This document shows, piece after piece, positions 1 through 64,000 of a stretch of 64,000 bases of DNA. Positions within the stretch are counted from its first letter, which is position 1. Every line of letters begins with the position of its first letter. The stretch lies in NCBI GenBank assembly GCA_036172245.1, contig JAYWIR010000018.1:2108001-2172000 (forward strand), written 5' to 3'. Under the pieces are notes generated by a model that ran no database searches, was not told the origin of the DNA, and saw only the letters and a list, made by a program, of their open reading frames with translations. The translations under genes were made by a program, and so were the position numbers. Source of the stretch: Raillietiella orientalis (Eukaryota).

Positions 1-2315
1 CCGCTTGCATCCTTCCCTCTCACTCCGGACGTTTCACTGATGAGATCAAAGATCCGAAAAGACCGTCCACGCATTCTAGTCAAGCGTTTGTAACCAGCAC
101 TTGCGGGACCATGCTTGTTCATCGAACGGGGTCACCTGCTGCTGGTCAAACTGCATGACTGAAATCACAAGCGCTACTCCAAGAATCCGCGACCATGCAA
201 ACACCCCCCCGCCCCCAGCTAGGAGGATTCCTCGGATGGGACACGCACTGCGTCAGCGTCTGACCGAAACGGCTGGCTGCTTGAGCTCGCAGCGGTTGCC
301 AACTGTCCGCGGGTCAGCTCCTCGATGGCTGCTTCGGTTTAGGTTTACCGGTTGCAAACAAACAAAAACGTGCAAGGACGACAGCGAAATCGGAACAGCT
401 CGAAAGATCACATTCCAAAAAATTCCCGGTTCGGAAAATAGGGATGAAAGAATCGGATTCACTTAAACATGAGCTGAAGGGGGGAGGGGGGAGAAAGGAA
501 GGAAGGAAGGAAAAGAAAATGGCAATGAGACGACGAAACCGGAGTTATTCCTTTGGAGCTGGATGTGTTTTGCCAGTTTTTTTTTTTTTTTTTTCCTTCC
601 TTTTCCTGCCTCCTCTTTTTGTTTGTTTGCTCAATCGTGCAGCAAAAGAAAAAAAGCATAGAGTGAGACCATGCTCGTCTCACCACCAAAGCCATTTACG
701 GAAGCACCACGAAGCAAATCATATTGGACGTGACGTTGATCAAAAGGAGGAGGAGGAAGAAAAGGAAAACAGTTGGAGATTCAGAGATTAGATAAAGCTT
801 CGTAGACTGTCACCTGCAAAAAGATTTCGTAGACGCTGAGAGGACGGAATCGCTCCGGCTACAGCTTGGCGACAGAGTTTCACATGGCACACGTGAAAGA
901 GGTAAATGGGAGGAGTTTTCAAATCGTGCGATCGGCTTTATGGTCGGGTAGTACCTCCCGTTCCGGGAATCGTTCCTGCTTCTACACTTGGGAACTTCAT
1001 ACTATGAAAACGTTAAATATTGAAGACCTCCTAAAACACAGTGAACGGAGGAAACGGCATGGAATCAGACGCGTTTTTGCGTGCCTGGTGAGATTTTCGC
1101 CTTTTTGCGTGCACCGTATGGAACCTCATGGCATTTATGATTTTTTCAGGATTCGCCGCTTCCTGTATTGATCTGCTATTACGGAAACCCCCTCGTCGCT
1201 GTTTTCTGGTGCAGGATGCGATTCTGTGGTCTGACTGGACACGCAGGCATCTTCCCGGGACGGCAGGCGAATGCGAGAAAAAACTCCGCGTGGGAGCGCA
1301 AGCGCGCCCGCGATTCCGCTTTCCGCGTTTGTTTTCTTCGATGCACGTGGATCTCGCAGACCACGTGGAGAACACATTCCCAGCCGAGCGTTCGTTTCGA
1401 AGCAGCTGCCACCAGCTTGACGACGAGACGAAATTGCACCTCCTCTTTGTGTGTGTGTGTGTTTTTTCCCTCCCCTCCTTTTCTCTTTTTTGTTTAACCT
1501 TATTCTTCTGGAAAAAAAACACGGCACAGCAACAAGCAGCGCACCGTTCATCCGTATTCACGTCATCCAGCAGCCACGCCCTCCTTCAGTCACACACACA
1601 CCTGTACGGTACTCACGGAAGCAGCATTCATGCGTATTCAGAACTTGAGCGATCTTGACATCTTACGGTGGATGTTCGAGTGAGGGCAACGCGCCTGCTG
1701 CCACTTTCGTTTTGGCACTCGTTGCGGAAGGGGTTGCTGTTCACCTATAGGATCACCAACCAAACGTAGTCACCCTACTCCTACACGCATCGAGTCCGCG
1801 TGAAAGCAGGCGCGTTTGGCGAGAAACATCTTCCTGACACGGTTTCCGCGCAGTCGCGTATACCCCCTACAGAGGAGGATTGATCCCTTCTGGTCCTGGA
1901 GAAGTGCCATGCTGATCATGCCATCATATGTACTTGGGACATAGGAAATCCCAGCTGATCTCCTTGCTTGGCACATTCCAGTTCCCTCTTCCCGCCAAGT
2001 TCTCCTTACCAGTCACCCACTCAAAAAAACCGGACTTCATATCTTGAATTAAGGAGGCTTTTGTAGACTCGCTGCTTGAATCCTAGTTCGTGCGGCAGAG
2101 GTCAGTAGGTCTCGCCTCCTGGTTCTTCTACTGGCGGCGGCAGGGACACTTTCTTTTTCATGGATTTTTATCGGCTAGGACCCAGTTCGAAGCGCTGAAA
2201 GAGATGCTCCTGGTCCACCTAGACGTCAAAGAACATTCGACAGCGCCTCTGTGCAGCGTTTGGGTCAAACGCGATAGAAAGAGAGGGAGAGGGAGAAAGA
2301 GTAAAGAAAAAACTT

Positions 2316-5300
2316 CTATTTTCCATTTTTCCATTCTTCTCTTTCCAGGCTCTCCGCCAGCTCCGGGCACTCGTTGAAAATTTCCACAAGGAGGGCGTCA
2401 ATGGTTTCCTTGGCGGCGAGTCTTTCGCGTAGTGGCAGCAGCCCGAGAGGCCGTCCAGCAGCCTGCGCTGCAGGCAGCTCCTCGGCATTCCCTTCTCTTT
2501 CCTCTTCTAGGCACTGCAGGAACAGAGGCGCTGCCTCGCGTGTTTTGAGATCCCACACGCGGTATCCGAAGTCCTCACTCTCGATCACGTCCCTGGAAAG
2601 AAGACGGGAGGCTGTCTCGCTCCTCAGGGCGGTTCCCGCTGGTGAGGTGCGGCGAATCTTGGGTGGCGGACCGTCCGGAGAGGCCCACGCCTCTTCGGCC
2701 GGGGGAGGAAGGGCTGCTCGTCGAAAGAGAAAATCGGGAAGGCGGAAGCATGAAGAGCGGCGGTTAAGCGCATGATGGTGTGACTAGTCGCCTTCCTGAA
2801 GAGGGTCGAAAGGGAAGCAGGGAAGGCGGAGGGAAGAGATGAGAGACGCCCCCCCCCCTCCTCCTCTTGTTTCGACCCCTCTCGAACTGGAAATCGTCGG
2901 AGTAGGAGGACAGCCGAGAGGTGACCGGATGTTTCGGGAGCTCTCGGATCCCGCAGCCGCGAGTCGGCGCGGAATGATCGCTCCGGGGCGAAGCTCGAGG
3001 AAGACTGCGGGAGCGCCTTCTCGACATGGTCGCCTATCGTCTCGCGGATGATGGCAGGAATGGGAGGTCGATAAGAAAGGAGGGGAGGTTTCTGAACGGA
3101 GGGTCAGCAACTGGAGCATCCGTCCCAGGCAAGCCGGTGCAAGAGGTCATCTCGTGCGGGGAAGTCCGCGGTCCACAGCCGAGACTCCATTTGCGCGGTC
3201 ATCATTCGAAGGACCACTCCGGCTACAGGAGGGCTGGAGAACAGGCTCCAGAGGCAGGGATAGAGTTTCGAAGGGTGGACGGGGAACTGGGGTGGGAACC
3301 AGAGGGTTGCCAATGCCCGGGATCCATTTTCTCTTGACCAGGAGGGGACGGACGATGGTTGAAAAGTGCCGGAGACTTCTGCACAGCTGGTGATGGCGCC
3401 ATCAGGATCGCGATTTCTCTTCCAGTCCGGAAGCAAGCAGCGAAGCTCTCCAGAGTCATGAACCCTTCTTCTCCTAGCCTCTCCAAGGACCGATGGCACT
3501 GCGCGTGAAGCAAAGGACTTCCTCCTCCTCCTCTCGTTCCGAGATGCGGTCCGGAGTCGCCACCCCAAACTCCTACGGGCTTCCTCCTCCTCCACCTGCC
3601 GGGCGCCGGAGAGGAAGAACGAATGTGCGGGAGGGAAGGAAGGGGGAGTGGGAATGGGGGAATAGGAAAAAGAAGAAGTAGAGGAAGTGTGTAGAGCGGA
3701 GAACACAGAAAATCCCGCCCTCCAGTCACCTCAGGAGCTTCGCCATGCACAGCCTGGCGTTCTCGAGATCGACGGGCAGGCTCGGGAAAAGCGACCCGCC
3801 TGCCTCGTCTCGGTTCTCGTCCGTCTTCGCGGTCGTGCCTTCTCTTTGTGGACTTTCCTTGCGACGACATTTCCGTGAAGCTGACCATCGCCGCAGACTC
3901 TCTCGTTACCTGTGCCCGCTGGTCTTCCGGTGAAATCCACAGATCCTCAGGGAGCAGGAGGTGTCTTCTGATATCATCGTGGCCAAAGACGTCGAGCTGA
4001 CTCGTCACTGCCGATACCATCACGACTTGGCAGAGGGGACGAGGTCTCTTTGGAGGTGGCGAAAGTGTGGCTTCCTGATTTCCCGAAGAATTATGACATG
4101 CAGAAAACTGAGAGGGCGAGTATCGGACGGCGCTAGGCCAAGCATCCCATTTTCTCCTCCCTTCCCCGTTTTCTAGTGGCTGCTGCCCAGAAGCACCGAA
4201 GAACTCCCCCCTCACCTCCTCCCACGGATGTCCGCTGCACTGCAGCCGCGTCATCCAGAAAGGAGCTGCGGAGAAAGTGCGCGGGGGAAACGGAGAGCCG
4301 AGAAATACGCGCGCACCTGCATCCCGCCCTTCTCTGCCCGCACCAGACTGCAGCACACTCGTGACGCGTCCGGACCCGACCCGCACGCAGCCTGGCGAGC
4401 CATCTTTTCTTGTAGCGGCCCCGTGCCGCAGGTCAAGACAGCCACCTTCCCGAGCTAGCCAATCGCCACGTTTGCTGTGTTGCCACTCTTGCCGGAGCCA
4501 AGCGGCAAGCTTACCGCGCCGCGTTCACACGAGGCGACGAGGACACCCTGTTTCCCTCCGAGATCGAAAGAGACCCGCGAATGTGGCAGCGGCTCAGAGA
4601 AGCTGCATCCTCAGTGGAGCGTTCGGCATTGTCAGTGATTAGCGAGGGACGGCAGACGACAGCAGCTGCTATGATGCTTGCGTCTCAGCTCAGCGGTATC
4701 ATGCAAATAAATGACGCACGCAGTATGGCGCGAATGAATGACGCATTCTGTTGACTCCCCAAGGAGAGCCAGAACCAGTCGCCTTCAACTGGTCCATCCT
4801 TGGAGGCGAGCGCATGCTCCGGGAGGGAAGAGGAAAGAGCACTCAGTCCACGGAGACAAGGAATCACTTCCGAACTTCGCAGTGAAAGGGATGCTTGAAT
4901 CCCACGTTGATGCTGCTGCGCTTCCTGAACTCTCTCCCGAGACACCCTCTGCTGCCTGTCTGGCGCAGCATCTTTCTTCAGAGCAGGGATTGAGTCCCTT
5001 CGGCGACCCTCGGCTGGAGATTCTTGTGTTTCTCGCGGGACTTCTCAAGTTGCGGTTCGGGATTCTTTGCTTGGGAGTTCCTCTGAAGCGAAGTGGAGGC
5101 GTGGGTGTCCGTCGGGGAAAGAAGGGGATGGACAGGATACGAAGAGCGAGTGACCGACCTTCTGAGCAGGCTGGACTTGACCCTCTCCGTCTTCCCCTTC
5201 CCGAAGTGGCAGCTTTTGTTGCATCCACCAAGAACCCCGTGATGGGCATCGGGAAGTGGAGGCTCCGAAGGACATCTAATGCGAAGGGAGTGGAGCTGCT

Positions 5301-8300
5301 GTGGAGGGATCGGGAGCTCAAGGTTCCTTCCGCCGCTGCGGGCTCTCCCCTGCTCGCTTCCCCTCGCTGAGAGGTCGCGGAAGTGCCGCACGAATTCTTC
5401 CTCCGCTCTTCCAGGTCGACTTCCTGGAACTCCCTACTCCGGCAGCGCGAGAGCAGAGTGGCCGAGCGCGCGCATCCTCCGTCGCTTTCATCCCCTTCCG
5501 TTCCCAGCCTCCTTGCCCCCTGTACCTTGCTCCTCATCGGCAGCGGCGGCGGCAAGTCAGAGAGGAGCACTTGGACCTGGAGTGCATCCTGAATCCGGAT
5601 CCATTCCTCTTTCGCTCGCTCGTAAGCGGCGATTCTGGAGCAGTCTGTGATCTCCAGACAGACGTCCACCTCCAGGAGTTCGGATATGGCGCCGGCAGTC
5701 AGAGTCATCCTGCAGAAGGTCTTGTCTCCAGGAGACAGCAGGAACTCCGCAGGGAACACCTCGATACTGTGGTGCTGGAGGTTCTCCAGAAGTCTCCAGG
5801 AGAAGAAGCTGCTTCTTCCGTGTTCCGGGTTCACCACGTGGATGAGCCTCGAGCTGGTGGATCGGATAGGAACCGTTCCGAAAGACACGCAGACCTCAGG
5901 GAGGAACAAGAGGCTCGATGAAAGGTGAGTCTCCGGATCCCAGGGAGGCCTCTCCTGAAGGTCGCGGCGCGTGACGGAACTCGGGGGCCCGCAGGCTGTG
6001 CCACACCCAACCAGGGTGATGTCCGTTTCCCGTCCGGTATCCTCGACCACCGTGATCTCGGCCTGTACAGAATGGAACAGTGTCGCCGGTCATCTCCAGC
6101 TTCCCTCCCCCTCCTTTTCTCCCTCCCTTCGGTGGCTCACCTGGTAGGTCTTGCATTCGATGGGCCAGAACCGGAACTTGACGCTGGCGTAGGACGCGGG
6201 GCCCACAGTCCCGCAGCTCTCCATACAGATCATCACGTCATGTCCGTAGTTCTCGGCCCGTAGCCTTTCCAGGTCCTGCGTGAGCAGCCGGTAGCTGACC
6301 TCCTCCACACCATAGTTGTACAGATGGATGGCCTGTCCCGAAGAGGAATAGGTCACGGAAACGTGTCGAGGGGGTCAGCCAGCCGTCCCCAGATCACCTG
6401 CCAGGGCATTTCCGTCTCCCCAATGAACACCGGGGTGAACGCGTGCTGCCGGGGTCCGCAGTCCAGGCCGCCGCCACCGCCACCCGCGTCCTTCACCAGC
6501 GCGCGGGCGGCACGAGATTCCCCGAGTCTCAGCTCCACCGGAAGCTCCAGAGCGCCCGCCTCGTCGTTCTGGCAGCTGATGCGGACCTCCGCGGTCTCCC
6601 AGGGCTGCAGAGGTAAGAGGGGTAACTGCTGGTGCCAAGACGGACAACCCCGCAACCCTTGCGAAAGCGAATTTCCTGGGGAGCACCACCGCGGCGGTCG
6701 CTGTTCCTGCCACGCCGAAGCTGTCACTAGGTTGCGGAGGTCTTCGATGCTGGCGATGTGTCTATAGCCGCTGCCGTTCCTCTCGCCGCGAGGTAGAGCG
6801 CGTGTCTTCAAGGCGGAGGCATCTCCCGAAAAAACACTCGTCCGCACCATAGTTGACCGACCCCGGGACCGCGAGGCGGGAGAGCCATCCTCCTTTCTAG
6901 GTTCCCTTCCGCCCCCCCTCTCTCCTCTCTCCCTCTCTCGGGAACCTGTCTGGTCTTCTGTCCCCTTTCTGCTGTTAGGGAAAAGGGGGAGGAGGAAAAC
7001 AGCCGACCAATGGCGCCATACGAGGAGCCTCCGTGCCATCACTCTTGAAGGCTGTCGGTCAGCCTCGTGCAGCAGCGCACACTCACCAACAAGAGTCCTC
7101 TAGCAGGGGACACCGAGGCACGAGGTTGCCTCTTTCGTCGGATGCCGCGGGCGTCTTTTGCGCAGCCGCCGCAAAGCTCCGAGAGCCCCACAATCTCCCA
7201 CGGCGCCGGAACGGGAGAGGTGTTTTTAAGCTGAAGAGTCAACTGGACACGGTCCACTCGGTCCCCAGAAGACCTCAGGGATGGGAGAGCCATCAGGACG
7301 GGCGACTCTGTTGGCGGAGGAGGAGGAGCCGCGCGGAGGCGCTCGTTGAGCCTGGAAACAGCGACGTGGTAGCAAGGAGAGGACGGACTTTCCCGGAACT
7401 CGAGGGATCCCTGGCGCAGGGGAAGGATACACGACCTCTGTTCCCCTCCTTTCCCTTTTTCCCCTATTTTCAGTGGAAGGGGGGGATCCTCATCTCTCCC
7501 TTCTCGGCCTGTGAAGGGGAGAGGACGGAGAGGGGAGGAAAAGCTCGCGGGATGCGGGTTGGAAGGGTCTCTCTCTCTCTCTTCGGGGTTTCTCCTCTTC
7601 TCACTCCACTCCACCCCTGAGGATCCCTCCCTTCTCAGTCGGCAGCATCAGCCAAAGCCTTTCATCAGCACCCGCTTTCTCCTGCCTACGGGTAAGGAGG
7701 GAATCCGGAAACGCGGGTGGGTGCGACGGGCGATCAGAGGAAAAGCGTTCCGAATTCAAGAGGGGGTGAGAAAGAAAAGGCGGAAAGGGACAGTCACCTA
7801 CTGGGAAATGTTGAGGATCCTGCAAATCCTTCTGGGGCTGGTCCAGCACGAAAGAGGTCGATCTAACGCCAGGCCACTAATGAGCAGCGTCGGCGTTCCG
7901 GGGGGAACTTCCGGGCAGACCGGCAGCGGGGGAAGCTGGAAGAAGGAAGAGAGGGCGGCGAGCTTTTCTTGTCCTCCTGCCCCTCTCCATGCTACCCTTT
8001 TCTCTTCACCCCTTGGGCGTTCTCTGCCCCCCCGCTCCAGGTCTCCCGAGCGGTAAGAGGAAGGAGCTCTCCCGGACGGGCCACCAAGATCACACCTGCA
8101 TGATCTCGCCGGAAAGAGGCAGGAAGGGGAAAGGGAGCTTGGCGGCTCCTCTTCCCCTTCCTCTAGAGATGAGAACGAAGGTCGAGGGAGCAGCAGAGGG
8201 AGCTTGCGGGGGTAGATCCCTCTGCATCGGGTGGGAGTGGTGGACGCACCTCTTCACCTACAGGTGGCTCTGATGGCTGCAGCGGCGGTGCTGATCCTCT

Positions 8301-11300
8301 TCGGCCCTCCTCCGGGTCCGGCGCCGTCCACGCCAGGAGTTTTAGGACAAGCGCGTGATCGGCGTGAGAGTTGAGGATGACCTCGCACTTCGCCGAGGAC
8401 TCCCTGTGGACTTTCGCTCCGGGAGAGGGGTGGAAGCGCGCCACAAGAAGGCAGAAGCTGGACTTGAGGACCCCCGCGAGGGGTCGCATCTCGAACTCTC
8501 TGCGAGAAGAAAAGGGGCAGCAGGGGAGGGTACGTCACGTTCCTCTCCGGTCGCCCTACTCACTTCTGAGGACGTCCTTCGCGAGCCCCCATCCGGCAGT
8601 GAAAGTGGCGCAGGTGGCGGTGGCGCCCGCTGTCGCCGTCTTCAGCGACGAGCAGCAGCACAGTGCAGAAGGAGGCGCCTCCTACGGGGGGCGGGAAGCG
8701 CACGCAGGCTGGGTCGAGTCGGCACGCCGGCAGGAAGGCCTCCTTGTCTGGCGCGTAGGTGTGACCTGTGGGGGGTGGAGGGATGCTGGGGTAGGAGGAA
8801 GAGGAAGGAAGGAAAGGTGCCTTCCGGAAGGGAGGGAAACTCCGAGCTGATGCAGCCACCAGCGTCCCCTCCCCCAGAAAGTAGTCCCCTTCCGATGCCT
8901 GCGGCCTTCACTCCTCTCCTGTCCCTCCTCTACAGAGGAAGTGAATCCTCCTCGTGGGGAGCATCCGTCCCGGACGACCAGCAACGGACCGTGAAGGCGG
9001 TGTTCCCAGCATGGCTCTCGTCGCGGGAGAGCAGTGGGGGCAGGAACCCTCCTTCTGATTCGGAGAGTCTTAAGGGACTTTCTTAGCTGGCTTTGTAGGA
9101 CCAGGTCCTCTACTCCTCCGGAGGTTCCCTCCCTTCCCCCTTCCCACCTCTCTCTCTCTGCTCAGCCCTTCCCCTGCTTCCCAGCCGTTCCTCCCTCCCT
9201 GCCTCCTTTTGCTACCCACTAGCGGCGGGACGATGGCGACTCTCTGTCTCTCGACAGTTGCGGACAGCAAGCAGAGAGGAGGGACGCCGAAGGGATCTCT
9301 CTGTGTCCAGGGAACAGCTCGCGAAGGGGGATGGGGAGAAAGGCAGCGCGCGGCCAAGTTGCGAGAGGGGGGAAGAAAAGAATCAGAGGTAGGAGGCGGC
9401 TGCTTGGAAGGAGGGATCACTGATTGTAGGAGCGACCGGCTGGGCGCTCGCTCCGGGCGCGCTGGGTCTCGGCAAAGGCGAGTTGCGCCCAAGAAGAGAG
9501 GGAAGACCCGGAGACGCTATCGGCTCACAGCATCCCCTCCTCCTACGCCTGGAGAAGGCGTACTGCTCGCAGGGAGGTGAGGGAGAGGGAGGGAACCGCA
9601 ACGGGATGGCAAGGGGAGCCAACCATGCGCCGCTCACTGGTCGTCTCTCTGGGTGGTGGCGAGCCGGGAAAGAGGCGACATGCACCTGCACCCACTTAGC
9701 CTCCTTCCTCCCCCACCCTCGTTCCCGCTCCAGAGAGATTGCTGCACTTGCGCAGTCTTCCTCAGGGAAGGGAAGATGCTTCCTCTCTCTTTCTCTGCAG
9801 GGAGGAACATCCGAACGATCGATAGCTCCCTCTCTCCTCCCTCCGTCTCCGAGGCTTGCAGGAAGGAGCGTTTGCAAAGAGGAAAGTCATCCCGGATCTC
9901 CTGTTCGTCCCGGGAGGATCCGCCCCCTTCCCTTCTCATTGCCGGGTAGATGCCAGCGTTCTTGTCCCTTAGAAGAGGAGAGGGTCCTGGTCTCCTGCCT
10001 CCTGAAGCATCAGCGGGCGACGAGGCAGAGGCGCTCTGCACTCCAGAGAGTGAGGGTTGGGGAGAAGGCCAGAAGTGGCCAGCCGGGAGAGGTGGAGCTA
10101 GCCGATTTTCTACCCGGGAAAAGCACGGGATATCTGGCCCACTCCAAGCCTGCACAACTCCCGCAGCAGCCCCATCCTGAGACGACCTCTCCGTGATTTC
10201 CCAAATCCCATCCTTCCTCCTTTTCGGGAAGCGTGCGTCTCCCTTATCTCCCCTGCGTCTCCCGAAGACGGGCGAGGAGGGTGAGGAGGAGCCTCCGGCG
10301 GAATGAACCGACGGGAAGGAGGAAGAGGAGGTGGCGGACCTGCCCTTCTGCTACCTGCGCCCTTCTTTTCCTCTTCTTCCTCTCCCTCCGCTCTTTCTGA
10401 AACCTCTTTACGAAGGACGGGTTGGGCGGAGGGAGCCGTCTCCTCTACCTCCTCCTCCCCGCTCCTCCTGAACTTTCTGCCTCTTTTTTTTCGCTCCCCC
10501 GCCAAGTACCCTGCCCGACCCTCGCCAAGCAGTTCGCGGAACAGCAGCCTTCGGGAAACCGATCGACTCGGCACGGGCGGTTACCCAGGAGAGGGATCGG
10601 AATGCAGCCGATGCATCTGCTTCCTTCTTGCGTCTCGTACAGGAAGGATTCCACCTCCGCTCCAAAGAGGGAGTCCGTGACATCCGGGACGAAGGAGATG
10701 TTCACTGCTCCCTTGGATCCCGGAGATACGCTGATAGACGTGGGACATACGAGGAAGTGCTGACCTGAGCCTGGAGGCAGAGAGACTGGGTGCGAACCCT
10801 CTTCCTCCTCCTCCCTCGAGGGGGAGATTCCCCGCACCGTGGACCCTTCCGTGCCGCCCTCGCAGGGCATCGCGGGGTCAGACACCCGCCGCGGGCGCAG
10901 CCTACGATCGCGACGGATCCTTCGCTTCTCGGGAGGGGTCCTCCCCTCCCTCCAAGGAGATCGGCAGGCCTTTTGGCACGAGCGCAGTGCATTCCCGGCT
11001 CCGGTCGCTTCCTCTCTTTCCGCTGCTCCGGAGTCCGCGCGCGTGCGCGTGCGAGCGCTTTGTCCTCCCAGTTGATGTGCAGAAGCGGCACACACAGCGC
11101 GCACTAGCGCGCACCCCCAGGGGCTAACGAGCTCGCTCTCTCTGCTCCCGCGCGCAGCGCTGTCATCTCCTCCCACCTCGAGTTTGAGGAAATTACGTCC
11201 TCGTGGAAACAACGCCTTACCTACGGGGAACCATCTCCAGGTCACCGCACGTGATCCCCAGTTTCTGAGCTCGATGGATTTGGAAGGGTTCCCATGTCCC

Positions 11301-14300
11301 ACGAGGCAGAAGCCGAAATCCACCCATCTGGGGATGACCTCTATCAGGAACCGCTCCTCTGCTTGCAGGGGGGCTCCCTGCTGAGCCATGTATTCAGACC
11401 ACTCGGGTTTTTGAGGAGGAGGAAGGTCGGGACGGCGACCTGGCTGCTGCTGGCTGGTTCTCGCGAGCAACCGTTGCGGAGGCTCCGTGGCACTCCCAGC
11501 GGCATCCGGACCGGAAGTTCTCGATCCCTCGTCCCCTGGGAAGGTTCCGAGGACATCATCGCAAGAAGGGTCCCGACAGGAAGCGGACAGGGTGATGTGG
11601 AAGACGCCCTACGGATGCGAGTATTCGAGCACCTGCGTCCTCAGGAGGTGCACCTGAAGCCAGGCATCTTGCGCCACCCATAATCAGCCCAGGAACGGAT
11701 CTGCACGCGCTGGGGGGGAGGGGGAGAAGGGGTAGCAATTTTCGCGTTCTACAAGGCGGAAATGGGGGGGGGGGGCTTGAGGACTACCTCGAAGTACCCC
11801 GTTTTACAGCACCGGACATTCCCGACGTGATGAGGAAGGGAACAGGAGGATGCAGAGAGAGCCTCTCGCGCCCCTAGAATCCAATATGATAAAGAGGCAG
11901 TCGAAAGGCATGCCCGTCTGAAGAAGAGGGGGTCATGCACCCCCTCCGATCCCACAGAAAAGATTCTGCAGACTCTTCCCGCCGACCTGCACCGCAAGGC
12001 CGCGTGGGCATCATCGATCGGACAGTGCATAGAGAGACCGGGAAACCAAGCCAAAGCCCAGACGAGGAGTAGGGCTCCTGGAGACGGAGGGAGAAGAAAT
12101 GCACTGCAGCAGCGCACAGCAACATCCGGTTTGCGATTCTTTTTGGTGTATGTTTCTGTGGATCACTTTCTTTTGAAGGCGTGGCTCCAGGATGCTACCA
12201 TGACCCTTCGAGAGCCGACTCTCTCTTGGCCAGGAAATGCGGGAGGCGACGGACTGGCTGCTTGTGCATCCTCACCCAAGTTGCCCTTCGAATCGACCCG
12301 CTCCCGTGCGCTCAAAGCTCCGGGCGACTCGGCTGAGCGATCGAATCTGGTTCCGAGTCCTTGAAAATCCGAAAAGCGCGCGCTTGTGGAACTCGCGGGG
12401 CCAGGGTTGGCGGCAGTTGGAGAGAGGAAGCTCTGGAGAAGAGACAAGAGGCCAAGAACCGGAACAGCGCGATGATCGATGACGGAAGCACATCCGCCTC
12501 CCCTGGATCCCCCTACCTTTTCTGGGTGTCCGATAGGTTTCGGGAAAAAAGAGCGGCACAGAAGTGGCTTAAGCAGGATGATTGCTCCCTATCCTCGAAC
12601 AGTGGCTGGAGGAGGTCGAATCTCGAGCGGAAATGGCGAACGAGAGAGCCAGTTTCACATGAGGTCCTTGAGTCGCGGGGGAGGGCGGGACATCCTGCAG
12701 GAGCGGCATTGCAGGACACAACTTCCCTACGTTCTTGCCAGCTGTTTTCCTCTCCAACTTTCCTATTTCGCAGATTTCGTGCAGGCGGGTCTGGCGGCCC
12801 TCACCCTAGCTGATGGTTTCCGGCTTTTCGGCGCACTAATGGGGATCCCCATCTAAATGGGGTGCGGAACGCGAGCCTCCCATTTCTTCTCCTTGGACGC
12901 ACTCAGTGCTGATTTCCTTACGGTGCGCGCGTGCAAGGCCCATTCGCACGCGCCCCGACTGGTGGAGGAGCAGAAAGAGGGTGCATTTCTTTTCACGGGC
13001 GAAAGAGCGAAAGAGTGATGGAATCGTGCCGCTCCCCTCCCGCGAAGGGAGGCCCTGCCGAAAGCTGCGTGCAGTGTCAAATGCATAGGCAAGCTCGGAA
13101 GCTTTGGGGGAACGAACTTCCTGGAGGAATGTCACCTGGTTGTGCACGATGAGCGGCAGCTTCCTTGTGAAGTTCCCCGTGTACAGCCCTGCGAACGTCA
13201 GCGACACCTTGGTACTCTTTCCTGGACCCACGGAACCGCAGACGGGATCGACGCGGAACAGGCTGTAGTCATTATCTGTTTGGAACTGAAACTGGGCTGC
13301 GCAGATCTCTGATGCGTTGTACAGTCTGGCCTTCTTCTTCGGAAAAGATCCGCGTAGCGCTTCGTAGTGGAATTCCTTCTCCTCGATGACAAGCGAAGGA
13401 CCTGGAAATCGGTCGCGGGTAAGGACGTGTCGAATGTCGTGAAGTTTCCATGCCCACGCCCACAGTTCGGGCAACATCGTCCATCGGTCGCGCGCGAGGC
13501 AGAGAGGAGCAAGTCTGTGATTGCAAAGTTGGGGAACCAGGAAAGCGGAGAGCACGCGTCGACGAAAATCTTCGCGGCCGGTCCACGTTTTTCTGTTTTT
13601 TCCGGAGGGAGCCGGGAATGGAGCACTCACAAGTCCCAAGCAGTTTCGGAGGGTTGTTCCCCGTCCTAAGCACCCCGAAAAGATCGAGACAGCGCATAAG
13701 TTCACTGGAAGCGCGAAGGAATGAAAGACCAGCGAACGATGGCAAGACCCTCCTTATGAGGTGCACTGTGGGGTTATCGATCAGGTGACCCCATCACAAC
13801 TGGAAAACGCGAAAGATCGGTAGAAATTCTGAGTTACTGAGGATGAATCGTTTAGAGCATGGGACCCCGCAAGCCACGTCTGCTCCACCATCTTTCCTTT
13901 GTGAAGGCCACTCGCTGCACGCTGAGGCTTTGGTTTCTGTCGTGATTCCTCATCTAGTCCTGTTTCCTCCACAGTGGAAGCAGCAGCAGTTCCAGTTTAG
14001 GTCCCACCAGATCCCATCCCAACAACAAATTGTCGAATGACGAGTTGAGTTCCCTTGGGAGAGTATGAAACCCAAGCAGGAAAGACCGCTTCCTCGCTCT
14101 TCTTTTTCTTCTCATGCTCCACAAGCGTGAAGGGAGGAGGGAGGGACGTGGAAATGAGAGAAGAGAACGCGACTTCACGCTGGCGTCACTGAACGGGCGT
14201 ACGAATGGCTCTGGTTGGCAACTTGTCGACTGCTTAACCCCTCCGAGTCCTGTTCCTGTGATTGTGCGCGAAGATGCACCTCGATGCCTGGCAGTAGAGG

Positions 14301-16730
14301 ATCCTAGTAACCAGATGAGTTCTTATGGAGCTTCGGAACTGAACCGGAGCCAGTCGACCTCTTCCGCCTGCTTGTCGACTTTGGTCGGAATTCATCAGCT
14401 CGGCCTTCTCTGCCAGCCTACTCCTCTGGGGGAAGAAGGCTCATGAGGAAGAAAGTGAGAGTGAAAGACAAGACTGGCCCTCGGATAGGATCCCACTGTC
14501 TCTAGTGGTTTAGACCGAACATCCTGTCGCTCGCTGAGCCACTCTAATTTTCTTGAACCCTGTAAAAAATGAGGTGGCTTCAGATATCCCGAGAGGGCAC
14601 TCTGCAACGCCACTCTCCCGCCAACAATCGGAAAAGAGATCAAACTCTGTAATCAGACTCTCACGATTCTCTGTCAAACTACTTCCTCTGGAGAATGGCG
14701 TCATGAGCATTCCTGTTAGACTCATCTTTAGCCTGGTCCCTTGAGTTCCTTCCATGGTTCCTTGAGTGGCTGGCGACGAGCTCAGGGTTGCGTCATTCTT
14801 GTTCGTCCCTGTCAGACTGATCCCATCAAGAGGTTTTTGACATTGAAGATTTCTTGCAACTCCCGTTTTGGGGATCACCGAATCAACTGTTGGAATCTTG
14901 GCTATTGGACATTCCTCCTTCTTCGGAAGAAGAATACTTCCTTCAATGCGAGGAAGACTCGTAGAGTAATGATATGGAAATTGAATGGGAGGAAGCGAAG
15001 AGGGTTGCATTGCCCAGATGGAGAGACTCCCTACCCCCCTTCTGGCTGGAAAGGATTTCTCTGCTAGTCGTGGAGACTGAACCGCCGTCGTATAGCTCTT
15101 CTCAGGGATCGAGATGTGAATGGGGACTCTCGAGGTCTTGGGAATCCGCGTGAGGTCCGGCTGCTTGGATTTTCTTTCTCAGCATTATCCTTTCGATTGC
15201 CTCTCCCCCTTTCCTCTTCCCCCAACGGTCGATGTCCGATCACTGGCCCATTTCCAGCAAACATACCAGAAGGGTTGCACAAGAGAGTGCACTTGGAACA
15301 GACTGGACGGTGGACGTGTTAAGGGAATGAAAGGCCTGCCCTTCATCTTTTTACACGCTCTTTTATGTACTCTTCTCGTGCTCGCTGATGTCCCTGCTTC
15401 CACGGAAGATTCAGATCGATAATGATCGCACCTTCTCTTTCACCAGCTCTCTCTCCACGGGAAGAATCGAATTGAGAATCCGTCTGTGGATCCCGGTGAG
15501 ACAGCTGCCGCTACCAGAGGAACGCAGCTGACTTTTTGCTTTGGTTCTCGAAAGGGCAGGATTTACATCGATCAGTGACACTGATCATTGATAGTGAATA
15601 ACAATGCGCGGGATGAATGACGAATCCTCTCGTGTGCAAGGCACCAGAGGATGAGCAAACATCGCATACTGAAGAACCAGAAGCAAGCAAACAAACAAAC
15701 GGTGCTCTTCTGCGGCTCGTTCCTATGAGGTTCGAGCCTTCGAGAGGGAAGAGGATAGTTTCACCGCAAAGAAGCACCGTACCTTCCGTCCTTGCCCGAA
15801 CTTTGATCTTGGCCAGAATCTCCTGTTCGTTTCGTTTCACGTGGAAGACTTCGGAATAGCGACGAGGATAGGGGTCAGTGAAGAGTCTCACTCTGACCCC
15901 ATGAGCTTTGTCTGCTCCCATATTCTCCACCAGTTCCGCTGTGAAAGGTTCCTCCGTAGCTGTGGAGTCTCCTCCTTCTCTCGAGATCGTCACCCGAGAC
16001 GGCATCTGTTCGAAAATCGTTTTGAGGAACTGAGACTGGATAGGTTCGCAATGGGGGAGCAAGAGATGGAGACATGGGGGACTCTGCAGAGTCGTCTGAA
16101 CCAAGCGCGAGAATGTACAAAGGAAGGGGAAGAATCTTTCCCTTCTTCCTGAGAGGAGCAGTTAGTGTTCTTCAGAGGTGAGCGAGAGGTCTCCCAGAGT
16201 GCTGCGGGAGACTCGATCAAAAAAGGTGTATGAAGCAACCGGAAAGATCAGCAGGTTCTGGTTGATTTCAAAGACACAAAAGATGGTGATCGCGTGCCAA
16301 TCGTGGGCAACAGCCACGTGGATGAAACGAAATGGATATCTCCTTGGCACCCAATCGAAATCGGATACTTTCTGGATTATACAAGCTATCCAAACGTAGC
16401 AAAGGGGAAACTGAGGGAGAGCATTTCAAGCCTTGGACGCTAAGGTCCCTCAGGGAGGGATGTGCTCTGGTGAACTTTCTCCTGGAGTCCCCGCGTTCGT
16501 TGCTTGCGCTTGTGGTGCAGTTTTGCAAGTTGCGACTTGGATGTGGCTCCTCAGTGAGAAAGGAAGGGCACGTAAACACATTCAAGTGAAATTGCGGGAA
16601 TGAGGAGGTGCATGACCCTTCGGTACCTGGTGCAGCCAGCGACCCAAAGATGATGAGAATCCTTTCGGCTTTTCCTGTTTTTGCTGCTTCCTTCGAGCTT
16701 TTTTCTTTTTTTCGGGTTTTCGCTGCCAAG
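2316..16730 (-). CDS. CFAP65: Divergent cilia- and flagella-associated protein 65 (CCDC108)-like multi-exon gene; 5' end uncertain, may extend to about 17500
   Basis: Collinear minus-strand peptide blocks resemble CFAP65 as I recall it: ~16300-16390 YNPESIRFRLGAKEISISFHP; ~15783-16100; ~13630-13700 RCLDLFGVLRTG..KLLGTC, splicing to 13134-13400 PSLVIEEK..AAQFQFQTDNDYSLFRVDP..FTRKLPLIVHNQ; ~11210-11350 EVIPRWVDFGFC; ~10620-10765 FLVCPTSISVSPG..FVPDVTDSLFGAEVESF; ~8300-8490 MRPLAGVLKSSFCLLVARFHP; ~7190-7400 LQLKNTSPVPAPW; ~6400-6610 HAFTPVFIGETEMPWQ; ~6140-6320 HLYNYGVEEVSY..RAENYGHDV..FWPIECKTYQ; ~5560-5900 VSFGTVPIRSTSSRLIHVVN; ~3910-4090; ~3730-3860 ..CMAKLL(R); terminal exon 2592-2316 DVIESEDF..APLFLQC..IDALLVEIFNE. 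GT/AG junctions were found for several exons; the full structure is not resolved. Confidence 0.8.
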
Positions 16731-19700
16731 TACCGAAGAACCGTTCACCTCCTCCTTAGCGGGAGCTCACAAAGCTCTTTGACGGTGTACACACCAACCT
16801 CGAGGATGCGTGTGACTCTTCAAGTTATAGGGGGTATCTCAAGGGACCACCCTATGAATCCAGAAAGGCTCCGAAGGAAGGAGTCAGTTCTTCCTACGCT
16901 TGGTAGGGAAGGTCCTCTTCTTCCGCTTGGTCCCCTTCCTCATTCTCTCCAGAGGAACCTTCCGGTTTGTGGGGGCCGCTACTCATTTCTTCTCCTAAGG
17001 GAACCCTGCAAGGGAACCGCTCCCTGTTTCCTCCTCTGAAGGGCGTTCCCCGAAGGGAGGAGCGCACCTTTTGATACTCTGGAGAGGCAGTTTCCTGAGG
17101 GAGGTATCAACCAGCTCCATTGGTACACGAAAGAGGGTTCGTTTGCACAACCGCAAGGGAACCCCGGAGGGAACTTCCAATCCTGGCTAGTCAGCGGGGC
17201 ATCCTGGTGTTTCCGGCTTCCACCAGTGCCGCACCCGGAGCCCATAGGCCAACCAGCGTCATCTTTGCAGGAAGGGGGGGGGGGATCGATACCCACGACG
17301 CACCCACTTCTCTGCGTCAATCCTCCGCGTGGAGATTCGAACCCGCACCACCACGGGTACCACCACGCGCGGAAGTACACGGTCTCCAACGCGGAAAGGA
17401 AAAGAGAAGAAAGGAAGGGAACATGCAAACGTACGGCACTGTAATTTCTACATCAGCAGGCTCGATGCAGGCATCGAGGAAAGGACGACGGAGATTCGGA
17501 TCTGCAACCTAAGGGTGCCCTGTGCGGATTCCTCGCTGAGGTCCTGACCTTGTCCCGAGAAAGGGAACCGACAAGCGCGCGCGATCACAGTGAATCCAGT
17601 GCAACCCAGCTGATTCTCCGAGGCGCAGCAGTTGTGTTGGAGACCGCATTTTTTTTTTTCCGTGATGGAGTGGGTGTGAATGACAGACCCATCCGTCGAT
17701 CTTGTGAGCGCAAAATCATCGGATGTCAGCGTGAGATGCGACTCCTTTCTCTCCATCCTGCTCACAAGAGTTTCCTGGAGACGAAGGAAGCTCTTCCCAT
17801 CAGTTAAAGGGAAAAAACGACTGTTATTCAGTTTCCATGCCTTTCGAGCGCTACCCGCGAAAGTCAAGGGCTCGCGAAGCAGAAGGATTGAGCAGCGGCA
17901 GCGGGACCTTTGCCAGATTAGCACGCAGAGCCCGAAAATCCAGGACCAGGGGAAAAAAATGAAATGAAATGCTTTCGATTCTTGAAAGGGCGCACGGCAC
18001 TTGGTATCAAGAAGGGTGAAGGTCACAGATACGGCAAAAGGCAGACTTTTTAATCCTGGAGATCCCCACGTTCATCGCAGGTGAATAAGAAGGAAAAGAA
18101 TCCCGACGTAGGATGTGATGAGGGGAAGTCTCTGGAAATGTGTGAGAAAAAGAATCCCACGGGAAGACACGAGTCCTCATGACAACGAAATGAAGGCTAC
18201 GATGGAGAGAAACTGCTGGATGAACAGCCTGCTCGCAAAACCGGGCAAAAGCGAAGAAAAAAGGGAAACTGAAACCCATGCCTTCCTGGAAGGCGTCTTT
18301 CAAAGATGGAAGAAGGAATTCCCATGAGGCGCTTCTCTGTCTCGAGCTTGGAAAGAGGCTCAACGCGCAGCTCAGAGACGTGCGGGGGCGGCTCATTCCT
18401 GAATGTCATTCGCGAACGTCCCTTGCAAAAAAAAAAAAAAAAAAACTTTGCCTTGGCACCACCTGGAGTCGCAACGCAAAGTTCCTTTCACCAGTTGTCA
18501 CATCCTCAGTGATTATGGCAAAATAATTATCATGGAGCTCTTTATCCCTAATTACTATGCGATCTCCGATCTGTGATTATTATAAAGTCCTCAGCTGATA
18601 GATTACTGGGAGGGCCTCGATCTTTAGGGAAGAGACGCAGATAGATATTTGGTCGAATGTTTCGGTAGCTTCCCCCCAGGCAAGCATGAGTCGTTGAGAG
18701 AGGCAGCTGATCCGTGTGGATTTGAGTCTGACTGGAAAGCCCCAGTCCGCCTGTGGAAGCACTGCTCCACGTCTCGGTTGGTGTCAGAAAATTTAGAATT
18801 TTCAGGACTTAGTTTTAGATTCAGAGGATTAGGGGATTTTTGTGTTTTAGATTCACTTCAGTTCAAAGTTTCGCTTCGATGCCTTGGATTTCCCATGATC
18901 CAGGGTTTTTCATCTCATCGACTCAAAAATAATGAACGTCGAAAATTTAGCGTATCTTTTCTTCGCAAGGTAACGGATCCTGATCAGAGATTCTTATGTT
19001 GGGTGAAGACCTCTCAGTTCCTCTTTTGAAAACAAACAACAAAAATCCATTTCTGGCTGAATTTCAAACTTGTTCCTTCGGGAAAGCTGGGATAGAGCTT
19101 CGTTTTCACGCATCCGTGTCGCTCAACAGTGTCCGAGAAGACGAACTGCTGTCAAGCCAAGCAACAAGTAGGATCCATCCTCCACCTATTTGTAGGAAAA
19201 ATAAGAGCTCCCACTTCGAAGAAATGCGGAAATAAAATGCAACAAGGTATTTATTCGTTTATGTGTGACCAACGCTTATGAAGACGCTGCATTCTCTGAA
19301 GTGGTCACAATCAGAGGCATTTGTAAGCTTTTGTGGCTTCGATCTTGAGATACTTCTTGAGGAAAAAAGTCTTTCTCATTGGGTAGTGACGGCTGAACTT
19401 TTTGCTTGAGAAATCGAAAGGGTAATTTGAGAAGCTGTGGCGTAACATGATTGGGGATTCCATGAACATCATGTCCACGATGGTTACTCATCTTGTTCAT
19501 TGCAGCTGCAAAGATCGTTGTTGGAGGGTGTCGTGACGTTAAACACGTTGGCAAATTAATGATCCCATAGATTAACGCAACAGATGCTGCCGTTTTGCTG
19601 TTGGCCTGTAACTTGAGGTTTGCACGAGAGGTGTGCATCATGTAGGTGTTCTCGAAAGCAACGAAAAACTCTTCATCGAGCAAGTTTCAAACAGATTCTA

Positions 19701-20914
19701 AAGATATCAAACCTTACACGATAACTCCAGAAAACGAACATTTTTCAATCGTTCAGAGCGTTGTTGATCATATTAGTCCAGATGTATGCGTTTCCATTGC
19801 ACTCTGAAAGGCGTTCCTGAGCTCATATCTTACACTCTGGAGAGGCTGCACTGTGTTTCAAGACAGCCATATCTCACACATTGGAGAATTTTTCTGCTCG
19901 GATTCCGGATTTCTCGAAACACTGCCTCAGTTTATGACAATTCTTCTGGAACATTTTACACCATGTGACAAACTGAATTTCCTGAAATGAGGGAGATTCC
20001 ACCTCAGAGGAGCAGACGCTATCCATCTCCCGAGCTGAACTTCTTTGGGTATTTCATAGCTTCATTTTCCTTATTTAGAATGTTCATAATGATGCTCATT
20101 ATGAAATTCTGAAAGTAAAAGTTGCACGGTGATGATGTGGAATTAGTAAAAAGTCTTTGAAGAACTTCCATGGTGCTGAACATTCCATTCCTTTGAGTTT
20201 TCTAAATTTGTATAACAAGTCCAATTACCAAGTACTGTTCTAAGCATTGTTCACAAGTACATTATAAGCTTTACTGGTGAGGCACTTTTCTTTTATCTTT
20301 CCCTCCATTTCTGTACTCAGCATGTAACTGACATTTCATTACATTTTACTCCGCTTGAATCAGATAGACACTTCAGAAGTCACCATTTTCGGTTTGGAAG
20401 AATCTCCATGTACGTGTCTGCTTCAAGAAACAGCACAAACAGTTCACTCCTAATGAGATTAAAAAACGCTGCACAATTTATGGAAACCAGTCTGGTGCAG
20501 GAAATACTTATAACATGTCCATGCTTTGTTTGTACTTCTACCTAAAGAGCACATGAAAGACGAAAACCCCTCTTGACGATTCATGTATTTGCACTCGCAT
20601 ATAAAAACTAATAACTTCAGCATCTTTTCTTGAGATGATTGAAAGAAGCAAATGTGGAAGAACAGAACTGTTCGTGAGTTAAGTCGAAGAAGCACTCGAA
20701 ATCGCAGGCTGTAAATGTTAGGCATGGTGGAGTGCATATGGAAACTGCGCTTTTATCAGATTACGGCGCTCGGGGGTATCTGAGACATTGCGAAACGAGA
20801 TCATGTGGTTACAACTCTCTCGGAATGATTCCACGTTGAGCCAGCTTCTGCTGAGGAAACTAAGCACTTATTCTTTGCACATCACGTAAAAGATGTTGTC
20901 CGTAATCTAGGTTC

Positions 20915-21930
20915 ACATGCGTGAGTATGCGCACTCAAAAAGCGCGTTTGGGAATAGTAGGACAAAACCATGCAATAACGATAGGTGTTGCAGGCCCTGT
21001 GGCAATCAATGTTTCTCCAGTAAATATCAGATATGTGTGTCACTATTATCATATAATGATCGTGATTATTACTGGATAATTAATGATGCACATATCTGAC
21101 ATCTCCTGAGAAGTCCGTTCCATTCATTTGCATGTGAATTTCTCCAGAGAGCTGGGAGGTGAAATCGGCCTTTGTTCCTTTGGAGACCTTCAATTCAGAA
21201 TTGTTCACTTATTGCCTTGTGATGATCGGATATGGAAAAAGGAAAACACACTGCGTAGCCTGCTGACGAGTTCTGAAGCAGTTTATTGCATCTTCCCGTG
21301 GCGTGCTATCGCCAGTTACATTTACAGTGTGGCGTAAACCAGTAAAATGTTATCGTTACTTAGCCATAAATCGGGAAATGCTTCTCTGTATCCGTTTGAA
21401 CTATGGCTCCTCGCCAATGGATTTCAGTGATATGAATGAGCTACGGAGCGAGATAAAATGATGCCAATTATTGGAGTATTACTCCATGAAATTTCGAATG
21501 TGGGAACTAGTGGGTCAATACAGTGCCATATGCCTACAATAGGAAATGTACATTTCAGCAGGAAATACAAATTTCGATATCGACAGTAAACATAGATTTT
21601 GCAAACAGCATGAATATATAAATTCCACTGGAAGAAGAACAAAATTTGAACGTGACGTTCTCAAGATATTGGAATCAACAATACCTTTCTACTTCTGAGT
21701 CTTGGTATCCCTGCTAAGCTCAAATTCTTTTCCTTTGAGGAACCGACGGGTAGTAGGCCGAAATCCAAATCGAAAAGTTTCATCTTCGTCTGTGATCCCT
21801 TATGACAAATGCAGTTTACAGAAAGATATTGTTCTCTTTTGAATATTCTGATTACTGGAAATGACAGATACCTTCTGAAAAGTGACCACAAACGCCATAA
21901 GTCACAGTAATAATGCATTCCCTGCGTCAA
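20915..21930 (-). pseudogene. Possible decayed, AT-rich partial second copy of CFAP65
   Basis: Minus-strand fragments occur in CFAP65 order: QYLSVNCICHK..LDFGLLPVGSSKEKNLSL (~21715-21840), AYGTVL (~21525-21540), QICAS..DNSD (~21040-21100) and AWFCPTIPKRAF*VRILTH (~20915-20975). They are interrupted by stops and frameshifts. Matches are short and judged by eye. Confidence 0.3.
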
Positions 21931-23668
21931 AGTACAGTGTTCAGCATTGTTATGATTGGTAATTTGATAAAATCAAATCAGTGCGTGAGAACAAAGTGTA
22001 TGTTCCACATTCCAATTCTTTCCAGAAAATGCTGCAGGTTTAGATCAAGATTTAACAGCTCTCTGCATTATGGACTAGTAATGCAATTGATTTGCTTTTA
22101 AATAAGCATTTAAATATAGCTTTTCGTGCGTGATCTTTGGTATTTCCCATAGAAACCCACTGGATATTTTTTATAAATGAAAGCCAGAATCCATTCCGGT
22201 TTTTTAGGCCTTTTTGGGGGGGGGACTCTAATCACCGAAGCAAAAGATAACGCGAGTGACGTACTCGCTGAGAAAATCAGTCACATTTTTGCGGAATAAT
22301 TCGATTCATTTCGGATAAACTCAGCGTAGCAATTTATATGGACTTGGGCTAGCGTTTGAGATTTGAAATCGGCCTTCTAGTACACCGAACTCACAGTGTT
22401 TAGTGAGTTAACTCGTTTTCTATCTATCGATATCATTTGCAGAACTGTCTCTATTATTCTCACCGCCTCTACATTAAACGAAGCATCCAATCCCATATTA
22501 AAATCTAATGTAAGCTGACTGATTCATGAATTTTGATCGAATTTAAATTTCCTTTTTCCTAATGGAGTCGCCCATTTGAAAACGAACTTTTTTTCAAGTG
22601 ATGACGATTATTTTTCTTCGCCTTTCCTTTTATTATATATATACGTAATTGTGCATATTTTTACATTTCTCCTTTTCACATATTGATCCTAAATTTCAAA
22701 TGCTGTTAAAAATTCAAATCCATTGCATATCTGTGTCTCACAGAGTTTAGTGGTCTGCTGCTTCAATTTGCATGTGCAGCTTTGGAGTTCAAGCATAGAA
22801 GGAGTTCGTTCCTTCGGTTTCTTCATGTGTTCTTTTTTTACGATTTAAAAATTTGTTCATCTGAACTCAACTGTACTGATGAAAGAATATTTAGATCCAT
22901 GATCACCGAAAACTTTGTGGATTTCTGCTTCAGTTGAGACTCAGATTACATTACTTTTGTCTGCTTGATTTCCACTTGCATTTTTGACACCTCTACTGCG
23001 GGGTCTTGCTCCTTTTCAAAGGAAATCGCGGTATTTTGAAGTATTTCAATTGAAATACTTTTCCATATGTACTTCTTATTCAGATGGAACTGCTTAAATA
23101 TACTTGAGAGGATATTGTACACTGAAGTAACTTGGATTACGCGCTAATTGTACTCGATATGATTTTCTGTAACCTGCATACGAAGTGTGAACTCGAACAA
23201 GGGCTATTGGTAATCACTTTTATTTTTTTCCTCCTCACTCGAGTTTATCCTTCAAACAAAAACCCGGTTTTGCTTTTCGTTCATAAAAAGGGACAGTTCG
23301 TAGGGTTGTCTTTATTTTTCAAACGTTTACTTTTACTAATATTCGTGCTTACAGGTTTTTACGAAGCAAATGAAGCAGTCTGATATTCGGCATTGCACAA
23401 ATAGATTATGGCCTGGAAAGATTTGAAATGTTTGTACCCCCAAAGACGGGGTATTTGTGAGAAGATGGCTGCTGGAAACCAGGAAATGCTGCCAAAACGT
23501 TATCAACACTTAAAGATGCAATCACCATCCGTCAGCGAAAACTCGTGGTACGTGTGATTGTTAGCTGACAGCACTGACACACTACTTTCGAGAGATTTTA
23601 TATGTTTTTTTCTCCCCCCCCCATTTCTTTTACATTTTGCTTGTTTATGCATACTGGTTTGTTCCAAG

Positions 23669-26600
23669 ATGTTCCAAGTAAATAAGGAGGATTTACACAA
23701 TGTCATTTCATGTGCCAAGGATTGGATGTTGTCACATGGTAATTTAAATGTTTATATGCTGTAGCAAGATTTCTGTTTTCATTTGCAAGTATTTTTTATT
23801 ATGTACTTATTGTAAATTTGTGTCGTGTTAACGTAACTCTGTTTTAGGATGCTGTATGAAATCAAAATCCAATTATTCCGAGGATTCTGTTTCTTTTGTA
23901 CCCTTTGTATTGTTTCCTACACCATTTTCAAGCCAAGTGTTTTATAAAGCCAAATCGCTGCAAAAAGCTGTAAATGAGTTGATTCATAAAGTTTCGTGTG
24001 ATGACTCATTTCTAAGATGTTGTCTTGAAAGGTGATTTTTGCATACCTTTTAACATATATGTATTTATTAAGTTCACTTATTTGTGCACTTGTTTGTATT
24101 TTCAAGTGTTTGTTACCTACAAATCGAAAAGCAGTTCACATTCTTTTGTTTCAGTGTATTACCTGTTGATTCGTTCACAAGGAATTTGTTCGAAATTTAT
24201 GATCAAGTTGTGAAAGGAGGTGTGCATCAGGTATGTAGTGTATTTTAATTTAATGAATGCCTTTCAAATTCTGTATCATTATTAAATTTGCAAAGCACAT
24301 TAATATGTCATCAATGAACAACATCGAATGTAATATTGGTTAATAAAAGTACTTATTTAGTTTTATTAATTGTTTCATTTTTTTTCGTGAATTAATAGTA
24401 TTGTTAAAACTGTTCCTTGTGTGGCCACGTGGAAGGATCCCCTACGGAAGTTTAGAATTTTCCCAAGGAATTTAAAATTTCCGTAATTGATATTTTCTGA
24501 AATACTCCAGGAAGGCATTTTTGCATCTGACAGTTATTTTTTCAGTGCTTGTCAGTACTTGAGTTTGTTTTGTGTGCAAACTCACTGATGATTTTTTAAA
24601 AAACTGTTGCCATCCATGTTCTAGGACTTCAAATGTTTTTAAGATGATGTAGGTAAATAACAGTTTGGTAGAACCAGAATTGTAGATTGAGAGAAACTGG
24701 ATTTTTCATATTGGAAGGGATATGTAACTTTTCATTTGTTGTCATGTGCCTTTTGTAATTTTTTATTTACGGAATTTCGTATGTATGCATGTGTACCTGC
24801 ATGCATTCAGAAAACAGGAAGGTAATTTCTATCATTTAGAAATAAATACTTGAATATACGACAATTATTGAATCTAATGAGTATTCAGAAAATTGCAGTT
24901 GGTACATGATTGGTCAAAATATAATTCATTAATTTAGCTGAAACTTACTCGTTTATTGTCTATTACTGATACAGTCATCGTATTTTTCTTGAAAAACATC
25001 AAGTGAAACTTGAGCAAACAAGCACAATCAGAAATCCACAAGAATTTACCATCAATATTATGATAACAGTAGTATCTTTTTAGTATACATATTTTTTCTA
25101 TTTAGTCCATGTAACATTATGCTATGTAGTTTAGTACAGTCATCTACCAACTGACTAATTTAAGCTTCATTGATAAAGTCTTAATATGGATAAAACTTCT
25201 TAATATGAAATTTCATGAGTTATTATATTTTATCTTAAATTTGTTGAGAGTTCTGGAATTTTGCAATCAATCAAGTGAATTCAGATTCACATCAACCATG
25301 GTGAAGACTTGATAATTGATTTTTTTTTTTTTTTTTCCATCATTGGCAGTCACTCTATGAGACAACAGTGTAGGTGGCCTCCAAGTAACAAAAGATACAC
25401 AGTATTATATGCATTATCTGGAAAGTTCTCATATTTTGGCTTATTGATATGTATGTTCATGTTGTAAATATTATTATTACCAGGTCACTACTGCATTTCT
25501 TTCAAAGCTAGTCCCATCTTTGAATTTTCATACATCAGGATATTTGACAAATGCTTTACAAGAATTCAGTTGCACAATTTGTTATAACTGAATTACTTTC
25601 AGTTAAGTTTTTTCCCCTTGCTGAGGAAAACAGTTAATTTTTATTATTGCTCATACATTTTTTCTTCTCTGTTTTCAATTACGTTTTTTTTTCTCTCTCT
25701 TTCTCTCTTCATGATCACATGCAGTTGCATGTCTGCTTCATGCACATTGTCAGCATTATTTGCAAAAACGAAGTTAGTTTAACTCTTATCCATATTTAAT
25801 TGAATGTTAGACTTATCAAATAAAAATAAGAATAGAATATCTTGAAATGTCCTTAGGATAGAGTATGCCATTCACATGTATAAAGGCAGACATTTTATAA
25901 AATTCAGTTTCCACACTAATAGCAGAGGTCAGTTTGCAAATAAAAGAAAAATTTCATGTTATTGCTTATAAAAATATGCATGTGCTTCTAATTTGGCCAA
26001 GCAATGCAGCTGTGAATTACAAAGTTTTGATTAACAAATCAGTTGTGCATGATAATCAGAAGAATGTGGTTTTTATAAGGAATTAAGTGGACTTTGTGTA
26101 TTGATTGATCAAAATTTATGGTTATTATTACCTAGTAGACAAACAGCACAGAGTAATCACCCAACAGTGACATGAATGTTGAATTGATTGGTTTCCTTGA
26201 GATGTTGTATATTGTACTTCAAGCATATAATAGGTTTATTGGAAAGATGAGCAGGATTAATATTTGATTGAATTACTGTAATTCAATGGAATGTTAATCC
26301 TGTTAGCAATCAATGATGTTCCTGGGGGACAGTGTTTTCTAGTCTTCATACTTCACCCCTTGCTTTAAATCTTGCTTTAAACAAAATTTTGGATAATGCA
26401 TCAAAAAACACATCATAATAATTCCTGATTCAATTGGTATACTAGTTTAAGAATGATGTATTTATAAGTAATGTAGTTTGCATTTTCTTGTTTGTACATT
26501 ATAAATACCATCCACTTAATACAAATTGTAGGCATTTAGACACAGTACCTTTCACCTTCCCTTAATAAATGTAGAATTGATGCAATTAACCATGAGATTA

Positions 26601-28588
26601 ATCAGAAATGTTTTGATAGTCAACTCAGCTACAAATTTTCTGATTCATTTCTGTGAATTACATTCAAAGAAATTTGTCATATTTTTTAGCAGTGAAAATG
26701 TACATGGATGAACAAAACTCATAAGACAACATGTCATTCTTAAACTAGTATACCAATTGAATCAGGAATTATTATGATTTGTTTTTTGATGCATTTTCCA
26801 AAATTTTGTTTGACTTTTCCATTTATCTTAGTAATAATGTTGCAAACTACTTGTAAAATAATCCAAAAGGAAGCTAGATAAATTTTTTAGATATACCTTT
26901 TTGTTTTCACTATATTTTTGCATAATTGAGATCATTTGATTTTGTGTATCTGCCTTTTAGAATGCAACCTTGGGTGTATTGAGAACAGATTACTTTCAGA
27001 GCTCACCATGTTCTTTCAAACAAGTTGAAACAAATACAATTGCTTGCAGTTTTGGTGCTTTATCTTGTTATATCAGTAAGCTACATAGGTATGATAAGCA
27101 ATTCTTGTTTGCACAATCTCGGATGAAAATATTTGGGAATTGCATCCTCCTGCAGTGATGTTTCCTCTGTGATTTTCCTGTTATTTTTTGTAGGTTCATG
27201 CTACAGGAAATTCGAGAACATGACAAAATTCAACATGTAAGTGCAGATTGAAAGTTGCTTGTTAAAGTACCCATTAAATGTATGCATTTCAAAAACTTTG
27301 AAGTTATTACTTGATGAAACTGTTTACTTACTAATTAATTATAATTAATGTTGTGTGCATAATCTTAGTAAAGAAAACATGTGTAACATGAAAGAAAACG
27401 AACCATGCATCTAAGAAAGCAAAGTTTTAAACCATATTTTTTGTGAAGATACCTGCAAAAGATAATTAATTTATGTTTTTGTTTACTTTTCAGTTACCTG
27501 AAAATAAAGCTTTGCAAGGAATATGTGCTAGCATGGTAAAAGCATGGGAATTATATGGCAATGCTAAGTAAGCATGTGAAAGACAATAAATGCTTTAAAG
27601 CCATCAATTGCTTTTTGCAGTGCAGCAATTTTATTTCTAGTGGAAGATGTCACATATAACATCTGTGATCAACGCTTGCATGAATTTGAAATCAAAACTC
27701 AAAACCCATACATTAAGATTATCAGATGTACGCTGACACAAGTTGCAGCTGAAGGTTATGTTGGAGAAGACTACCAACTATTTATGTAAACTGTGATGTT
27801 TTTTTGATTTGAGTGCTTATAAGATAGCAGAAAAGATCTAGAGATTGCCTTAGTCTATATGAGAGCTGGTTATGCATCTGAGCACTATCCATCAGAGGCT
27901 GAATGGTCTGCAAGATTGTTGATAGAACAATCTAAAGCCATCAAGTGTCCGTCTATACATTATCAGTTGGCTGGCACCAAAAAAGTGCAACAGCAGTTAT
28001 CTTGTCCTGGAGTTTTGGAGCATTTTTTTGATGATTGTGGGATCATTGAACAACTGAGACAATCTTTTGCAATTCAATATGCTTTGGATATGGTAAAGTG
28101 AAACACGAATATAGCAGTATTATACTTATAGAATTCAGAAGGAGATGAAGCATTGCAGAAAGCATTGAGACAACCAGATCAATATGTATTGAAACCACAG
28201 AAAGAAGGTGGTGGGAACAATTTATTTGATGAGCAGATTGTTAGTTTTATTAAAGCACATGGCCATACAAACAGACGTTGTAGCTATATCTTAATGGAAA
28301 GGATAAAACCTCCTCAGCACTACAATTATTTGTTGCAACCGAATCATCTGCCTCAACTGTGCCCTATAGATAGTGAATTAGGGATATTTGGGTGTATTAT
28401 TGGGTCAGTATACCTTTACTAAAATTTGCATCTACAGATTCTATTTTAGAAACCAGAAGAATATCCTTTTCAATGAAGAAGTTGGTCATATTTTGCGGAC
28501 CAAACAATGCATCACGAATGAATCAGGCATCTCAAGTGGTATGGGAACTCTGGATAGCCCCTATCTTGTCAGTGATTTTGTAAACTGA
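23669..28588 (+). CDS. GSS: Glutathione synthetase, eukaryotic type, 10 exons, 470 aa
   Basis: Exons 23669-23738, 23848-24031, 24155-24230, 26961-27088, 27194-27236, 27494-27567, 27621-27785, 27831-28092, 28132-28403, 28450-28588 join in frame (1413 nt) with GT-AG introns. Motifs: PFVLFPTPF, LRTDY, KQVETNTIACSFG, YMRAGY, IEQSKAIKCPSIHYQLAGTKKVQQ, KPQKEGGGNN, ILMERI, SELGIFG, GHILRTK, LDSPYL. The start ATG is the least certain element. Confidence 0.95.
26379..26811. repeat. 78-bp inverted repeat pair (fold-back or MITE-like) in GSS intron 3
   Basis: 26379-26456 matches the reverse complement of 26734-26811 at 76 of 78 positions, with a 277-bp spacer. Confidence 0.9.
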
Positions 28589-29145
28589 CTTTTGTACAGT
28601 CTTTCATGTTTACATCAAAAAATGTGTTAGTGAAATATAATGTTTGTAATTCTTGGTATTTTATGCTTACGATTTTGAAATTTTAATTTAATGTGTAATG
28701 GTCAAAAAAGAAGACATGAGATAACTAAGCAACCAACTGAACACATCATTGCATCAAAATCTGAAAATGTTTCCTTAACATTTTTGAGACAGTTGATTTA
28801 GTCGTTATTTCAATCACCGACGATGTGAATGGTTACATCACATTGCATGGAGATGAACTTTAGATTGATGTTAACATCCATCTTATTTCAAATTACCATA
28901 GATCGTAATTCTGTTTGTTACCGTCGTTAAACCCAGGATTACAATGTATTCGTTTTTGCTATAGTTTTATCAAGTTCGTTCATCGTGAAACATCATGTGT
29001 TTGTGAGTTTTTAAATTTACATTTGTGCTTTGTTTTAGAATAGTTGATAATATTGCATCTGATGAGGCATTCTCTAAACTTTCATTTATTGTGATTGAAC
29101 CCGTTTTTGTGTAGTTCATACTGTATTGCTATGCCATTTGTTCAT

Positions 29146-29253
29146 CAGAAGGCTTCGAGTGGTCCATATCAATGTGTTGAAACCACAGAGAGAAAGTAAT
29201 GGGCATCTTATTTGATGAACAGATAGATAGCTTTATTAAAGGAAATAACATAC
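29146..29253 (+). pseudogene. Degenerate local duplicate of part of GSS exon 9
   Basis: Aligns to 28156-28268 (shared ttgaaaccacag..gaa and ttatttgatga.cagat..tag.tttattaaag) with two 2-bp deletions that break the frame. Confidence 0.8.
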
Positions 29254-32200
29254 TCAAGAGTGCCAGGTAATTTGTGATCTGAAGCTATAGGTAGCCTCAT
29301 TGTGTGCAGCACATTGGAGGGATTAAGGGACGAAAAGATAAACCCAAAGATGAATAAATAAATGTTGGGAATAGGACTGGCTTGGCCTCAGATACTGTGT
29401 GCCTCCAGAGCGCCTTTGTTTGAAGGGATGGGGACCTGAAAGTGAAGGATGCAGGTTTCTGATGCATTCACGTAACCTGACTACCAAGTTTTTGAGTCTT
29501 CCTTGTTAACTGATGAAAGTACGACCACTTCGACATGTCTCGCAAAATGACGGAGTTTCGGGTTTACCTCCACAACTAATCAAGTCATAACTCTTGCTTG
29601 AAAAGAAAGATTTGTAGCAAGGCAGCAAGTGATGGTTGCCAACTTGGTGAATACGCCCAATACTAAGTCTCTGGGGACATTTAATGCGTCTTACAAAACA
29701 AAAAATTGCTATTCTAATGTCAACAGTGCAAATAATTTGCGTTTGAAGTTATTTGCTTATTGTGGTGTTGGCACGTGTTCAACTGTGTTTCACAACATAA
29801 TTGCATAGTGGGTAATAATTCTTAGCAAAAATCAGATAATGAGTAAGAAATCTATATTATCTAACATATTACATTATTTCAATCGATAATTATTTAATTA
29901 AATATATTTATACTACACCTAGTCTTATATAACAGCAATATCCTTAAAGATAATTTAATTTACCAATTTCATGAAAGTCTAGAATAGTAATAAATATATA
30001 GCATTCTATTATATTCTGGGAGTTGGTGACATGAAAAAAAATTACTATGTACTTACTTAAATCTATGAAAATTACTGAAACTAAAAGAAGAGGGTGAAAT
30101 AATCGAATTCGTAGTTGTCAATAGTTATATGTGTATCTACAATGTTGATTGAAAGATACGTGATGTGGAAGTGAACATTGCAAAACTAGTTGAAACTTTT
30201 GTAATTGAAAGTTATTTAATAATTAAAATTTGGTTTTTAGTATTCCTTTGTAAAAATTAAGTTGGAACAATGTGTTCACCTCATAGAAGAGTTTCTAGAC
30301 TGGTGTGTTAACAAATATGGTGGAAATATGTGCATTAAAATTGGCATTTAAATATGCTGAGATTGTGAATTACAATTTTTGTATTTGATTTGTCCTTCCT
30401 TGGCTTTTACGACACGATATACAAAAATTTAAGAGGATCTGAGTGCGGTACAATTAAGAATGATTTGAGTCGGTGGTTCTTCAGGAATGTTGTTAATTCT
30501 ATGTCAGCAGTTGCAATTAAACGTAAGAGTTAAGTTAAGCATTGATATTGCTTTCTTTACAATTATATGATAAGTTTTATACGAAAGAAGAATCAGCTTC
30601 CTTTAAAATAGAATCAGGTACTCTAACAGACAATGGATGCATAAGGGATAGGGAGGTGAAATTTTATGATTTTACTGTGTCGACAGTGATTAGGAGGGTT
30701 AGATTAATAATCGACAATCCATCAAGAACTTCCTTTCCTTGTTGGTTGTATATAGTTTGGATTTTTTAGGAGCAAAGTTCTTAATAAAAGGGCAATTAGA
30801 AATGGTCAAGATGCAGTATAGCAGGATACTTTTTCATCCTTATCTTGCATTTTTCACGTCTATGAGATAAGCAGTGCAAGGGAGTATATTACGAAAACTT
30901 CTGAAGAAAATTTCCCGTTTTAAATGATCCACCTGTTTGCTATTCTTGGGAAGATGTTGCAGATAAATTTTCTTAAAAGCAGAAGAATTTAACAAAAAGG
31001 ACAGGTCAAGCTAGTGATGGGCTCATTCGTGGAGTTATTCAAAAAAAGTAAATTTTTAAAGTGTAAAATTTGCTTCGGAAGACATTCTCTTAAGTTGCAA
31101 TGAATGCATGGTAAAACACTTCAAGACAGTTGCAGTGAATTGATTGGATTTCTTTCGTTTTGAAAAGGCCATTTTTGTTATGAAAGAGATTTCCTCTTTT
31201 CTTAGCTAATCTTGATTTTTTTTTGCTTAATCTTTTCTAGAATTGAAATGCAAGGTAGAAAAATCATTTTAAAATAAGTTTTGGACGTATAATATCTATT
31301 TTCCTTTTATTTACATTAGAGATCAGCGGTGAAAATTTGATCTAGACTCTGATTGTAAAAGGAAATATTGTAAGTAATTACTAATATATTACTAATATAT
31401 TTAAATTGGCGTGTGCTTTACGTTCAGTAAAGATGTTGAATGCTGAGGAGTGGATTCCTTGGCATTAATTTTGGGATTGATTTGCACTATTATCTGAGTC
31501 CAAGATTCCTTTCAAGCATTTGTTTGAAATCCAGAATGACCCCAACTTTCAGTTTAAATCGAATCCTTAAGCTTAAAATAACTAAATGAAGGCAATTTTG
31601 GAAATACTGTTTAAAAAGTTGGTAAGTCTTATGTGATGTTTCATTCCTATTTCAAGACAGCAGTTTGGTCGATGGAAATGAATACATAATATGAATAAAT
31701 GACATGAATAAATATACAAATGATTCTCCAAGACGTGGAATGTGTGTCGACATCTAAAAGTTCTTTTCGGGCAAAGTTTGTGCAGAAAACTTAGAGTCTA
31801 GTTATCGGTAATTAGCGCGATCGAATGGAAGCAGTATCGCAAATAAAGCAGCGTTATGATAAAACAAAAAATGGAAATAAATTAACAACGTTATGAACTG
31901 TGATAAAACTAAGAAACTGACCTGTCCTGAAAATAATGAACTTAGATAATCGTTTCTGAACTTTTACTTACCAAACTTTCGAAGTGTACTGTAACTGCTG
32001 ATCTTCGTATAAATAAATCATGGGCCATTTAAACAAATAATAATAAGTAAGACATTTATGGGAGAAAACATTGTGCTCTAATAACGATTACAAGCTTGAT
32101 TTTGAGTGATTACTGATTACTTATGTGAACAAATTTTTATTAATATTTTGCAAAGAAACTATAGACTTGGCATTCCTATGAATGGAGTAATTACTGTGTT

Positions 32201-32511
32201 CATACGTGGTTGTACATTTGAATTTTTGTTCGAGACTACTGTTTTATTTAAAAGAGAAAAAAATTTCTTTTTGTGAAACCTTGTAAGGCATTTAACAAAG
32301 TATCACGAGAAATTACCGAAAATGAAATGACTCATTTCTCTATTAAAGTATCTTAATGCTTTTAACGTTGCACACTGTGCAGGAACGTTATTCTATTCCG
32401 TAGTTAAATGCAGTTGGTTTAAATCGATTTAAAAGAATTGCTTGAATTTTGTTAAAATAAGTTTGCCGTAGGTTATACTCTAATTCAAATGAGTAATTTC
32501 TAGCTTTGAAA

Positions 32512-32907
32512 ATGGCAACTTCAGTAACCACCTTAGGAGCAGTGAAAAAGTTTTATGAAGAGTATCATAGTAAAACTCCTCAAAAATTAAAAATCATTGA
32601 TGCGTATTTATTATATGTGTTCTTGACAGGAGTTATACAGTTTACATATTGCTGTTTAGTTGGAACTTTTCCTTTTAATTCTTTTCTCAGTGGAATTATC
32701 TCATCAATTGGTTGTTTTGTATTGGCAGGTAAGGTCTCTTAACCATATAAACCATAACTAGGTAACGTATTTTCAGTATGCTTGCGTATACAAGTGAATC
32801 CGGAAAACCAGGCACAATTTAAAGACAGTAGCCCAGAGAGAGGATTTGCAGACTTCATTTTTGCTCATGTATTGTTACATTTGGTAGTAGTAAACTTCAT
32901 GGGTTAA
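32512..32907 (+). CDS. DAD1: Oligosaccharyltransferase subunit DAD1/OST2, 115 aa
   Basis: Exons 32512-32728 and 32777-32907 (48-nt intron) give [83 protein letters not shown]. Confidence 0.97.
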
Positions 32908-32930
32908 TGGAATGCAAAATTTTGAATGTT

Positions 32931-35004
32931 TTATCCATTTTTATTATCATCATCTACTTGTTGTAAATATCGACACCGAGCTCGATGTAACATTTCTTCT
33001 CGGCGGTGTTGCAACATAGCTTCTCTTTCTTTGGAACATTTGGAAAATGAAGTGGCATTATTTTTACTGGAACAAAAGGAGAAATTATGCATGCTTTCAA
33101 ATTTCGACTTACATTGGTAGATTCCTGGACTGCTTTTCTATCTTCATCAAGGATTCAGAGCTACCCTTAAGTGTTGATGCTGTAGATGGCTCTTGTTCAT
33201 TCTGGAACATGGGAGGAGGAATCTCAAGAAGACCTTCCAAGATGTTATCAATTGTATGCTCGACAGAATGAGTTTTTTCCAGATCATGTAGTAAAATACT
33301 AAATGGCACATGTGGAAAGACTTCTTGAACATGATGTGCTTGAACTTCTAGGTGTGACGTATGCCAATGTCTCACTGCTACTGGAAGCAGCTGGGTATGC
33401 TGCACTTCAACAGAAAAACTTGGGAGCCAAGACACAAATCGAGAACCTAACTGGGAAGCTGATGAGGGTGTGACAGGACAACATAGAGAGCTACCATTAT
33501 AAGGATTAGATTGTTGAGCATTTATTAAGGATGGTAAGGGAGATGCTTTCTTCTGTAATCCATCCAGTGGCTGTCGGCAAGTTGGACAGGAAGTATCCTG
33601 CTCCAACCAGGAGCGCAGGCAAGAACTACAAAGACCCAAAATCATTCTTACACATTATACACGTAGTCAGAACAATTCTAACATGTTGAATGTATTCCAC
33701 ACATGCACACTTTCAACCAGAAATCAATCTATATTCCAAATGTTACCTGTGGAAATAGTGCAAGCAAGGTAAGCAACGAGCTAATTCTAAGCGTTCCCAA
33801 CAGATTGCACATGGCTCTTTAAGTTGATCTAATTCTTCTTTACTTGCCATTCGGTAACTTAGACATACATTTAGTTAACATATATAAGCAGAAGACAATT
33901 GCTTACTTCTTTTCCATGTGTCTTAAAATGTACCAATAGTTGTGATTCTGTCTCACTCGATTCTGGATGTCTTGCCACAGCATTCGTAACTCCAGAAATA
34001 TTACCAAGTTGGCCATAGATAAAAAGATGTTGCTGCGAAATAACATATGAGCATGATGCACCAAATCCACTAGTAATGCCATTAATTCAAGTCCAAAATC
34101 AGTTAGATGGGAAATGCTAACACGCATCTCCCAGACACCTTCAGATTTTAGTTCATAAAGGTGCAGCCCATACTGTACTATTACATTTGCAGTGCGTAGG
34201 GCGAGCACTATACACTAGTGAAAATCAAATCAAACCTTAATTTTTAACACGTTATTTTACCTACCTCAGGTGCCATCAAATAGAATATATCCATCCCTAT
34301 ACGTAATCCAACAAGCAGTGAAATGAAAATCATGCCTATGGTCACCAACAGGATACAAAACAACAAACCTATTAATCTTAAATGAGTTTTTCTGCTCGTA
34401 GTTGGGGATAAGACAAGCTGAAATGGGGAGTAGCAGCAGAAAAACAAAGTGCTTAACATACATATTCAAAACGATCTTTGCAGAGAAGAGCCAAAAGATG
34501 TAAAAAGCCCAAAGCTGAAAACCAAGAGCACCACAATATAACTTCATGAAGATCCTGCACTGTAACAACACCAAAAATGAAGATAAACTTGTAAAATACA
34601 AGATTCCAGAATTTGTCCTTAATATGCTGTTGCTCTGATACACGCAGTTCACCAAACATGACTGTCTGAATAGATTTACCCAGCAAGATGAGACAGCAAT
34701 ATGCCATGTTGATCATAGGCTACAGGATATTGTCTTCAATTACACTGAACTATCGAATACAAACCCAAATGCACAAGGATTCTTGCATCATGAAGTGTAG
34801 TACTTCTGTCACATGGAAGCTATGATCAACAGATGATACTATGTTAGACTCCTTTTCAGGCATTGTACTGTTCTGTTGCAAATGGGAATTCATCCATGTT
34901 ACTTGAATTGCATAATATAAAGAACAAGAAAGCAGAAGAATGCTGAAGGTTGTATATGCTTGCAAATTAGGCAATGGTAAGCGATCCAACCAAATAACTG
35001 GCAT
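32931..35004 (-). CDS. AMFR: E3 ubiquitin ligase AMFR/gp78, 7 coding exons, 572 aa
   Basis: Exons 35004-34765, 34719-34462, 34417-34265, 34214-33907, 33857-33747, 33625-33113, 33066-32931 (1719 nt, in frame). N-terminus MPVIWLDRLPLPNLQAYT; membrane region FGELRVSEQQHIKDKFWNLVFYKFIFIFGV and LCKDRFEY; RING-H2 CAICWE..LPCLHYFHSSCLRSWLEQDTSCPTCR; CUE domain VQEVFPHVP..DLEKTHSVEHTIDNILEG; G2BR-like FSKCSKEREAMLQHRREEMLHRARCRYL. Confidence 0.95.
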
Positions 35005-37229
35005 TTTTTACAATTGTAATATGAGCTTGTCACCAACTAATATACATCCTCAGCATGCAGAATACTGAAACAACGAATAGATATTACTTTTCATGGAAAC
35101 TTTTGTTTTTATGATAAAATGTCCAACATGATAAAATATTCATAAAATTCTGTAAATGGCTTTATGTAAACAGTTATAAATAATATACAATCAAGAGTCT
35201 ACCATCCTGGACTTGATAAGCAATGTATCAGAAAAATGCTTTAAATAGCATGCACATGTACATGAAAGCATGCTTTTTCTTGCACAAAAATCTGAGGATA
35301 CACTAATAATGCTTTGATAACAGCTCACTTGCCAGAATTATTAAGTTTTTGTTACAATGTCACTGAAACTTTGTAAAACGCTTTTCAACACAAAGATATA
35401 AAGTTCTAAGAAATAGGTGAACAGTCTCTCAATTCTTGACTGGACCACTGTCTGTGATACCTGGTCATCTTGTACTGATGAGAAAAAGTATGTCAAAGAT
35501 CTCTAAGATGGCACTGATATTTGATTGCCTGTAGCCATTATATGATGCCTTATTTATGTTTGTTAGATACAAACTCATGAGTTATTCTTCACTTCCTACA
35601 GTGCTACTGAGATAACAATCACTGTTAGAAATCAGAAAGGAAACTCATGCAAACACAGTTAAAGGGAATTTGAAAACAAAAGTCAAATTAAACTTAGACA
35701 TGGTAAATAAAATTCTTATTTGGTGACTGTGAACTCAAAGGAATAAGCATGTAACTTATTATAACTTACTTATATTTATCATGTAACTTATTATTGTAAG
35801 TTCACCCAACATGAGGTTATAAGGTTTGTTTGAGTCTACCTTAAATAACTCAAAATGAAAAGATATCACTAAAAAACATGGAGGGGGAGGATGTGAACAT
35901 TAATTAAAAATCTTTAGGTTATTTCAATGCACCTCCATTTACTTCATGCATGCCTTTCATAATAACTAAATGAATTCAAAATTCAATCAGAAACCCTTGA
36001 TAGATTACCATCATACAGTAATGGGTGAAGATGTTCCAGTAACTGATTTTATATGTATAAACAACTATAAACTGACACCTAAAAAACCAACTCTTAGTAC
36101 TAGTTCTTTTTTTGCAAAGTTATAATGTGGTGGAATAATTCAAATTTCAAAACTGTTCAACCATAATGGAAAACAAACAAAAACACACAATTACTGTAAA
36201 TGCCACTTTAGAAAAGCCTTAATTCTAAAAGAAAGTATAAAAGCATATGAAACTTTGCACAATAATCTACAATATGTACAACTACAAGAGATGTAAACAT
36301 TTATTCTTACAAGCATCATTATATTCAAGAGCATTTCTGTTGACTGATCCTGTAAAATGGTACAAGATACTCAGTCCTAAATATTTCATAAAACTTTTAT
36401 AAGGTTTAATTACTAAAGTGCAACAATAAAATCACTGTTGAAAGTTTCTGTAATAATTTTTACAAACACTAAAACATCTTTACATTAGACACTAACATAG
36501 CAGCTTATTCTTATCTTCTGCACACTAACAATACAAATGCCACTGTGAAATACTAAGAACAAAAACAGGCATTTTTGTTTGAGCAGAAAGGCAAATTAAT
36601 GAACACTCTTGAGAAAAATGTTTGACCCTTTTGGAATAAAATTTCAGCTTTACTTTGGTTCTTTTGGTTTATTTTCTTTTTTTCAATTGGGTGATCTTTT
36701 TTTTAAAGGATATATATTTTGCTAACAATGCCTAGAACAGTGTTTGATCAGAGCTATGGATTTGGGGGTCAAGTGAATCAGGCTTATGATGTTCATATTC
36801 AATTGAGAAATTTCGAGTACAAAATGTACGAGTCTGTTAAACCGTTTGCTATGGGAATGCTCCAAAATTTCTGATTTCGCCAAATTCATCTTTGTAGATA
36901 TACCAGGCTGTTTATAAGAAAAAGTCTCTAAACCAATAACCATAAAAATTTTTTTCAAAGCGAAAATCAAAACTAAATTTAAGGATGACTTAATTTACTG
37001 GTCTGTATTAAGAAAACACAGCAGATGGGGGCAGAAATACAGGAACCATATACTTTCTCAGCCAAGCAAATTTCGAATCCTGCAAATAATTTGCATTCAA
37101 CAATAAAAAATAATAAAGTAAAAACTCTAAAAGCAGTAACTGTACATAAAATTCAAAAATATGAGATAGAAAAAAAACACCACAGTTTCTTTTATTTCAT
37201 TACTTTACCATTTTACGAAAAAAATAATC

Positions 37230-38170
37230 GATTTCTTTAAAAAATCTACACATTTTCATAGCTATGTTCACCAACCAAATCATATGTTACTCTTTTATTT
37301 TACGTGCAAGCATATTAACATTGTCAGAAATGCGACGTGTACAAAACACTATTAGACCAAAAGTATTTGGAAAAGAATAATCCAATTTACAAAGAAAAAA
37401 AAAAAAAAAAAAACGAAATACGTGAAACATTACCTGTTTTTCTGAAACATTCGAGCGGACTAGCCGGGCCGTCATGATGTTACGTATATTCTACGTTTAA
37501 CGTTAATTTCTGATAAATCAAAATTTTGAATTTAGGAACCAGCATTATTTATTAACACTCGCAAAAGATTACTACCATTACACATACTTATCCTACCTTT
37601 CGTTTATAAACAGACCGTACAACAGCCTGCATGAAAACAAAGAAATTTCAAACTCAGTGTACTTAATCTCACGCTCAAGGTGATGAAATTATTCAGTTCT
37701 AGAAAGTTGCTACTGAAAATTTTCCCAACTTTAATCCAAGAACATTAAGAAGAAAAAAAAAATCCACAGTTCCTGGAAACCATGGTCTGCAAACCAGAAC
37801 GTATACAAACAACGAGATCATTTCTTTCAATCCAGGATGTACATGCAAACAGTTGGCAATGCATGCAACACGAAATGTTTCTTAGGAAGGGGCTCTGATC
37901 TCGAGATCGTTCAGAGTGCATTTTGGAAACACTGTGTGGTTTCCACTGTGTCGTGTGATGGTTTTCCTCAAACATTCTCTGAATTATTTAAAGATTTCAT
38001 GCGAAAGTCACAATTTTCTTCTTCAAAAATTCACTTTGCCTCCTTTGCAAACATAAAGTCTCCATACGTTGAACACTCAATAGAAATTTTTCTTTAAGAT
38101 TTTTGTTTTTTTTAAGGAAAAAAACCTTGCCAGCGAGTGTCTCACAACCGATCATTAACAAGCCTTAAAT
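37230..38170 (-). promoter_or_regulatory. Putative AMFR promoter and non-coding first exon
   Basis: Local CpG retention in otherwise CpG-poor DNA. Minus-strand donor CAG|GTAATG at 37434/37433 and acceptor TTTCAG at 35065 just upstream of the ATG imply a ~2.4-kb 5'UTR intron. This is inference. Confidence 0.4.
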
Positions 38171-41100
38171 AAACTTATACGGTACCACCTTATTTTTAAT
38201 CCAAGAGACATATCAAACCACTTACAAAAGCAATTCTTTATACGCAACATTTTTAAATTCAGTATATGCACTGAGCTATCAAAAGAAAAGTGTCAGATAA
38301 TTTTCAGAGGGTAAGTAGATAGAATCTAAAAGTAACTTAAAACCATAGAACAGATGGCTTTGATATTCTGGGACATGCTCAGAGTACAAAAGCTGCCCAG
38401 CAAGATTCAGTGTATGATAAATAATAATGAGAAAAATTACGGTTTGAAAACAGTTCGATTACTTAGATGGCTATTTAGATTTTTGAAAGAATGAAACATA
38501 GGATAACTTGATCTAATGATACCTGATGTTGTGATAGTACTATTATAATTCTCACCTTTCAAGATAATCATCTTTCCATACTTGTAGGTGACCTTCAAAA
38601 TTTTGAAAACAGATACAAGATTCTCTGTTCGACATTTTTGCAAAAGTTACAATTAGATGAAGTGTGAAAAGAGGAAAGCACCTAATGCTGTAACTGAACT
38701 CAGTGAAGGAACATGTAATAACAAAATATTATGTTCCGTAATACTGATAAGCATGATTTCAAGTTAGCAGACTTGAAAAAACAAGGGCAACCCTACTAGC
38801 TTAAACTATTTTTGCAGAGGTTCGATTGAATTTGGAATCCTAGATAAGTGTGGAAGCTCTTTATGTATACGGAATATACAAAATCAAATTCAAGTTCAAT
38901 TTTTATTTCGGAATTAAGCTTAGGAATTCATTCCATACGCTTTACTTGATTAATGAAAGAGAAATTATTTACTTTTATATGAACTTACCGTATATTGACG
39001 TTAATATATATTTATTCAGCTCTGTATCTTGAGCCATTCTAGGTATTTTGGTTCTTATTGCTGATACTCTCAGTGTTTTGCTGAATGATATTTTCATAAT
39101 TGCAATTTTTCAAAAAAGCTTCACTACTCGTATTTCTTATTAAACCAATGTTACTTAGAGTGTGTTTCCTCTTTTTTTTTTCTTTTTAGAAGTATTTGTT
39201 TTTTCCATGCTTTTACAAAGCGAAATCCTGCCTTTCCCAGATCTGAAACATTTTCACCGATAGTTTCAATTGCCTTCTTTCCGTTAATAGGCAAAAATTT
39301 TCAATTGATAACTTAGCTCTTTTAAATTCTTCAGTGACGTAGCGTACTTTTTAGACACAATTAACAATTAACTTATGAACAAGTCAAGATGAACAATACA
39401 AATATTTTTCTTAAATCTTTGAAAACTTATGAAACCAACACCTCATAATCCACCAAGCCTTTCAAAGTTTTTGCAAACAGGCTAACTAAATATTGGAAGA
39501 ATGTGAACATCCTTGCAAACAAAAAGGAAGAAAGACACGATAAAAAAAAATCCAGAAAATCATCTAAATGATATTAGGGAAACTTCCCCAAGGAACTGTC
39601 TTGCTTCAGAATTCAAGTTCATCTTTTGTGGACTAAAGAAAATACCTTAAGCTGAAGGTAAATAGTTTCTGAAATATGAAACTGCATAAATATTGGAACA
39701 AAGTTTGAAAGAGGAGAAAAACGAGAGCAATGATTAGAAATCTATGAAAGAGCATACAGATCAGTTGTTCATTCCTATGAAGCTCTCGGGCTAACCTCAG
39801 AGCTGAACTGTTGAAATCATTGAGAAGGTTGTTATCTCATTTATATATACTTGAATGAGAATTAACAAACTTGCTCTGTTCCTTTGTGATTGAAGTTTAT
39901 TCTATGGGAAAACTATAGAAATTTATGCTACTAGCGTTTTTAATTTCGGTCATATTTTGAATTCTACTTGATTTTCATATCTGTACAATTGCATGTGAAC
40001 GCTTCTACAACTATATGTACGTGTTGTATACGTATCTATACATTTATATGTACATATTATCTCTGCTTTTGTCAAAGAAGTGCAAATCAAAGAGGAGTAA
40101 AGCTCTAATGATTTGCAATATAGGAATTGGTGTGTTCATAATTCTTAATCCGAACGGCTTGTCGACTAAGGCTATTATGTTCAACCAGTTTCTCAAATTC
40201 TTAAATCCAAGATTTCATTTTAGATTGCAAATCGTAGTTGGTCATGTCTATGATTCAGTGAGTTTGCTATAGGATCATTCTACTTAGATTACCAAGATAG
40301 CGTAAAGATTGTTCTATTAGAACGGTTTCGACAGCTACGGGAAAAGCAAACACATTGGCTAACCATCATTTGATGGCAGGCGCTATGGTTGAAATGCTGG
40401 CTAATATATTTGGAAGGCGATATGCTTGATGTCTGAAATTATTAGCAGTCTCTGTTTTTTATATTACCCAGTATTCCACGCAAAAGCTCGCATTGGCTGT
40501 TGCATGTCCAATACTGCAGTCTGGAGCCAATCAAGACTGTCGTGCCCATACATCAAGAGGTCCTCCAGAGTGTCCAGTGGTAAGTTGCTCCTTTATAAGG
40601 TTGTACTAACCACTAACAGGTTCATATTCTGTATCCCGTAGAGATTGAGTGCCTTGTCTAGTGAGTTGTCTTTCTTGGTTATCTTCTTCTTGATCTATCT
40701 TCTTGATTTCCGCCAGGCAATCAAGTTGTAGCCGTGTACCGCAGTTAGCAAAAAGTAAAGCCTGAACTGTAGATCCTCATTGCTTCCAAACAATATTATA
40801 AGTCTCAAGTGCCACACAACGAAATTTGTCACTGCTGGTGACTACTTAAAGTATTTCGAGAGACTTGTAGCCTTTACTTTGTATATCGTAACAATACCAT
40901 CATTTCCTTAATGCTACATCTGGAACTCATGTTAGTGAATTATCGTATTGTCGCAAGATACCTAAACATTCTCCCTCTTTCTTTTCCTTAAGAATTAGCT
41001 CCTTTGTTTAGTAGGCCATGAGGTAGATGATCTGTTTCAGATTTACATATCAGATTATTGCTTGAAAAATGATTGTATTTCTTAAATCGAAAACAGGAGT

Positions 41101-42783
41101 AAAATAGCATTTATTTGAGTCACTGAAAGATTTTTAGCTGAATTCTAAACTCATCGATGGATGGGAGGATTCTGAACTTACCATTGCACGAATGGCAAAA
41201 CTGTACACAGTGTAATGGTTACTCAACTCTGCTGCACGAAGATTAGCATCTTTGGAAGAAAAACCTAATGCTGGCACCCAAATTCGTAGTGCAGTCGATT
41301 TTCACCTGGGTTTCACCGGGATGTCGTAGTGCAGTCTTCTGCATCGATCGTTAGCTCTTGCAAGTCGTGCTCACAAGCAACTCATGAACAAGAAATTAGT
41401 GGTTGTGGGAGAACTTCTTCGAGGCCCCCTTAGTATTTCACATTAGCGTCTCCAAAGAGGGAAAAGGATCCCTTGAAGCTCTGGAGATTGAACCTGACTA
41501 ATGTAGTATACTCAAATTCCTGCGAGAGTCAAATGCATTTTTTTTAGAAAAGAAAAAATAAAATATTTCACTTGATGAGTTATAGTTCTCTATTAGAGTA
41601 CTCATCTAGAAAATCGATAATTCCGCAGAGATAAAAGCTATTTTCTTACAAAGCAAAACAGTTGACGCTTTATAGCATTTCAACATGAAAGAGTCATTAT
41701 TGACTGTGTGGTCGAGTAGTTTGGTAAATAGCTATCAAACATATTATTCATTCCAGTGTACACAGTTCTAGTATGTGATACCCACAACCATTTCTTTCTT
41801 CTAATTATGGCGCAAAGATGGGTGCATTGAGTTTTCCTTCTAAGAGATTTGCTCCAATAATTGCAATTAAAAAAAAAATACCATCAAAACTATCAATCAG
41901 AATTCCATTCAAATCATCAAATCACTAATTCCATCCTCGCAGTGATTCAGTAGTCTCAGCTACACAAAAAAATTCATACCATTTGATATTAATGCTTACT
42001 ATTAGCCACAACATTCATTCACTATACACTGAGATCCTAAAGTTATCGATCCAGACTTCAAAAATAAAAGGGAAGATCGAATAAATGATAGACTACTTAA
42101 TTATAAGTATCTATAATTCACTGATAAAATCCAATCTGATCACATAAGAATTTCGTACCGTAATATCAAAACCACTCTTTGCTTGAAGAAGGAGACATTG
42201 AAGAATTGCTTTCTAATAGTGTCGTTTTTACCAGTTATTGTTTATCCAGTTATTCAGATGATAAGGCAATTTCAAATTTTCGAGACTAATACTCGGTTCA
42301 TTGAAACCATTTTCAGTCTAGTAATTTCTAAATTTATTTCATCATTTTTATAAGTTCAATACTTAAAGGGGGAAAGGTCATGTAGATTCTCATGACTATG
42401 TATTAATAGGATCAGTTCAAACTGTTTTGCTTTATAAACATCGTCATCTTTTTCTTCAATTCGTTTACATATAGCATTGCTTATATACATTATAATCATA
42501 GCTTAATGATTCGAAAATCTGCTGCAATTCTGGCAATGGAGTTATAGCGTGGATAGTGGGAACTGTAAATCTCTCATCTTGGCGAAATGTGAGTTCTAGG
42601 TTTTTTCTCCAGAAATTGTAATTTTGAGGGAAACTCTAGCGTTGTCGCACCACAGAGGTCAGATCGTGTTATTCCAATTTAACATCAATGCGTTTTTTGG
42701 AAAAATATTTATTTAGTCCGTGTTCATGGAGTCATTAGGAAGACACTGTGTGTTTGACATTGTTAATTTATGATGTAATTCAA

Positions 42784-45700
42784 ATGGATGTATCCCAGCC
42801 TCCTCCAGGTAAAAAATTCAAAAATCAGTTTATCTTTGTAGTACATTTGTTTACCTTGTTGCGTTTTTCAGTGTCATGTAAGTGTTTTTGTTATGAAAGT
42901 ATATTAAATGGGAACAGTCAGAAACATCTGAATCTTCTAATCCAAACGATTAAGAAAATGGGTTGGTTAGACCATTGTAAATAAAAATGGGAAACGGTTG
43001 ATTTTTGTAGGTTCATATTGAGTTTTGGGCAGCATGCGTAGATTCCATTATTTTGCGTACTTACTGCTATGTTTTGCATTGAATATTTGTGTGTTAAGCA
43101 AACTTTTATTGTTTTTTGTCGATTAAATTATTGTAAGAAAAGTTACATCTAGAAATACAGCAGTAACAGGATGTTCAGAACTTGTTCTGTGATAAAAGCA
43201 ACAGATTTGAAGCGAATGCGTTTTAATTTATAATGAAACATATTTTACAATTCAGGATTCAGAGGCAGCAAATATAAATATAAGCAATCTACTGATCAAA
43301 ATTTTGAGCTTTCTTTAATTTCTACATGATAAAAGTGTTGGACTGTTAAACTTTTTAAGCTGTACGATTTCATTTTTCAAGCTTTATTTTAACCCCATGA
43401 ATTTGCATATAAATATCAGTTCATTCAGCAGCAGTACAAAAATATATATTCTTAAGTAATAACCAGGCATTCTTGTTTCATTGGAATTTCTTCAATTTTT
43501 TCAGTAGAGCATTTCACTGTATGCTTCCCATTCATTCAGCATGAACAAATTTATGAACAGATTTTTTTGTTTGTTTATTTTAGATCCAGAACTTAAAACT
43601 ATTATCGATAAATTAGCTCAGTTTGTAGCACGAAATGGTACAGATTTCGAGCAGATGACCAAACAAAAACAAAAAGATAATCCTAAATTTAGTTTTTTGT
43701 TTGGTGGAGAATATTACAATTACTATCAGTATAAAGTTTCATCAGAACAAGCAAGTAAGTTAATCATTAATTTTGTACACTTTTGTTTATTGGTTGTCAG
43801 AATTGTCATTATTAAATCTTAGTGTGTATGAGTTCATCTAAATTGTTGGATTATTCAGCACAGGACTTAAAAATTATTGATTGAAATAAAAGTTCAGCTT
43901 TCATTTCATAAGAGCAATGTATAAAATGTCATGATTGTATTGCATTTAAACTTTTTCAGAATTTGACAAATTTCTTCATCTGTTGAGCATACTTAAGATT
44001 TAGAATCAATGTCTTTAGCGTACTTTAACTAAATTGGTGTGAACCATATGTGAAGCTGATAGTTTTTCCATTAAGAGTTTCATATAGGTATACTTTTTCT
44101 TATATCAAATGATAGAAGCTGCTACCTGCATTATGTATTAGTTGCATGATACAGTATGCTATACATTTCCTTGAACACACCATATCAACTAAATGAATGC
44201 TTTTACAGCTGTGAATTTGTATAAAGTTTATAGCTATTGTATTTTGCTTTTGCATTCTCAAACTTTTGGAGAATACTGAAAGCAATTGATTTTCAATGAA
44301 TTCTTTTTTATCTTAATGGAAGTCAAATGATAAATTGAATTAAGTGGTAAATTTTTTCATACTTTGTAACTGTAGTTCAAAAACTGACATGAAATATAAA
44401 GAGAGTGAAATTATTGTTATTCTCAGATATCTATGGAAGGTTTTTTTTTCTTCTGTGGTATGCACTTTACTTATTAAAGACACACCTACTCCCAAACTAA
44501 TATGATAAAAAGATAAGATATTTTGAGGATATAAGATATTTTTATTTTTTTTTGTGATATAGGCATTATGTTTGTGAAACTGATTATGTTTTCCTGTGCA
44601 TGGAAAAGTAGGATAAAAAAACAGTTTCTCCACCCAGAGTGTTTATTCTGGCATGCTATGGCATTTCCATTCAAAATTTGCAATTATCACTTCAATGAAA
44701 TGTAGGATTCTTTTTTTGTGTTTTTTCATGATAATTTTATACGAGCTCCTTATAATAATTATGTAAGTGTGAATTTAGTTTGAGATTTGCTATATAGATT
44801 ATGCTTGTGTTCATTAAGTTTAGTAATGGTTAAACCATATGGTCTAAGTATTGTTCTTATGGATTCTGCATATAGAGTTAACAGCATTGTTTTAACATCT
44901 CAGTAAATTTAAGGTTTGGAATTTCTTAGTCTATTTTTATCTGTTCAGTCCAAATTATGTGTTTATGTGGAAATTTTATAGATGGATGGGTGGACCAATC
45001 TGGTGTGCTTGTGCATCCCCCCCCCCCTCAAATTTTCTTTTTCTGGTATTTGCTTCAAAAGGCACCTAAAAGTGATTGAGGCAGCCTTGAGGGGCAGCCT
45101 TTTGTAAGTTTACATTTGGTTACAGCTATGAAGCTTTAAAAAGTCTCAGTATATATTGTAAAGAATTAAGAAAGAAGACAAGCAAACAGTTTTTTATATT
45201 TGACAAGAAGAATTATTTGATCAATTCATGGAATACGTACATTCAACCATCAAGGCAGATTTCTGCGAACTGTTTCCAATTCATTAGTGAAGAAAATTCA
45301 CAAGATTAATGTATCATCATATTTCCACGTTGCAGCATTACTAGTGAAATGTAAAAATTAGCCAATATTTACAAGAAAGAACTGTCTGTGTCTCAAAATT
45401 ATTCAGTCAGGGGAAAGAATACATTAGAGATTTATGCAGTGTAAAATTTATTTACAGTTCCCTGCAAGAAAGTTGTCATTAGCTGATGCCTTCAATTCTG
45501 AATCATCTTTGTGTATGAAGTTAGCTAATGTGTACAAATGCTTTTGTGTTTTTGCAGTGTATGCTTTTTTCAAACTCAGATCAGTTGCAATAAGTTGAAA
45601 TTCACTACTCACAATATAATAAAAGACTTTTTTTTGAAGCATAAGCATGTAATGCAGTATGGAGAATAGGAAAGAAAGAGCACACTTTGATGGAACTTAG

Positions 45701-48700
45701 AGGTACAAATTTCCATGCCTTCTGATTTATGCTGCTAATGAGTATGCTCTTGATTGACGTATGTTGTGTGAATATTAAATACAGAATGCACATGTATTTT
45801 TTATCATTTTAACATTGAAATGAGAATACAAATGTTATTCCAATGTTTCATGTAAAAAAGATCAAGTTCCTTTGGTATTATGGTTCTGAATGCTATTTAT
45901 TTACCATGAGATTAAGAATGATTAAAGACTTCCATCAGCCATGTTTTGGTGTTGAAAATTAGCGAAGTTGATCAATGAAATACAGTTGTAAACTTTAATG
46001 GTGAATAAAAGCATACTTGCAATACTTTATGAAAGCATTGTGTATCTATTATCATCCAAATGTGGCTTGAGAACCCTACAGTGATGCAACAGTGATGGCA
46101 AGAAATAAAATTAGCACTTGAGCAGAATGAGATACAGAAGTGAACGTGAGAATATGAACTTAAAAAAGCTGATATGGAACTTTTGTTTTGTACATTGGAA
46201 TTTCACGTATTTACTGTAGCTAATTTTGAGTGTCTCCAAGTTAACTTATATTTGAGTACATGTGCAAATCATTTTATGAACAACTTTTTCAATGTGGCAA
46301 TTTAATGGCATAAACAGCATGGATGTGCATAATTTAACAGAAATAAGAGTTGATGTACAATATTTTGCGAAGTAGATAGTAAATTAATTATTTTTGAAAC
46401 CATTGTCAGCTGTTTAAAGCTTTAAGTGCTTTTAAGTGTTTAAGCAGCATTTTGATCATCAGTTTGAACATTTTCTGGTGTAGAATAAAAACACCAGTAA
46501 CAAAGTTATTGAGTTTTATTATTCAGGGAAACAAAAAAATGGAAAAATAAAAGATCGATGAGCCCAAGGGAAACTTTCACTAAAAAAATCCGTTGGCCAG
46601 GTTTGCCATTAGAGAATTAGCTTTTTTCAGAATGATGATAAGGTTTTTAAAACTTGTCATATTAGGCTTGGTATCAAATCCAAGAATTTTGCGAATGATT
46701 TAATCTAATCTATAGTCTTAATTCAGTAATTATGGGACTGCCTGAGCTACTTTATGGTTTGCATTGCAATATTATTGTGATAAAAGTCAGTGATTAACTT
46801 AATCTTGCCATAGGAGTAAATTTTATTATTAATATCAATGCAGTTCCATTAGAGAAATTTACTGAAAGAATTATTATGAATGAAAATATAAGAATAAAAG
46901 TAAGTCGTATTTTGTTGTGAAGATATTAAGGATGTTAATATTGAATCTCTTCTTATGCATTATGTCAAATTCTTTATAAATATCTGACTTTTAGTCTTTT
47001 CCTGGAGAGGAACGTTTAGTGCGTGATTTAACTTAAATCTTATTTAAGCATATCCATTGGGCTAATCAGAACTGTAAATAAAAAATGTATAATCTTTTAG
47101 TTTTAAGACAGAGACAACAACATGTTGATCAAGGACATTCACATATGGCACCACCTATGCTAGGAATAAATGGAAATCTTAGAACAATTCCACCTGGGCA
47201 ATATCCTCCCTCACATATGGGACCCCATACTCAAAATTATCCTCCCCCTCCACAATGGACTTCTATGTATCCTCCTGGAAATATAGGCCCTCCACCCCAT
47301 CATCCAACTTCAGGCAACTTACCAAATCAGCAGACTTTAGAAAAATTGCTTATCCAACAGAAACAGTTGCAAGACCAAATTCAACAAAGTGAACAAAATC
47401 TGGCTGCTCAGCATCAGGTCTATAGTGATGCTAATGCATCTTGAATTTGTAGCATACAAGTAGCTGTTCTTTATTTTGATTAGGTGCTCATGGAACAGCA
47501 ACATGAAGATATTGAAGAAGCCATTAGGTGTGCTGAAGAACAGAGATTAAATCAATTGGCACATGAAGCTGGTATTGATTTTTTGGAAGTGGATCAGTTG
47601 CTTCAACCTATTGTTGAATCCTGTACAAAAGATTCTGTGTCACATGGTAAAGCATGGATTGTTTCACATGGCCATATGTTAGCCCATCAGGAATTTGTTT
47701 GCCGTTATTTATTAAAACGGTAAGTTGTCTTTTATTGGTTTATTTATTGCTGTTTTACATATTTATTGCTTTGTATTTTATTTAAAGGGCAACTGACCAA
47801 GATGCTACTTTTAGCTGCAAGTTGCATCTCATTTATTTGATCAATGATGTACTTCATCACTGGTAAGTTCATTTCTGTGAAGAGTGGGTTTTTATCTGTA
47901 GAACCTTAGTGTTAGGAAAGGTTCTGATGATCTGCGGAGGGCACTTGAAAATGCTGTTGTACCAATGTTCTGCAATGCCACTATTTCAGCGACTCCAGAA
48001 CAGAAAATGAAATTGGATAAGGTGAATAAACACTGGTTAATCTGACAAAAAAATATCATTGTGTTAGCTCCTCAATTTATGGGAATCAAAACACAATTAT
48101 TTTAGTGGATTGATTCTAGCAAAGTTGAAAAACCCATCTGAAGTTTGGGCTGATTATCAAGCTAGCCTCATCACAGATAATGCACATGTTATCACCCCAA
48201 TAACAACAAATGTTCAGCAGTTGTACGAACGCTATCAGCAGCAGCACCAAGCATTTGTTGCACATGCTACTCAGCAATTGCAGCAGCTGCAACAGCAACA
48301 GCAGCAACTTGATCAACAGTCTGCTGCATCTGTATCATTACAAATGTCTGGACGTATGTTGAATATTAGTGCTTCCATAATTTACTCTTGTCTGTTTATT
48401 CTCCTCAGGGCCAGATGCAACCTTTTGCCATCCTCCTCCATCCTTCAATCTTCCTCCTCCAGGATATCCACCTCCAAATCTGCCACCTGAATCTTCTGGT
48501 AGGGTAATTCATGATCAGTTTTTTCCTTAATCAGTGTTGTGAATCTCTAGTTGTGCTCCCACAGCTGCCTGACCTGACTAAACCACCTCCAGGCTATGAA
48601 CCTAATGAATTTAAAGAAAACTTGACTCCTAATGTACCTTATTATGAATTGCCTGCTGGCTTAGTAGCTCCTCTTGTAAAAGTATGTCAGCTTTATTGAA

Positions 48701-49515
48701 ATATACAATATTTGAGAATTCTAGTTGGAAGATTCCAGCTACCGACCTTTAAATCCTGATGACATTCGATTACCACCTCCTACTCCTCCTAGTGAACGGC
48801 TTCTTGCAGCAGTAGAAATGTTCTATAGTCCTCCATCTCATGATCATCCCATCGATAGGTATAATTCTTTTCCACAGATTTGTGTTACAGATCATCTTTC
48901 AGTGAAGGGTGGGAGAAACTCGGCTTGTATGAATATTTCAAGGCTAAAAATGCTGCAAGAAAGAAAAAAGAACAAGATATTTTAGAAGGACTTAGATCCA
49001 GGTCTCGTTCTCCATCTCCTGTAATGGGAGAGCGTTCTCCAGAATCTCCCTTGAGAAAACACAAAAGTTCAGAACAACTAGTCATATCCCCATTCAATCC
49101 TCTGCCACGGAGTCCTAGTAAAAGTCCTTCTCCACCCTCTTTTGTGTAAGTTTTTCATATTCTTTTCTGTTTTTTAGTAATTTTTATCGTAGGAATCATG
49201 TGTACTCTGGAGAATGTGCTAACAGGAAAATAGATGAATCTAATAAAGGTCATCAGCTCTTAAAAAAAATGGGATGGACTGGTATGGGAGGTTTAGGCCT
49301 TAAAGAACAAGGTATTGAGGATCCAATATCTGGAGGAGAAGTAAGTTGTGCATGTTTATTAGGTTTTGTGTTGATGAACATTTTAGGTTAGGGATCATGT
49401 AGATCAGTATCGTGGTATTGGATTAGATCTCAGTGATCCATTTGAGAATTTTCGCAAAAACAAGGGTATGGCATTTATCAACAGAATGAGGTCAAGGGCT
49501 GAAGAAAAACCATAA
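42784..49515 (+). CDS. CHERP: Calcium homeostasis ER protein CHERP/SCAF6 (SURP, CID and G-patch splicing factor), 13 exons, 698 aa
   Basis: Exons 42784-42808, 43584-43754, 47101-47417, 47484-47719, 47788-47862, 47910-48021, 48068-48353, 48409-48498, 48551-48681, 48725-48858, 48903-49145, 49193-49340, 49387-49515 (2097 nt, in frame). SURP IIDKLAQFVARNGTDFEQMTKQKQKDNPKFSFLFGGEY; CID LQPIVESCTKDSVSHGKAWI..KLHLIYLINDVLHHC; PYYELPAGLVAPLVK; EGWEKLGLYEYF; G-patch IDESNKGHQLLKKMGW; DPFENFRKNK. AATAAA at 49531-49536. Confidence 0.95.
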
Positions 49516-51087
49516 GTTTCATGTTTTGTTAATAAAAACAATGACATATTGTTGATTTGAGACATGGTTCCTCAGATTAACAATACAATTAAGTCTGTGA
49601 AAAAGGAAAATCAGCATGTAGTCCTTTGTCTGCTGTTTCAGTTGAAAAGGCCATAAGACATAAAGTTAATAAACAGCAGTTGGCAGTAAATTTTGTAAAA
49701 TGATTGCAGCTGTACCAGTGAATCTTTGTTGCCTGGCACATGTTGTACATGTTGCTAGAGGTCTTATTCAACAACGACTTCTTTGTTTAATCAGTAGGCT
49801 AATCATTCTTTAGTTTTTCTAATTGCACTGAATTTACATAAAAATATCTATTTGCATGTTAAACAATGTGTGGTTTGTTTGTTTTATTTTTTCCTTAATG
49901 TGAAGCAATACAAGAATCTGGTTGCAGAATCACAAGCAATGTTTTTATTGCTAAATCAGTATAAACTCAAGGATTTCCTAGAATCGTTTTCATGAACCTT
50001 GGCGTTTGAAATCAAAGACTTGACTTTCTAAAGGTGCTTGTTTTATTATTCCTTACCTTGGCATGCTTAAAAATGAAACAGTAAGGTTATTTGTGGTCTG
50101 ATAAACAAAGGAAAAATGGGGTATTTTTCCTGCAGTTGAGGTTGGAGTACAAGGCATGTAATAAACTGTTGTAAAAACAGATCTTGCTATTGTTTTAATT
50201 TCAAGTCAAATTGATTATAATGTATAAATGATCGTTTTTACCCAGCCTATTGCATTTTAAGGATTTACAAATATAATGTAAGCAAAGCAATTGTATTTGT
50301 TCTCAAATATGATAATGAAAAGAATTGTTAGTAGAAGGTATTCCATGTAAGAATTATGTTATCCGTGTATGATTATTTCTGAAATGAAATATAATTTAAC
50401 AGTTTTCAGTCTCCAGTGTCAAATGAATAAGCAGTTAGTACAAAAAGATTGAAACAAAACCTGCATTTTTTTCCAAGTATGTTTCACTGCGTAAATAAAA
50501 TTTGGTAGATATGAATTAGCATTTGCACATTGTGTTCAGCATTAGCATGTCATTAATGCAAGTTCTGAATGAATTTTGAAATTTCCGTTTTTGAATTCTT
50601 CAGAACATGAAATCAAGGTACAAAACCCAAAAAAGCTACACTAAGGATTTATCCAACATGCCTTCATGATTCTTTGTGAAAATAACAAACTTAGCATAGA
50701 TTTTTTTCATAGAAAATTCATGCTATCCAGTTCAGAAGTGCAACATGAGAAAATTTGAAATTCATTTATTTGTTAAATATATCAGAACGTATCAAAAAAA
50801 CATGTAAATAGTAGATCTTGAATGTTGTAAAGTGAAGAGTTGAATGATGAAGTGTGCATTGTTTGGTCAGACTGGTTGGTAATGCTAGATTATACACTTC
50901 CACCTTATCCATTCTTTTTGTTTTTATTAAAGAATGTCTTGTTATCTATGTAAAGGTGGAAGGTTTCAGCCGATGCATGCTACCACCTTTTTTGTTTTTT
51001 GCTAAATTATTCAATATGTTTATTTAGGTTTGCAGTTCATTCCTGTAGTTGTGCATTATTAAGGTATTAAGGAATGTTTTTGTTGCT

Positions 51088-52732
51088 ATGTTATATGTAG
51101 CCCTAATTATTTTATGTCAGGTAAGATTCTTGTTGCTTTAATAAACTCTTGTCTCCTCAGTTTGTTTCATCAGAAGTAGATATACAACAAGATATTTTGT
51201 TTCAAGAGTTTCAAGGTGAGGTAAGTGGAGGAAATTATACTTATTATTCTATTCCTGGATCCGGACGTTTTGCATTATTTCTTCATACAAGGTTTGTTAA
51301 GCTAACAATAAGATGTTATTAAATCCATTATTTTTTAGTTCTGGAGATGCGGATTTGTATGTATCACAGCATACCTTGAAGCCCACTTATGATCCAGAAA
51401 ATTACTGCTTATCTTCAGCAACTTTAGGTTTAGATGAAATTGAAATTCCTCAAAGGTAATTTTATACTTTAATGCATGTTTTTCCATTTGTTGGTTTGCA
51501 GTTACAAGAGGCCATTGGGAGTTGCTGTGTATGGACATCCTCGTTACAATCAAAGTACATATTTTTTACTAGTAGCATCTTTCCATACTGACCAGCAGTT
51601 AGAATTTCTCTATGATCAGTCATGGATCATGTCATCAACTGAAGTAAGTTTCACATTTGGTTTGATTTGTTTAGCATTTCTGAATATAGATAAAATAGGT
51701 ATAACTAAATATAGTGTAATCCCCAAGTGGAAGCATTGCATTTTAGTTACGTTTTTCATTTGTTTACATTGGTATCTCAGTTTTATTAGTGTAAGCTGAA
51801 AGCTATTGAATATTGTAGCAGGCAAACCGAAATTAATTTATTCAAAGGCAATAATTTGGAAACTTATTGAATTGTGTTTGATCCAGTTATGATGAACAGT
51901 GTTTGAATATACAAGACCTATATGTATTTTTGTATGTGTAGCTATGTTTATTTGTTGTTGTTTTTAATATAATTTTTACTACTTTAATGTTCAGTCATGG
52001 AACAAGTTGTTACAGAAAGTCTAGATTAGATAAAGTTTAGAGTCGATTCTCGGAGTTGAAAGTGAAAAGTAATGTGGAATTGTTATACTAAATACAAACC
52101 TCATGGTATTTTTGTTGGTTAGTAATAAGTAAGAGATGAAGGATTGATTGTGCTTATGTCTGTTATATCATAATAGAAGTTAAATTTAAATGGAGACGAC
52201 TATACTGTTTTCTGAAGAGGGAAAATGATTGCAACAGAAGACTTCGAATTGAGTGGCATTAATTGAGTGTCAAATAAAAGAATTGTTTTATTATTTATTG
52301 ATACTATCAGTTTTGCTAAATTAAGGTTAAGTATGTGTGTCGCTAATTACGTATTATTAGTATTAATCAGCAGCTATGATTTTTTTGTAAGAAGTGCGTA
52401 TTTAAAGAATGATCTTAGAGAGCTAATAGATTTGTGCTACAAGGTTGGAGAGGTCTGTCTCAAAAAAATACTTAAGTATTGAAATATAATCGTTTGGCTT
52501 GTTTCAGCACAACACTATTGAATACAGTAGTCGACTGATCTCCATTTCGATAATATACAATGCTTATTTTTAAATCAACGTAACTGGTGTTTATGTTATT
52601 TTTGTTGGTAGTTTTTGTTATTAATGTAATCAGAGTTCTTGTCTGTTCTTATAGGAAGTAGGATGGGCTACTCTCGTGCTTCTTATTGTTCGCAATATTA
52701 TTGAAATATTGGTAGAAGCTCTGTTACTATAA
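51088..52732 (+). CDS. C6orf120: UPF0669 / C6orf120 homolog (signal peptide, hydrophobic C-terminus), 5 exons, 166 aa
   Basis: Exons 51088-51120, 51161-51291, 51339-51455, 51502-51643, 52655-52732 (501 nt, in frame; introns 40, 47, 46, 1011 nt). Protein: MLYVALIILCQFVSSEVDIQQDILFQEFQGEVSGGNYTYYSIPGSGRFALFLHTSSGDADLYVSQHTLKPTYDPENYCLSSATLGLDEIEIPQSYKRPLGVAVYGHPRYNQSTYFLLV..TE|EVGWATLVLLIVRNIIEILVEALLL*. The motifs G.V..GNY.Y, GDADLYVS, SAT.G.D, RP.G..VYGHP and the W..L..I..I.EIL tail are characteristic of the family. Confidence 0.88.
52040..52650 (+). promoter_or_regulatory. Candidate internal promoter for ERCC4 inside the last C6orf120 intron
   Basis: CpG dinucleotides are visibly denser here than in 49.5-52.0 kb, as seen upstream of the other housekeeping genes. 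No motif-level proof. Confidence 0.3.
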
Positions 52733-52741
52733 CTTCTTACA

Positions 52742-55700
52742 ATGTTGAGCTACGAAAACCAAATTTTTCTCGAACTGCTTCAGGAAGATGGTCTAGTGAT
52801 TGCAGCTAAGTAAGACATTTTTATCAGCGATTTGTTTCTAGCTAATAAATCCCAGGGGCCTGAGTCTTGAAAAAGTTTTTATTAACTTCCTTAAAATATA
52901 TTGTGAGCCATCCAATTTGGTAATTGTGATCGGAACTAATGCTAAAGAAGAACAGTATTTCATCCAGCAATTAGAAAAGGATTCGGTTAAACCTCTCCCC
53001 CGATCGGTCACTGCCGAAGTGAACGCCAGTGAACGGTAAGCTTTTATTCAGTTTGCTTTTTATTTCAGTTGTTTTAGTCATCTCGTATACATGAAAGCAG
53101 GAGTCTTATTTGTCACATCACGTATTCTCGTGGTAGACTTATTAACAGAACGAATTCCAGTCGATTTAATCACAGGAATTTTGTTGTACAAGGCACATCG
53201 ATTGATTTCATTTTGTCAGGAAACATTTATTCTCCGTTTATTGCGTCAACAAAATAAGGTATAAATCTATAAGATGTCCGTGCAGCATTGTAGCATCCTG
53301 TTTGTTATTCTGTTGTAGAGTGCTTTTATCAAAGCATTTTCATCCAATCCACTTTCTTTCACTTCCGGGTTATGCCATTTGTCAAGAGTGATGCGGCATC
53401 TTTTTGTCAAGGAACTGTACCTCTATCCACGTTTTCAATTGACTGTGCATAACTGTTTGTCCGAAGTGCAGGTGACCAATCAAATATTGTAGTTTGATCT
53501 TGAAATTTAGAGTCTAGCCTTCGGTCATTGAATTGCAGTTGAAGATGAGTCCCGCCATGAACACTTTGCAAAGTTCTCTCTTAGATCTTATTCAGATTAC
53601 ATTATCCGAGATAAGACATTGCAATTCAAAAGTATACATGCATCATTATTTTATTCTCCATGTAGTTGATTGTTTCTCTTCCAGTTATGCCTAGAGGAGT
53701 TGTCAGTCGAGAATTCGCTCTCTAATGTGTTCTTGAAGAATTTAGAGAATGAATTGAAGCCTGTTTGGCATCAGCTGAGTCCGAAAACGCGTCAGTTAAT
53801 TGCGGATCTGCGTACGCTTCGCTCTGTATTAAGGTGTGGTTTAGTGTAGTACATTGCTTGATATGTTATTAAAGATGTTTAGTTCTCTGACTCAGGTTGA
53901 CTCGGTAACCTTTTATTCACTTGTGAGTTCCTTAAGAGCCACAGAAGTGGTATTAAAGAGCTCAGGATGGGTATTCTTGGATTCAGCCGAAACACTCTTT
54001 GTTGTCAGCAAGGAACGAGTTTTTGGAACGAAGCAGAAAAGTAATGATAGGGTGATACGTGCTGTACTAATTGTTTTGGGGATTCCAAAGCACCACAGTT
54101 TGAAGTTAACCCAAAGTGGCTTGCACTTTCTGAGGTATTGCAAGAAATCTCAATGCAATCCAATCTCCAGAATTCCGATTGTATTCTTGTGGTTGCTTCT
54201 GATGAGCAGACTTGCAGATATTTGTGTGAGGTATTTTTTTTTTACACAGGCCAACAATAGTTCTAAGAAAACTGAATTCAGTATCTGTGTGATGGAGCGG
54301 AATCATTGCTGACGAGACTATTTAATAGGCTGGTAGCATCAAAATTTGGATTGCCTTCAATTTCGGAAACTAAAGAAAAGGGAAATTCTAAAAGTAATGA
54401 AGATTCTTGTATTACTCTCACTCAGCTCATTGGAAAGCGTGACAAGCATACAGATTCTGCAGGCATTCCAGAGCAGCTCCCAGAACAATCGAACCTCGAT
54501 TCCGACAGTCTTTTTACTCCAATTCAATCCCCCTTAACTATTGTTCATGCTTTAAAATATTCCGAAGATCCTTTCCATCTGCATAAAGTTCTGGAAAACA
54601 TGAAACCTACACATATTGTATTATATGATGTGCAAGTTGCTTTTATTCGTCAATTAGAGGTATGCAGTTGAGCAGTCTAATAAACACACAGTATGTCCAG
54701 GTGTACCAAGCACGCAATCCTAATCTTCCCCTCAAGGTGTATCTCCTCATGTATGAAAATTCTGTGGAAGAACAGATGTATTTAACATCTCTCCGCAAAG
54801 AAAAGGAAACGTTTGAGTGGCTCATTAAAGAGAAAGCGGTAGACATATCGAATTGATTGGAAGAAAATTCAAGTTCTTTAGAAACTTGTGTTACATACAG
54901 ATTGGGATACGCATCCAGATTTAGAACGCAATAATCATATCAAGGCTGGTGATGATGCAGTTTTACCAAGTACGAATTTTCGAACGGGAAGCAATCTTAC
55001 CTCTTTGTCTCGTGTCATTATCGATCTTCGTGAGTTTCGGTGCCAGCTGCCATCTCTCATCCATCAGTGGGGCATGGAGCTGGACCCTGTCACCTTGCAG
55101 GTTTGTGGGCGTCGTCGTGAATCCTCATTGCCGTGTTCAGGTAGGAGACTACGTCTTAACACCAGACATCTGCGTGGAGAGGAAAAGTGTAAGCGATCTG
55201 ATCGGTTCCCTTAACTCTGGGCGCCTCTACAACCAAGCGGTAGCCATGACACGCTGCTATCAGCGCCCCATGCTGCTCATTGAATTCGACCCCGACAAAC
55301 CGTTCTCTTTCATTCAGAGTCGTTTACCGTATGACAGTGCATCGTTTAATGTGCTGTCTAAACTCATCTTGCTTACTTTGCACTTTCCCGGTTTGCGTCT
55401 TCTTTGGTCCCCCGGACCGCATGCATCCGCAGAGCTATTTCACGAGTTGAAGGTGAGTTTTGCAGTACGGGGCGCTCAAGCAGGAGTGGGTCTTTTCAGG
55501 TCGGACAACTGGAACCCGATTTAACCAAAGCTCTAGCGGCCACGTCCGAAGATGCAGATAATTCGGAAGAATTCAATCCAGCCATTTACGTAAGAAGAGA
55601 GCTGGTCAAATATAAATGAAACTTTCAGGATTTCGTATCCAAACTTCCTGGAATTAACTCCAAAAACATACGTAGACTTATGAATAAAACAGAAAACCTG

Positions 55701-55900
55701 GAGCATTTGCTGCGGTTATCGGAGGTTCGTATCTTCCGGAAGTGTGCCGAATCTATTCTTCGATTTTCCAGCAAGAGATTGCGGAGATTCTTGAAAACAC
55801 ATCCGATGCAGCGGAGCTGTGGCAGGGTTTACACGTGGCATTGGAGACCGATTTGCCACCCAGAAAACGCACCCGAACACGATTTCCCAAAAGATCGTAG
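52742..55900 (+). CDS. ERCC4: DNA repair endonuclease XPF (ERCC4/MEI-9/Rad1), 15 exons, 834 aa
   Basis: Exons 52742-52809, 52856-53035, 53078-53258, 53319-53471, 53518-53631, 53685-53833, 53883-54040, 54091-54230, 54282-54659, 54701-54838, 54882-55100, 55141-55452, 55500-55589, 55629-55724, 55772-55900 (2505 nt, in frame). Motifs: [98 protein letters not shown], nuclease [32 protein letters not shown], Hh[10 protein letters not shown]. Confidence 0.96.
52844..52849 (+). terminator. AATAAA in ERCC4 intron 1, candidate poly(A) signal for C6orf120
   Basis: First canonical hexamer downstream of the C6orf120 stop (about 110 nt), located within the 46-nt intron 52810-52855. Function is inferred. 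Confidence 0.35.
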
Positions 55901-57031
55901 GTTTCGTTTATCCCGAAAACCTCCGCAATGGACATTTTGTATTGTTGAAATATGTATGTACATTAAAATTTTGCCACGCTCCAGTATTCCTGTTTGTTGT
56001 AACTTTATAACATTTGCTCGCGTTTCGCTGAAGTGAGACGATGCAGACGTTCGTCGTGGTTTTTACGTGTGTTCCTTGTATTCCCAGTGCTACACGGTAA
56101 GGAAGAAACCCTTTGCTCACGGTCCTCCTAACCTGTGTGCTCCTGAAAACTGTTTTTGCCCTTGACTACCTTCAGCGATGCGCACAACTTCGAATCTGCG
56201 TTATCTGGGTCAAGTGTGCGAAATTCTCGCATTTTTGGTGCATCCTAAACGTGTGTGCCCCGATAAATTTCAGGTTTTCAAGAAATCCGTAGCCAATAAA
56301 GTATAATGAGAACGATCGCAATCCACATGCCCGGTTGTAAATTAGGCGCTAAGTATCCACTGTGACTCTTCGAGGTTTCTCTTTGAAATTCAGCACTTTG
56401 GGAAGCACCATTACTCGCATGAATCCGTTTACGTGAGAGCTTCAGGGTTCTCATTTGGGTTTCGCTGCTAGCTACTGGCATGGTTCTGTTTTTCGGGTTC
56501 CAGGACGCACCCGTGGAACCTGGAAGCACATCCGTCGTGTGCCACCTGAGGTCAGAATTGCAGACGGTAAAACTGCCTCCATCCCTGACTGGTTCCAAGA
56601 CCGTAAACTTGATCCTCTTTCCCATAGGCGTTGGGTCATCGATATGATCCGGATCTCGAGAGTTGCAATTATTCCCCCTTTCTCGGAGTGCGTTCCACCT
56701 CATTCGTCAAAAACAGGACGTTTCGCTGCAGGACTAAAACGAGACAGCGATTCACACATGCAGTGAAACGCATGTAACTCGAAATGAAGGCATGGGAAAC
56801 GACTGGGGTTTCCGCCTCGGATGGCGAAGAACGCTCAAACATGAAGAAGGAGAAAGTGTTTTTCTTTGCCGGTCAGTGCGGCGCTTGGCAGCAGTGGTCA
56901 GTGCGAGCGAGCGAGACCTTAGCGCTGCAGAAGCTGGCTTCAAGGTGGTCTTTGGTTCTGATTGCGGACATGCAGCATCGGAAACAAGGTATTAAGTGGA
57001 TCGGAGACCACATAAATGTGTACATCTGGAG

Positions 57032-58186
57032 AAGCAATAGCAAGAGCAACAGGCAAAAAAAAAAAAAAAAAAAAATTCGCACCTCTCGGACGAGCTGAGG
57101 GAGGTGTCTTGACATGTTGCTGGACATGTTGACAGGGTAAGGGGGTAAGTGGGACGTTGTGTGTCTACGCCTCTGGAAATGATTTGCTGCAACAGGAATA
57201 AGGTGGTGTGGCCCGTGCTTCAAACTCGATACTTTCAGTTTCATTTTTTTCGTTTTCGTTTTGAATTTCGATTTGCAAACTTTCGCTTTGTAAAAATCCA
57301 TTCAGTGTTTTCCGTTCGCACGATGATGAAGATCCACATTGCTATTGTCAAGAAGAAAAGAAATCACTTCAGGGTTTGTTGGGTTTTAAGAAGAATTCAG
57401 AGTTCGAGTATCTGAGGGATCCATTCTTCAGTCCGCTTACCAGTTCTGATTCGAATTTATTATTGGATTTTGTCCTGTGGTCTTGAACTTCCAAAATGAT
57501 CCATAAAGAGGAACATCTGGGGCGGGGGGCTTGCTAAAGTGTTAGTTCCCGGAAAATTTTCCAGGTTCTGTTTGTGGACTGCAATTAACTATGTGCGTTC
57601 TCCATTGCAAAGCACGATACAGAATTCGACGACCTCTTTAAATCAGATGCCCGCTGTGATGAAGCGGGCGCGTGAAAACCAGGAAGCCATCCGTTAAGCA
57701 CCCGGCAGATTCCGCGTCCTCTGTCCACTCTAAGCATAGCATCGTGGAAGCCATTTCTGAAATCTTGTACAACCGCGCTTTTTTTCATTTCTTCCTGAGT
57801 GGCGTCGATATCTGCATTGGACTCTGTCACCGATGTCTTAATCCGGGCTCATTGTAGCCGACACAGAAGTTTGGAGCTTGCATCTGTACCAGCTCCTATT
57901 CCGGAAGACGAATCTTCTGAACGTTATGTAGCATTTCGTCTCTTGGTTTTCTACATGGCTGAAAACGTGGTTTGGATATTCGAGAAGAGTCGGACATCGA
58001 GGGGTGTTGCATCCTGGACACCTTTCACAGTATATGACTACGCTGGACATCTTCAAAAGTACGAAGCGAACCAGGAAAACACAATTAGATAGAAACAAAC
58101 TTGGAAAAAAAGTGTCAGAAGTGCATCCTGACGAGCTGCAGGGTCCGAATTTTTTTTTTTTTAGCCTGTTGCTCTTGCTATTGCTT
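57032..58186. repeat. Short inverted repeat pair
   Basis: aagcaatagcaagagcaacaggc (57032-57054) is the exact reverse complement of 58164-58186. The match extends through the A/T homopolymer and attcg/cgaat (57079 and 58146). Confidence 0.8.
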
Positions 58187-58344
58187 TCCTCGGAAATTGC
58201 GAAGGGCAGGTCGAGGGAGACAAATTCGTCTCGAACAACATCAGTACCTTCAAGTTGTCGTGCTCACGGAGGTCTGATTTAGTAGAGGGAAATTTCCCGG
58301 CTTCAGCTAGTGGACACTAGAGATGGTGGTCGATACAGCCAACG

Positions 58345-58607
58345 TTCCTGGAGTTAGTGGCAGGAAATTTGGATACGAAATTCCTAAAGTCATTTTTATC
58401 TGACCAACTTTCTGCTTACATAAATGCTTGGACTAAATTCTTCCAAGTTATCTGCATCTTCGGACGTGTGCGCTATAACTTTGCTTAAATCAGCTTCTGG
58501 TTCTCCGATCTCAGAGGCCATTCCTGCTTAAGTGCCCGACCTTGATTCATGAAATAGCTCCTCGGATGCGTGTGGTCCTGGGCGCCAAGCAAGACGCTGG
58601 ATGAAAG
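58345..58607 (-). pseudogene. Inverted, intron-retaining pseudocopy of the ERCC4 3' region
   Basis: The reverse complement aligns to ~55303-55320 plus ~55395-55667 (e.g. cacgtccgaagatgcagataa and atttcgtatccaaa identical). Translation RLAWRPGPHASEELFHE versus [18 protein letters not shown]. Homologues of introns 55453-55499 and 55590-55628 are present. Confidence 0.85.
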
Positions 58608-61600
58608 GAATCGCTCCTAGTCGTCTCCCGATTACATCTTGTTGAAAAATCGTTGCCAAAAACGTCAGATCGGATGTTTGCAAGTGCTGGCAGCTTCTAG
58701 TACTTGGAAGACACAATCAAGAGCTGGACTTATTGGGCACGCTTGACGTAACATTTTGGAGGCTGAGTCGCACATGTCAGTCAGGTGGATCAGAAAACTT
58801 GGGAAGGAGACAATGAGCCCCAAGTGAGCAGTTCTGGGAGGAGATCTGGGTTTAGCCACCGTTCCGAAGTACTTGAAGAGCGAGCAATTTGTTGGGAAGG
58901 CTCCATTTCAACCTTTTACGCTCCACTTGAAAGCCATTATGCTAAATAAAGAAAGCAGATTCTTAGACAGATTCCCGATAGCATTTCCTTGCGGCTACGG
59001 GTGTGCTATGTTACTTCAGAGGCGTTCGAGAAGATGACAAAAGCAACGATTATCTGAACAACGTTGCTGTATCCTACCACAAGCTTTGAAGAGAATAGGA
59101 AGCAGATGATAACCGTTTCGTCTCTTACTTTTTAATAAATGCCTTAGGATAGGAAACTGACTCGCGTTTCTGACTGCCCCCCTTCCCCCGCTCGATCGGG
59201 TAGCTTCTGAGCGACATAGCAACACAAGAGTACAGATGGCCTCATCCAGAAGATCAGACTCGATCAAGGGACACACGGATAAGTGCTAGGGAAAAAATAA
59301 AATTAAAAAAAATGAAGGCCTCTCTGAAAGTGCACAGGAGCACGAAGATGCATTGCAGACGAAGGTGATTCGAGGGAGTCATTCGGTGAGGGCTAGTGGA
59401 TGACCAAGCGTTCTGCAAGCTGTGATTGGAGGAAACTCAAAATAACTTCCGCTCTTTGAGGGTACCAGACGTTTCCTTAGTTCCTCCAGCATGCAATCGG
59501 CAGCATCAGCAAGGGGATCGATCATCCAAGCACCATACGAGGAAGCAGAACCCGAAGTGATGTTCGCAAGCCTCATTTGTCTGTTTCCGGGAAACGGTTT
59601 CTTCTTGAACGGACGATTCCTTTTGCAACCTCATTTGTTCGATGCTGCGCGTAAGAGGCGCTGCGAAAAGCGTGAACGGGAGTATGCAGTCACAAAAAAA
59701 AAAAGCAACGAAAGAAGTGGAATCTTTGTGACCCCGTCCTAATCGATCCATCACACAACTTCGCTGGCTGCTGGGAGTGAAAGAACTGCTAGTAAAAGAG
59801 AAACTAAACAAGGCGGCTCCGAGGAGAATCCTATGAAAAGCAAATTCGAGACTCACCGGAATGCTGAAAAACGAGACGTGAGTGCCGAAGACTCTAATTC
59901 ATATCTGAGAAGTGGTACTTGCATGAGCATCCCGACTGTCATCGTTAATTCTGAGATCTCAGCACAGGCTCTGTTAGCTCCATTCGTAATTTAGACTTCT
60001 CGTTAAAGATTCGGATAATGGAATAAGTGTTTTACTGCTTGAGCACGCATCTGTCACTGCTCGTTTGTGTGGTTATTAGACAATTGCTTTACCACGCAGG
60101 GAACATGCACAGGGGGTTTCCGGATCATCAGCTGATGCCATCCTCCACACATCAGTTTCCTTCCGGTCGGTTCCTTCTTTTCCATGGCAATAATTACGCA
60201 CGTTTTCACGATTCCAAGAATTTTTTTCCAGGTCCGCAACAGAACGCTGTTGACCATGGTCGCTAGGGGGATTTTCTACTTTTTATTCTCTTGTGATAGA
60301 ACCTTTGTCGTCTCACATAAAGAGGTGGGGATCGAAGGCTAAATTTTCATCTTAGGTAAGTAAGAAATGTGCTACATCCCAAGGCAGTCTTTTTGTTTTC
60401 TCTTTCCTCGTATGAACCAGCATTCATGTTACCATTTCATCGATGCGTGCGATTTTCTTCACTATTCTTAGAGGAAAAGCAGACGCCGGAAGGGTTTGCT
60501 TTCTTTCAAGGATTTTCAGATTCGCTGCTACGAATCGCTTTGTTTACGTTTTGCTTGTATTAGGAAGATCTGCAACTTGTCGTGTGTGTCTCTTAGTCCC
60601 TCATCCCTTTTCGTGTTCACGGTTACAAGGAGAGGACTCATCCGGGCTGACAAAAAACAAAGGGAATAATATTTTTCTGAAACCATTTTCTCAGCAAACG
60701 AGAAAGGAGCGATTTCGTGTTATGGACCGTGATGTTTCTGACCTGGGTTGTTTCCATGACACCTGTGACCAACTTTTGCTGTCAGGAAGGAATGCATTGC
60801 CAAGCGTTCAAATAGAAGAAACCATTCCATCACCGAATTCTTTCCGCATTGGTAGTGCATTCCTTAAATGAGTCTTTTTGTTACCATCATAGTCAAAAAC
60901 TTTCCGTGGTAAGAACTCTTTTCACTGTGGAGGCAGGAAGGATTTCTTTCTCATGAAAGGATGTTGAATTCGTTTCGTGAAACGAATTTAAAATTAAAAT
61001 CTCGCTGCACCATTAAGAAAAGTCTTGAGTGTGTGATCTGAGTTTCACTAAGGAGTGCAAGAAAATGAGGAAAGTAGAAACGTTTGAAAGACATCTGAAA
61101 GAGGGAGCGAATACCGACCAGAAAACATCTAATCAGCAAGCATTGCAAGTTTGCGTCCTCTCCCAGATCGTCAAGTGACAGCAAAGGTAAGTCGTATTGC
61201 AACCACAGTAGGCAAAGCTTGGAAAGTGTGGTACAGAAGGAATTTTGCCACTCCTTCTCCTAGAATGGTTCCAATGTCTACGCACAGTATTGCCGAAGTA
61301 ATGGAACAGTAGAAAACTTGGCACAAATCTACAGTGAGCGTCCCGAGAGAAACTTCCTTGCTATTCCCCCCCCCCCCCTCCGTGTTTGTGCACCCAATCG
61401 CTCTTCTGCTGATCGATCATTCGATTGGTGTCTTTCCATCGATGCAAATTCGGCTCACTCAGTGCTGCTCCTCATCTGTCTCTTGGTGAAACCAAATTCT
61501 GACCAAACTACGCGGACCTGAATCCTTCCGTTTAGAAACAAAAGAACGAACATGGGGGAATAGGGTACCCAGGGAGGGTCGCCGTTGCCACCCCTGCCAT

Positions 61601-63059
61601 TCTTTCATGATTTTTATTCTAATTCCAGAGCTTCACTTGTATGTTTTTCTCATTCATGCGCTTGCGGTTGTTAGAATGTCATCATAGTTGAGCATAATTA
61701 TTACTCCGTGGTTCATTTTTGATTGTCTGCGGTCTTCCGTGACCTGCTCCCAGCAGAGCAAATGTCTCGGGTCCTCTAAAATAAGTCGTACTGCAATCAT
61801 GCATTCCTCGATCGAAGAAGTCGCAGCGAAAGTTGAGCATCCTCCAGCCTGCTTGTTCAAGTGACCCTCAGGGTCGAGCATTCATTCGTGACTTTTTACC
61901 ACCTCGGGTAACGACTCCCAAAGGCAAGGTCTCATCTGTCTGGTTTCATTGCAGTTATAGTTGAACACAACTGGTACTTAATTGCAATCCATACTTAACA
62001 AACGAGTAACGTTATGGTCGAGGAAGCCATCTTGATAAAACGTCATGAGTTGCATGGGATTCTGTTATCTTGTGACCTGTGCTTCTCCTCTGCTGTTTGC
62101 CTCCGAAACATAGTTTTCTGCAGACGTTTTCTGAGTCATCCCCTCGCTTTCGAACTCTCGCCAGCAGGAAACTGCATCTTATCATGAGCTTTCAAATAAC
62201 AGACGTGGATGAACTTTGGCATTCTCATGCTGTTTCTGGCAGAATTTCTTCTGACCTTTCGGTGCGGTTCCACATGCATCAAGCTTGAATTAATGCACAT
62301 CTCACCATGATCCTTGATCATGATCACATCACCTCAAACTTCTCTGTGCCTAAAGAGTTTCAGAAGCCTAAAAAAGTGCAGCCTCAAGAGGTAAAAAGTA
62401 AACTTTCGTATAGTTAGAAGAGAATTTGCGACTTTCCCTTTCTATTCTTTTATCTCAACTTTGATCTCAATCTTCTCCTTGCTGTTTCGTCCCTACTCCA
62501 GATGTGTTCTTTGTTGAAACAAAAAGCGCCGCTAGTCTACTGAAAAGTCAGATTCTATGGGGTAGATCTTTTTGGACATAAGAGCAGAATCGACTAGAAA
62601 ATCAAAAAAAAAAAAAAGAAAGGGTCATCAAATTTGGGAAGTCTGCGGCCAACGCACTTCGTCTTCTCTTAGTGAAGAAGCGCTCGCATCGGTTCTCTGG
62701 GAAGCGTTCTCACTACTCAGCTGCCAGTGAAATTTTTTCTGCAATAAGGGGTTCGAATGTACCAGAGGCTCTGGCGTGACAGTGACACGACTCCTCAGGT
62801 CGCTCACCTGACCTCATTCTCAATACTTACAAGCCGGAGCATTGCAGTTTAGAATGTGCATGAAGTTCTCGGGAAGTTCTGCCCCATTCCTTGTTCTCAG
62901 ATGAATTAGCGTAGAGCGCAAGAAGATCTAAGCAACCAAACTTTCCAAGCTGCTTTTCATCGAAGGAGTGCATCAAATTATTTGGAATCCAGCATCCGCA
63001 AATGGAATTTTTCGCATCCATATAACCACATGAGTTATGATTTTTATTCATCACTCCTT

Positions 63060-63860
63060 AATAGTAAAGAGGCCTCTGTCTTTCGTAAAGTAATTACACC
63101 ACCTCAGTAATTGCTTCCCTTGGTCTGCCTCTGTATTTTTTCTGGCCATCTATCTGCTACATTTTTCGTCCACTCTCCTGCTGCTTTGAGGAAATCATGA
63201 CCTGACCATCTGTTTACGCTCTTCAAGTTACCCAAGTCAACTGTCAGAATTCTAAATTTTATAATAGCAACTTCCTCCTGCAAACCCCTGTTCTAAGGAA
63301 AGTCCATCGAAATTACCATCCTATTACTCTTCTGAAGACCAATCCATTCTAAGCCACGATAGCTATTCGCCTAATTGGCCTGTCTTTCTCAAAAACCATG
63401 GTGGTCATCAGATCACATTTCCGTGTCTTCACCTTTAGCTTTGTACTCAGGAAATCATTCTCACGCTTTTTGTTCCATATTTGTCGTTCCTTTCAAAACT
63501 AATTGTTTCTACACTGTAATGGGTTCACAAATCTCTTACGCCTAAAAGGGAACCCAGATCCAATCCTGTTCGGGCTATGCTTCTTAATCGAGCGTCTAAG
63601 AAGATTACTTGCCATCTATCACCCTCTTTTTCTCACATCATCTTTTCTCCGATGTGTCCACATCAGACGGAAATTTTTCCCCTGTCACCGCTCCCAGACA
63701 GAGCCTTTCATCTTCCCCCAAACCATTCTCCAATTTTTTCCCAACAAACTTTTCCCAGTTTGCTCAATCCTGGATTTCATCTCAAGATAACTTTCACCAT
63801 TCCATTGCTTTTTAATCTCCTTTATCTTCCCATATTAACTAGAAGACCTCACTTCTCACA
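63060..63860 (-). mobile_element. Possible decayed non-LTR retrotransposon ORF1 (gag-like) remnant
   Basis: Purine-rich minus strand with many stops. 63579-63500 reads HSPNRIGSGFPFRRKRFVNPLQCRN*, resembling the P..I..G....VR.F.PNPL.C.NC segment that precedes LINE ORF1 zinc knuckles. Only one weak motif. Confidence 0.25.
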
Positions 63861-64000
63861 CTGTACAACTAAATTCTCGATCGTTAGTTGTTTGGGGAAC
63901 TCGACCCGTTACCTACCGCTCTTTGGACGAAAAATGCCCATCCTTCCTTCTTCCTCCCTACAGTTCTTCTGTCGCGTAGGCAATCCTCCTGGAAAGAAGA

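What the first reader, a model, noticed from the sequence alone, without database searches (positions are those of the whole stretch)
51088..52860. C6orf120 stop codon 9 nt before the XPF start: candidate bicistronic or shared-exon unit with a splice-versus-polyadenylation switch
Seen: the last C6orf120 coding exon (52655-52732, EVGWATLV..EALLL-TAA) is followed by only cttcttaca and then the XPF ATG (52742). One continuous exon, 52655-52809, therefore carries the end of one protein and the start of another, with no room for a 3'UTR or promoter. An AATAAA sits inside the 46-nt XPF intron 1 (52844). An out-of-frame 13-codon uORF (ATG at 52663) lies in the same exon. Inference: either a dicistronic mRNA with re-initiation, or an XPF promoter in the 1-kb last C6orf120 intron. 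In both cases cleavage near intron 1 would compete with its splicing and decide whether XPF is made. I know of no described C6orf120-ERCC4 coupling.
Basis: partly seen in the sequence, partly recalled or inferred. Interest (0 to 1): 0.85.

Follow-up and report, generated by a model that had tools for sequence, protein, structure and literature searches.

The report
C6orf120 and XPF share one exon
In this animal genome, probably an arthropod's, the last coding piece of a small secreted-protein gene ends nine bases before the start of the DNA-repair gene XPF, a tight tandem overlap of a kind already catalogued in fruit flies, and how XPF gets expressed here cannot be settled without RNA data.

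Summary
A five-exon UPF0669/C6orf120 gene (51088-52732) ends with TAA at 52730-52732. The XPF/ERCC4 start codon follows at 52742, so one genomic exon (52655-52809) carries both.

Exons 2-4 match the family strongly. Exon 5 encodes the family's C-terminal hydrophobic helix. It ranks 2 of 2600 window ORFs against 25 homologue C-termini, while the read-through end ranks 771. HMMER alone does not find it significant.

The XPF ATG aligns with Met1 of a bee XPF at 82.6% identity.

I found no RNA runs, genome or close relatives, so the expression mode is inferred. My best reading (about 0.5) is overlapping tandem genes. The C6orf120 3'UTR would run into XPF, and XPF would be transcribed from the 1011-nt last C6orf120 intron. 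That intron is an outlier among about 17 introns, of which 15 are 40-60 nt.

A functional dicistronic mRNA gets about 0.22. Other options are trans-splicing and a shared promoter.

The splice-versus-polyadenylation switch rests on one AATAAA, which has a 5-13% chance expectation. Drosophila has 159 annotated dicistronic pairs, some with 7-11 nt spacers. This is a new member of a known kind.

The parts
51088..51120 (+). C6orf120 (UPF0669) exon 1: ATG and a hydrophobic N-terminus
   Evidence: model. The spliced model aligns to the 25-homologue profile from position 3.
51161..51291 (+). C6orf120 exon 2
   Evidence: The ORF holding it hits the homologue profile at E=2e-7, positions 12-55.
51339..51455 (+). 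C6orf120 exon 3, the best conserved part
   Evidence: Pfam PF17065 E=4.2e-8, 33.6 bits. Homologue profile E=2e-19. 56 library proteins at E<=0.001.
51502..51643 (+). C6orf120 exon 4, followed by donor GTAAGT at 51644
   Evidence: Pfam PF17065 18 bits. Homologue profile E=9.3e-8. Donor seen.
51644..52654 (+). Last C6orf120 intron, 1011 nt; candidate site of the XPF promoter or 5' leader (inferred)
   Evidence: Length. The other three introns of the gene are 40-47 nt, and 12 of 13 heuristic XPF introns are 40-60 nt. No repeat copy elsewhere in the window. No Rfam match at or above a gathering score in the whole window. At E<=1 over 51600-52900 there is one match: a Tetrahymena C/D snoRNA family at 51614-51679 on the minus strand, 26.9 bits against a cut-off of 70, E=0.25. 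No Pfam hit for its ORFs. CpG observed/expected rises from 0.0-0.7 (mostly 0.2-0.5) to 0.7-1.05 at about 52000.
52655..52732 (+). C6orf120 exon 5: C-terminal hydrophobic helix and TAA stop (52730-52732)
   Evidence: In phase with exon 4, with acceptor ttcttatag. Rank 2 of 2600 ORFs against homologue C-termini, z=5.0. The only 1 of 2600 ORFs matching a regex of the family's C-terminal end, written post hoc. Not significant by HMMER: 2.4 bits, E=44.
52663..52704 (+). Out-of-frame 13-codon uORF inside the shared exon, ATG in context AGGATGG
   Evidence: It is the last upstream ATG before the XPF ATG.
52733..52741 (+). 9-nt spacer CTTCTTACA between the C6orf120 stop and the XPF start; contains no AG
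52742..52809 (+). XPF (ERCC4) exon 1, starting at the ATG
   Evidence: P0006 residues 1-23 align at 82.6% identity and P0084 residues 12-34 at 65.2%. There is an in-frame stop three codons upstream.
52810..52855 (+). XPF intron 1 (46 nt), holding AATAAA at 52844-52849
   Evidence: It is one of only two AATAAA on the + strand between 51600 and 53400; the other is at 52273.
52856..55900 (+). Rest of the XPF gene: about 13 further exons and the ERCC4 nuclease domain at 55141-55452. Exon ends are heuristic and the stop is near 55898-55900.
   Evidence: tblastn with six XPF homologues. Intron heuristic. Pfam ERCC4 E=1.6e-19. ORF end.

Best explanation
Two unrelated, intact genes overlap head-to-tail on the + strand. 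The genomic exon 52655-52809 is both the terminal coding exon of C6orf120 and the first coding exon of XPF.

The C6orf120 stop lies 9 nt before the XPF ATG. Every C6orf120 mRNA that uses exon 5 must therefore take its 3'UTR from XPF sequence. It most simply ends after the AATAAA at 52844, about 112 nt past the stop, in or just after XPF intron 1.

I infer that XPF is made mainly from its own transcripts. These would start inside the unusually long 1011-nt last intron of C6orf120, or inside exon 5. Their short leader would hold at most the 13-codon uORF.

On this reading, read-through C6orf120-XPF RNAs are a by-product and not the source of XPF protein.

Shown here: both gene identities, the exon structure, the spacing, and the outlier length of the intron. 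Inferred: where transcripts start and end.
For: Exon 5 belongs to C6orf120:
- It is in phase with exon 4 and has a strong donor and acceptor.
- It ranks 2 of 2600 ORFs against the C-termini of 25 homologues, while the read-through end ranks 771.
- It is the only 1 of 2600 ORFs with the family's end pattern.

The XPF start is at 52742. It aligns with Met1 of a bee XPF at 82.6% identity, and an in-frame stop lies three codons upstream.

Translation of XPF from a capped C6orf120-XPF mRNA looks disfavoured:
- The 510 nt from the C6orf120 ATG to the XPF ATG hold 12 ATGs, against a shuffle expectation of 9.8 +/- 2.9. That rules out the AUG depletion that leaky scanning would need.
- From established knowledge of eukaryotic initiation, reinitiation after a 166-codon ORF across a 9-nt gap is inefficient.

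The last intron is 1011 nt. The gene's other introns are 40, 47 and 46 nt, and 12 of 13 heuristic XPF introns are 40-60 nt. It is not a repeat, holds no detectable ncRNA or protein domain, and its second half has a higher CpG observed/expected ratio. All of this is compatible with regulatory content.

The last 76 nt before the XPF ATG (52666-52741) are free of ATG, and the XPF ATG has A at -3.

Only one AATAAA lies downstream of the stop within 650 nt, at a normal 3'UTR distance.

FlyBase regards 3'UTR/5'UTR overlap of same-strand neighbours as common (PMC4528330, passage read).
Against: There is no RNA evidence of any kind for this locus.

No recognisable core-promoter combination lies in the intron. 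Four Inr-like hexamers were found, none with a TATA or DPE partner, and there is only a 6-of-8 DRE-like core at 52547 (motif definitions recalled, not from a tool).

The CpG shift rests on small counts and runs parallel to a regional GC gradient.

Long introns exist elsewhere in the window: CHERP domains are spread over about 6 kb. A 1-kb intron is therefore not by itself proof of a promoter.

In Drosophila, 45 of 159 dicistronic loci make both proteins only from dicistronic mRNA, and several have 7-11 nt spacers. A tight spacer is thus fully compatible with true dicistronic expression.

HMMER does not find exon 5 significant.
Confidence: 0.5

Rival explanations
1. This is a functional dicistronic locus in the FlyBase sense. 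A processed C6orf120-XPF mRNA, with XPF intron 1 spliced out and its AATAAA therefore removed, is the main or only template for XPF. XPF is translated by internal initiation or by termination-reinitiation across the 9-nt spacer. Use of the intronic poly(A) site instead yields C6orf120-only mRNA.
For: There is no room for a promoter or 3'UTR between the two CDSs.

There is direct precedent in an arthropod. Drosophila has 159 dicistronic pairs, and 45 of them are exclusively dicistronic for both members. The listed stop/start spacers include 7, 8, 9, 10 and 11 nt, mostly between unrelated genes (supplementary file 2).

The only downstream AATAAA within 650 nt lies inside a 46-nt intron, so splicing would remove it.

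The best named C6orf120 matches are insects.
Against: Upstream AUGs are not depleted (12 observed against 9.8 +/- 2.9). The upstream ORF is long at 166 codons.

The spacer is very short for reinitiation. This rests on established knowledge and was not tested here.

The outlier 1011-nt intron is unexplained by this model.

The AATAAA is expected by chance in 5% of 46-nt stretches and 13% of 120-nt stretches.
Confidence: 0.22
2. This is a spliced-leader trans-spliced operon, or alternative cis/trans splicing. One pre-mRNA covers both genes. XPF mRNA is made by trans-splicing of a leader to an acceptor upstream of 52742. That acceptor is either the shared one at 52654/52655 or the AGs at 52714-52718 inside exon 5. 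Trans-splicing competes with cis-splicing or 3' end formation of C6orf120.
For: The gene spacing is far tighter than elsewhere in the window. Candidate acceptors exist: ttcttatag at 52646-52654, and ggtag/aag at 52711-52718.

From recalled knowledge, not read here, SL trans-splicing occurs in some crustaceans, nematodes, tunicates and rotifers. In those groups downstream operon genes lack promoters.
Against: There is no AG in the 9-nt spacer.

No SL RNA or other Rfam family reaches its gathering score in the window.

The best named C6orf120 relatives are insects, where SL trans-splicing is not known (recalled).

The organism is unidentified, so its splicing repertoire could not be tested.
Confidence: 0.1
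3. The two genes share a promoter and an acceptor. XPF transcripts start at or upstream of the C6orf120 promoter and splice from an upstream donor directly to the acceptor at 52655. One example is the exon-1 donor at 51120/51121, which is in phase and would leave a 36-codon upstream ORF ending 9 nt before the XPF ATG. The two genes would then be alternative splice products of one transcription unit.
For: Exon 1 is 33 nt, and exon 5 starts in phase 0, so the skip is frame-compatible.

FlyBase lists genes that share exons, and usually a shared splice site, as a recognised intermediate class.
Against: There is no evidence for such junctions. It adds steps without explaining the long intron. It still needs reinitiation across 9 nt.
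Confidence: 0.08
4. Exon 5 is not used. C6orf120 ends by read-through of the 51643 donor, with a stop at 51797-51799 and AATAAA at 52273. On this reading the 9-nt spacing is a coincidence of an ORF in the XPF leader.
For: HMMER profiles do not detect exon 5. An AATAAA exists at 52273, downstream of the read-through stop. 4 or 5 of the 25 predicted homologues lack the terminal helix.
Against: Exon 5 ranks 2 of 2600 ORFs against homologue C-termini, while the read-through end ranks 771. The family's end pattern is unique to exon 5 in the window. The splice sites are strong and in phase, with an exact in-frame stop just before the acceptor.
Confidence: 0.05

Closest known systems
Drosophila melanogaster dicistronic gene pairs as annotated by FlyBase (Crosby et al. 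2015, PMC4528330). Pairs listed there include Lasp/CG43954 (9 nt), CG30100/CG42372 (10 nt), CG34140/Mkp (7 nt) and DNApol-gamma35/CG33649 (4-nt overlap).
   Same: Both involve two unrelated protein-coding genes on one strand whose stop and start are a few nucleotides apart. Often there is an alternative monocistronic form made by an alternative poly(A) site, a retained intron or an alternative promoter (passages and supplementary file 2).
   Different: For the fly pairs, a processed mRNA spanning both CDSs is documented. Here no RNA was available. mei-9, the name I recall for the fly XPF gene, does not occur in the 6 supplementary files searched; file 1 was not searched. This particular pairing is therefore not the fly one.
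Same-strand tandem genes whose 3'UTR overlaps the 5'UTR or first exon of the downstream gene, and genes sharing an exon with a shared splice site (FlyBase 'adjacent genes may share exons'; PMC4528330 section read).
   Same: One genomic exon serves two genes, and the downstream gene keeps its own promoter inside the upstream gene.
   Different: Here the overlap is extreme. The upstream CDS itself ends inside the shared exon, 9 nt from the downstream ATG, so the upstream 3'UTR must include downstream coding sequence.
SL1-type operons of Caenorhabditis elegans and intercistronic-region-free operons of tunicates (recalled; only the search listing of PMC1657053 and PMC1488885 was seen).
   Same: The downstream gene starts essentially where the upstream gene ends, and processing of the two mRNAs can be mutually exclusive.
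   Different: Those need spliced-leader trans-splicing and an acceptor at the junction. Here there is no AG in the spacer, and trans-splicing in this organism is unknown.
Polycistronic loci of green algae (PMC7896298 and PMC11892635; abstracts seen in the listing).
   Same: One mRNA carries two ORFs with short spacers.
   Different: Per the second abstract, the algal loci rely on leaky scanning. The 11 internal ATGs upstream of the XPF ATG argue against that here.

Membership tests
UPF0669 / C6orf120 (Pfam PF17065) | Match to the family profile above the curated cut-off | tested here: met
   Exon 3 alone scores 33.6 bits against a cut-off of 27, E=4.2e-8. The spliced model scores 156 bits over profile positions 3-131 of a 25-homologue profile.
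UPF0669 / C6orf120 (Pfam PF17065) | C-terminal hydrophobic helix that ends the protein (acidic stretch, often W, then a hydrophobic run with E/D a few residues before the stop) | tested here: met
   By eye it is present in about 20 of 25 homologues. By regex it is present in 13 of 25. Exon 5 ranks 2 of 2600 ORFs and is the only regex match (regex written post hoc). HMMER gives 2.4 bits, E=44, which is not significant.
XPF / ERCC4 endonuclease | ERCC4 nuclease domain and full-length collinearity with animal XPF | tested here: met
   Pfam PF02732 E=1.6e-19. 70-72% identity to animal XPFs over 104 aa. tblastn is collinear from residue 1 to about 807-837 of 852-869 aa homologues.
Dicistronic gene (FlyBase / Sequence Ontology gene_with_dicistronic_mRNA) | Two complete, non-nested CDSs on one strand with no space for independent 3' end and promoter between them | tested here: met
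   9-nt spacer.
Dicistronic gene (FlyBase / Sequence Ontology gene_with_dicistronic_mRNA) | A processed mRNA that spans both CDSs | not testable with these tools
   No sequencing run was listed and no genome is held.
Dicistronic gene (FlyBase / Sequence Ontology gene_with_dicistronic_mRNA) | Downstream CDS translated from that mRNA | not testable with these tools
   There is only indirect sequence evidence: upstream AUGs are not depleted.
Spliced-leader trans-spliced operon | Trans-splice acceptor between the upstream 3' end and the downstream ATG | tested here: not met
   There is no AG in 52733-52741. The nearest AGs (52714-52718 and 52653-52654) lie inside or at the start of the C6orf120 coding exon.
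Spliced-leader trans-spliced operon | Organism has SL RNA genes and trans-spliced mRNAs | not testable with these tools
   There is no Rfam SL family in the window. No genome or RNA data are available.
Intronic polyadenylation versus splicing switch | A functional poly(A) site inside an intron whose use competes with splicing | tested here: inconclusive
   AATAAA lies at 52844 in the 46-nt intron. The chance expectation is 4.9% per 46 nt. Usage is not testable.

The most novel reading that the evidence does not exclude
XPF in this lineage has no promoter of its own. It is made only from a C6orf120-XPF dicistronic mRNA, by termination-reinitiation or internal entry across the 9-nt spacer. The choice between splicing XPF intron 1 and cleaving at its AATAAA sets how much DNA-repair nuclease the cell can make. 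This would tie XPF dosage to the transcription of a secreted-protein gene.
Probability: 0.1. Interest if true: 0.55.

Novelty: new member of a known kind. Interest (0 to 1): 0.3.

Why it matters
If XPF really depended on a dicistronic mRNA and on an intron-versus-poly(A) choice, this would be a compact natural example of reinitiation after a long ORF. It would also be an unusual way of dosing a core DNA-repair nuclease.

As it stands, the locus is best seen as one more tight tandem overlap of the kind catalogued in Drosophila. It is useful mainly as a warning for gene prediction:
- The two CDSs are in the same frame and separated only by TAA and three codons, so they are easy to fuse.
- The last C6orf120 exon lies 1 kb away from the rest of the gene, so it is easy to miss.

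Tried and rejected
RNA evidence: no RNA holder was listed for window 50800-58800, so read laying could not be used.

Whole genome: none is held.

Earlier notes of the scan: none for this place or sequence. The word search returned only archaeal, bacterial and phage XPF findings that do not bear on this locus.

Word-indexed protein searches with C6orf120 exon 4 and the exon-3 ORF found nothing. The full HMMER library search with exon 3 then gave 56 hits.

The repeat gave one locus, L001. It is a chance match to the intron-derived head of the query, and it has neither XPF nor C6orf120. Synteny in other genomes therefore could not be tested.

HMMER detection of exon 5 failed with Pfam, with a full-length homologue profile and with a C-terminal profile.

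Promoter motif scan of the intron: nothing convincing.

Intron as a repeat, ncRNA host or protein-coding region: rejected.

Leaky scanning: rejected on ATG counts.

C6orf120-XPF fusion by stop read-through: the frames allow it. I consider it unlikely, because a signal-peptide protein fused to a nuclear nuclease makes little sense and TAA is the least leaky stop (recalled).

Matching contig lengths of Logan/JGI C6orf120 and XPF proteins, to spot shared transcripts, gave no equal lengths among those listed. This is not informative.


Full report
**What is there.**
The region lies in the AT-rich part (30-35% G+C) of a compositionally very uneven eukaryotic window.

Reading the sequence and joining GT..AG-bounded pieces in a script gives a five-exon gene. 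The exons are 51088-51120, 51161-51291, 51339-51455, 51502-51643 and 52655-52732. The introns are 40, 47, 46 and 1011 nt. The CDS is 501 nt, giving 166 aa and a TAA at 52730-52732.

Nine bases later (CTTCTTACA) comes an ATG at 52742. It opens a 68-nt exon, followed by a 46-nt intron (52810-52855) that holds AATAAA at 52844.

So is the read-through stop at 51797-51799.

One extra point: exon 5 and the next gene's first exon are in the same frame, separated by TAA and three codons.

Yes, both.

C6orf120:
- Pfam UPF0669 (PF17065) matches exon 3 alone above its curated cut-off (33.6 against 27 bits, E=4.2e-8) and exon 4 at 18 bits.
- A full HMMER search of 1.84 billion representatives with the 38-aa exon 3 gave 56 proteins at E<=0.001.
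- I fetched 26 of them and used the 25 that are 142-236 aa long. I left out P0121, a 138-aa fragment with an internal duplication. The other 30 were short fragments or multi-repeat proteins of more than 1000 aa, and I did not fetch them.
- A profile of these 25 finds the ORFs that hold exons 2, 3 and 4 at E=2e-7, 2e-19 and 9e-8 among 2600 window ORFs.
- It aligns the spliced model over profile positions 3-131 at 156 bits. This validates the first three splice junctions.

XPF:
- Window 55141-55452 hits Pfam ERCC4 at E=1.6e-19.
- That stretch is 70-72% identical to animal XPFs. 3271 proteins scored E<=1e-5 among 3422 candidates, and the best 120 were listed.
- tblastn with six of them is collinear across 52742-55876.
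- Residues 1-23 of P0006 (named Apis cerana XPF by its source) align to 52742-52810 at 82.6% identity. With an in-frame stop three codons upstream, 52742 is the start.

**Is exon 5 really part of C6orf120?**
This is the crux, and the evidence is mixed but favourable.

Against:
- Pfam does not see the 25-aa exon.
- The full-length homologue profile does not see it either.
- A profile of the homologues' last 40 residues gives it 2.4 bits, E=44.

For:
- By eye, about 20 of the 25 homologues end in an acidic stretch followed by a hydrophobic helix that terminates the protein.
- I scored the last 30 residues of all 2600 window ORFs (15 aa or longer) by Smith-Waterman against the 25 homologue C-termini. 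Exon 5 ranks 2nd (z=5.0), and the end of the read-through ORF ranks 771st.
- A regex for the family's end matches 13 of 25 homologues, or 8 of 25 when a tryptophan upstream is also required. I wrote it after seeing both sets, so it is post hoc. It matches exactly one window ORF, which is exon 5.
- The exon is in phase with exon 4. It has a GTAAGT donor and a pyrimidine-rich acceptor, and it begins immediately after an in-frame stop.

I put the read-through alternative at about 5%.

**What organism?**
It is unknown. No genome is held, and no database protein is closer than 72% (XPF) or 71% (C6orf120 exon 3).

Among the 20 C6orf120 hits I looked up, the named ones are all insects: Timema, Lycorma, Homalodisca, Hetaerina and Bemisia. 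XPF exon 1 is closest to a bee's. I therefore treat the organism as probably an arthropod without a sequenced close relative. This is an inference.

Neighbouring genes:
- glutathione synthetase (27823-28419, +)
- DAD1 (about 32512, +)
- a RING-CUE ubiquitin ligase (33112-34719, -)
- CHERP (43508-49388, +)
- a CFAP65-like gene in the 60% G+C block (12839-13753, -)

Gene spacing is otherwise in the kilobase range.

**How it most likely works.**
C6orf120 transcripts that use exon 5 have no 3'UTR of their own, so they must run into XPF.

On the + strand between 51600 and 53400 there are only two AATAAA (52273 and 52844) and no ATTAAA. The second is 112 nt past the stop, a normal distance. That hexamer is not rare here, though. 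It occurs 1.29 times per kb, with a 4.9% chance in 46 nt and 13% in 120 nt.

For XPF the question is where its RNA starts. Several observations lean towards an independent start inside the last C6orf120 intron or exon 5.
- The intron is 1011 nt. The other three introns of the gene are 40-47 nt, and 12 of 13 heuristically placed XPF introns are 40-60 nt. The 13th, at 196 nt, probably hides an exon.
- The intron is not a repeat. It has no ncRNA or domain that I could detect. CpG observed/expected rises from 0.0-0.7 (mostly 0.2-0.5) to 0.7-1.05 at about 52000. This rests on small counts and is confounded with a GC gradient.
- The mRNA stretch from the C6orf120 ATG to the XPF ATG holds 12 ATGs, against 9.8 +/- 2.9 in shuffles. 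Leaky scanning is therefore out. Reinitiation after 166 codons over 9 nt is inefficient by the established rules of eukaryotic initiation.
- The last 76 nt before the XPF ATG are ATG-free.

I found no convincing core-promoter motif. With no RNA, this remains an inference, at confidence about 0.5.

**Rivals.**
- A truly dicistronic mRNA is a serious alternative (0.22). In Drosophila, 159 gene pairs are annotated as dicistronic, 45 of them exclusively so. Most involve unrelated genes, and the supplementary table lists spacers of 7, 8, 9, 10 and 11 nt (PMC4528330: passages read; supplementary file 2 searched; file 1 not searchable).
- Spliced-leader trans-splicing (0.10) lacks an acceptor in the spacer, and there is no sign of it in the window.
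- A shared promoter with exon skipping into the shared acceptor (0.08) is frame-compatible but has no support.

Competition between splicing of XPF intron 1 and cleavage at its AATAAA is possible only in the dicistronic or shared-promoter models. It rests on a single hexamer, so I regard it as unsupported, not refuted.

**Comparison with what is known, and verdict.**
The arrangement belongs to known classes. These are same-strand neighbours with 3'UTR/5'UTR overlap or a shared exon, and dicistronic loci.

The particular pairing of C6orf120 with XPF is not in print as far as my searches reach:
- 'C6orf120' plus 'ERCC4' gives 3 papers, by the search listing all gene-list or review contexts.
- 'UPF0669' gives 5 papers.
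- 'C6orf120' gives 72 papers, of which 20 were listed, all biomedical.
- mei-9, the name I recall for the fly XPF gene, is absent from the Drosophila polycistronic tables searched.

This is a new member of a known kind, with interest 0.3.

Noticed in passing
window 58344-58596 (- strand) versus 55498-55667 and the end of the nuclease exon: There is an inverted partial copy of the XPF 3' end about 2.7 kb downstream of the gene. Its arms are 122 nt at 81% and 56 nt at 77% complementary. A tblastn hit at 58596-58534 (-) matches the end of the ERCC4 domain. It looks like a pseudogene fragment.
   Followed up: partly
window 1-14000 versus 20000-54000 versus 54000-64000: G+C is very uneven: about 60%, then 30-35%, then 43-50%. 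There is a gradient from 35% to 50% inside the XPF gene itself. The 60% block is eukaryotic and not bacterial: a CFAP65-like gene lies on the - strand (Pfam Ig_CFAP65_4th E=1.2e-12 at 12839-13753, and ASH at 4788-6089).
   Followed up: partly
window 52655-52809: The last C6orf120 exon and the first XPF exon are in the same reading frame, separated only by TAA and three codons. Gene predictors could fuse them, and stop read-through would give a fusion protein.
   Followed up: no
window 50000-52800: CpG observed/expected is 0.0-0.7 (mostly 0.2-0.5) across the C6orf120 gene and its upstream region. It rises to 0.7-1.05 from about 52000, in the second half of the long intron. The counts are small.
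   Followed up: partly
window 57032-57068 and 58150-58186: A 37-nt inverted repeat, 97% complementary, ends in long A/T runs 1081 nt apart. These may be the ends of a small mobile element.
   Followed up: no
window 27823-28419, 32497-32739, 33112-34719 (-), 43508-49388: Other genes recognised by Pfam are glutathione synthetase, DAD1, a RING-CUE synoviolin/AMFR-like ligase and CHERP (Surp, DUF7819, G-patch). CHERP has introns of kilobase size, unlike C6orf120 and XPF.
   Followed up: no
window 32492-32511: A 3' splice-site-like tttctag lies 8 nt upstream of the DAD1 ATG. It could be a 5'UTR intron acceptor or a trans-splice acceptor. This is not interpretable without RNA.
   Followed up: no
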